DNA from: Chrysomallon squamiferum
Lineage: Eukaryota; Animalia; Mollusca
NCBI GenBank assembly: GCA_012295275.1
Contig: CM022674.1
Coordinates: 16,368,001 to 16,432,000 of the forward strand
Length of the DNA stretch: 64,000 bases
Direction: 5' to 3'
Shown: piece by piece, positions 1 through 64,000 of the stretch
Layout: every line of letters begins with the position of its first letter
Position numbering within the stretch: position 1 is the stretch's first letter
Notes under the pieces: model-generated
Seen by the model: the letters and a program-made list of their open reading frames with translations, nothing else
The model's database searches: none
Told to the model about the DNA's origin: nothing
Translations under genes and position numbers: made by a program

Positions 1-171
1 TGAAAAGCTATATTATTTTTGGTCAGTGCCTAATAATAAATTTATGAAAGTAATCACATCTTGCCTCTATGTCCTTTCAAAATCTGTTGTAATGCTGACA
101 TTGGTGCTCAACTAAAGTTGGTGTTATAATGGGTTGGGTGATAAAAATGGACACCAGCTTTTGAACGCTCT

Positions 172-3100
172 ATAGTCTTAGAGAACAACCAAAAAGTACA
201 CTGAGTTACGAACATGTTTAATTTGAGTGTTTCTTAACCAAGCATCAACAATAATAATAATAATTGTATTTCACACACCTGTATTTTACCTTTCTATGTC
301 TTAATTAAATTGTAATCCCACATGCGTGTACATAAACTAGATGACCCTGTAGTAAAACAGTAGACACAGGTGAATTGTCTTTCTACATAGCTATTTGGAT
401 TTTCTTGCTATCTAGGTATCTGCATTTTTTGCCCAAAAAGGTGAAATTATTTCATCAGGAAAATTAAATGTATCAACTATTTTGATAAATAAAAGACAAA
501 CTTCCAAGGTTTCATCCTGTCTCTTCTAATTATAACTCTTTCTGTTTTTGAGATTTTGGTTCTTGTTGTGGTTGTTTTAGAAAAGAAAATGTGTTTTTTA
601 TTATTGTATTAAATTTCTTTTATTTTATTTTCTAAATGAAAATTAGCATATACTTTAATAATTTGAAAACATATATATGTTTTGTGTTATTCTGTTGGCA
701 GGACTGAAAAAGTTATATGATCAGTTACAGCGACTGGTTTAACATACAATAGCAATAATCTAAAGATGGGATTCATTGAACTATAAATAATTGTTTTGAG
801 CGTAATATATTGATGTGCATAGGTAATTGTGCAGTGAGTGTTAAACTACAGCAAATGGAAGCGATGAGTAATTCAGTAAATTATTTATAAAAGAGAATTC
901 TTCTCGGTATCTGTGGTTAATCTTAAATTTATGTCCTCAAATTACAGCAGATATTCACTCAATGTTTTATTAAGAATTTTTGTTATCACCATGTTCATCT
1001 ATGAAATGGTTATACGTCTACTTTCGGATTTCAAACTTGCGAAATCAGCTAATGTTTTCATTCAGAACAGAGGTAGACATGCTATCTCAACAACTTGTGT
1101 ACAAGTTTAGTACTGTTGTATTGACAGGACAGAAGAGTTGTATGGTCAGTTACAGACAACTGGTTTAACATACAGCAGCTAATGTCCAAAGATGGGTTAA
1201 ACTGAATTGTAAGTAAATGTTCTGTTCGTTTAAATTAGTTACATTAAAATGTAATGTTATGAGTGTGCAATGTACAGTACAATACTGATAAAACTTAAGT
1301 TGTCAAAGCCAGTCTCGGGTAGGTCCAGGTTTTATTAAAATGTAACTTTTCGTTCGTGTTGTGGTTTGTTACTTATAATTATTTCTTTAACAGTTTTCAA
1401 TCTTTACATAAAATAACCTACACTGACTTCAATAAGCAAATTTCATATTTGTCTGTGATACAAGAAATAGTTAATAATAAATAAAATGGATTTTTACCTT
1501 AGTTACCTAAAGATTCCCCAGTTAGGTGACACAAACTTTAATCCAAACATTTTGAAGCTTAAATACAGCTGTTTTTGCTCATTTTGTCTTGACATAGTGA
1601 AGAAAATATTTGTTTCCAGTGCATCTGTGCGTGTGTGTGTGTGTGTATATATCTTCAATCTGATATAAATTTGTATACTTAATGTAGAAAAATTATCATC
1701 CAGTAACTTATTAAACAATTTAAAAACATAACAGAGTAAAGACTATTAGTATTATTTTGAAAATACATTTACATTTAATGTTTAAGTGAAGGAATACATC
1801 TTCAAACATAATCATATGCTATTATAATCACACTAGAATCATGTTTAACTACATAAAATAAATTTAAAACATTATTTATTTATTTTTTATTTTTTTTTAC
1901 AAATACATGTATATATATGGTATGGAGAAATCATCTTAAAAATAAATAGTAATAAAGAAAGTATTTGTACATAGGATGATGGTTGAATGCTGTACTATTC
2001 ATAGATGTCACTACTGTATTGGTGGTGTATTAAGATGACAGTTTCAAACACTACACAGATGAAATGTGTCTGTAAATTAACATGAAATCATGAAGTGACC
2101 AAGATTTGGAATGAAGAATGTAGCAGTTTATTGACAGCTGAAGTCTACAAATTCTGAAAGTATGTTTATGTACAAACAGACAGAATATTGAAGAATAATC
2201 ATATACTATTTATTTAATAGATGTAACAGTTTTGTCACCATGATATTAGGTATCAGACATGTTCATACTGACTTATTCCAAACATTTGAATTTTAAGAAT
2301 TTTTTACAGTACTAAGTAAGTACTAAGGAAGAGTTACAGCATTGGTTTGGATGTAGAGTGTTGAGGTCACTAATGGACTGATGACTGTAATTGTTTTCAA
2401 ACTGATGTCCTGTAGGTTTGAGCCATAACTGTTGAATGAATTCTTATTTTGTGTCATCTTTGTGTTTATTATGTTCACCATTGTGCCAAGTTGACACTGA
2501 ATGAGAGATGTGCTAGACAGTGGAGTTCAAAATATAATATGTGAGCCTGCTCCAGTTAAGAAAAAAACAAGGAACATCATACACTGGCCTCTCACAGTGA
2601 AAGCAGTTGTAACTGTCATTCTGATACATAGAACATCATTCTGTTGTGAATCATCACAACTTTGTGATTACTTGTCACGTTTTTACTCATTATCTTCAAG
2701 TGAGATTTTGATTTGTATTGTTTATATAAAATAATTTAGTACAGTGGACAAGACTAAGAATATTACTTAGTAAAAGTATTCATGGTATAGTTATATTTGT
2801 ACTGTTTCTATAATTTAGTAATAGGTCCGACAAAACTAAGATAGGAACTGATTATAATATTACTAATATGATTCCTCAAAAGAATCTGAATCCTGAACTA
2901 TCTGAACTGACCCAGCTGATACATTGTTACTCACAGATCATCTTTATGACTTTCCGTTCTGTATGCAGACTGATGTTGGTATGTGTTTTCAGTTTGAAAA
3001 ATGCACTAAATGGAAAGTTGATATCATGAATCCTAAATTAATCAGTTTAATGGCAGTGCAGTAATTTCCATGGACTTTTGTTACAGTGCACTGGTTTTGT

Positions 3101-3998
3101 CATTTACTGTGATTTCTGACAACTGTTCTGTTGATTTTTGTCATGTTTATTTGTAATGTTTAAAACAATTTGGAATAGCACTAGTAAATCTGTGTGTTTC
3201 AGTTTGACTACAGAGCAAAGCAGCAGAACAGCTGAGAAACACAGGAACCCAGAGCCAGAACCTGCCCCAGTCAGCCCATCACCAACCCCTGAAAAGAAGG
3301 AAAAGAACAAATCCAAAATGAGGTAAGATTAATTAATTAGAACTATGTTTTTAGATAACAGTATTGTGAAATTGTGTTTTCTTGAATATTTCTAAATAAC
3401 ATGATCAAACACCTCTTTTTAAAAAATGAGGATATTTATTTTTTGCCTTTTTTTATTTGACTACTTTACCAAATTGAGAATACAGTCTACGAGTCAATGC
3501 TAGTATTAATACAAGGTACTAGATATAGGTCTCTAGTAAAGTGTGCAAGATGTAGTAGATATTTGGATCAATACCTGCTGATGGAATCTTGAGCTGTTTT
3601 CATTTTAGCAGTGCTCAACACCTGATGTATGAAATAGTTTGTACTGTTTGTTGGTTGGTATAAATGAAACATCACTTGTTGTTAATAAGACAGAGTAGAC
3701 AGTGAAGTGACTGCAGTGGGTTTCTTCTTTTGTTATCTGACTGTTCCTAAATCTTATGTCTGACCCATATAACAGTAAATAAAATAAGTAAATAAATCAT
3801 TTCTTTTCTTCCCTTCTATATAAAAACAAAATCATTATATTATTTTTTACAGCTCAGGGAATATGGATGACAAGACTGAGAGTTCAGAAGTTTCTTCTAA
3901 CACAACAGCTATTTCTTCTGCAGAGACTGTGACAGTTGTTTCTTCTGAAGAGACTGTGACTGCTGTTTCTTCTGCAGACACTGTAACAGCTGTTTCTC
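172..3998 (+). repeat. Inverted segmental duplicate of ~38720-43316 (5' part of the RHIM-nSTAND3-ANK gene)
   Basis: Collinear reverse-complement matches throughout, e.g. ORF 913+ vs 42352-, 3104- vs 39455+, and intron sequence 3330-3850 vs 38915-39445. Confidence 0.9.
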
Positions 3999-4015
3999 AA
4001 CCTTGTCTTGTATAA
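3203..4015 (+). pseudogene. Truncated paralog of the NLR-like gene: exons 3203-3322 and 3853-~3998
   Basis: ag|TTTGACT...ATGAG|gtaag (120 nt, LTTEQSSRTAEK...KSKM), then ag|CTCAGGG... with TVTAVSSxE repeats. Homology breaks at ~3998, followed by TAA at 4013-4015. No RHIM or NTPase exons follow. Confidence 0.75.
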
Positions 4016-4079
4016 TGCGTCCGCGTTACGGGACCTCAGTCTTTTGGGAGGACACCCACAAATTCAAGAGTCATTATGA

Positions 4080-5110
4080 CACAAAGAATTACATTAAACC
4101 GGTGCGTGCCTGAGTAGTATATACTAAGAATTATATTACAGGGGTGTTTGGGTCAGTAGGCTAAATAAGTGAATACATTACAGGGTACAAAGGTCAGTAC
4201 GATTTACAACGGATTATATTACAGTGGTATATGGTAGGGTAGACAAAGATTTACATTACAGCGTTGAAGATCTGAGTATATTTCTCAAAAACAATATTAC
4301 AATCAGGCAAAATACATTAAAGGAACAACTTATATCAGACTGTGTTACAGATGTGTATGGTTATCTTTTCATTACATTTTGAAGTTCATTGTTAAATGAG
4401 ATTTTTATTATAAGGGCAATGTATAATTAATTATATTACTGACGTTAAATGGATTATATGTGTACGCACACACACACATGAACACACACACACAAACACA
4501 AACAATTATTGATAACTGAAAACTTATTTTTTCTTCTTTCGTACAATTATTATGTAGGCACTAGGATTGTTGGTAAATTTAGACTCACTGACTATTCGGT
4601 TATTTTATATATTTAAATGTCAGTCACTATTTTGCTTATTCACTCTGGCACACTGAAGAAACGGAAAACAATTTAATTTACAAATTTCATTTCCTTTGTT
4701 AGTTTGCATCATATACATGATTACTGCTTGACAGTCACCTAATAAACAAAAAGTTATTTGGGCATAATTACATGCAAGCTATATACGAAAATGAATATTG
4801 CTCGTGGTCATTCAAAAAGAGTTATGTGAAAGATGTCCATGCTTAAGAAAAGAAAAACAATGTCTTTATTTGTATTTAATATTTCTGTTATTACTATTGT
4901 TTTATGTCTATGATTTTTTACCACTGTATTAAATCAAATGTTATTATAATTTTTATGATATAAAAAAGACATGTAACTTTACTGATCTAAAGGTTGATAT
5001 ATATCGATAAACAAACCGATTAGAAAGAAACATACATAGATACGGACAGATAGACAGACAGATCACAGGTTGAAATATTTGGCTGTTATTATTTGTATTA
5101 GTATTATTTT
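4080..5110 (+). repeat. Degenerate ~41-bp minisatellite plus flank, homologous to ~54480-55630 (and, inverted, ~59870-60990)
   Basis: Recurring ATTACATTACAG..GGGTCAGTAGG units. Shared downstream block AGACTCACTGACTATTC..GTCAGTCACTAT at ~4580 and ~55190. Confidence 0.7.
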
Positions 5111-5973
5111 ATTAGTACTAGTAATAAACAAGTCAATTAAATAGTATCTTTTATGCATTCATATTAACATATTGTATTGTCTTGATTACTCATAAACAAT
5201 AAATAAAATTTATCGAATTGTTATATATTTCTTATTTTATAACAATAGTTAATTACAGCACAATTTAACTATTTCATGAAGATTAATGCTTGTCTTGTGT
5301 AATTTCCACACACAACAAATACTAACTCTAAGATATATAAATAGTTAACTACAAAATGCTTATTTCCTGTTCTAGATATCTCATACGAAAATTGATTAAT
5401 AAACACTTTTCATCTAAGCAATTTATTTCTTTAAAAGAAGCATAAACAACCAGAAACAGTAACTTGAAAAGTGTAATGGCCCAGTTCAAAGAAATTAGAT
5501 AAAGAGATTTTCAGAGAGAAAGAAAACAAAACTAAATCACACACACTTTACAGCTTTAGTTCAGTTATTTCAGAAATGCAAAAATAACAAGGTTTGAAAC
5601 TGTACACATTTGGTAGTTTAAATGTGATCTATGGCTACAGTATCATGGACACTTTCAAGTCACAACATACATGTGCAGGGGAAAAGACCGCGTGCATGTG
5701 TATGTGTATGTGTCTATATGTATGTGTCTGTGTGTCTGTGTTTGTATGTGTGTGTGTGTGTGTTTCTAAGGTGGAGGCATACATGCGTATGTATGTATGT
5801 GTGTATGATTATTTCTCTTTCGTTTACAGATGCATTAAGGTAAATGAGGATCTTTGTTCTAAATCAAATATAATATAATATCTGAAGTTAACAATCATCA
5901 TTTTACATTAAATTAACACCGTTATAACATAATGTTAATGAGAGGACACTGAATATTACTACACTGCTGATTA

Positions 5974-6173
5974 NNNNNNNNNNNNNNNNNNNNNNNNNNN
6001 NNNNNNNNNNNNNNNNNNNNNNNNNNNNNNNNNNNNNNNNNNNNNNNNNNNNNNNNNNNNNNNNNNNNNNNNNNNNNNNNNNNNNNNNNNNNNNNNNNNN
6101 NNNNNNNNNNNNNNNNNNNNNNNNNNNNNNNNNNNNNNNNNNNNNNNNNNNNNNNNNNNNNNNNNNNNNNNNN
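5974..6173. other. Assembly gap (200 N)
   Basis: Run of N. Confidence 1.
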
Positions 6174-6400
6174 AACTTATCGAATAATAATTTATCTTTC
6201 TTCACCTGTTTTGTTATTTTTCAGATTGACTAATATTACACTGATCAATCTATATATGACCATCCACTGAACTGAGTCACGTGGGATCAATTGAACCGAC
6301 TTTCCCAGTAATGTTTTGTCTTCAAAGAGATGATGTTATTTAAAATATTTATGTGTTTTTATATAAACTAGATATTTTGTTTACAATCAGCTTGATATAC

Positions 6401-6446
<46 letters not shown>

Positions 6447-6969
6447 TGTGTTTTATTTATTTCTTATGTTTAGTAGTAGTAGTTGTGGTAGTGGTAGTAG
6501 TAGTAATATTTATATTAGTATTGTTTTGTTGATTGTTTGTTTGCTGATGCTTTAATGAAAGTGTTGTGTGTTTTTTATTATTAATATAATACTTTTTTAT
6601 ATATAATCATGCTTGTTTTATAACCAATGAACAAGAAAACAAACAAACAAACAAACAAACAGAAAAAAAAAATACATGAAGCATAAAAATATTTTCCTTT
6701 TTATTACAGACAGAATAACAAACAACTTAAAAATCAGAATCAACACTGGTAGAAGTTTCACGAATTTTTCCTTCACAAAATACACTTTTATATTAGCAGC
6801 TAGGAACCTATTACAAACTCTTTAATACAGTACAGCTCATACCAACAGAAACAAAGACGAATGTGAAGGTGAGAAAAAGACTGGCTAAAGCCGGGATCGA
6901 TTCTTATAATCTACCGATATCAGGCAAACCTTTCAAATATCAGTAATAGTTCTCATCTTTTTTTATTGT

Positions 6970-7190
6970 CAAACACGCAGACCGTCGAATTTTCAACACA
7001 GTTTCAGTGCAAAACAGAATATGACCACATTTTCATAACACTTATAATTGAAAACAGAAGACGGTCAAACTTTTATTACAGTTGTAATTGGCGAAAGAAG
7101 ATAATTGGACTCGAATTACACATATAAGTCAAAACAGAAGATGGTGAAATTGTCGTTACAATTTTAGTTAAAAAGAGAACATGGTCGAAT
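6970..7190 (-). repeat. Degenerate 40-bp tandem repeat (~5-6 units) at the 3' end of lectin copy 1
   Basis: AAAACAGAAG-ATGGTCGAAT-like units at 40-bp spacing, homologous to 14271-14470. Confidence 0.75.
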
Positions 7191-9437
7191 TTAATTAAGG
7201 CCGTTGTACCCCGATCCTCCCTTATAACCCCTAGCACATGCGTTACCATTGTCCTCTGTAGAGAACCTCATACCATTGTAACGAACGTTATCTGTTACAG
7301 TGTTTATCAAGGCATCACCTACAAGTAAACATTCTATTGTTATTAGAATCACATTCGTGTCAATCAGTTTTCTAACATAAAATACAAGTCTCAACGACTT
7401 CGACTACGATTACGATGATGACACTTTTCTTTAAACGTAAGGTTTAAAACTAGTTTACTGTTTGGTCTTTTCAGTGAGGTAACCGTTATAAATCTTTTAT
7501 TTTATCTACATGTTTAAATGTGGTATTCCTTTGTGAGCTTGAGACAGTTTTATTTCTTTCATGTTTTCTGTCCTCCTTTTAGCTGATTACTGAGTGTCGT
7601 ATAGGACATGGCTCTCAGTGGTAACCACTGTTGTTTTAAAGATGTGGTTGAGACCCATGGGCTATATCTAAGAAGTCTCAACAATTTTCTCTCCTCTCTT
7701 ATTGTTGTCTTACGGGGTCTCCCATGTCTTGGACGATCTTGAGAAACCTGTTATGGTAGCTCTGTGTTTTGTTTAAAAGTTTCGAAATGATGGATATAAT
7801 ACGGCAAAGTTGACGTCCAAATAGTTTCAGGAGAATTCCTGGATCTCTCATGCCAATCGATGGCACATTGTAGTCTGTGACAATTTACAACGTGCCAATT
7901 CACCACAGTTATAGTTCTGAATATTCGGAGCAAACTGAGAGGTCAAAGAATAATCACAATAAACTTGAATACTGTTTACATGAACATAGGTGTGAACAGT
8001 TTATAGGACAAATTAACATACAGTTATATTAATCGATTATTTTTATTGTTACTGTTCTGGTTGTTTATTCTACACATTTATTTTAGAAATAAATTACAAT
8101 TGTATTAATTTGGTTATTTAATTATTTATTCATTCATTCATTCATTTATTTCATTTTTTGTTACTTTGTTTATTTTAAAACATTCTTCTTATTATTAGAA
8201 TGATTGCTGTTGTTATTGTTGTATTTATTTCAAATTACCCGCATTTCCGCTGTATTTTTCAACTGATAACCAATAAAAATCATCTTCTCCAGTTATTGAG
8301 AAATCTTTGTAGATAGTAAAAGTCGTGTTTCCTTCGAAATCTTCCAAGTCAGTTCTCAGATCGTAGTAACCCTGTCTGGTCAACCGATGTATGTTCTCAT
8401 TGCCTGGCAAGATAAATCAGATCGGTAATCGATAAATCTACTGTCCAGTGAATGAAAGTTTTTTTCTGAACTTACTCCATTAATTCACTAACTTTTTAAT
8501 ATACTTATTTTAATTATTTTGTACTAATTACCTACCTAACTTGAATTCTTTAGTTAATGAAACAAATACGTCTCTGTAATCTTGCCAAGCTCTGTAAAAG
8601 TTTTCTCATCCGTCTGTCCGTCTATGAAATACCTGAAAACATAGGTCCCTCATCTGCTTAAAACGCTCATGAATAAAACAAAACGGAAAGGAACAGAAAT
8701 AGACGAAACACAGAGAAAATATATCAATTGAAAACGATATTACAAATAATAATGATAATAAAAGCATTCCTCAAACTTACAAGCCAACCGCTATCATTAT
8801 CTGGTATTTCGCAGTACGCCCTGATTGGTGTGCCGTTGTCACGTGGTACAATTGTATAAACTCCGCTTGTTTTACCTCCATTCATAATTATCTCTACACA
8901 GTCAGACGGAACACTTTCTGTAATAATAACAACAACAACAGTGATGATAACGCTAGTTTATGAATTCTTATGCAAAAAGAAGAAATGCATAATTCAGGAA
9001 TAAATGTATACAAATAAATGCATATATAAACACATAGACTTATTAACAAACACACATTCATATGAACAAAACAATCCGTGTTTTTCTAAATGTATTTGTA
9101 TATAAGTAAACAAATAAACCACAACTTACCATAATATTCTGTTTCTGTCTTACTAACAATCGACAGAGAAGTCAATAGTTCACTGTACAGAGAACACATG
9201 CCGTTGCCGTTGTTGTAGATGAAACCTCTTCAACCGACGTAGTCGGAGCATTCTGTGACGCAGTAGACTTTACTGGACACTTTCAATTATTTTGAAGAGT
9301 CTTCTGCAGGTTTCTTATCGTTGTAATGTGGGAAACTTTCGAATAGTCTTACGAGTGCCAAGCTCGGAATTGAAAAAAAGAAACAACGATTATCAAACAC
9401 AGAATATTATCTCGTGCATCTTTTTCATTATCTCCAT
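7191..9437 (-). pseudogene. PAN/Apple + fibrinogen-related domain (FReD) lectin, copy 1, pseudogene
   Basis: Exons 9437-9130, 8917-8781, 8632-8536, 8403-8239, 7318-7191 with GT-AG borders matching copy 2. Exon 1 has indels and stops (including Cys->TGA), exon 3 has GGA TGA, and the last exon is deleted after GYKGG..YN. Confidence 0.9.
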
Positions 9438-10477
9438 AAAATACTGATTTGTTCTACTAGTATTTCCAAGAGACTGTCACTACAAAACTGAACTTTTCAA
9501 GAACTATTTCATTCTGTTAAAACCTTTCTTTAATAATTGCTATTAATTTTCGCAGTTCAAATGAAATATATAGAAGCCAAACAGAATAGTAATCAGATTT
9601 AGTAAACAAGTTTTTGATGTTGAAGATGGTTAATTTAATTTGTAATGTAGTGATTATATTGTTGTTTTTCGGTATAATTCGTATTGATTCTTTCTATTCA
9701 GTTGAAAGAAATAGAAGCCGACCATAATTGTTTATTCGTTTAATAGTCATCAGGGAAATGATCATTTGAAATATGATTTGTACATCTTTGAAAATTAATA
9801 TTTACGCTTGCTGAACTAGGAGAATCTTTTATATTTTCCCTCTGTTTTTGCCTCGTCTTGATTTCTTGTTTCTTTATGTCTTGCTTCAGGGTCTGGTTTT
9901 AGCTAAACATTCTGTTTTTATATTTTTTGCTGCATCTTTGTGTTTTTGGTTTTCTTTTTATTCGGGGCGGTGGGCTGTTTATTTGGTTGTTTTGTTTATT
10001 TGTTTTTGATTTCGTTCTCTATCTATGTTTCAGTTATTTTGTTGTTTTTATTGTTCTTACTGTTCATATATTTTATTAATATATATTTTTGAGTCTGTAT
10101 CGTGTGGGCTGTATAAAATAAATAAAATAAAATAAATAATTCCTTCTTTTCCAGGATTTCAATAATCCGTCTATCTATCAACTAATGTATCATCTATTCA
10201 CACACCCATCTTCATATACTGAATCACAACGGTACATGTACATACCTTTTGACTAAAGATATATATAGAGAGAGTATTAAGTTAAAACCTTAAACCAAGT
10301 GAATTATTTATTTCATACTCTGTTGGATATGATCGAATATTCAAGTTACACCTACAAAGTAATTTAATTTTATTATTATTGTTTTCACAGAGAGATTATT
10401 AGTTTTATTGTGTGTGTATGTATGTATGTATGTATGTATGTATGTATGTGTTTATTCTGTTTATGTATTGTGTTTGT

Positions 10478-10540
<63 letters not shown>

Positions 10541-10919
10541 TATATACATATAAATGTAACGTAGGACAAATCAATTTCTAGTATGTTCAATGCAACCACA
10601 GCATCATCAGTTATGATTATTAAATAATTTATTGTGGACTCTTTGACAGAACTGTGATAATAATTACTCATTTACTTGTTTTCATATTTACAGTATTCTT
10701 TCTAATATCATTAATATTACTACTACACTACTTTTGTTATTGTTAATTTATTGTTATTACTGTTATTATTCGTGATGTTCTTGCTAGTGTTATAATTGTT
10801 ATTATGATAACAATAAAGAGAAAATTTGTCACCTTTTTTTTTCATTATATTTAAATGATTTAGCAGTTTGTTCAGCCACAGAAGTCTGCAAAGGTATTCA
10901 ATAATAGCATATTTTGTTG

Positions 10920-11740
10920 CGAAAAATATTAATCTATATCTCAAGATATTTGTCCTGTTTTATGCTGATGACACTGTGCTACTAGGGCAACACAAAATTA
11001 TTTACAGCATCAACTGCATTGTTTTGAAATGTATTGTAGAACATGGAAATTAAAAGTTAAAGCTGCGAATCCAAAACATTATTTTTCTTCCAGAGGCAAT
11101 TTGAAAACAGATTTATATATAATAATATGGAAATAGAAATTGTGGCTCAGGTTAAATGCCTCGGGCATGTTTTAATTAAATGTGGATCCTTCATAAACGC
11201 TAACAAAAATTTATTCAACATAGATTCAAACTCAGTGTTTGCTGCATTAGAAAAGTGTATTTGTTAATTTATCAATCAAATGTCGGTTAGATTAGTTTTT
11301 ACAAGATTGTAAACCAGTTTTATTATATGAATTAGAGAGATATCCATTTTCTATGAGTGTTACAATAAGAATGATTACATTTGGGGAAAGACTGTTAACT
11401 GTAAACAGTACCAATTGTCTAGCTTACTATGTATGTTTGTATCTTATAACCATACCATAAATGCTATATCAAGTCCATGGTTATCTTCCTTAAAAGCTAT
11501 TCTAGATAAATCTGTGTATGTAACATGTATTCATGTGTCTGTTTTGTGGTTAAAATACGCTGTTAAAATAATTTTATATGATCAGTTATCTCAATAATGG
11601 AACACAACAAAAGTTGAGTCATCTAAAGGCATTAAATACAGAATGTTTAAATAAGAACATCCATTATCTGTTAAAGCTGCAAATACTTTATCAAAAACAT
11701 TAACCGATTATATGTCTACGTTAACCTATTGCAACGATAA
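10920..11740 (+). mobile_element. Decayed non-LTR retrotransposon (CR1/L2-like) RT fragment
   Basis: LKIFVLFYADDTVLL (YADD motif), followed across frameshifts by WKLKV, EIEIVAQVKCLG and PWLSSLKAILDK. Confidence 0.75.
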
Positions 11741-12029
11741 ACAAAGTTATATGAATCTTAATTTAAGGGAAAAATAATCAAAATTATATGTTTGTTAACC
11801 TATAGGAAAAAATATTTACACCTTGAGCATGAAAACCTATATGCCACATTCATATCTGGGCCGTACGATAAACGAAAGGCTATGTTATATCTCTATGCCA
11901 CTACTATTACTGTGATATAATTATATTGTGAGTCAAATAAAAAAAAAGAAACAAGGATGAACATTTATTTTTTATAGAGGTAGAATAATAATCGTGAGAA
12001 CTCAGCAAGAGCAAAGTGAAGCTCTTCTG

Positions 12030-12060
12030 CATTTATATATATATATTCACACATGTACAT

Positions 12061-12105
<45 letters not shown>

Positions 12106-12124
12106 TATATGCACATATATATAA

Positions 12125-12210
<86 letters not shown>
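12030..12210. repeat. (TA)n/(TG)n microsatellite
   Basis: Direct inspection. Similar tracts: 10410-10550, 16086-16215 (TA/AG), 17448-17560 (CT), 22675-22790 (ATT/GTT), 33788-33842 (GT). Confidence 0.95.
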
Positions 12211-13082
12211 ATTGTTTGTTGTCTACTTTTTTTTTACTGAATTCTGAGGAAACGTTCTTCATCCATGTCTGTGTTTGAAATTCATGCTGTCTATATTCTG
12301 AATAACTATTTTTATTTTACGTTAGATTCACCTTCTCTCCATTATTCAATAATAATAATAATAATTAAAAAATTATTCAAAAGTAAAAAAATTTTTTTTT
12401 AATTCGCAAAAATCATGATTTGACTGATTTTACAGCAGACCTTTCTAAAAGAAACAAATCAAAGACATTTTACAAATTATTGAAAAAATAATGAGTAAAC
12501 AGTTTGTAATTTTCTTCCGTTGTCAGTGTTCAATCATGTCTGTACTGGGCACCCTATTCGAGTAAATTTAGAAATTAATTTCACTGATAATAATTACAAA
12601 CATTTAATTGAAAATTAATAATCATCAAACATAATTATTATTAATAAGCATATATGATATACAAATTATAATAATAAATTACATTTAATTTAAAATGTAG
12701 AATAATTATTACATCATAATTATTACCAATATGAAAACAATAATTATTATCAATATTATAATATAAAATGATCTTAATAATAACAAATTACATTTAGTTT
12801 AAAATGCACATAAACAGAGTAATTGTTATATCATAATTATTATCAATATGAAAATGTAAAACAATAATTATTGTAGCAAATTAGGAATAAGCTTAACACA
12901 TTCAATGGCAGATAAATCAGTCAGGATTTCAATAGAAACCTGAAACCTTTGTGACCTTTGATCCAATACAATGGAATTCATCTGGTTTTATCACAGTTAA
13001 GTTATTTCCCATTCAGTGACAATTTTGACCTCAGAGATGGAAGGGAAAAGCCTATCTAATAACATATTATTAATAAGAAATA

Positions 13083-13115
<33 letters not shown>

Positions 13116-13407
13116 TTTTGAATATGCAAATGCGAAATATTACAAATAAGCATATGTATTATTAGTAGTATAACAATATATTATCAATTCTAATGTAAAA
13201 ATGAAACAATAACAAATATAAATATGCAAATTAAAGTTATTATAATAATGTATTATGTATGGAGAAATGTTAAATATTTATTTTATCTTATTTCTTTATG
13301 AATATTCAAATGTAAAATATAAGAAATCATGAACGATAAATTGTTAATGAAAAATAGATAAATAAATAAACAAACAAACAAAAAGGCAAATAAATAAATA
13401 AAACAAG

Positions 13408-13438
<31 letters not shown>

Positions 13439-14433
13439 TATTTTATTTCTAATAAAGAGATAATAGAAATATTTTCAAATCTAGAGTCAAAACTGGTAGA
13501 AATTTCAAATAGTTTTACATTCACAAAATACATTTTTATATCAGCAGCGAGGAATTATTTACAAACTGTTTATACAGTATACAACACATACTACATGTTT
13601 TTTTTACATAGAGTCACAAAAAACAAGCACGAATGAAGCTGGGATAAATCCTTATAATCAATACACAGTTATGTGGCAAAACTTTTAGATATCAGTAATA
13701 ATTCATATTGTTTAAAATAGTATTTTAAATTTATCTTTATCCAAAACACGAATAAATGTCTTATCAAATTCAACAACTATTGTTTATCTAAATCTGAATT
13801 TCTAGTACTTTCCAAAAACAACAATTATTAAGTCACATTTAACAACTGTTTTCAAAGACCATTGCTATATTTACATTCAGGAATTGCTTCTAGAATACAG
13901 TTTATAAATTTACGTTCTGCAACTGCTTCAGAAATAGTAGTTTATATATTCAAATTTTAAAAGTTTCCAAAGGTACGTTGTAAAATTAACATTTAAAAAC
14001 CATTTGCAAAGACATAACTTACAAATTTAAGTAATAAATAAAACAGTTTCAAATAATCTAGCAACACAAAATGAAATAAACAATTGAACTTTTTTTTTTT
14101 TTTTTTTTTTTTAAATATATTGTTTTTCTTTATGAGTTTCAATATATAGACTATAAAACATCCTTTAAAATGGAATTTTTTTCTCTTCCTTTATTTTTAT
14201 TTTAAATCTCCAGTGATCAATTCATATTCATTAGGCGAATACTACTGTCTCATTTCCAATGAGAAAGCACTTTTAGTTCAAACGGAGAAGATGGTCGAAT
14301 TTTCATTACACTTTTAGTTCAAAACAGAAGATGGTCGAATTTTCGTCACAGTTTTAGTTCAAAACAGAAGATGGTCGAATTTTCGTCACAGTTTTAGTTC
14401 AAAACAGAAGATGGTCGAATTTTCGTCACAGTT

Positions 14434-16944
<2,511 letters not shown>

Positions 16945-17444
16945 TTTATAAATGGTATCAGTGCTGAAATTCACGTATCTCTGCTCGGAATTAAATTAAT
17001 CCACTTATATAAAGATATTTTAATCGTTATTTCATAGAGAAAAATACAGTATTAATTACTTCTACAAATGTTTCCAAGACACTAACTAGCAGTCTACAAA
17101 ACTGACCTCTTCAAATTATACTGAGCGTTTGAAACAGTCTTCTGCTTTCAGTCCACAGCATAAATATTTCATCCTTTGTCCGTCTACTCGTCTCACTTGG
17201 GTGATTAAATTAATAATACACTAACCGTACATAGTTTTTCTAATAAGTACTATCAATTTCCTGAGTTTAGCTGAAACATATAGAAGCCAAACAGAAAGGT
17301 AAATACCTTTATACTTATTAGTAAATTAGACGTCAGAGAAATGATTATTTGAAATGTGGTTTGTTTGTCTTTGAGAAATTAATATTTACGCTTGCTGCAT
17401 AAGCAGAATATCTTGTATTTTGTCTTTCCTTCCTTTTGTTTTGT

Positions 17445-17548
<104 letters not shown>

Positions 17549-17908
17549 GTCTGTCTGTCTGTCTGTTTGATATTTTGTTTTTTTCTGTTTTGCTTCAGGG
17601 GTTAGTTTAGGGCGAAATGATTGTCTAATTTTGACTTTTTCTTGGTGTATCTTTGTGGGTTATTTGGTATTCTGAGGGGGTTCGTTCGTTATTTTGTTTA
17701 TTTTTAATCTTACTGTATTTTTTCTTCTTTGTCTTCTTCTTCTACATAACGTTTGTGTATGTGCATTGTGTGGGATGAATTAAAAACAAAATTTTTTTTT
17801 TTTTTTTTCCTGGATTTCAATAATCCCTCTGTCTGTCTATCCACCGATGTATCCATGGATCTACCACGTCATACTCACAGACTCATAACACAAGTTGGTA
17901 TCAGCATG

Positions 17909-17953
<45 letters not shown>

Positions 17954-18418
17954 ATTATTATTATTTATTTATGTAGAATGGCAATGCGCAGTCAGAAGAA
18001 AACTTAGCACAGTATTCATGGTCAAAATGCAAGTTAGGATACACAGAATATCTAGCAAGGAATTGCACAATTAACATTAGTATGATAAATTTGTGTTCAA
18101 ACGAAAGCTCATCTACATGATTTAAACAATTAGTTATTAAAACTGTGTAAACAGTGAGTGAAGCCCAACAACATGTTAGTTCCAAAAGCGAGATATCTAA
18201 GTGAAGCGGGCATACAAACCATTCTTCAACTGACACCCTGCAGTCTTCATCCTGTCTGTTTATAGATGCCATAAAATATGTTTTAACCTTCTGTTCTATG
18301 ACGTGAGAGTTCCGGCTGAAGATATTTATTTGCTTTTAATTTTTTAATTTTAATTTTAATTTTGTTTTATTATTATTATTATTTTTTTTTATCATAATTA
18401 TTTGTCATATATATATAT

Positions 18419-19487
18419 ACAGTCTCCGAAACAAGAAACACAGAATGGTTGATTTCTTAGATAACTGTTGTAAACTGACACATATACAAACTATGAATAT
18501 AATGACATTTGGTGATTCAAACCTATAGCTTTTGTTAGAGTCGCCAAAAAGCAGGTAACACAAAATAAAGGATATGATCGTGTTTATTAGCCAAAACGTC
18601 CCCGCATGCAAACCACGTTACAAGTGCATGTTCACGTGCGGCACATGAAACTTGAGGCTTGAGTTCGAGCCAGACGGCCTGTAAGAAGAGTGGTTTTGAC
18701 TCAACAACATCGTCGACAACGACATCAGTGGTGTCAAGTGCACAGAGTCTGGCCTCAATTACGATGGAGAACTGTCTGGTTTAGTGACGAGGTTCGATTT
18801 CTGCTTCATCGAGTTGTTGAAACATATCCAGTTTACAGACGTCATGGTGAACATTTTGCTGCAAACTGCATACAGGAAGCGGACAGATTTGGCGGTGATA
18901 GTGTGATGGTGTGGGCAGCAATCTCATACACTGGCAGGACCATCCTGGTTCACATCCAAGGCAACTTAACGACACAAAGACACCGATTATGAATAATGGT
19001 AACGCTGTATTCCAGCACGACAATGCGAGACCACATACAGCCAGACTCACACCAGTGTACCTGTACAACAATAACATTCAAGTCCTGCCCTGGCCCTCTA
19101 AATCTCCGGATTTGAACCATATAGAGCCATTTTGGGACGAGTTGGATAGACGACTGAGACAGCATCAACCACAGCCGCAGAATCGTGCTCAGTTGGCACT
19201 ATTACTACAGACAGTGGGCCACCATTCCACAAGATGTAATTCGTAATGTCATTACTGCCATGGGAAGAAGATGTCAGGCAGTTCTGAAATCCCACGGTAG
19301 GCACACAAGGTATTGATATTACGTTGTTATAATCTTGAAGTTTAACCTTTTAAATGTAATACCATCAATATTAATAAATTGCGAAAGTGTGTGTAAAATG
19401 TGAACATTCTGCTGCTTTCTGTTGATCCATTAGTAAAATATTCCCAATGCCAATAAAATCATCTTTTCCGTTTCTTTATGTCTGTGT
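18419..19487 (+). mobile_element. Tc1-family DNA transposon, internally deleted copy
   Basis: VWFSDE / FQHDNARPH / SPDLNHIE motifs across two frames. Ends resemble those of the 36270-37702 copy, but the N-terminal HTH region is missing. Confidence 0.9.
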
Positions 19488-19489
19488 AT

Positions 19490-19752
19490 GTGTGTGTGTG
19501 TATATATACACATACATACATACAGGTATATATGTATGTAAGTATTAATATATATGTGTATGGGTTTCTGGGTGTGTGTGTGGTGCGTGTGTGTCTGTAC
19601 GCGTACGTAAGTAGGTATTAATATGTAAGTCCATATATGTGTGTGTGTGTGTATTTGTGTGTGTATGTGTGTGTGTGTTTGTGTGTATTTTTTGTGTGTG
19701 TGTATGTGTGTGTTTGTGTGTGTGTGTGTTTGTGTGTGTTTGTGTGTGTGTG

Positions 19753-19785
<33 letters not shown>

Positions 19786-19791
19786 TGTGTT

Positions 19792-19846
<55 letters not shown>

Positions 19847-20040
19847 TGTGTGTGTATGTGTGTGTGTGTTTGTGTGTGTGTGGTTGTGTGTTTGTGTGTG
19901 TATGTGTGTGTGTGGTTGTGTGGTTGTGTGTTTGTGTGTGCATGTGTGTGTGTGTTTGTGTGTGTGTGTGTTTGTGTGTGTATGTGTGTGTGTGTGTGTG
20001 TGTACGCGTGCGTAAGTAGGTATTAATATGTAAATCCATA
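19490..20040. repeat. Compound (GT)n microsatellite flanked by a ~45-bp direct repeat
   Basis: GTACGCGT.CGTAAGTAGGTATTAATATGTAA.TCCATA occurs at ~19597 and ~20002 on either side of the GT tract. Confidence 0.85.
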
Positions 20041-20154
20041 CTTACAAAGTTACTGTTTTTAATCAGCGTTAGAAATATCCTAAGGGATTAAATAAATAAA
20101 AAGTGTTAACAATACATTATTATAAACAATGAAATGGCCCCGACCGAACTGTAT

Positions 20155-20510
20155 TCAAATAAATAATTTATCTTTCTTTACCTGTTTTGTTAATTTTAAA
20201 ATTGACTAAGCTTACACTGATCAATCTATATATGATCATGTGGGATGAATTGAAATGACTTTCCCAGCTTTGATTTGTCTTCAAAGCGATCTCGTTATTT
20301 AAAATATTCATGTTTTTTTTATTCATATAAACTAGATATTGCGTTTAGAATCAGCCTGAAATATATATGTATGTATATAGACATATATAGGTGTGAGTGT
20401 GTGTGCGTGTGCGTGTGTTTATTTATTATGTTTAGTAGTATTAGTAGTGGTAGTGATAGTAGTAGTAATAGTAGTAGTAGTAGTAGTCATATTAATATCA
20501 TCATTGTTTG
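20155..20510 (+). repeat. Direct duplicate of 6175-6530 (3' flank of the lectin unit)
   Basis: AATAATTTATCTTTCTT.ACCTGTTTTGTTA...CACTGATCAATCTATATATG is shared. Confidence 0.8.
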
Positions 20511-21185
20511 GTTACTATGAGGGTGGGGTTCAGACGGTACTTTGATCTGGGCCCAAGAGCTAAGAAGGGACCCATGGCTACCATGCGTCTGCTTGTTTCA
20601 TTCTGTTATTTCTGATTCTGAATTCTGAGAAAAATCTTTGCCTGTCTCGGGGCCCAAAAGGGGTCTCGTATAGCCTTGCAAAATTTATCTTGGAGGCCCT
20701 GCTGTCAACCATCTCCATAATTTCAATTTCTGGCAGATGAAGGAATGGGTAAGCTAAGCTAATGTCAACTGAAAGTATAAAATAACAACATTTTTTCTCT
20801 TATAATTTCAATATTTATATATGTCCATGAAATTGTGGCATATTTAGTTGTTTTTTTATATTCTTTCACATTTTTGTTTTGCTTTATATCATCCAACAAT
20901 AAGAAATACTTTTACGTTAAATTGTTTTGGAATTTCTTTAAATTTATGGTGATTTATGAATAGAGAGATTTCAAAAGACCAGGTAAAGCCAATTTTTACA
21001 TTAAATCTGATATAGGGATCCTAGGAAATGCTGCTGAAAATATGAATTTTTATGGAGTGAAAATTCCGCCGAAAAGTTATTTAAGAATGCTACTGATTAT
21101 TGCTAAATACAGAAACATTTAATCCTATACTTCAGTTTAAGTATGACCTTTCTGCAGTTCTCTCTCACTAAGAGCTTCAAAGCTC

Positions 21186-21220
<35 letters not shown>

Positions 21221-22688
21221 TTATTATTGTTGTTATTATTATTATTGATCTTGTTATTATAGATATTATTATTATTATTATTATTATTGTTGTTGTTGTT
21301 GTTTACAGAAGAAAAAGCATGTTTATGAGCCACCTCTGTCACCCGTTCCGACCCCCATTCAAGTTTTTCAGTTAAAACGTGGAACAGTAAGAAAGTGAAA
21401 AGCTGGTTACTGAAAAACAATATTACAAGGTAATGTTCTTAGAAGCAGGAACTGGATATTAGGTTTTCAAATTTATTTTTTAATGATAAGAACAAAGTAC
21501 ATAAATGTACTTAATGTAATTTCAATATATTGTTTTAATTTGTTAATAGAATCCACACTTTGCTAACAATAAATATTTTAAGCTGGTATTATTCTGTTGT
21601 AAAAAAATAGTCCAAGCACATTTTGTGTGGATCGAAATGATTGTTTAATTTAAAAAATGAAATCACTAACCTTTGTTAATAATAAATTATGATATCAGAA
21701 TTATAATTCTATTCTTTACCAATATTATCGCATTTATTGTGATATTATGCACTGACTGTGCAAAGAAAAAAAAATGCTTTCTAGACTAAGGATATGACTA
21801 CTTTTTAATGATTTATTCAGTCTGTTATGTTTTATTTACATATTTTAACAAAACAGTGTAAGTATGTTACACGATTGATTAAAGAGACTGTGTAGTAATT
21901 TTACATCTCTATAATTAATTCTGAATAAAAGTTTATGCAGAGGTTTGTTTCAAGAACATGTTAGATGAAAAATGTGGATTAATCATAATAGTACTGTTGA
22001 AATGTGAAATTTGGTGTGTGTGTGTGTGTGTGTGTGTGCGATTTTTGTGTGCATATGCATGTCTGTGTTTTCTTTCTTTCAGTATTATGCTCATATTTCA
22101 TTCATTTATTTCTGGGTATTTTATACATCTTATTTTACTGAAAATCTTCACACTTTGTCAGGAAGGAAAGTGATATTTTTAAATAAGTAAAACGGCAGCT
22201 AAACACACTGAACCTTTTTTCAATAATTTAATATTAGTCCAGTGATAAGAATTTTTTAGCTTCATCCTTGCAGAATGGTTCATGGTTGATTGTAGTAAAT
22301 TTAACAAAATATACAGTGTCTCAGGAAAAAGCCAGAATGTTTTTTTTTCTGTTTTTTGTTATTATTCTGTGACTACCTGTTTTAGTAATTTTATTTTGTA
22401 ATTGAAATATTATCTTTAATTCAGGTAGCTGATTTTTACTATCAGACTGAAGACAGAACTAAAACTGAAGTCTATAAACAGCATCATGGATATCACTAAT
22501 CGTCTCAAAATTATTCAATAGCAAAGATTATTTTTCTGTCTCTCTTTGTGTATAATGTATTTCTGTCTCTAACCTTATTTGAATTTATTTTCTGTCTTAC
22601 TCTTGGTTTATTTCCTTCCATCCATTTAGTGTCTCTCCAGTTGTTTCTTTATTGCCATCAGGGTGTTCCTGGGATTATTATAATTATA

Positions 22689-22757
<69 letters not shown>

Positions 22758-23299
22758 GTTGTTGTTGTTGTTGTTGTTGTTATTATTATTTTATATAATT
22801 ACTGTTATTAATGTTATACTATTGTTTTTATTATTATTATTGTTACTGATATTATTAATAGTATTGTTATTATGGTTGTTATTTTGTTCTTTTATTTTTT
22901 ATTTGTTTTATTACTGTTATTTATAATGCATCACTACAGACTGTATGACAAAATACATTAAAAAAAAAAAAAAAACAAAAAAACACCTGCTGAAATGTAA
23001 TGCATGTCAACATCAAATCTCCTGCTAGAATCTGATTCATGTGATGATAAATCTTTAACATTTACAACTAACTTTAGTTCACATTTTTTTTATTTATTAT
23101 TATATTTTTTTTTTTTTTTTTTTTTTGTGATGATAATTCGGTATTTCTTTATCAGTTTCTTGTCTGTATAAAAATGTTTGAATATTTAGGAATACACTTA
23201 TTAGTTAAAATAGCTTTTTCTATAGCACAAACATATACACCACAGTTACTGCTATCAATCTGCCTGGAATTTCAGAGTAATTAATAAAAGACCACAATG

Positions 23300-25305
23300 A
23301 AGTTTTCCATAATATATCTTACGTTCCACCATTAAATAGCTGGAAACATGAAAAATGACTTCATTGTTTTTACCTCCAAATGTATCACAGTAGTACAGTA
23401 CGTTTTTTTTAGATATATCTGTTTCAGTTATTACTCAGTGAGTGTTTCTTTCATTCAATGGAGCAACAACGTATTCATAATCAAACCATCTTTTACATAT
23501 ACTTTCTGTTACGTGAAATGTCCATCTGGGTTGGTCACTGTCACCGTTCACAAATATCTTCTGACCAAACCAACCACAATCTACCATGTGAATATGTTGA
23601 TTCTTCAGTTGTTTTTGTAGTACAGACAAGAATACATTACTGTGGCTGTTATTCAGGCAGCTATCATGTAGAAGATTGTGGTTTATGACATCTGCATTTA
23701 CAGTTATACCATCAATTTGAGTGCTAACAAAATATACCAATGATTGCATCGCTATTGGATTCTAATCAATGAAGTGTTGTCTGTGTCTCTCACTCTATTT
23801 TTGTTCGTATTAAAATGTAATATATCTAATGATACACTGTTTATTATACTCTTGTCGTCAAATGACAACAATGATCTTCATGTTTGTAAATCTGTTACGT
23901 TTATGTCATTTACAGGTTTCATTTCACAATTCTTAATTTCCAAACTATCAACTTCACAACAAACAAGAATCCACTGTCCATTATTTTCTGCAACAGATGA
24001 ATTAAGCCTATATGATGCTCCATCAAGTTCTGGCAGTTTTCACGTCATGTAATCTTGTTTGGTTCGTTTCTTGGTTGTCTAACACTTCTACAGTCTGATA
24101 CATTAACAGTTGAAGTCTTAAGTTTGTAAACACAAGAACAATGTTTTTATAACATGTTCACTCTTTCTATGAAAACTACTGAGACTTCACTCAAACCCAG
24201 GTCCTGTTTACTGTTGTTATTTGCTTTCATGATACGTTTAGTGATTCACTCAAACCCAGGTCCTGTTAACTGTTGTTATTTGCTTTCATGATATGTTTAG
24301 TGACTTCACTCAAACCCAGGTACTGTTCACTGCTGTTATTTGCTTTCATGATATGTTTAGTGAATTCACTCAAACCCAGGTACTGTTCACTGTTGTTATT
24401 TTTTCTCTGATCATTACTTTTTATGAACAAATTGGGAGGAACTTGAACGTAATTTGAATTTTTTCTCATATGTTCACTCATCAAATAAAAATAAGAGTTG
24501 AAGGGAAAGAAACTAAAAGTTATTTAATAAATATTGATTATATGAGCATAGGCAGGTATTTTTTACTGTCTTTGATTTATGAAAACTATCAAATAACTGT
24601 TGTACAGAACTGTAACCCATTGCATCAAGCTGGCACGTATGAAATGCCCATACTTATTTCCCCGGATCTTCACTGTAAACAAATATACTTACGTTATACA
24701 ATGATATTACCTTAAGCTCTTTCAGTATATTGCTAATAATTTTAGTAAAAACTCCTAAGCATTTTGCTGACCATTAATATTTGATCCCATTCCATAAGCA
24801 ACATTTAATACAACTTTGTGTAAAATATCATCTGATACCTCTTCGCAGTGTTTATTTTCATCTTTCAAATGTTGCGGTATTTGCAGTACACTTTCTTCTA
24901 CTAATTGAACTCGTAATTTTACATAATTATCAGAATATACAGTTACAGGTTCACATTTATTTTCATAAATAATTAACCATGCAAATCACTTTCTACTGGG
25001 GCTTGCATCACTGCTTTAAGGCAGCTGTCTGCTGAAAAGTACCTTGTTTCTTAAAATTATCAGGTTGCTGTTTGGATTTGGCCCGCATTTCTAATATTGT
25101 TATATTTACTTGTTTACCAATTGGCTTCTTTATCTTCCTTAAATATTTTTTTCACTTTCATACAATCTACCGCTGCCAATTTTTGCACTGAAACGGTTTG
25201 GTTTTGCAATTTTTCTGAATAATAATCCAGTCTTTGTTGGGTTCTGCCTTGCAGTCCAATATATTTGAGAATTGTAAACCTATTTTCATTTGTACTAGTT
25301 TTCAT
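23300..25305 (-). pseudogene. Degenerate intronless relic with USP(C19)-like and Ulp1(C48)-like protease domains, probably transposon-derived
   Basis: Minus-strand translation across stops: SCLKAVMQA (Cys-box-like), GQQNA*EFLLKLL (QQDAxEFL-like), YRLNSSV..NGQW (His-box-like), then LNNSHSNVFLSVL..YVVAPLNERNTH*VI..VLYYCDTFG (Ulp1 H-W..D). Confidence 0.55.
24181..24400. repeat. 60-bp tandem repeat, ~3.7 copies
   Basis: TGACTTCACTCAAACCCAGGTACTGTTCACTG.TGTTATTTGCTTTCATGATATGTTTAG units. Confidence 0.95.
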
Positions 25306-25382
25306 CTGCTCATGAATAAAATGTTCACTACTGGGAATTTCTGATGCCTATGTTTCTGTCTGTGATATGTTTCTCAATAATG

Positions 25383-25419
<37 letters not shown>

Positions 25420-26073
25420 ATATATATATATTCATTATTATTTTCTTTTTCATAAAAATGTGTAGCTTAACCGCTTTTAACTGGAAATGTAACAGTTGAT
25501 TATGCAGTTATATACATTGTTATAAATAAAGTTTCATGCAATTAATATGTTACATGAAAATGAAGTGTGTGGACTAAAAAACAAAAAGACGGTTTTTCTT
25601 TCGACTTTGCTGTAAGGAAAAGTTAAATAATGTTGATGTGATGATGTTTGTGATGATATTTATTTAAAAAAAATATATATATATTGAGATACTTTAGTAA
25701 TGATAATATTAAAATTGCCGTAAAACGACCAGTCATATTTTTTATCGTTTTTATTTTTATCCACAAAATTTGTCCAAAACTTTACCTTGAACACACTCAA
25801 TACTTGGGTGGACGACCGCGTTATTTTCTGTGCTAGTGTTTGTTATCAGCATTCCCACATACTGACACAAACCAAACAATACATTTATGATACACCAACC
25901 CTAGATACTATAAACTATAAAAATGCAAGAATATGTAAGAATATACATGAATAATTTACTTATTACCCTGTATGAAGAAATTAACATAATAAACTATGTC
26001 TGGTTTTTAGTTAAATCATTCCACAATTTACTTGTATATAAGTAGAGTTACCAAACTCGCTGGTATGTAACAC

Positions 26074-27090
26074 TGTTACGGGGCGTCTAACGCAGTCGCA
26101 TGCAACCCGTAATTAACACAGTCGTCACGTGACCAAATTAGAACCCCGTAACAGCCGTAACACTGCTCCCCCAAATTACCACTAACTATACGTACAGACA
26201 TCCCTGTATCAGATAGATAGCTACCCGCTTTGGCCCGGCAGTAACGGTATTCAGGGAACAAGGGCATATATGAATTTATATTTAGCCAATGTTAAATCAC
26301 TAGAAACACAACAATACAAGTTTAGATTTAAAGAATAATAATAGTTATTTAGTGATTAAGCTTACAACGCTTACACGGCTGTTTACAAACAGTTTCATGC
26401 CACAAAATGACTCTCACTACATAAGTGAACATACGGGGATATTAAATATGTTTATCCCTCAAGGTAAAACAGCACACCCGAAGATGTATTTGAATATGCA
26501 AGTATATGAAAATAACCTACTACTTAGTAAGATGATCAGATATCCACTATTCTACCCGCTGTTTAAGATATAATAATTACAGCTTACTTTGATTGGTCTG
26601 ATCACAGATTACCAGCCATTCTCCAACTAGTGGATACACTACTTCAAACTTTATATAGTTAAATAATATTTGTTAGAAAACCACATCAAACTACCTTTCA
26701 GTTGCTCAAACAGAGCCTTAAAACGTATAGTTATCTAAGTCAGCTGGATCTATGTAACTGTCCATCTGAGGGTTAGCCACACGTCTGTTCTGTACGGTGT
26801 AAAAACTGATTGCCCCAAACAAAACACGATCTGTGTTATTATTGCCTAGGAAGGACCACATAGCGGGTATTTTAACATAGATGTCCCAGATTGGTGACAA
26901 GACTGGTTGGAACTTTAGCAGACATAGGTACCAGGCGTATCCAAAACAACACCTCACTATAGCTTATACAAGTTTTAAGAAAAATCTAACGGCTATTACA
27001 TATTAAACATGAGACTTCTTTCTCCGTCACACTTAGGTTATATAATTCTTAAGGTTGCATATTAAAGAGCAGACTGCTGTCTCCCTTACA
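26074..27090. mobile_element. Solo LTR (~1017 bp)
   Basis: Begins TGTTACGGGG, ends CTCCCTTACA (imperfect inverted termini, TG...CA). Identical AACAC on both sides (26069-26073, 27091-27095) forms a 5-bp TSD. More GC-rich than the flanks; no credible ORF. Confidence 0.7.
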
Positions 27091-28299
27091 AACACTATGT
27101 CACTAGTGGATGTCAGAGGAGTGACAAGAACTCGTACAATGCATTATTCCATTGTAGTTTGTTTTTCTTGAATACAGGAAATATTGCTCATCTAATAAAG
27201 AAACCAAAAGTAATTGCATTTTATCAAACATATTTATTATGTTAATTGTTAATAGCATTACAATAAATTCCGTTTTAATAATTACCATTATAATGAGATA
27301 ATACAAAAATCTAAAAAATTAGTAAAATAGTAAACTCTAAATTAATATATTTCAATACAATTCAGATTTAGTATTTACTCATTTAACTAAATTATATTGG
27401 TCACACACACACACAGGCACGCACAGACACACAGACACACACAAACATATTAATAACAATTATTATATTTCTCATTTGGTATTCAAAATAAGGTTTACTT
27501 TTATGGATACTCTCACTTTTGTTACACATCTATCTGTCATATAACAAAGAAAGGTCATGTCCTCTATCTGGTATACAATAATGGATTCATCTTCCCACTT
27601 GTTGCACAATCAGCTTAGGAAATAATTAAGCAATTGATCCCTATTACGATTTACCAGAAGTCAAAACAAAAAACAGCAAAGTTTAAACAAAGCAGTTAAA
27701 TTACTGGTGATACTGGAACGTTAGTTAATTTCCCATGTCGCTAATCCCAATAAAAACAATAGCTTAATATAACCGCACTATCACGTGACTTGCACATCCA
27801 ATCAGACCAAGTATTTTGTTAATCTGATTTCCTGTTCCTGAAAGTGAAAACAAAAGCAACTTGTGGAAATGAAAGTCGTGTCTCTTATCTCTTTGTGAAA
27901 ATATATGTTTATTAGTATTAAAGGGATTTTGTCCATTTTATCAGTGTAAATTATTTCTAAAGATACGTGAGTATGCAGAATGAAATGAGAAAAGGTAAAA
28001 AGAGAAAAAAATAAGAGTAAAAATATAAGTGGAGAAAGTGAACATAAAATAATGGTAAGCAGTAGCCAAGGTGTTAAGGAAGACATCATACTGAGGATGT
28101 CAAATACACAAACAGTGAGCTTAAATGTTCATCTGCAACATTTTATCAGTCAACAACAATGTTAATAAATGTACTCCTGATTTTATCATCTATGATGATC
28201 TAGGACGGTATCCCTTTGTATTTCTATAAACGTAAGAATGATAACCTTTTCAAGGAACCTAATTTGAAAACCCAAAGCAAGATTTCCTAACAACTATAT

Positions 28300-28710
28300 T
28301 ATTTAATGCATGTTATTATTCTTCTTGGAACAACTTTGTAAAATGTATTTTAGATGATTCTGGTTTAACATATCACAACTTTGATAATGTTAAATGATTA
28401 CGTGAAACGATATCCAAAATATTACATGATCAACATCAACAATTATAGAAAAATCATATTATAACGTCTTCAAAGGATATTAATTACAACATTTTTAAGA
28501 ATGAACTGAAATTAGAAAACTAGTTTACTTTGCTGTCTCAAAAAAAAAAAAAAAACTAATATCTTATGTAAATTTGGAACCATGAATGCTAAACTTCCTG
28601 TGAAACTGGATGATGGTCTGATATTCTAATTAAAACCAGAAAATGTCATATTTGTAATCTTAACAAAATTGGAGATGAATATGACTATATATATGAATAT
28701 CACTATATAA
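28300..28710 (+). mobile_element. 3' fragment of a CR1/L2-like LINE ORF2
   Basis: SWNNFVKCILDDSGL..FKNELKLEN..LCKFGTMNAKLPV..RKCHICNLNKIGDEYDY (terminal zinc-knuckle-like motif). Absent from the paralogous flank at ~63500-63640. Confidence 0.65.
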
Positions 28711-29302
28711 AAATTAGGATCTTTATTTTTGTGTACTAGAAGATATTTTCCTTAGCTTTTTTCTTTCTTTCTTTCTATTATTATTATTACTGTATATAAG
28801 TTTTTTTTTGTATTAATAAAATTACAGAATCTAGATATACACCAGACTACACAGCAATATAGTTACACAAATTTACACTGTATTTAATTCTTCATCACAA
28901 TGAATTAGTTCACAGATCTTAGTTTGAAAATGTGGTCTGGCTCATGTATCAATAATGATACTTTTGAATTGAAAAATTAAAACTGTACACAGTATTTAAC
29001 ATAATTAAATACACTGATACAACATTACATTAAAAATGTGCACAAATGAAGCAGCTCAAACTGAAACTACATCATAAATCACTGTATTTCAGGATGAAGT
29101 ATAACATTAAGATCAACTTTGTACCGTAGAAATTACAAGCAGAATTTAGATTATTGTGTTTATTATGAACATGAGTTTTATATAAAAATACTATTTCTGA
29201 ACAACTTCAAAATGATCTCACTAGTTGATCGTTCATTTAAAGTGATAGTCTGTGTACATAATGTACAAATCCAAAAAGTTCAGTTTCATATCAAAATTTA
29301 GT

Positions 29303-32300
29303 TTAGTTACTATCTTTAGCTGCATACTCCAATAAAAAGGAAACAGTTTCATTTATATCGCTGTAACTCTTAGCTATTTCAAGAGGAGTTTCACCTTGGC
29401 CATTTTTAACATTTACATCAGCACCTTTTTCAATCAGTGCTGTAACAATTTCTACATTTCCATCTTCAGTTGCTAAGTGTAAAACAGAATTATTATCATT
29501 GTCTGTCAAATTAGGATCAGCTCCTTGTTTTAGTAAATACAAAAATATGTTGTAAAGGTCAAACTCAACAGCTGTAAAAAGAGGAGTTTCACCTTGCATA
29601 TTCCTTATATTTACATCAACACCTTTTTCAATCAGTGCTGTAACAATTTCTACATTTCCATTTTCAGCTGCTAAGTGCAAAACAGAATTGTTATGATTGT
29701 CTGTTAAATTAAGATCAGCTCCATGTTCCAGTAAAACCAAAGCTACGTTTGTCTTAGAGGACACAGGTGGATCTTGTAAAAAATGAAATTTATTGTAGTT
29801 CAGAAATGTAAAAAGAGGAGTTTCACCTTTCATGTTCTTTCCATTTACATTAAAACCTTTATCAATCAGTGCTTTCACAATTTCTACATTTCCATGTTCA
29901 GCTGCTAAGTGTAAAACAGAATTATTATCATTGTCTGTTAAATTAGGATCAGCTCCATTTTCCAGTAAAACCAAAGCTACGTTTCTCTTAGAGGACACAG
30001 GTGGATCTGCAAAACGAAAACATTGATAGTATTTCAGAAATGTAAAAAGAGGAGTTTCACCTTTCATGTTCTTAGCATTTACATCAACACCTTTATCAAT
30101 CAGTGCTTTCACAATGTCTACATTTCCATGTTTAGCTGCCAAGTGTAAAACAGAATTGTTATAATTTTCTGTTAAATTAGGATCAGCTCCATTTTCCAGT
30201 AAAACCAAAGCTATGTTTGTCTTAGACAACACAGGTGGATTTTGGAAAAAAACTAAATTCTTTGTGTTTCACACATGTTAAAAGAGGAGTTTCACCTTTC
30301 ATGTTCTTAGCATTTACATCAACACCTTTATCAATCAGTGCTTTCACAATGTCTACATTTCCATGTTTAGCTGCTAAGTGTAAAACAGAATTGTTATAAT
30401 TGTCTGCTAAATGGGGATCAGCTCCTTGGTTTAGTAAATATAAAGCTATTTCTGGTCTGTGACAACTCAAAGATACATGAAGAGGAGTTTTCTCTTCAAT
30501 GTTAATTGCATTTATTTCAGCACCCTTTTTTGTTACTTCTTTCACAACATCTATGTCAATTTTAGAGGCTATGTGCAATGCTGAATTCTCGTAGTAATCT
30601 TTTATATCGGTATCAGCACCTTTCTTCAGTAACAACAAAGCTACTTCCCTTCTGTGTGTCACTGCGTTTACAGCTTCATGAAGTGGAGTGTTTCCCTTAC
30701 TGTTTACTGCGTTAACATCAGCATTTCTCTTTATCAGTGATTTTATCATATCTAAGTCACCACGCAGAACTGAAATGTGGAGGGGTGTGTATGAAGGCAA
30801 CAATTCTACATTATTTTCATCTTCAAACAACTGAATCAATTTCTGATTAACAGCTACATTAACATTAGGATCAGCTCCCTTATAAAGAAGACACTGAACA
30901 GCACATGCACTGTTAAACATCACTGCTGCTTTCAGTACTTGACTTTTCTTCCAGTTCTCATCTGTATCATTACATCTCTGCTCAAGGAGAAAATTCACTG
31001 TATCAGTAGCTCCCCATACTGCTGCTGCTAAAAGTAGTTTATCTCTGTTCTCATCATTTAAACAATCAGGTTTCAGTTTTACTATTTCTTTTATAACACC
31101 AGAATTACTCTGACAAGCAGCAATAATAGCAATGTGTATAATTTTGTTTATTATATCAATGGTAACCAGTTTTTTAAAAAGATGGCTTACATCAACAACT
31201 TCAGCAGTATTCGACTCCCAAAAATGCCAATATTCTGAATCAAGTATTACTTGTCTATGGAACCTAACCAATAGCAGTTTAATGGCTTTTTCCTTGATTT
31301 CACTGTTGTGTTTCTCATTTTTTATCATTTCAGCTAACATACATGCAATTGTCATATTACCTGAACAAATAGAAACAAGTAAGAGATGTGAATAGTCATG
31401 GAATTTCCTCTCTGTTTCACACTGTAACAGTTCTTTGAGTATGGTAGCACTGTCTGTTTTTGAACAAGCAGCTACCCGCAATGTATCAAATGCTGGAATA
31501 ACACCTGATTTTAGCAACGTTCTCACAACATCTTCATCACCAAACAAACAAGAAATATTCAAAAGTTCTTTTTTCAGATTTGTTAATTTCATTTTACACA
31601 GATTTTCAGTGAAAAATCTTGACAATGTTTTTAATCCCTTCACAATACATTCACTTTGAACAGATGGCGAAATTTCAAAATGTGTTTCAGTGTGCAAATG
31701 CATATTAATAGAACACTCTGAATAACTTTCAAGAAGACATGAAATATTGCTAAATATTTCATCAAGATTGTCTACATTTACAGATGATATATACAAATGT
31801 TCATCTTGATCTTTATGTAGTTGTTGATGAACTATTTTAAACAATTTATCATTAAAGTATTTTTTCTCTATGAGATACTTCACAAACTCTTCATCTTTCA
31901 ATGATGGATGTGAAATAATGTCTTTGGCATTGCTTGATGCCAACAAGTCAGTAAATCTCCGAGCAAGAACATCAAAGCAGTTAGGTTTCACAGTCATTGT
32001 AATGTGACTTTTGTTAGACACTCCAGGCGTCACAACATATTCTAACAACATGGAGACAGGACACAATTCTAACAACTCTGCTGCTTTTTTTGGAAACTGT
32101 GATGCATACATCAGAAACAATGAGTCAAACACTGACTGGTGAATAAATGTGTATTCATTGTCGGAACACTTCAAATAGGTACCACACATTTCATCAGCTG
32201 TTTTCTTTATAGCTGTGAGACCAGTGTTCAGACCAGTATTCAGACAGGCTTTCTCTAGCAGTCTTACTAATTTCATTATGTCGCTGTCGGTGTCATTTTC

Positions 32301-33088
32301 AAATGGGTCCAGTGAATCAATCCTGAGACTGTCTTGTTGAAACAAGATCAGCAGTAGAACCAGGTAATTGATCTGTGAAGATTTATCATTTTTCAAATTT
32401 TCCAGTTGTTCTCTGAGATATTCTACAGGTTTCTGAAAAAACTCAACTCCTCTTTTCTGTGCATCACTTGAATTAACATAATACAGACACACCTGAGGAA
32501 ATCCTAACTTTGTACATGAGCAGAAAATGACAGTAATTTTATAAGCTTCATCCATTCTAACATTCTTTTGTTCAAGATATCTGTTTAGAATTTCTAGCTT
32601 CTCATCATAATTCAGACAACATTCGTCGCTCTGCAGGTCAAGGATATGATTTTCATTGAACAGATCAAATTCCTTTAGATTAGCTATACTTTCTGTAAAT
32701 ATTTGTTTTCTTAAAGTAATAATACATCTCACACACTTGTCTTTAACAAGACTCCACACCTCTGGAAATAGCTGTTTCCAGCACGAAACAAAATCTAATA
32801 CAAGATTAGTTTTACCAAATATGTCATCAATGAGAACAATACATGGTTTATCTTTAGACACAGGAATGTATTTGAAATCAGAGTGATGAGTCACGATGTA
32901 AGAGTCTATTTTTTCTTTTTCTCTATCTGTTTAATCATGTTCAGACCTAGAGTTGTCTTTCCTGAACCTGGACTTCCTACTACAATAACAACAACATTTC
33001 TTTTTCAAAAGTGTTAGTCCTCTTTCTTCTGCTCTTGTTTCAACATAGACTCTCCAGTCAACTGAGTTTAACTGTGACCTGGTAGAAT
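29303..33088 (-). CDS. Large terminal exon: nSTAND3-type P-loop NTPase + helical region + ankyrin repeats (three 1-nt indels)
   Basis: Acceptor at 33089-33091. YVETRAEERGLTLLKK; Walker A VIVVGSPGSGKTT (GSPGSGKT at 32954-32977); Walker B PCIVLIDDIFG; GFPQVC; FIHQSVFD; then many TPLH/SVLHLAA..G..ADVN ankyrin repeats to TAA at 29303. Indels at ~32990, ~32915 and ~30250. Confidence 0.88.
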
Positions 33089-33364
33089 CTGTATCACAAC
33101 ATTTAAAAAAATAATATCTATTATTAACATATTTAAATATATTTCACTATTTAGATATAGATAATATAATTTTAAACTAGTCATCAGATGTGAAACTTTT
33201 AAAATAAAGCAGCAATTTTTTGTTATAATTTTTGGACTTCATCAGAATTTAATGATAATACCATATCACAGTTTTAGATGCTGCAAAAATAACATAATGA
33301 TTATCTTCTTATAAATTAACATCTTTCAGAAGTAAAAAAAAAAATAAAATAAAATAAAAAATAC

Positions 33365-33397
33365 CTTTCATATGGGACGCTTGTCCATCAGTCTTTG
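33365..33397 (-). CDS. Exon 6 (33 nt, phase 1-1) of the NLR-like gene
   Basis: cag|CAAAGACT...ATGAAAG|gtat; open, KTDGQASHMK. Confidence 0.7.
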
Positions 33398-33628
33398 CTG
33401 AAATGATATAAAAAATAAAACAAGTAAATTTATATTACTGATGATGAGAGCAAAAGAGAAATTATTAAAGTGAAATATACAGTTACTCTGTACTTCATTC
33501 ATGGAACAGTCAACATATAACATTATTATTATCTTTCTGATTTATTTTAGTAGAATTATTACTACTAGTATTAAAACTACTGCTGTTGTTTTTTCTCACT
33601 ATTGTTACTTAGTTATTGTTATTGTTCA

Positions 33629-33674
<46 letters not shown>

Positions 33675-33783
33675 TTTTTTGTGTTTTTAATAATTGCAAG
33701 TGAAAATAATGACATATATATTGGCTTGATTAATGTATGCTGAATTCTCTTAAAAAAAAAATCTAGATAAGATTGATGGCACT

Positions 33784-33848
<65 letters not shown>

Positions 33849-34333
33849 ACGTCATAAGCACATAAGACAAAAAAGTGCGCTGGCGTAACATTTGTTATTA
33901 TTACTGTTATTTAATTATTATTTTACAAACATTAACAAATCATAAACTTCAAACATTTTAGTTCCAAATTATAAGCACTCCTAGGTAGTCCATGACTTAA
34001 GTTTCTTCAAATTGTACGACGAGTGTTAGGAGGGCTGCTTTGGATCTCACAGATTTGGGAAATTTTTAAATTACTGATTGTCCAGCACTAACATGTGTTA
34101 TGACATTTTCCATATGGAACTGTTCTAATCTGATTGCTTCAATATTAAACTGTTCAGTTTCACAACTTACAAGCATTATTTCTCAGATCCATATGTAAAT
34201 CATCCACTGCACACAGTATGAATAAAATCTGTCATTTGTTAGTATTATTGAATAAAACAATATGTTTTAAAAAATGTATAATAGTCTTTATATTAAATGC
34301 CTGCATCTCTGCGTTCGTGAGTTTTTGAGGTTT

Positions 34334-34364
<31 letters not shown>

Positions 34365-34810
34365 TGTCTATGTTTGTGTGAATATTGTTCAGGTCACAGA
34401 ATCTGATAGAAAAATACTAATCACTATTTTGATGCATATTCTAATAACAGGCAGGCAAAACAAATGTTTCCATTTTCGACTTGCTAATTAAATATTTTTT
34501 TCTCCTAATAGAACATTTCTAAAGTGAGATATATCTTAGTCACCCAGGCCAATGTTGTTGATGTGATGAATGGCAGTTTAATTTTATCCATGAGCAAGCT
34601 ATCATTCAGCATAGCACAAAATTTTGTACACAACTCATGTGAACTATATGGTCGTTCACACAATTTGTGCACTCTTGGTGGGTAGGCATGTATGTATGTA
34701 TTATATCTGTGTTTGCTTGTGCTGGTCATAATGTTTGATATTAAAATACTACCGATTAATGTGACATATATTTCTGTAATCTATTAAGAATATTTTGGTG
34801 TTTAACTTAC

Positions 34811-34909
34811 TGGTTTTCACAGCTTCATCTCCTAATACACTACTTCTGTTACTTGATAGATTTGTATCTGTTCTCATATTTACATTACGTTCTACCACTG
34901 CTCGTTCTG
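34811..34909 (-). CDS. Exon 5 (99 nt, phase 1-1) of the NLR-like gene
   Basis: tctgtttgcag|CAGAACGA...AAAACCA|gtaagt; open, ERAVVERNVNMRTD...AVKT. Confidence 0.7.
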
Positions 34910-35497
34910 CTGCAAACAGAAAAATAAATTATTTAAACTCACAGCCTACAAGTGTTATTTCTAAAATTGTCTGTAGCTACATATAGAGCATACAGTATCA
35001 AAAATGTGTTTGTGTGTGTGTACTTTTGCATATATCACCAGCTATTGCTAAAACATGCATATTGACATAAAATAATGAAAATGACAATTTAAGAAGCAGT
35101 TTCTAAAAACAAAGGTGAGCAAAAATGTCTAACTGCACATAATAGCATATCACAGTATCCTTGGATAGTGTACTGGTTACTGGTTGAGATAGGTCACACA
35201 TGACAGGTGGGCTTTGTATTCTGGACAACATTAATAGGTTCAAGAAATTTAGTCAGTGTTTCATTTAATGAAAAATAAGTAATTTTGTTATGGTAAAATG
35301 TAGCTATGTAGTTGCTAGAGGTCAGCACTGCAGTAAAATTACTTCTAAACAGTAACTGAGTAAGCTATGTTATGCAGCTTGTCTGTTAATCAATTTACTT
35401 GAGTAGTTTTACTTGTGTAGTTCACTGCTGTTTTATCTTACATCCAGTAAGATCATGTGAACCAAAACAGGATAAAACTTCCATCAAGTTTACAAAT

Positions 35498-35532
<35 letters not shown>

Positions 35533-35823
35533 CATATTCATATATATACATATATACATACATATATACATACATATATATACATATATACATATACAAT
35601 ACATACATACATTGATACACATATATACATTCTTCTCTGTGCTTTACTCCTACAGTTTATGTTAATAAAGTCATTATCATTGTGACAATTGTAGAGAAAA
35701 CTTTTTGTGGCACTTTATCATAACACAATCTCTTAGAAAGCAAGTCAGCACCAATGAAAACTCCAACTATACATATATATATATACAAAAAAAATGTATA
35801 ACGTGTATATATATATATATGTA

Positions 35824-35855
<32 letters not shown>

Positions 35856-36269
35856 TATTTGTGTGTATGTATGTATATATGTATATATGCATATGTGTGT
35901 GTGTGTGTGTCTGTATGTTCTTATATTTATATATAAGAACATACACACCAAACTCGTAAGTACATACATTGTTATTAACTATATAAAAATTAGGATCTTT
36001 ACTTTTGTGTACTAGAAGATGTTTTCCTAAGATTTTTCATATAACATTCTTATTACGTCTTCTGATTTATGTTACTATAATTATTACTACTAGTATTAAA
36101 ACTACTGCTTTTTTTTTGTTCTCACCATTGCTATTTAGTTATTGTTATTGTTTTATTATTATTATTATTATTATTATTATACACACATACATACATATAT
36201 ATATACATATAACCATATATACATACATACATATATACATACAATCATATATATATATATATATATATA

Positions 36270-37702
36270 TACTCCCAAAAAAAAAACGCAAAATGGTTGA
36301 TTTGTTAGATAACTATTGTAAACTGACACATATCAATTTACAGACTATGAATATAATGACATTTCGTGATTCAAACGTATAGCTTTTGTTACTGTCAGAA
36401 AAAAAGCAGGTAACACAAAATAAAGAGGATGATCGTCTTTATTAGGCAAAACGTCCCCGCATGGAAACCATGTTACCAGTGCATGTGCATTTGCAGCACA
36501 AGAAACTTGAATACGAGGGTTATAAAAAGGCAAGGCTTTCGAAAACTTCTGTTCGTTATCTTTGTTCTGACCCAACATCAAACAAATGCCACGACTGAGT
36601 GAACCACAATTTACAAGCTGGCGAATCCTTCTCGGCCGCAGCCCAGGTGTTCCATGTATCCCCAAGCACCATCTTGAGATTGTGGTATTGGTTCCAGCAA
36701 CACCAAACAACGCATGACCGTCCCAGATCAGGTAGACCACGTGTAACCACCAGGGCCCAGGGCCGCTACATAGGGTACTTCATCTACGGGAAAGAACCAC
36801 TACTGCTACCTCTACTGCTTCAGCAATACCAGGTCTGCGTAGAATATCGGCTCAGACAGTGCGCAATCGTTTACGCGAGGCAGGTATTCGAGCCAGACGG
36901 CCTGTAAGAAGACTGGTTCTGACTCAACAACATCGTCGACTACGACGTCAGTGGTGTCAACTGCACAGAGTCTGGCCTCAGTTACAATGGAGAACTGTCT
37001 GGTTTAGTGACGAGGCTCGATTTCAACTTCGTCAAGCTGATGGAAGATGTCAAGTTTACAGACGTCATGGTGAACGTTTTGCTGCAAACTGCATACAGGA
37101 AGCGGAAACTTTTGGCGGTGATAGTGTGATGTTGTGGGCAGCAATCTCATACACTGGCAGGACCAACCTGGTTTACATCCAAGGCAACATAATGGCACAG
37201 AGATACCGAGATGAAATTTTTTTGCGACAGGTCGCTCCAATTATGAATAATGGTAACGCTGTATTCCAGCACGACAATGCGAGACCACATACAGCCAGAC
37301 TCACAACAGTGTACCTACACAACAATAACATTCAAGTCCTGCCGTGGCACTCTAAATCTCCGGATTTGAACCCTATAGAGCATTTATGGGTCGAGTTGGA
37401 TAGACGACTGAGGCAGCATCAACCACAGCCACAGAATCATTCTTAGTTGGCATTATTACTACAGACAGTGGGCCATGGGAAGAAGATGTCAGGAAGTTTT
37501 GGACTCCCATGATGGGCACACAAGGTATTGATATTATACTGTTATAACGTTGAACTTTAACCTTTTCAATGTAATACCATCAATATTAATGAACTGCGAA
37601 AGTGTGTGTAAAATGTGAACATTCTGCTGCTTTCTGTTCATCCATTAGATAGATATTCCCAATGTCAATAAAATCTACTTTTGCATTTCTTTTTGGGGAG
37701 AA
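36270..37702 (+). mobile_element. Near full-length Tc1 (DD34E) transposon in an intron of the NLR-like gene
   Basis: Imperfect ~30-bp TIRs (ACTCCCAAAA..CGCAAAA / TTTTGCATTTCTTTTTGGGGAG) in TA context. HTH..RSGRPRVTT N-terminus; WFSDE..HDNARPH-(34)-SPDLNPIE. Frameshifted, with a premature stop. Confidence 0.92.
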
Positions 37703-37999
37703 TATATATGTACACAGACACACACCCACAAACATTACCATTTCAGTGTACATGTACTTCTTAATTCTATGATAAAAAAATTCCTGAATGTTTCGGCAAA
37801 TTATTGATTAGGTATTCTATTGTAATGCTACTTATGAATGTTTACAGTTTTTCTTAGCAAATATGTTTCTTGTGATGACATGATGACATCAATATTAAAA
37901 ACATCAAAATACATGCATGATATTATTGGAAAGGATGTTATATGTGAATGCCAAATATATTCGTATCTCAGAATTTGGACTCGTCTCCTTTGAACTTAC

Positions 38000-38086
38000 T
38001 AATTATCTTGTTTTTGGCTCCTATTTGAACATTTCCACAGTGATGTATGTTTACTGTTTGTTTTACAAGTTGTATTTTTTGAGTAT
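38000..38086 (-). CDS. Exon 4 (87 nt, phase 1-1) encoding a RHIM-like motif
   Basis: ctctttcacag|ATACTC...ATAATTA|gtaagt; translation DTQKIQLVKQTVNIHHCGNVQIGAKNKII. Confidence 0.8.
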
Positions 38087-38610
38087 CTGTGAAAGAGAAT
38101 AAATACATTTTTAAGAATAGAATACAGTATTAATAAAATCAATTAAAAGTATTATTGCATATAACAATATATCATTTAAAAATGTTTTTAACTGATTATG
38201 TGCAGGTGCTATGAAATAAGTATTACTTCATAGTATTAAAATGTATAACAGTAAATACAAAATTAATTAGAATGGTTATGATGAACTAACAAAACAGTAA
38301 CTAGAGTGTATTTTACTTTACTGTTTTAATCTGTAAAACAAAACGGCCATAACAAAGTATAAACTTAATTCATTATCAGTATAACTTTTAAAAGTGTCAG
38401 TTTACTAATGCCTAAGATGTAACTAAACAATACATTCAAACACTGTATTGATACAAATGTAATATGTACTTTTGTCAGTTTAGAATTTACCATCAATAAA
38501 CAATACAATATACTGAAATATTCTATTATAACAAATATAAAAATAATGTTGACTCTTTATAATTTCTTGTTAAAAAAGTAAACAGTACATTTAAATACTG
38601 TGTGTGTTAC

Positions 38611-38912
38611 CATGACTGCTTGACACAGGTAGTTGTAAATGATGTTCTGTACGAGTGATGTCCAAGGAAGACTGAGATGTGATGCCAGAGAGAGATAGAC
38701 TTGACATATTGTCTAAGAGAGACACAGCTGTCACAGTCTCTGCAGAAGAAACAGCTGTCACAGTCTCTTCAGAAGAAACACCTGTCACATTCTCTTCAGA
38801 AAAAACAGCTGTCACAGTCTCTACAGAAGACACAGCTGTCACAGTGGACGAAACAGCTGTTGTGTTAGAAGAATCTTCTGAACTCTCCTTTTTGACATCT
38901 ATATTGGCTGAG
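38611..38912 (-). CDS. Exon 3 (302 nt, phase 2-1), Ser/Thr-rich with 27-nt TVTAVSSEE repeats
   Basis: ttttttacag|CTCAGCC...CATG|gtaac; open frame; acceptor conserved in the duplicate at 3853. Confidence 0.75.
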
Positions 38913-39448
38913 CTGTAAAAAATATGATTGTTTTATATATATAAGGAAGAAAAGAAATGTGTTATTTACTTATTTTATTTACTGTTATACCGGGTCAGAC
39001 ATAAGATTTAGGAACAGTCAGAAACCCACAGCAGTCACTTCACCTGTCTACTCTCTCTTATTAACAACAAGTTATGTTTAATTTATACCTACCTACAAAC
39101 AGTAAAAACTATACATCAGGTGTTGAGCACTGCTAAAATGAAATCAGGTCAAGATTCCATCAGCAGGAATTGATCCAAATATCTACTACACCTTTCAAAC
39201 TTTACTAGAGACCTACATCTAGTACCTTGTATTAATACCAGCATTGACTCATAGACTGTATTCTCAATTTGGTTCTATAAATAAATGCCTCAAACATTTT
39301 TTTAAAATAATGAAATAAAAAAAGGCTTAAAATAAATATCCCCATTTTTTAAAAAGAGGTGTTTGATCATGTTATTGAGAAATACTCAAGAAAACACAAT
39401 TTTTCAATACTGTTACCTAAAACCATAGTTCTAATTAATTAATCTTAC

Positions 39449-39568
39449 CTCATTTTGGATTTGTTCTTTTCCTTCTTTTTAGAGGGTGGTGATGGGGTAA
39501 CTGGGGCAGGTTCTGACTGTGGGTTCCTCTGTTTCTCAGCTGTTCTGCTGCTTTGCTCTGTAGTCAAA
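39449..39568 (-). CDS. Exon 2 (120 nt, phase 2-2), Pro/Lys-rich
   Basis: tttcag|TTTGACT...AATGAG|gtaag; both splice sites and the frame are conserved in the duplicate at 3203-3322. Confidence 0.78.
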
Positions 39569-42500
39569 CTGAAACACACAGATTTACTAGTGATATTCCA
39601 CATTTTTCTAAACATTACCAACATAGATGAACAAAATAAACAGAACAGTTGTCAGAAATAACAGTAAATGACAAAAGCAGTGCACTGTAACAAAAGTCCA
39701 TGGAAATTACTGCACTGCCATTAAATTGATTAATTTAGGATTCATGATATCAACTTTCCATTTAGTGCATTTTTCAAACTGAAACCACATACCAACATCA
39801 GTCTGCATACAGAACGGAAAGTCATAAAGGGATGATCTGTGAGTAACAATGTTTAATTTTGAAACATGCAGAATTGTATCAGCTGGGTCAGTTCAGATAG
39901 TTGAGGATTCAGATTCTTGTGAGGCATCATATGAATAATATTATAATCAATTCCTATCTTAGTTTTGTCGGACCTATTACTAAATTATACAAAACAGTAC
40001 AAATATAACTATACCATGAATATTTTTACTAAGTAATATTCTTAGTCTTGTCCACTGTACTAAATTATTTTATATAAACAATACAAATTAAAATATTACA
40101 AATATACACCTGAACAAAATGAGTGAAAACATGACAAGTAATTACAAAGTTGTGATGATTGAAAACAGAATGATGTTCCATGTTTCTGAATGACAGTTAC
40201 AACTGATTTCACTGTGTAGGCCATTGTATGATGTGTCCTTGTTTTTCTTAACTGCAGCATGCTCACATATCAGATTTTCAACTCCATTGTTTAGCACATC
40301 TCTCATTCAGTGTCAACTTCGCACAATGGTGAACATGATAAACACAAAGATGACACAAAATAAGAATGCATTCAACAGTTATGCCTCAAACCTACAGGAC
40401 ATTAGTTTGACAACAATTACCGTCATCAGTCCATTAGTGACCTCAACACTACATCCAACAAGTGCTGTAACTCTTCCTTAGTACTTATTTAAAATGTAAT
40501 TTGTTGAAATAAGTCAGTATGAACATCTCTGATACTTTATATGATGGTGAAAAAACTGTTATATCTATTAAATAAGTATTGTATGATTATTCTTCAGTAT
40601 TGTGTCTGTTTGTATATAAATATACTTTCAGAATTTGTAAACTTCAGCTTTCAATAATCTGCTACACTCTTCATTCCAAACCTTGATCAATTCATGATTT
40701 CATGTTAATTTACAGACACATTTTATTTGTGCAGTGTTTGAAACTGTCATCTTAATACACCACCAATACAGTAGTGACATCTACGAATAGAACAGTGTTC
40801 AACCATTATCATACTATGTACAAAGACTTTCTTTATTTACTATTTTTTTTTTTTTTAAAGACGATTTCTCCACACCATATATATACATGTATTTGTAAAA
40901 TAAAATAAAAAATAAAGTGTTAAGGTTTTTTCATTCAGTTAAATATGATTCTAGAGTAATTATAATAACCTATGATTGTGTATGAACATGTATTCCTTCA
41001 CTTAAACATTAAATGTAAATGTATTTTCAAAATAATACTAATAGTCTTTACTTTATTGTGTTTCTAAATTGTTTAATAGATTACTGAATGATAATTTTTC
41101 TACACTAAGTATAAAAATGTATATCAGATTGAAGATATACACACACACACACACACAGCTTCACTGCAAACAAATATTTTCTTCACTGTGTCAAGACAAA
41201 ATGAGTAAAAACAGCTGTATTTATGCTTCAAAGTGTTTGGATTAAAGTTAGTGTCACCTTACTGGGGTTACTTCATTACATAATGCTTGCTGAAAACTGA
41301 TTAAATATTTGATGAAAGCAAAGAATATTCAGTGACTGAAAACATATCAACTTATTTTCTTTTTTAAATGAATTACAAGTGACAGTCATTTTGTTATCTT
41401 GGAAAAAGAAAAAGAACACTGATCAGAGTTTCCACTTACAAACTGTTCAGTAAGTCCTGTTACTTCATTTTTGAAATGTAGATAGATAAATAAATAGCAA
41501 CAAAGGAAACATTGGTTAACTAAGGTAAAAATTAATTTTATTCATTATTAACTATTTCTGATATCAGAGACAAATATGAAATTTGCTTAATGAAGTCAGT
41601 GTAAGTTAGTTTATGTAAAGGTTGAAAACTGTTAAAGAAATAATTATAAGTAACAAACTACAACAAGAATTAAAAGTTATTTTTTAATAAATCCTGGACC
41701 TAGCCTGAGACTGGCTTTGACAACTAAAGTTGTATCTGTATTGTACTGTACATTGCACACTTATAACATTAAATGTTAATGTAACTAATTTAAACAAACA
41801 GAACATTTACTTACAATTCAGTTTAACCCATCTTTATACATTAGCTGCTGTATGTTAAACCAGTTGTCTGTAACTGACCATACAACTCTTCTGTCCTGTC
41901 AATAGAACAATACAAAACTTACACACTGATTTACCTTGCTTCATAAAATAACATTGTCTAGTAAGACTTTCTTTTATTATTATTATTATTACTATTGTAA
42001 TGAAAGAACTGCTGTCATTTGACAAAAAATATTAATAAAAAAGTAAAAACATGTATAAAAAAGGGGAATTAAGCACCAAGAGGAACAAAATACTGAAAAA
42101 CTAAAATTAAAAATAAATCTGTTATAACTGCCATTTTTTCCAAAATCAGTATAAAAAATCATTAACACACTTGAAACTGATGCTTAAAATATAATTGTAT
42201 TTATTTATTTATGTATTTATTTATTTATTATCAATGTAACATGGAACTGGTTAATTTACAAAATAAAATGTTATGAACCAAATCTAGTACAGTAAAAAGT
42301 CATACTTTAAAAAACTATTTACTAGTGTATTTGTAATATACCAGATTTGTTTCAGTCACATGATAGTTTTATCTGTACACAAGTTGTTGAGATAACATGT
42401 CTACCTGTATTCTGACTGAAAACATTAGATGATTCCACAAGTTTGACATCTGAAAGTGGATGTATAACCTTGTCATAGCTGAACATCGTGAAAACAAACA

Positions 42501-43423
42501 TTCTTAATAACTTGAGTGAATATCTGCTGTCATTTGAGGACATAAATTTAAGATTAACCACAGATACAGAGATGAATTCTCTTTTATAAATAATTTACTG
42601 AATTACTCATCACCTCCATTTGCTGTTGTTTAACACTCACTGCAGAATTACCTATGTACATCGATATATTACGCTCAAAACAATTACTTATTTATAATTC
42701 AATGTACCCCATCTTTAGATTCTTGCAATTGTATGTTAAAGCAGTTGTTTTAACTGATCATATAACTTTTCAGTCTTGCCAGTAGAATAACACAAAAGAT
42801 TTCAAATTATTAAAATATGTGCTAATGTTCATTTAGAAAAAAAAAAAATGAAATTTAATACAATAAAAAAAAAAACATTTTCTTTCCTAAAACAACCACA
42901 CAACAACAGAATCCAAACTCTTAAAAACTGAGAGTTATAATTAGAAGAGACAGGATGAAATCTTGGAAGTTTTTTGGTATCAAAATTGTTGTTACATTAA
43001 ATTGTCGTGATAAAATAATTTCACATTTTTGGGCCAAAAAATCCAGATACCTAGATAGCAAGAAAATCCAAATAGCTATGTAGAAAGACAATTCTCTTGT
43101 GTCTACTGTTTTAGTACACGGTCATCTAGTTTATGTACATGCATGTGGGATTACAATTTGATTAAGACATTGAAAGGTAAAATACAGGTGTGTGAAATAC
43201 AATTATTGTTACTGTTGTTGTTGTTATTAATTCAATTTTTTAATGCTTGGTTAAGAAACACTAGAATTAAACATGTTCATAACTCACTGTACTTTTTTAT
43301 TGTTCTCTAAGACTACTGAGTGGGCGAAAACTGGTTACATTTTAATTCTCTCATGTGTAAGGGTTTTTAATTAAATTAAGTAGGCCTAAGTACATAATAC
43401 AATACAGTATAAGTTTTCCTTAC

Positions 43424-43452
43424 CAGCAGTAGTGACACAACTTATTCGCCAT
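43424..43452 (-). CDS. Candidate first coding exon (MANKLCHYC-C)
   Basis: gagATGG start context, 29 nt, TG|gtaagg donor; phase 2 matches exon 2. Confidence 0.45.
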
Positions 43453-43551
43453 CTCCTCGCTCTGTGATTCACCCAGCAATGAGCTACTTTGTGTAGCTTT
43501 CAGAGTACTCCGTGCAGACACTGTTTATTTATTTATTTATTATTATTATCA

Positions 43552-43604
<53 letters not shown>

Positions 43605-44230
43605 TTATTTTGATGTTCTGGAACAAATTGTTACCTATATTCGGAATAAAATTCACATGACTAACACGCCCATCTCTTAGTTTGTTCTAGTTAGCTGGTT
43701 TATCAATACATTATCACTGAAAATATCAGTCTACTTTCTAAGTTCGTCATGTTTCTGAAAGCTGATTTCACGTTAAAGTCAGAAAGATATTGGAGAGATT
43801 ATCAACAATGTTGAATAAAATTATAATAGTTCTGTATTTCAAAAGTAAAATGATATGAAATAAATATTTTAAATTTACTTTTGCTTCTCTCATGAGTCAG
43901 GGTTTTCGAATTAAATTAAGTAGGCCTCAGTAAAAAAAATTCAAATCTGACGTCTAATCTGCAGAAACTCTTTAAACTAGAATGAACAAACGGGTACAGT
44001 AGTAGGAAGAAAAGTAAATGTGTTATTATACTGACTGTTGAAATTATATTTAAAAACAAAAACACATTTTAATCAAAACCGTCACAAAAATTAACTGAAG
44101 AATAAAAGTAAAAATAAATAAATAAACAAACACAAAAAAAAGGATAAAGAAATGGAACGAAATACGGACATATGCCCTCCAAATCAAAAAGTGCAAGGGG
44201 ACTAAATCCACCAGTAGAAATGCAAGATAG

Positions 44231-47200
44231 GATAAAGTTAGTATTATGGTTAGATTTAGTTATCTGTTTACCTTATGACTAGGGTTAAAGTTAGTATTAT
44301 GGCTAGATTTAGTTATCTGTTTACCTTATGACTAGGGTTAAAGTTAGTATTATGGCTAGATTTAGTTATCTGTTTACCTTTTGACTAGGGTTAAAGTTAG
44401 TATTATGGTTAGATTTAGTTATCTGTTTACCTTATGACTAGGGTTAAAGTTAGTATTATGGCTAGATTTAGTTATCTGTTTACCTTATTACTAGGGTTAA
44501 AGTTAGTTTATATTTAGATTTAGTTATTTGTTTTACCTTTATTTTAGGGTTAAAGTTAGTATTATGGTTAGATTTAGTTATCTGTTTTACCTTATTACTT
44601 AGGTTAAAGTTAGTTATTATGGTTTAGATTTAGTTATTTGTTTTAAATTTATGACTAGGGTTTAAAGTTAGTATTATGGTTAGATTTAGTTATTTGTTTA
44701 CCTTATGACTAGGGTTAAAGTTAGTATTATGGTTAGATTTAGTTATCTGTTTACCTTATGACTAGGGTTAAAGTTAGTATTATGGTTAGATTTAGTTATC
44801 TGTTTACCTTATGACTAGGGTTAAAGTTAGTATTATTATTATATTAGATTTAGTTATTTTTTTTTACTTATATGACTAGGGTTAAAAGTTAAAATTATTA
44901 TATTATTTTAGTTATTTGTTTTACCTTTTACTTTACCTTATGACTAGAGTTAAAGTTAGTATTATGGTTAGATTTAGTTATCTGTTTACCTTATGACTAG
45001 GGTTAAAGTTAGTATTATGGTTAGATTTAGTTATTTGTTTACCTTTTGACTAGGGTTAAAGTTAGTATTATGGTTAGATTTAGTTATTTGTTTTTACCTT
45101 ATGACTAGGGTTAAAGTTAGTATTATGGTTAGATTTAGTTATTGTTTTTATTACTTTAAAGTTAGTTATTATTAAATTTTAGTTATTTAGTTTATTTATT
45201 AAAGTTATTATATTTAGGTTTAGATTTAGTTTTTGTTTTTTTTAGGGTTAAAGTTAAATTATGGTTAGATTTAGTTATCTAGTTTTTATTTACTAGGGTT
45301 AAAGTTAGTATTATTATTAGATTTTAGTTATCTGTTTTATTATAGGTTTAAATACTATTAGATTTAGTTATTTAGTTTTTATTATACTAGGTTAGATTTA
45401 GTTATTATGGTTAGATTTAGTTATCTTTTACCTTATGACTAGGTTAAAAAGTTAGTATTATGGTTAGATTTAGTTATCTGTTTATCTTTGACTAGGGTTA
45501 AAGTTAGTATTATGGCTAGATTTAGTAATATGTTTACTTATTACTAGGGTTAAAGTTAGTATTATGGTTAGATTTAGTTATCTGTTTACCTTATGACTAG
45601 GGTTAAAGTTAGTATTATGGCTAGATTTAGTTATCTGTTTACCTTATGACTAGGGTTAAAGTTAGTATTATGGTTAGATTTAGTTATCTGTTTACCTTAT
45701 GACTAGGGTTAAAGTTAGTATTATTATTAGATTTAGTTATTAGTATTTTATCTTTTTTAGTTATCTGACTTTAGGGGTTAAAGTTAGTATTATGGTTAGA
45801 TTTAGTTATCTGTTTACCTTATTTACTAGGGTTAAAAAGTTAGTATTATGGTTAGATTTTAGTTATCTGTTTTTATGACTAGGGTTAAAAAGTTTAGTAT
45901 TATGGTTAGATTTAGTTATCTGTTTATTTTTTACTAGGGTTAAAAGTTAGTATTATGGTTAGATTTAGTTTATCTTTTTACTTTTTAAATATAGTTTTAA
46001 GATTTAGTTTATTACCTTTTTAGTTAAAGTTAGTTATTATGGCTAGATTTAGTTATCTGTTACCTTACCTTAGGGTTAAAAGTTAAGTTTATTATGGTTA
46101 GGTTAGTTATCTATTTACTGTTTACCTTATTAGGGGTTAAAGTTAGTATTATGGTTAGATTTAGTTATCTGTTTACCTTATGACTAGGGTTAAAGTTAGT
46201 ATTATGGTTAGATTTAGTTATCTGTTTACCTTATGACTAGGGTTAAAGTTAGTATTATGGTTAGATTTAGTTATTTGTTTACCTTATTACTAGGGTTAAA
46301 GTTAGTATTATGGTTAGATTTAGTTATCTGTTTACCTTATGACTAGGGTTAAAGTTAGTATTATGGTTAGATTTAGTTTTTTTTTTACCTTATGACTAGG
46401 GTTAAAGTTAGTATTATGGTTAGATTTAGTTATTTGTTTACCTTATGACTTAGGGTTAAAGTTAAAGTATTATGGTTTAGATTTAGTTTATCTTTTTTAT
46501 CTTATTTTACTAGGGTTAAAGTTAAAGTATTATGGTTTAGATTTAGTTTATCTGTTTACCTTTATACTACTTAGGGTTAAAAGTTAGTATTATGGTTAGA
46601 TTTAGTTATCTGTTTTTACTTATGACTAGGGTTAAAGTTAGTATTATGGTTAGATTTAGTTATTTTATTTTTTTACCTTTTGACTAGGGTTAAAAGTTAT
46701 TATTATGGCTAGATTTAGTTATCTGTTTTACCTTATTAGACTAGGGTTAAAGTTAGTATTATGGTTAGATTTAGTTATCTGTTTACCTTATGACTAGGGT
46801 TAAAAAGTTAGTATTATGGTAGATTTAGTTATCTTTTTACCTTTAAAAGTTAGTATTATGGTTAGATTTAGTTATCTATTATTATTTACTAGGGTTAAAG
46901 TTAGTTATGGTAGGTTTATTTATCTTATTTACCTTATTATTATGACTAGGGTTAAAAGTAGTATTATTAGATTTAGTTATCTGTTTACCTTATGACTAGG
47001 GTTAAAGTTAGTATTATGGTTAGATTTAGTTATCTGTTTACCTTATGACTAGGGTTAAAATTATGTTAGTTTAGTTATGGTTTAGATTTATTTTTTAGTT
47101 TAAAGTTAGTATTATGGTTAGGGTTAAATCTTTTTACCTTATTATAGGGTTAAAATTAGTATTTGGTTATATTTAGTTATCTGTTGTTATTACTAGGGTT

Positions 47201-50200
47201 AAAGTTAAATTATTATTAGATTTAGTTATTTGTTTATCTTTTTTTACTTTATGTTAAAAAAGTTAGTATTATTATTATGGTTTAGATTTAGTTATCTGTT
47301 TTACCTTATGACTAGGGTTTAAAGTTAGTATTATGGTTAGATTTAGTTATCTGTTTACCTTATGACTAGGGTTAAAGTTAGTATTATGGTTAGATTTAGT
47401 TATTATGTTTATTATGACTTATCTTAAAGGTTTAAAGTTAAAGTTAGTATTATGGTTAGATTTAGTTATCTGTTTTTACCTTATGACTAGGGTTAAAAGT
47501 TTAGTATTATGGTTAGATTTAGTTATCTGTTTACCTTATGACTAGGGTTAAAAGTTAGTATTATGGTTAGATTTAGTTATCTGTTTACCTTATTTAGGGT
47601 TAAAGTTAGTATTATTTTAGATTTAGTTATCTGTTTTAAATTTTATTTTATGGTATTTAGGTTAAAGTTACTAGGGTTAAAGTTATTATGGTTAGATTTA
47701 TATATCTGTTTTACCTTATGACTAGGGTTAAAGTTAGTATTATGGTTATTTTAGTTTAGTTTATTTGTTTACCTTACTACTAGGACTAAAAAAAGTTAGT
47801 ATTATGGTTAGATTTAGTTATCTGTTTGTTTACCTTATGACTAGGGTTAAAGTTAGTATTATGGTTAGATTTAGTTATCTGTTTACCTTATGACTAGGGT
47901 TAAAGTTAGTTTATTATTATTTTATTAGATTTATTATTTATTTTATTATTTACCTTTTACTAGGGTTAAAGTTTAGTTATGGGTTAGATTTAGTTATCTG
48001 TTTACCTTATGACTAGGGTTAAAGTTAGTATTATGGTTAGATTTAGTTATTACTTTTTAGGGTTAGTATTATGTTTTAGTTATTTTTATTACCTATACTA
48101 GGGTTAAAGTTAGTTATTATGGTTAGATTTAGTTTATTTATTTACCTTATTAGGGTTAAAGTTAGTATTATGGTTATTTTTAAGTTTTACCTTATTATAT
48201 ATTTACTTTAAATTAGTATTTGGTTAGATTAGTTATATTTTATTATTTTAGGGTTAAAAAGTTAGTATTATGGTTAGATTTAGTTATTTATTACCTTTTT
48301 TACTTAGGTTAAAAAGTAAAATTATTATGTTATGGTTTAGTTTATTATCTGTTTACCTTATGACTAGGGTTAAAAGTTAGTATTATGGTTAGATTTAGAT
48401 TTAGTTATCTGTTTACCTTATGACTAGGGTTAAAGTTAGTATTATGGTTAGATTTAGTTATTTGTTTACCTTATTACTAGGGTTAAAGTTAGTATTATGG
48501 TTAGATTTAATTATCTGTTTACCTTTTGACTAGGGTTAAAGTTATTATGGTTAGGGTTAAAGTTAGTTTATTAGTTTACCTTTACCTTAGGGTTAAAAGT
48601 TAAAGTATTATGGTTAGATTTAGTTATTTGTTTATCTTATTTACTAGGGTTAAAGTTAAAGTTTATGGTTAGATTTAGTTTATCTGTTTTTTCCTTATGA
48701 CTTAGGGTTAAAGTTAGTATTATGGTTAGATTTAGTTATCTGTTTACCTTATGACTAGGGTTAAAGTTAATATTATGGTTAGATTTAGTTATCTGTTTAC
48801 CTTATGACTAGGGTTAAAGTTAGTATTATGGTTAGATTTAGTTATCTGTTTACCTTATGACTAGGGTTAAAGTTAGTATTATGGTTAGATTTAGTTATCT
48901 GTTTACCTTATGACTAAGTTAAAGTTAGTATTATGGTTAGATTTAGTTATTATATTTTTAGTTATTTGGTTAGATTTAGTTATCTGTTTATGACTAGGGT
49001 TAAAGTTAGTATTATGGTTAGATTTAGTTATCTGTTTACCTTATGACTAGGGTTAAAGTTAGTATTATGGTTAGATTTAGTTATCTGTTTACCTTATTAC
49101 TAGGGTTAAAGTTAGTATTATGGTTAGATTTAGTTATCTGTTTACCTTATGACTAGGGTTAAAGTTAGTATTATGGTTAGATTTAGTTATCTGTTTACCT
49201 TATTTTTATACTAAAGTTAGTATTATTATGGTTAGTTATTTGTTTTATTACTTTTTTACTTAGGGTTAAAGTTAAATTATGGTTAGATTTAGTTATCTGT
49301 TTTTACCTTATGACTAGGGTTAAAGTTAGTATTATGGTTAGATTTAGTTATCTGTTTACCTTATGACTAGGGTTAAAAGTTAGTATTATGGTTAGATTTA
49401 GTTATCTGTTTACCTTATTACTAGGGTTAAAAGTTAGTTTATATTAGATTTAGTTATTGTTTACCTTATGACTAGGGTTAAAGTTAGTATTATGGTTAGA
49501 TTTAGTTATCTGTTTACCTTATGACTAGGGTTAAAGTTAGTATTATGGTTAGATTTAGTTATCTGTTTACCTTATGACTAGGGTTAAAGTTAGTATTATG
49601 GTTAGATTTAGTTATCTGTTTACCTTATTACTAGGGTTAAAGTTAGTATTATGGTTAGATTTAGTTATCTGTTTACCTTATGACTAGGGTTAAAGTTAGT
49701 ATTATGGTAGATTTAGTTATCTGTTTACACTTATGACTAGGGTTAAAGTTAGTATTATGGTTAGATTTTAGTTATCTGTTTACCTTATTACTAGGGTTAA
49801 AAGTTAAAGTTAGTATTATGGTTAGATTTAGTTATCTGTTTACCTTATTACTAGGGTTAAAAAGTTAGTATTATGGTAGATTTAGTTTATCTGTTTACCT
49901 TATTTACTAGGGTAGGGTTAAAGTTAGTATTATGGTTAGATTTAGTTATCTGTTTACCTTATGACTAGGGGGTTAAAGTTAGTATTATTATGGTTAGATT
50001 TAGTTATCTGTTCCTTATTATGACTAGGGTTAAAGTTAGTATTATGGTTAGATTTAGTTATCTGTTTACCTTATGACTAGGGTTAAAGTTAGTATTATGG
50101 TTAGATTTAGTTATCTGTTTACCTTATGACTAGGGTTAAAGTTAGTATTATGGTTAGATTTAGTTATCTGTTTACCTTATGACTAGGGTTAAAGTTAGTT

Positions 50201-50931
50201 ATTATTTAGTTATTTGTTTACCTTATGACTAGGGTTAAAAGTTATTATGGTTAGATTTAGTTATCTGTTTACCTTATGACTAGGGTTAAAGTTAGGTTAG
50301 ATTATGTTATCTTTATGACTAGGGTTAAAGTTATTTATGGTTTTTTAGTTATCTTTGTTTACCTTATACTAGGGTTAAAGTTAGTATTATGGTTAGATTT
50401 AGTTATCTGTTTACCTTATGACTAGGGTTAAAGTTAGTATTATGGTTAGATTTAGTTATCTGTTTACCTTATGACTAGGGTTAAAGTTAGTATTATGGTT
50501 AGATTTAGTTATCTGTTTACCTTATGACTAGGGTTAAAGTTAGTATTATGGTTAGATTTAGTTATCTGTTTACCTTATGACTAGGGTTAAAGTTAGTATT
50601 ATGGTTAGATTTAGTTATCTGTTTACCTTATGACTAGGGTTAAAGTTAGTATTATGGTTAGATTTAGTTATCTGTTTACCTTATTACTAGGGTTAAAGTT
50701 AGTATTATGGTTAGATTTAGTTATCTGTTTACCTTATTACTAGGGTTAAAGTTAGTATTATGGTTAGATTTAGTTATCTGTTTACCTTTTGACTAGGGTT
50801 AAAGTTAGTATTATGGTTAGATTTAGTTATCTGTTTACCTTTTGACTAGGGTTAAAAGTTAAAAGTTATTATTATTTAGATTTAGTTATCTGTTTTATCC
50901 TTTATGACTAGGGTTAAAGTTAGTAGTATTA
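44231..50931. repeat. 53-bp satellite array, ~6.7 kb (~125 units), running into a gap
   Basis: Consensus GACTAGGGTTAAAGTTAGTATTATGGTTAGATTTAGTTATCTGTTTACCTTAT; period 53 (44281->44334). Confidence 0.97.
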
Positions 50932-51131
50932 NNNNNNNNNNNNNNNNNNNNNNNNNNNNNNNNNNNNNNNNNNNNNNNNNNNNNNNNNNNNNNNNNNNNN
51001 NNNNNNNNNNNNNNNNNNNNNNNNNNNNNNNNNNNNNNNNNNNNNNNNNNNNNNNNNNNNNNNNNNNNNNNNNNNNNNNNNNNNNNNNNNNNNNNNNNNN
51101 NNNNNNNNNNNNNNNNNNNNNNNNNNNNNNN
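50932..51131. other. Assembly gap (200 N)
   Basis: Run of N. Confidence 1.
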
Positions 51132-52123
51132 TGTCTACCTCTGTTCTGACTGAAAACATTAGCTGATTTCACGTTTGATATCTGAAAGTGGATGTATAAC
51201 CAATTCATAGCTGAACATGGTGAAAACAAAAATTCTTAATGAAACAGTGAGTGAATATCTGCTGTCATTTGAGGACATACATTTAAGATTAACCACAGAT
51301 ACAGAGATGAATTCTCTTTTATAAATAATTTACTGAATTACTCATCGCTTCCATTTGCTGTTGTTTAACATTCACTGCAGAATTACCTATGCACATCAGT
51401 ATATTACGCTCAAAACAATTACTTATTTATAGTTCAATGAATCCCATCTTTAGATTATTGCTATTGTATGCTAAACCAGTCGTTGTAACTGATCATATAA
51501 CTTTTTCAGTCCTGCCAATAGAATAACACAAAACATATATATGTTTTCGAATTATTAAAGTATGTGCTCATTTTCATTTACAAAATAAAATAAAATAAAT
51601 TTAATACAATAAAAAACAAAACATTTTCTGTTCTAAAACAACAACAACAACAACCAAAATCTCAAAAACAGAAAGAGTCATAATTACAAGAGACAGGATG
51701 AAATCTTGGAAGTTTGTTTTATATTTATCAAAATAGTTGATACATTTAATTTTCCTGATGAAATAATTTAACCTTTTTGGGCAAAAAATGCAGGTACCTA
51801 GAGAGCGAGAAAATCCAAATAGCTATGTAGAAAGACAATTCACCTGTGTCTACTGTTTTACTACAGGGTCATCTAGTTTATGTACACGCATGTGGGATTA
51901 CAATTTAATTAAGACATAGAAAGATAAAACACAGGTGTATGAAATACAATTATTATTATTATTGTTGATGCCTGGTTAAGAAACACTCAAATTAAACATG
52001 TTCGTAACTCAGTGTACTTTTTGGTTGTTCTCTAAGACTATAGAGCGGTCAAAAGCTGGTGTCCATTTATCACCCAACCCATTATTACACCAACTTTAGT
52101 TGAGCACCAATGTAAGCATTACA
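51132..52123 (-). repeat. Third copy of the NLR-gene intron block: close inverted copy of 88-1080, more diverged direct copy of ~42398-43316
   Basis: Shares 88-171 (CACCCAACCCATT..CACCAACTTTAGTTGAGCACCAATG) only with the window-start copy. 52945-53190 also matches 43940-44180. Confidence 0.88.
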
Positions 52124-53206
52124 AAGAATTTGCACATAAAATGAAATAACTGGTTACTGTCTTTTCATATCTGTTTTATAATGGTCAGGCTCAATGTTTA
52201 ATGTCTCAGTGCAGTTTTTTATTTTTTCAAATATCAAAACGCAGTAACCTGTTATTTCCCGTGTGTGTGCGATTTTGTTGTTCAAAGTGACTAGGTTAAA
52301 TATACACAGGTAGGCTTATAAATATATGGGGCACCTTTTCAAGGATTGCCTCGGAAAACAAAGGGATTTCTGTCCTACATTAAATAGTATGAATTTCAGT
52401 TTATAGGGCACTAATAGTCAGGAATATTAATTTTATTTGTCCGTTTACTTTCTTAATTACTTTCAAAATATTGTTATACGAGACTGAAATAAGCAAATTT
52501 GGAATATTTATTTCATCTCTGTTTTCCTTCAAAGCAAAATATTAAATACTGTATCAAAAAGTAATAAAAATAAAGTAAACCAAAAAACAACAAAAAAGCT
52601 TGTAACAGAATAAAATGCACTTAGCAGTAGACAGTCAAGATCAAACAAGAGTGATCTTTATTTCAGGTATATACTCTATACAAACTGGAGAGGGGTGAAA
52701 CTCTTAAAAAATAAATAAATAATAATAATAATGTGTGTATGATAAAGCATTTGTCTAGTAAAGTTGTTAAGAAATGCTTTTTAAACAACTAAATGAACAA
52801 TGTCTTGCTTGTCTTGCTGTATGTACAACATGCTGGAACATGAACAATGCTACTACTACTTATAATCCCAAACATTACGTCATCCGACACACAGTTATGG
52901 ATGACGAATACCATTAAATCATGTGGGACAAGCAATAAGATAAAAATTTGACGTCTAATCAACTGAAACACTTTAAGGTGGAATAAACAAACGGGCACAG
53001 TCGTAGGAAGAGAATAACCCTGTTGTTATACTGACTGTTAAAATTAAATTAAAAAAAAAAAGACATTTTAAGAAAAACTCTCAGAAACGTTAACTGAAGA
53101 ATAAAGGTAAAATAAATAAATAAAAAAAAACAAAAAAAACAACAACAACAAAGAAACAAACACAGACTGGTACTGGGCAAATGCCCTCCCAGTATAAATA
53201 ATAATA

Positions 53207-53248
<42 letters not shown>

Positions 53249-53704
53249 TGTGCATGATAAAATATTTATCTAGCAAATTTGTTTTTAAACGTAATGTGAA
53301 TAGTGAAAACAAACCAAACAACTATATAAATAATTTTTGTCTGTCTTGCTGTATGTACAACATGCTGTAACCTGAATTATGCTACTACTACTTAAAATCG
53401 CAAATCATCCGACATTCGAGACACAATTATGGATGATAAATACCATTAAATCATTTGGGACATCTTTTTTCTATGATTCTTATGTAAGATGTAAGTAATT
53501 TAAGGAGAATAAGTCAATGTAATCCATCCTCAAACATAAGTCATACAACAGGAATTTTGGTCCGCCATGACACTTTAGCGATAAAACGCCGAGATGACCG
53601 TGTTTCACGAGGTAAAGAATACAATTAGCATGTTTGCAACATATTGATAACACTTCAAACAATCAGATTAAAATATGAATTGATTGTATACTGTATATTG
53701 TAAA

Positions 53705-53951
53705 CACATAGGATGCCATCCCCCTCTCGAATCTCTCCTCCAGTCCCCCCAAAACCAATTCGCATTTCTAGTTCAACAGCAAATACTTCCAACACTTCAC
53801 AAATACCCACTTCACATAGGATGCCCCCCTCTCGAATCCCTCCTCCAGTCCCCCCAAAACCATTTCGCATTTCTACTTCTACAGCAAATACTTCTACCAC
53901 TTCACCAGTATTTCACAGTTCTACTTCAACAGCAAATGCTTCCAACACTTG
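53705..53951 (+). pseudogene. Inverted fragment of the PARP C-terminal Ser/Thr/Pro tail
   Basis: HRMPSPSRISPPVPPKP..HRMPPSRIPPPVPPKPFRISTST matches the reverse complement of 61802-61975. Confidence 0.85.
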
Positions 53952-53954
53952 TTT

Positions 53955-56737
53955 AATATTTAGTTCTCTAGGGCAGAGTTATCTTAACACACAGGTACAC
54001 CGGAAACTTGCCCAGGGGTCACACTAACACAGGAGCCTAATGATAAATTATGTGTATCGTGACTTACACCCAATAAATAAATACTATTAATTACTATAAA
54101 ATGCATATTTAGCATATGTTTTACAAAAAAATAATGAATAATGTTAATATTAATTGTATGATAACAAGTGAACAATGTGTAGGCCTTGGCCTATAATGCA
54201 GTTAAACTGGTCTTCTTTATTTTCTTGTTGTTGGGAAAGGTTTGTTTGCTTTTGTTCAACCAAAAATCCAATGATAGCAAATTCTCTTTTATTTTACATT
54301 TCATGTGGACATTTCAATTTATACTCAGAAATAGATGAGTTAACCTTTCAATTTACTGTAGATAGAGGTTGATGTTAAAGGGCAGCATAGATCAGTCGCG
54401 TAAATTTCAGTGGTGGGTCTATAGCACAGAAGAAGGATTACATTGCAAGAGTGAATCTGTCAGTAGGATACATACACAAAGGATTATACTAGACGGGTTG
54501 TGGACAGTAGGATACACAAATAATTCCATTACAAGTCTCTATGGGTTAGTGGGATACACAAATAATTACATTACAGTGTGCATAAGTCAGTACGATATAG
54601 TAAGGATTAGGATGTAGTTGGTTAAACAAACATTACATTACGGTAGTATATGTTTCAGTAGGATACAAACGGATAACATTTCAATGGTGTACGGGTAAGC
54701 GGAATACACAAATGATTATATTAGAGTGGTCTATGTGTCAGCAGGATAGAGAAACAATTACATTACAGGGATGAAGATCTCCGCAGAATGCTCAAATGTA
54801 TAGATCAGCTAAAATACATTAGGGAATGAGTCGCGTACGATCTATACAAAATTGTGCTATAGGAATATACGTGTAATTCTGGATTACATTTTAAGGTGCG
54901 TTCATTATATAGCATTATAGTATAAGGATAACGTATAATTATAGAAGTTGAATGGATCGTGTTTAGTTATTTTTAATAGGGGTGTACTGATCATATAGAA
55001 ATATAACATAGGTGTCATATATCCTGATACATGGTATTACGAGGCTCTAGGATCAATCCTTCTTAGAGTACCCTTAGCATCATTTATCTTCTTCTCCATG
55101 GCATATCAGTGTATATACAATGTATACAGACACCCCCCCACACACACACACACACAATTATTGATGAGTGAGGACTGCTGATAAATTAAGACTCACTGAC
55201 TATTCAGTTATTTTATATATTTAAGTGTCAGTCACTATCTTATTTTTTCACACTCGCACACTGAAGAAGTGGAGAAACAAGTATCAGGATATGTTTATTT
55301 ACAAATTTCTTTCCCTCTGTTACCTTTCCATCACAGAAATGATGACTGGTTGACCGATATTTTTTATATAGTGTAATCACATGCAAGCTAATTGTTATTA
55401 TTATTGATTTGTTTATGATCTTCTACGATTGTATTAAATGAAATGTTGCTATAATTTTGTTGATATATTTTAGATAGCAAAATAGACATACAACTTGACT
55501 GATCAAAAAATAGACATAACAATAGAAAAACAAACAGATTAGAAAGAAATATAGATACAGACACACAGACAGAAAGACAGATCACTGGTTGTATTGTTTT
55601 GGCTGCTATTATTATTTTTAATAGTATTAGTAGTAGTAGTAGTAGTAGTAGTAGTAGCATATTTATTATTATTTTGTTATTATTGGTAGTAGTAGTAAGT
55701 ATTATCCTTACTATTACATTAATGCTTTTGTTATTATTATATATGTTATGTTTTCTTTAAGTAATAAATGAATAAATAAATAAATATATCAAGCTAGTGA
55801 ATATAAATTATAATTTAATCCTGACCTTAAGACGGAAACAAACAATACCCACGGTAACTTCGTGTATTTTATAATGATAACATACACACGTATGATTAAG
55901 AGAGAGATTATATTATTAAATGTCTGCAACGGAAGATATTATTAAATGTCTACAACAACAAAGTAATAATACAAAAATGAAAATAATGATAATAATGAAA
56001 TGAAAAAATCATATAGCCATGTTAAGTGGCACATTTACAATAATGTTTTTTTTTTTTTTTTTGGGGGCAGGGATGGATGAACTTAGCCTGTCAGCCAAAC
56101 ATGGATCTCTTGTGATTATTATTGAAATTGTGACGATGATCAATGGTGATAAAAATAAAAATAAATAAATGCAAATAACTGAAACTACCTTGTGTTACTT
56201 GTAAGTACATAATATATACCACATTTACTAAATCATATATATTCACCAATAATACGTAATACATCTGTTATTGAAGTGAAGCCTACATTTTCCTATTTGA
56301 TATAGTACTATATAATTTTAAAAGGAAACAAAACAACAACAACACATTTAGACAGGAAAAACATCCAAGCTATATGGATTAGTTTACTAAACTCTGTTCT
56401 GACTGTATTATAAATTTAAAGACAAATTTAATATAATTTATACAATTTGAAAGGTCATTTTTTGAATAAATCATATTTTATCTTATTATTTTTATGATCT
56501 TCATTATTATTTCTTAATGTTCTTCCGACTAACAATTATAATCTCGATTCGTTTCATCAAGAATGAGCAGTTTGCTATTTTACCGAACATGACTGTGAGA
56601 CTTACCTCCCTTGTACGATGCTGAAGGCCTTTCATGTCGTAGATTCTTAAAATGAACCAAAGTTTCAGAGATCGAAACCGCCTGCTTTAAAGGTGTTCTC
56701 CAGTGCTGATAAATGAACAAATTATTAATCAATTAAT
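53955..56737 (+). repeat. Left arm of a long inverted repeat
   Basis: Reverse complement of 58763-61514 over its full length, e.g. near-identical ORFs 54175+ and 61098-. Confidence 0.95.
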
Positions 56738-58762
56738 TCATAAAGAATATTTCAGAAATATTATTTGTTGTTTGCTTCTATAGAACTTACGATCCTGTAA
56801 AGATCAGGTACTTATAATTACGAAAACATGTTGGTGCCCCCATTGTAATTCAAAATATAAACCAAAAAAAACCCCAGGAATCTTATTTATTTTTCATTAT
56901 ATTTTGCTTTAATAATTTAAGTGCTAAAATCGGCTATGAAAAATGTCTAAGGTGCCCCTTCTTCCCTTGATGCCTTAAGCACGTGCTTATTTTGCTTATA
57001 GGATTAATCCATCACTGGTGTTCTTAAAAATAAAACTTAATGATACCTTAAAAATCTCCCAGATTTGTTTACTTTTCATTCATTAGTGATGCCGCACTGG
57101 ATATTTTGTTCTCAGAAACAGGAGATTATTTTATTCAGCTGCCAGAACCTAGTTTTATTTATTAATGTGTGGAGCAAAAGCTAAGCTATATACACAATGA
57201 ATAATAAAAACAACAACAACAGCAACAACAACACCAACTATAACTGAACTAAATAAATAATTCTGATACAGAGATCTGTTTCAGTATTTTAAACTAATAT
57301 GAGATATTGCATATATATCTGACATCATTATCGTGCCTTTCAAGTAGTGTACACTCATTTACTATAAAGAATCATCTCTGAATAAACAAATGAACACATC
57401 TAACGAATGATACACAATTATTTTACGGCCTCTCTACATGAACGATGTCGATCTGGCCGTATATCGATTTCAGCACGGGCATGAACAAAATCTATTTACA
57501 TTTATGTGAGACGAGATACTGTTTATAATGATTATATTATTAAACTTGTTAATACTCATGTTTATATACATACAATAAAGGAAAAATAAATTAAACAACA
57601 AAACAACAATAACCTTTGCGATCAGTATCGATAGAGTAGAGGAGACGTGAGTAGTTTCGGGTTAGGTTGACCTGGGACTAAAGGTCTCAAGTCCATCTAA
57701 AGATAAAACATGAGAACGTGACACTTTTCTATTCTGCAAGGTTTAATAACTAAATAACGATCATAATCCAAATATTGAAGATATCTTATTCAGCGATTTT
57801 GATTCCTTTTATCTTCACTTTTTATTAAATTCGTTCAGAATTTATTTGTCGTTTGATCTCCTTAAAACAAGCTCCCAGTACAGTGATCAGAGACAAACGA
57901 ACACACACACGGAATAAACATCTTGTAATAAATAGATCACGTCACAGGTAAGTTCAGATAACCCTCATACATTGTCAAGAGCTGACCTTTATCATTATCT
58001 CATTTCGTATTTATGCTGTCATTGTTCTATTCTTTGTGCTCATTCCAGTGAGTAGTCCGAATCTCAGTTCCGATTCGGAGCTGAGGTAATATCTAACAAG
58101 TAATGTACGTGTCCGTTTTAACTTGTCATTCGGTCAGTTTTCGCAGTTTTTCTATTTACAGTAGAGTATACATAATTAGCTGTTTCACTTAAAAGCGGCC
58201 ATGTTTTGTGGACGCTAGGAAAAGCAATCGATCGATCGTCTGCTCAGGTGCACATGCTGCGCATGCCTAGTAGCTACTATTCGTATCTGTTGCACCTGGC
58301 GTTATTCGCAATAATTATACTTGCTTCGTTTATAGTCAGCGAAATTGATTGTAGTTACTTGTTAATTTGGCACTTAATGCACTATAGAAATAGAGATAGA
58401 TACAGAGAGACAAGAAGACAGATCACTGGTTGTAATCCTTGGCTGTTATTATTATTATTATTAATACTGAATACACAATTTTTGTTTATCAGTATCAATA
58501 TCTTGACTAAGAAAACATTCCTGTAAACTGTAATTTTGTTTTTTTATTTCCCTTTATTTCTCCAGGTAAAATTTCACATCGATTAAGCTAGTACTATTGT
58601 CTGACATCAGCTGAGAAAGCTGTGGAATACTCATTCCAGTTTCAGAACAGAGGATAGAAGGAAGTCTCAGTACAGTTTTCTTCAGTGAATAGTAGTAGTC
58701 TCTCTATGGCGACCAGCTGATTCCTGTAGCAAATACATTATTGGTTCCATTGAGGTACAACT

Positions 58763-61514
58763 AATTAATTGATTAATAATTTGTTCATTTATCAGCACTG
58801 GGGAATACCTTTAAAGCAGGCGGTTTCGATTTCTGAAACTTTGGTTCATTTTAAGAATCTACGGCATGAAAGTGCTTCAGCATCGTATAAGGGAGGTAGG
58901 TCTCACAGTCATGTTCGGTAAAATACCAAACTGCTCATTCTTGATGAAACGAATCGGGATTATAATTGTTAGTAGCAAGAACATTAAGAAATAATAATGA
59001 AGATGACAAAAATAATAAGATAAAATATGAATTATTCAAGGAATCACCTTTTAAATGGTATAAATTATATTAAATTTGTCTTTAAATTTATAATACAGTC
59101 AGAAGAGAGTATAGTAAAATAATCCATGTCGCTTGGATGTTTTTCCTGTCTAAATGTGTTGATGTTGTTTTGTTTCCTTTTAAAATTATATAGTGCTATA
59201 TCAAATGGGAAAATGTAGTCTTCACTTCAATAAGAGATGTATTACGTAATTATTGGTGAATACATATGATTTAGTAAATGTGGTATATATTATGTACTTA
59301 CAAGTAACGCAAGGTAGTTTCAGTTATTTGCATTTATTAATTTGTATTTTTATCACCATTGATCATCGTCACAGTATCAATAATAATCACAAGAGATCCA
59401 TGTTTGGCTGACAGGCTTAGTTCATCCATCCCTGCCCCCCAAAAAAAACAGAAGAAAAAATAACATTATTGTAAATGTGCCACTTAAAATGGCTATATGA
59501 TTTTTTCATTTCATTATTATCATTATTTTTATTTTTGTATTATTACTTTGTTGTTGTAGACATTTAATAATATCTTCCGTTGCAGACATTTAATAATATA
59601 ATCTCTCTCTTAATCATACGTGTGTATGTTATCATTATAAAATACACGAAGTTACCGTGGGTATTGTTTGTTTCCGTCTTAAGGTCAGGATTAAATTATA
59701 ATTTATATTCACTAGCTTGATATATTTATTTATTTATTCATTTGTTACTTAAATAAAATATAACATATATAATAATAACAAAAGCATTAATGTAATAGTA
59801 AGGATAATACTTACTACTTCTACCAATAGTAAAAAAATAATAATCAATATGCTACTACTACTAATACTACTAAAAAATAATAATAGCAGCCAAAACAATA
59901 CAACCAGTGACTTAACTATTGTTAAGTCTATCTTTTGGTCAGTCAACTTGTATGTCTATTTTGCTATCTAAAATATATCAACAAAATTATAGCAACATTT
60001 AATTTAATACAATCGTAGAAGATCATAAACAAATCAATAATAATAACAAAAGTAATAAAAGTAAAATATTTCACTTGACCATAAATAGCTTGCATGTGAT
60101 TACACTATATAAAAAATACCGGTCAAAGAGTCATCATTTCTGTGATGGAAAGGTAACAGAGGGAAAGAAATTTGTAAATAAACATATCCTGATACTCGTT
60201 TCTCCATTTCTTCAGTGTGCGAGTGTGAGAAAATAAGATAGTGACTGACATTTAAATGTATAAAATAACTGAATAGTCAGTGAGTCTAAATTTATCAGCA
60301 GTCCTCAGTCATCAATAATTGTGTGTGTGGGGGAGTGTGTCTGTATACATTGTATATACACCGATATGCCATGGAGAAGAAGATAAATGATGCAAAGGGT
60401 ACTCTAAGAAGGATTGATCCTACAGCCTCGTAATACCATGTATCAGGATATATGACACCTATGTTATATTTCTATATGATCAGTACACCCCTATTAAGAA
60501 TAACTATACATGATCCATTCAACTTCTATAATTATACATTATCCTTATACTATAATGCTATATAATGAATGCACCTTAAAATGTAATCCAGAATTACCCG
60601 TATGCCCCTGCAGCACAATTTTGTATACACCGTACGCCACTCATTCCCTAATGTATTTTAGCTGATCTGTGCATTTGAGCATTCTGCTGTGATCTTCATC
60701 CCTATAATGTAATTGTTTGTGTATCCTACTGACACATAGACCACTCTAATATAATCATTTGTGTATTCCGCTTACCCATACACCATTGAAATGTTATCCG
60801 TTTGTATCCTACTGATACATATACTACTGTAATGTAAAGTTTGTTTATCCAACTACATCCTAATCCTTACTATATCGTACTGACTTATGCACCCTGTAAT
60901 GTAATTATTTGTGTATCCCACTAACCCATAGAGACTTGTAATGGAATTATTTGTGTATCCTACTGTCCACAACCCGTCTAGTATAATCCTTTGTGTATGT
61001 ATCCTACTGACTGATTCACTCTTGCAATGTAATCCTTCTTCTGTGCTATAGACCCATCACTGAAATTTACGCGACTGATCTATGCTGCCCTTTAACATCA
61101 ACCTCTATCTACAGTAAATTGAAAGGTTAACTCATCTATTTCTGAGTATAAATTGAAATGTCCACATGAAATGTAAAATAAAAGAGAATTTGTTGTTATT
61201 GGATTTTTGGTTGAACAAAAGCAAACAAACCTTTCCCAACAACAAGAAAATAAAGAAGACCAGTTTAACTGCATTATAGGCCAAGGCCTACACATTGTTC
61301 ACTTGTTATCATACAATTAATATTAACATTGTTCATTATTTTTTTCTAAAACATATGTTAATATACATTTTATAGTAATTAATAGTATTTATTTATTGGG
61401 TGTAAGTCACGATACACATAATTTATCATTAGGCTCCTGTGTTAGTGTGACCCCTGGGCAAGTTTCCGGTGTACCTGTGTGTTAAGATAACTCTGCCCTA
61501 GAGAACAAAATATT
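58763..61514 (-). repeat. Right arm of a long inverted repeat (spacer 56738-58762)
   Basis: AATTAATTGATTAATAATTTGTTCATTTATCAGCACTGG mirrors 56700-56737; CTCTGCCCTAGAGAAC mirrors 53963-53978. Confidence 0.95.
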
Positions 61515-61644
61515 AATAAAGAAACACTGCTTAATAAGATAAAGAAAAAATATCAAACAACATTAATTAAAAAGAAAATTAAAGTATCAACCAGCAACTT
61601 TTCTAAAAGAAAAAATTTGAGAAATATAAATGTGTTTGGAAATG

Positions 61645-62802
61645 TCACTGAAGCACACATCAGTTTGACATGTAAGCTGTATTTGTAGAAGCTGAATATG
61701 ATCAATCATTTACTGTAGAAGTCGAAGAGTGAACTGGTTTAGCGGGAACTGGAGGAGGGATTCGAGAAGGGGGTGGAATCTTATATGAAGTGGGTATTTG
61801 TCAAGTGTTGGAAGCATTTGCTGTTGAAGTAGAACTGTGAAATACTGGTGAAGTGGTAGAAGTATCCCCTGTCGAAGTAGAAATGCGAAATGGTTTTGGG
61901 GGTACTGGAGGAGGGATTCGAGAGGGGGTGGCATCCTATGTGAACTGGGTATTTGTGAAGTGTTGGAAGTATTAACTGTAGAAGTTGAACTTGGTGTTGT
62001 GTTGAAAGTACTTGGTGTAAAAGTAGAACTTGGTGTTGTGTTCGAAGTACTTGCTGTAGAAGTTGAACTTGGTGTTGTGTTAGAAGTATTTGCTGTAGAA
62101 GTTGAACTTGGTATTGTGTTGGAAGTACTTGCTGTAGAAGTAGAACTTTGTGTTGTGTTGGAAGTACTTGCTGTAGAAGTAGAACTTGGTGTTGTGTTGG
62201 AAGTACTTGCTGTAGAAGTAGAACTTGGTGTTCTGGTGGAAACATTTGCTGTTGAAGTAGAACTGTGAAATCTTAGTGGAATGTTGGCTGTACTGCTAAC
62301 TGAAGTGACTAATTGAGTATTTGTGACAGAAGAAGAGGCCTGCAAAACTGGTACTGAGGAGCTTGATGAAGACAATTCTGGTGTGCCTTCACAGAATATT
62401 CAAGTAGAAACTCTGGGTAACTCTGAGAAGTGTCAAAGATTACAAAAATTGATGGATTATTTACATCATCGACACAAGAATCATAAAGAACATGTCCTTT
62501 CCTAGAAGGAGGCCGGGAATAAGAACTTTCACCTTTTGCATACTGGCCTACAAGAACCTTGAAATGAACATGAAGCAATGTGATCCTGTGGTGTAGCAGT
62601 GGCTGTATTTGGCATCCCGGGCGAAATAAGCACCTTTGCCGTAAACTGTTCCATTTTTGCCGTTCAGCCTGAAGTCGATGTTATTGTGGCAGATTCCACG
62701 TATGACACTAATGTCACCACTGCTTCCATGAAATAGAAATATTTCGTTAGTATCTCTTTCATCATCTCTGTTCATCGACATTGCCTTTCTCATACTGCTC
62801 AT
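61645..62802 (-). pseudogene. PARP catalytic domain (PARP7/11/12-like, H-Y-I triad) with Ser/Thr repeat tail and terminal CVLQ*
   Basis: NEIFLFHGS..ICHNNIDFRLNGKNGTVYGKGAYFARDAKYS..MF/KVLVGQY.KG..Y.RPP..LYDSCVD..NPSIFVIFD..QSYPEFLLEY. Frameshifts at ~62560, ~62385 and ~61925; in-frame TGA at 61801-61803, 61702-61704 and 61660-61662. Confidence 0.88.
61960..62235 (-). repeat. 39-bp coding tandem repeat (TPSSTSTASTSNT) x ~7
   Basis: GAACTTGGTGTTGTGTTGGAAGTACTTGCTGTAGAAGTA units on the plus strand. Confidence 0.92.
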
Positions 62803-63284
62803 TAGGTAATTATTTTATCTTCTGTCACAGTTTATTGGATAATAATTGATGCTACTTAAGGCGTCACAATTTTATGACTCTTCCATAATGCTAGTTATTA
62901 AATATATTTCTAATAATCACTGTTTCTACAGAGTGATTATTTTCAATCCTTAACAGATGGATGTTAACTTATACATTTTCTATCACCAGTATTTTGGTAC
63001 CAACCACTTACAATCAGTATATCGATACGAATGAGTTATTTACATATATTTTATTTTAAGAAATTGATTAATTTTCTATTGCTGGCTGCGGAAATAATTG
63101 CTTGTTTCCAAAATTACCGAAGCAAAGACAATAGGTACCATTTCCAATTGTAAATCAATCATTTAATTAATTATTGCTAGAATATTAAACATTTAACACA
63201 TGCATGTGTGGAAACGAAATTCGTGTTCTTCAGTTCTAAGTGAAAATATATACTGTGTACTGGATTTTAAAAGTTATTTTATCT

Positions 63285-64000
63285 GTTTTATCACTCTTAA
63301 TTATTGCTAAAGAAACATGAGTATGCAACATGAAAATAAAAAATGTAAGAAAAATAAAAATGGAGAAAGTGGTCAGAAAAGAGAGGTAAGCAGTAGCCAA
63401 GTTATTCAAGAAGTCATCATATTGAGGATATCAAATACACAATTCTGAAATGAGCTTAAATGTTCATCTGCACCATTTTATCAGTCAACACCAATTAACA
63501 AATTGATTAATCTTCTATTGATGGCGTTAGAAATCTATTGTTTGTTTCCAACAGTACTGAAATATATCATGTCTCTACCCTTATATATTGTAAATCTGTC
63601 ATTTATTTAGAATATCTGAATAGAAACAATTTACAGTATCTAGATATACACCAGACTACACAGCAATATAGTTACACAAATTTACACTGTATTTAATTCT
63701 TCATCACAATCAATTAGTTCACAGATCTTATGTTGAAAATGTGATCTGGCTCATGTATCAATAATTAAACTTTTGAACTGAAAAATTAAAACTGTACACA
63801 GTATTTAACACAATTAAATATACTGACACAATATTACACCAAAAATGTAGCAGCTCAAACTGAAACAACATCAGAAATCATTGTATTTCAGGATGAAGTA
63901 TAACATTAAGATCAACTTTGTACCATAGAAATTACAAACAAAATTCAGGTTATTGTGTTTATTATGAACATCAGTTTTATACAAAAATATTATTTCTGAA
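63285..64000 (+). repeat. Direct duplicate of the NLR-like gene 3' flank (27935-28160 and 28830-29200)
   Basis: GGTAAGCAGTAGCCAAG..TGAGCTTAAATGTTCATCTGCA and TCTAGATATACACCAGACTACACAGCAATATAGTTACAC... are collinear to the window end. Confidence 0.9.

Follow-up and report, generated by a model that had tools for sequence, protein, structure and literature searches.

The gene at this locus consists of seven exons on the minus strand of the window (the whole 64-kb stretch of DNA that was analysed), with GT donors and AG acceptors throughout and splice phases of 2,2,1,1,1,1:

43424..43452, minus strand: exon 1 (predicted), with an ATG at 43452, an open frame and a GT donor, phase 2
39449..39568, minus strand: exon 2, a P/K/S-rich low-complexity segment, AG/GT, phase 2-2
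38611..38912, minus strand: exon 3, S/T/V-rich, AG/GT, phase 2-1
38000..38086, minus strand: exon 4, 87 nt, with a RHIM-like motif, junctions predicted
34811..34909, minus strand: exon 5, linker, AG/GT, phase 1-1
33365..33397, minus strand: exon 6, 33 nt, AG/GT, phase 1-1, with an RNA loose end at 33397
29303..33088, minus strand: exon 7, with the nSTAND3 NTPase, helical and winged-helix region, ankyrin repeats and stop (Pfam, tblastn, RNA contigs)

The first-pass annotation had spliced six small exons in these phases onto the NTPase-ankyrin exon, and both the GT-AG sites and the phases were verified; exons 1 to 6 connect in frame and without gaps. Exon 1 is placed by its splice site and ATG context, with no contribution from reads or paralogs. 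Exon 2 has a paralogous copy with identical splice sites at 3202-3321 on the plus strand, and exon 3 holds 4.7 copies of a 27-bp repeat (tandem repeat 38720-38845). Exon 7 is covered by RNA contigs, and the tblastn alignments of relatives extend across it, with frame changes. Among the junctions singled out for checking, 34811/33397 is present in two contigs of RNA run X8 that join exon 5 to exon 6 (their loose end at 33397 matches the exon 5 terminus at 29 of 30 letters, compared by eye), whereas the two that flank exon 4, 38611/38086 and 38000/34909, were not seen in the reads. The two bins covering 33138-33355 in the last intron have zero depth in both RNA runs. The gene is real, and its seven-exon model ends in the nSTAND3-ankyrin exon; we infer the inclusion of exon 4. 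Broken 5' copies of the gene also occur in the window, and these same-species copies end before exon 4.

The nSTAND3 and ankyrin domains that had been assigned to the last exon are confirmed by Pfam, and the following features can be distinguished within it:

32571..33050, minus strand: nSTAND3 domain (PF20720, E 2e-11; Walker A frame E 1.2e-4)
32977-32954, minus strand: Walker A, GSPGSGKT (sequence)
32840-32823, minus strand: Walker B, IVLIDD (sequence)
31830..32570 (approximate limits), minus strand: the STAND module's helical domain and its winged-helix region (AlphaFold2 model, pLDDT 84)
29306..30860, minus strand: ankyrin repeat region (PF00023 in 4 plus 5 stretches)

The nSTAND3 match lies above the curated Pfam cut-off (44.3 bits vs 27.2) even when the Walker A frame is left out. 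In the predicted model the NTPase is followed by a helical domain and a winged helix, and the best structural matches are MalT (Z 9.7, rmsd 4.7, 258 aligned residues), NLRP9 (8.2), NLRC4 (8.0) and Apaf-1 (7.7), although these Z values are modest and the AlphaFold2 model lacks the Walker A strand. Foldseek alone is weak, with one match at E 0.001 or better, and the NTPase core had no relevant match among PDB sequences. The NACHT profile scores 16.2 bits on a P-loop fragment only, against a cut-off of 26.7, and no LRR family was matched in the Pfam scan, the repeats being ankyrin; within them a 234-bp unit is present 3.6 times (tandem repeat 29573-30425, 89% matches). The gene is NLR-like in the broad sense and falls outside the canonical definition by NACHT and leucine-rich repeats.

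Exon 7 is not one open frame in the assembled window, but is broken by three frameshifts. The first two flank Walker A, and both Walker motifs (A and B), each intact, lie in different frames:

32997..32999, minus strand: frameshift 1, a single surplus base in an A run immediately ahead of Walker A (from the frames)
32915..32918, minus strand: frameshift 2, a one-base deletion immediately following Walker A (from the reads)
30246..30252, minus strand: frameshift 3, one extra base within the ankyrin repeats, most likely in a T7 run (from the repeat copies)

Read literally, the spliced frame ends at codon 276, and the product of about 1480 aa given earlier, which passed silently through all three frameshifts, is obtained only by reading through each of them. 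Between and after the breaks there are 888 and 313 codons without in-frame stops. The frameshifts are likely assembly errors, presumptively so for breaks 1 and 3, which are in homopolymer runs. This assessment follows from the absence of break 2 from all four runs compared (the extra base has a depth of 65.8 out of 71.1 in X1 and all of the depth in X2, X8 and X9), from the position of the breaks within or beside homopolymer runs, and from an unrelated PARP exon in the window that is likewise divided over two frames. The site of frameshift 1 is in frame in contigs of X1 (DNA) and X8 (RNA), which are paralog-like, and the repeat copy containing frameshift 3 has 43 bases between anchors compared with 42 in two sister copies. 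An interpretation of the 902-aa and 321-aa ORFs as two genes was rejected, as a single repeat array crosses the break.

Exon 4 does encode the peptide previously read from 38000-38086. Its core, VQIG, lies at 38030-38019 (minus strand), corresponding to aa 170-173, some 68 aa ahead of the NTPase in the spliced model, and conforms to V/I-Q-V/I-G, the RHIM consensus (PMC12119088). The identification of this peptide as a RHIM holds in part: RHIM is the sole family to match exon 4 among the 24,736 in Pfam, but the match (PF12721, E 0.0027, 17.7 bits) is below the 20-bit cut-off, and drops to 14.6 bits when the 47-aa frame is used. The core signature described for the motifs RHIM, PP and BASS3, G-phi-Q-phi-G, fits save for the first G, which is replaced by N. 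The tetrad by itself was rejected as evidence, because its frequency in the six frames of the window is at chance level (2 observed vs 2.2 expected, the only other occurrence being antisense to a fibrinogen exon). An extended RHIM pattern was found in 0 of 100 simulated windows, but was composed after the peptide was known. Between exons 3 and 5 there are 130 open AG..GT segments of compatible phase, and our own simple splice score ranked exon 4 first among them. With exon 4 as query, phmmer gave no match at E 10 among PDB sequences, two protein searches using the surrounding 47-codon frame (84-2000 aa and 25-83 aa) detected no spliced product, and a DNA motif scan over metagenome contigs found no match. 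The 223-aa N-terminus is rich in S, T, V, K and E, with two F/Y residues and without a convincing Pfam domain, and the overall architecture first proposed, a RHIM-like peptide in a low-complexity N-terminus followed by a STAND NTPase and ankyrins, is upheld by the domain matches.

The nearest relatives are proteins from Gigantopelta aegis, six of which cluster with the gene in a quick tree (SH-aLRT 99). Conservation of VQIG, which the first-pass annotation had set as its own test, is seldom seen in other species: the strict (I/V)Q(I/V)G tetrad occurs in only one of the 66 relatives with long N-termini, and it is a looser register that is conserved. A first motif search with the 20-letter alphabet was overfitted and did not pick exon 4, with 1388 of 2000 shuffles as good. 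The second attempt, which used a reduced alphabet and N-termini from the 66 relatives without this gene, yielded a motif scoring 41.5 (20.9-26.8 in 20 shuffled sets), its discovery depending on alphabet and regularisation; within exon 4 this motif selects aa 164-173, scoring 12.4 bits, a value attained by 3 of 2000 shuffles. Two relatives, P0012 and P0013, have their best local match to the N-terminus of this gene over exon 4, and none of 10 pairwise N-terminus alignments with relatives reaches clear significance (14 of 300 shuffles for the best). Pfam RHIM had no match in 46 distinct relatives scanned whole, such scans being insensitive to short motifs, and only two of 72 N-termini matched exon 4 at 4 bits or more with phmmer. 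A hand-written register score of at least 13 was reached by 6 of 72 N-termini versus 1 of 72 control segments (maximum 2 in 200 shuffles), but is given little weight since it was composed after reading the sequences. In the top-scoring relatives the motif is located about 30-145 aa from the NTPase, in low-complexity sequence. By these comparisons the exon 4 peptide belongs to a motif that recurs before nSTAND3 in other molluscs, and this family evidence, together with the folded domains that other members have in the N-terminal slot, strengthens the proposed architecture.

Other relatives have folded domains in the N-terminal slot, including a caspase (P0016), HEPN_DZIP3 (P0049, P0098), SAM (P0059) and Death (P0065, P0069), and the close relatives P0001 and P0008 begin with a hydrophobic, membrane-like segment. 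When the motif was compared against folded effectors, 18 of 56 versus 1 of 10 proteins scored at least 10 bits (Mann-Whitney p 0.20), and mutual exclusion is unsupported.

Given the observed exon anatomy, domains, motif similarity and family pattern, we favour, with moderate confidence, the interpretation that the locus holds one of multiple copies of a gastropod NLR-like gene in which the predicted RHIM-like peptide is an amyloid-type tag replacing a folded effector, the frameshifts being likely assembly errors. By analogy with NLR architecture, the ankyrins would bind a pathogen or damage ligand, and nucleotide exchange would cause the STAND module to oligomerise, as expected from STAND biology and the fold of the predicted model. 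This would cluster the RHIM peptides, which sit some 68 residues out along a flexible linker, and they would then form a cross-beta seed. The seed would template a second protein that carries a RHIM, the most plausible candidates being a mollusc RIPK1-like kinase and a CARD/death-RHIM adaptor, and this partner would in turn trigger NF-kB activation or cell death. The partner class does exist in molluscs, since the RHIM of zebra mussel RIPK1 is required for full NF-kB activation (PMC12119088) and a bivalve iridovirus encodes a CARD and RHIM gene resembling bivalve genes (PMC12452177). A broader and distinctly tentative proposal is that molluscs use a fungal-style amyloid code, in which the expanded nSTAND3-ankyrin receptors bear either a folded effector (caspase, death, HEPN, SAM) or one of several diverged RHIM/cRHIM-like tags, each templating its own matching effector. 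If so, this gene would be the member with the tag nearest to a RIPK-type RHIM, and its family would rank as the first sizeable group of NLR-like receptors in animals to use amyloid seeds for signalling.

The peptide could instead be a short, conserved beta-strand motif that serves for docking rather than amyloid formation, either on the STAND module of the same receptor or on some folded partner, or it could resemble a RHIM by chance within a linker rich in N, I, V and G. The receptor would in that case be an effector-less sensor whose signalling comes from co-oligomerisation with caspase-, death- or HEPN-bearing paralogs. The existence of effector-bearing paralogs in the family agrees with this, as do the sub-threshold Pfam score, the tetrad seldom retained in relatives and the loose learned motif with its dependence on alphabet and regularisation. 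We nevertheless regard it as rather unlikely, because RHIM is the only Pfam family matched and the variable distance to the NTPase would suit a tethered polymer seed over a fixed intramolecular latch.

Two further readings concern the gene model rather than the peptide, and both appear improbable, the second a little more so. If break 1 were real, the locus would be a young pseudogene or truncated decoy encoding a 275-aa low-complexity RHIM-only protein that competes with or seeds intact paralogs; the literal stop at codon 276, the lack, among the contigs displayed, of one spanning break 1 or break 3 in this particular copy, and broken 5' copies of the kind expected of a birth-and-death family are all in keeping with such an outcome, whereas the absence of break 2 from every run, the long open stretches around the breaks, and single-base breaks in or beside homopolymer runs near a frame-split, unrelated neighbour gene argue against it. 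The true 5' end might also differ, with extra exons, located within the first intron (3.9 kb) or farther upstream, that add a folded or membrane-anchoring domain and leave the RHIM as an internal accessory motif instead of the only effector end. The limited basis for exon 1, the membrane-like starts of P0001 and P0008, and the TM and TRADD-N modules on oyster nSTAND3-ankyrin proteins would all be compatible with this, but exons 1 to 6 already connect in frame, and the exon-like segments in intron 1, judged by eye, carry stops.

Amyloid templating from NLR to effector is established in fungi and bacteria, and animal RHIM amyloids are established for kinases, adaptors and PGRPs. According to the available text of two sources (PMC12881547; bioRxiv 10.1101/2020.01.06.895854), the fungal PP/RHIM-type NLRs (PNT1/HELLP; NWD2/HET-S) and bacterial BASS3 NLR/Bell pairs resemble the present gene in combining a short RHIM-like motif, a STAND NTPase and a repeat sensor in one chain without a folded effector, and in having sister receptors with all-in-one folded effectors. 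The motif is also N-terminal to the NTPase in the spliced model, in which the exon 4 junctions are predicted. However, the host here is an animal, the NTPase is nSTAND3 rather than NACHT or NB-ARC, and the motif is at about aa 160-175 on its own exon rather than at the extreme N-terminus. Unlike the case of those gene pairs, no RHIM partner gene or adjacent effector gene bearing a matching motif was found in the 64-kb window, which has two gaps, and the system is known from sequence alone.

The contrast previously drawn with animal NLRs was overstated, and the idea that a RHIM on an animal STAND protein is unprecedented was rejected: the available text of Kajava et al. 2014 (PMC4262963) names Branchiostoma BF82280, a RHIM protein of amphioxus whose architecture is of the fungal NWD2 type. 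This is the single animal RHIM-STAND precedent found, in silico only, and it likewise has a RHIM before a STAND-class ATPase and repeats. It differs in being one named cephalochordate protein with a NACHT-type ATPase, as opposed to a mollusc nSTAND3 with ankyrins and a family-wide motif pattern. Mollusc proteins that combine nSTAND3 with ankyrins had been recorded by Kaur et al. 2021 (source data of Fig. 4, PMC8195603), and share the NTPase family, sensor, lineage-specific expansion and variable N-terminal modules (TRADD-N, HEPN, TM). RHIM is not annotated on them and has no mention in the main text; in the supplement searched (file 13 left out, file 4 partial), "RHIM" occurs twice, both times as chance letters in alignments. 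What is new here is the RHIM-like tag on a mollusc nSTAND3-ankyrin gene together with the family motif, and not a new category of protein.

The RHIMs of RIPK1, RIPK3, ZBP1 and TRIF and the insect cRHIM (VxxG) are described, in the available text, as having a similar V/I-Q-V/I-G core, downstream N, upstream hydrophobic strand and flexible surroundings (PMC4262963, PMC12119088, PMC13506858). The former are found on a kinase, Z-alpha or TIR protein instead of a STAND receptor, and the degenerate core of most relatives is nearer the insect cRHIM definition than the RIPK type. Avs5 (Sir2-nSTAND3-repeats) shares the nSTAND3 switch and C-terminal repeat sensor, and its immunity requires Walker A, but from the available text it is bacterial, with an enzymatic NADase effector in cis and TPR-type repeats (PMC12931631); its structural match to the model is weak (9jap, Z 5.3).

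The gene supplies a canonical-core peptide that is open to direct testing, and the RefSeq proteins of Gigantopelta, abalones, scallops and mussels provide a series of diverged tags. If such a test were positive, mollusc STAND receptors would be tied to the RHIM-dependent RIPK1/NF-kB route known for a bivalve protein.

Intron 4 additionally contains a transposon remnant:

36255..37700, plus strand: Tc1/mariner transposon remnant (DDE_3, E 1e-14; HTH_Tnp_Tc3_2)

A second Tc1/mariner copy is present at 18407-19480.

The gene under study is predicted to comprise seven exons on the minus strand, separated by introns that all (6/6) have GT-AG boundaries, and the exon phases proposed in the first-pass annotation (2,2,1,1,1,1) were reproduced:

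43452-43424, minus strand, predicted exon 1
39568-39449, minus strand, predicted exon 2
38912-38611, minus strand, predicted exon 3
38086-38000, minus strand, predicted exon 4, RHIM-like
34909-34811, minus strand, predicted exon 5
33397-33365, minus strand, predicted exon 6
33088-29303, minus strand, predicted exon 7, nSTAND3 and ankyrin

Exons 1-6 encode an S/T/V/K/E-rich N-terminus of 223 residues, and in exons 2-5 (exons 1 and 6 are below scannable length) Pfam contains no convincing domain match besides RHIM on exon 4. The nSTAND3 and ankyrin assignments made earlier for exon 7 are borne out by Pfam, with nSTAND3 scoring 44.3 bits against a cut-off of 27.2 and ankyrin matches in nine or more stretches. 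An AlphaFold2 model built from 48 sequences (pLDDT 84) and covering 420 residues downstream of Walker A most resembles MalT (Z 9.7), NLRP9 (8.2), NLRC4 (8.0) and Apaf-1 (7.7), and the top nine structural matches are all STAND or NLR-type, though the Z scores are modest. The gene belongs among the nSTAND3 STAND proteins rather than the canonical NACHT-LRR NLRs.

The first-pass annotation treated exon 7 as continuous, overlooking three frameshifts at approximately 32997-32999, 32915-32918 and 30246-30252 (breaks 1, 2 and 3), the first two of which flank Walker A. Its product of ~1480 aa is reached only if all three are read through, whereas a literal splice of the gene as assembled meets a stop at codon 276. 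Four of the nine sequencing runs were compared (two likely DNA and two RNA, from two studies), and all four carry an extra base at break 2, so that this break is not present in the reads. At break 1, contigs from DNA run X1 and RNA run X8 stay in frame into the P-loop, but are paralog-like and differ elsewhere, as judged by eye. Break 3 falls at a T7 run, in a repeat copy that exceeds each of its two sisters by one base. A PARP exon (62312-62814) is likewise split across two frames. The three breaks are thus read as assembly errors, as shown for break 2 and as likely for breaks 1 and 3.

Of the proposed splice junctions, 34811/33397 is supported by RNA: two X8 contigs exit the window at 33397 and then match the end of exon 5 in 29 of 30 letters. 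Their loose ends (median 225 bases) could accommodate exon 5 plus exon 4, but the 30 letters displayed do not extend to the exon 4 junctions. RNA libraries may contain DNA; however, the last intron has no RNA depth, which speaks against a DNA origin for these two contigs. Splicing of exon 4 into the gene is predicted from sequence; by a simple score of our own, this exon comes out on top among the 130 open AG..GT segments of compatible phase that lie between exons 3 and 5.

The RHIM consensus is V/I-Q-V/I-G (PMC12119088), and the RIPK cores GIQIGA and GVQVGD appear in Kajava et al. (PMC4262963). The strict tetrad occurs at chance level (2 seen, 2.2 expected) and is ruled out as RHIM evidence by itself. 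The earlier RHIM assignment stands in part, in that RHIM is the sole match to exon 4 among 24,736 Pfam families (E 0.0027), but its 17.7 bits fall below the cut-off of 20; the predicted peptide is RHIM-like.

A search with the NTPase core gave 598 relatives (E <= 0.001, among 50%-identity representatives), of which the best 150 were retrieved. Every named species among 30 looked up is a mollusc, with Gigantopelta aegis first (<=47% identity), followed by Haliotis, scallops, Mytilus, Solemya, Mercenaria and freshwater mussels, and the window therefore most probably derives from a gastropod. A multicopy family is indicated by numerous contigs that resemble the gene at 90-95% identity, together with more partial copies within the window. 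In the N-terminal slot, some relatives have a caspase, HEPN_DZIP3, SAM or Death domain, and many have a low-complexity tail. In Haliotis rufescens XP_048241358.1, a caspase domain precedes nSTAND3 and ankyrins, making an all-in-one animal caspase STAND receptor. In XP_041374024.1 and XP_048254161.1, nSTAND3 is preceded by long N-terminal arrays rich in N, G, T and D, with repeat units of 10 and 14 residues; the array of XP_041374024.1 may form a beta-solenoid or be prone to amyloid. In the RefSeq entries for Haliotis rufescens LOC124125868, isoforms of only 198-219 aa accompany forms of 1865-2688 aa, and the family may therefore make products of the N-terminus alone.

The part of the finding most worth following is a motif shared across the family. 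An initial motif search (20 letters, 69 segments) was overfitted and did not choose exon 4. A second used 13 residue classes and 66 segments (with Walker A no earlier than residue 70, after removal of near-duplicates), leaving this gene out; its best 10-column motif, approximately I/V-x-x-A/C-x-N-x-x-I/V-G, scored 41.5, whereas 20 shuffled sets given equal starts scored 20.9-26.8. This motif picks residues 164-173, in exon 4, at 12.4 bits, a score that 3 of 2000 shuffles attain; motifs learned from shuffled sets gave at best 9 of 300. Each of the eight top motifs listed falls on exon 4, and the number of equally good shuffles ranges from 0 to 325 in 500. The relatives are non-independent, and these shuffle tests therefore overstate certainty. 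In a quick tree (71 rows) the gene clusters with six Gigantopelta proteins (SH-aLRT 99), four of which have the motif by our own labelling, and in 6 of 16 pairs of relatives the best local N-terminal alignment is confined to a short stretch at such a motif, by eye. In other species, the expected conservation of VQIG was not borne out, the strict tetrad occurring in 1 of 66 relatives. Pfam RHIM was found in none of 46 relatives scanned whole, no pairwise N-terminal alignment with this gene was clearly significant, and mutual exclusion of motif and folded effector was not significant (p 0.20, with 5 of 11 effector labels assigned by eye).

A receptor working like a fungal PP/RHIM-type NLR is the most likely reading. 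The ankyrins would sense a ligand, the STAND module would then oligomerise, and the tethered RHIM-like peptides would seed a cross-beta fibre that would template a separate RHIM protein; we infer every step beyond the anatomy, and lean modestly towards the whole. Molluscs do have a class of possible partners: in human cells, the C-terminus of zebra mussel RIPK1 activates NF-kB fully only with its RHIM (PMC12119088), and the genome of a cockle iridovirus includes a CARD+RHIM gene similar to genes of bivalves (PMC12452177). No partner gene was found within the 64-kb window. A non-amyloid motif on an effector-less sensor is unlikely. A pseudogene or RHIM-only decoy would suit the early stop but not the reads at break 2, and is quite improbable; a different 5' end is more improbable still.

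Related architectures are described in three sources: a fungal-type motif-NACHT-repeat protein in amphioxus, BF82280 (Kajava et al. 2014, PMC4262963), oyster nSTAND3+Ankyrin proteins with TRADD-N and HEPN, for which the text searched gives no RHIM annotation (Kaur et al. 2021, PMC8195603), and NACHT proteins of the pearl oyster that carry HEPN or death domains (PMC9646362). The comparison also drew on published accounts of fungal PP and bacterial BASS3 receptors, of cRHIM and of Avs5. Searches by title and abstract opening, in a literature library with few subscription journals and bioRxiv supplements, yielded no description of a mollusc STAND or nSTAND3 protein bearing a RHIM.

The gene is surrounded in the window by the following features:

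141-3997, plus strand, paralogous copy in inverted orientation, spanning intron 1, exon 2 and the beginning of exon 3, ~86-91% identical
5974-6173, assembly gap after this copy
8183-9432, second PAN/Apple-fibrinogen copy, ~83% identity
14434-16995, minus strand, gene with PAN/Apple and fibrinogen C-terminal domains (FReD-like lectin)
41807-41917 and 42688-42797, minus strand, pair of similar exon-like segments (110 bp) within intron 1, present in the paralog copies as well
44233-50929, 53-bp-unit satellite of 6.7 kb, strongly strand-skewed, lying immediately upstream of exon 1 and reaching an assembly gap
51132-52132, minus strand, third copy of intron-1 sequence, adjoining the gap at 50932-51131
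near 53705-56738, inverted partial copy of the PARP region, ~3 kb of flank duplicated at 92-98%
61710-62814, minus strand, PARP catalytic-domain exon in two frames (PF00644, E 2.9e-12), then an S/T-rich tail with 39-bp repeats
63628-64000, minus strand, 91% copy of the sequence just past the stop codon, at the right end of the window

The copy at 141-3997 is interrupted inside exon 3, before the RHIM exon, by unrelated repeat-like sequence. The copies at 51132-52132 and 63628-64000 suggest a further paralog just outside the window, and thus a local cluster. The PAN/Apple-fibrinogen genes are further immune genes within the window. The 110-bp segments of intron 1 contain stops in the frames read, and are possibly decayed or untranslated exons.
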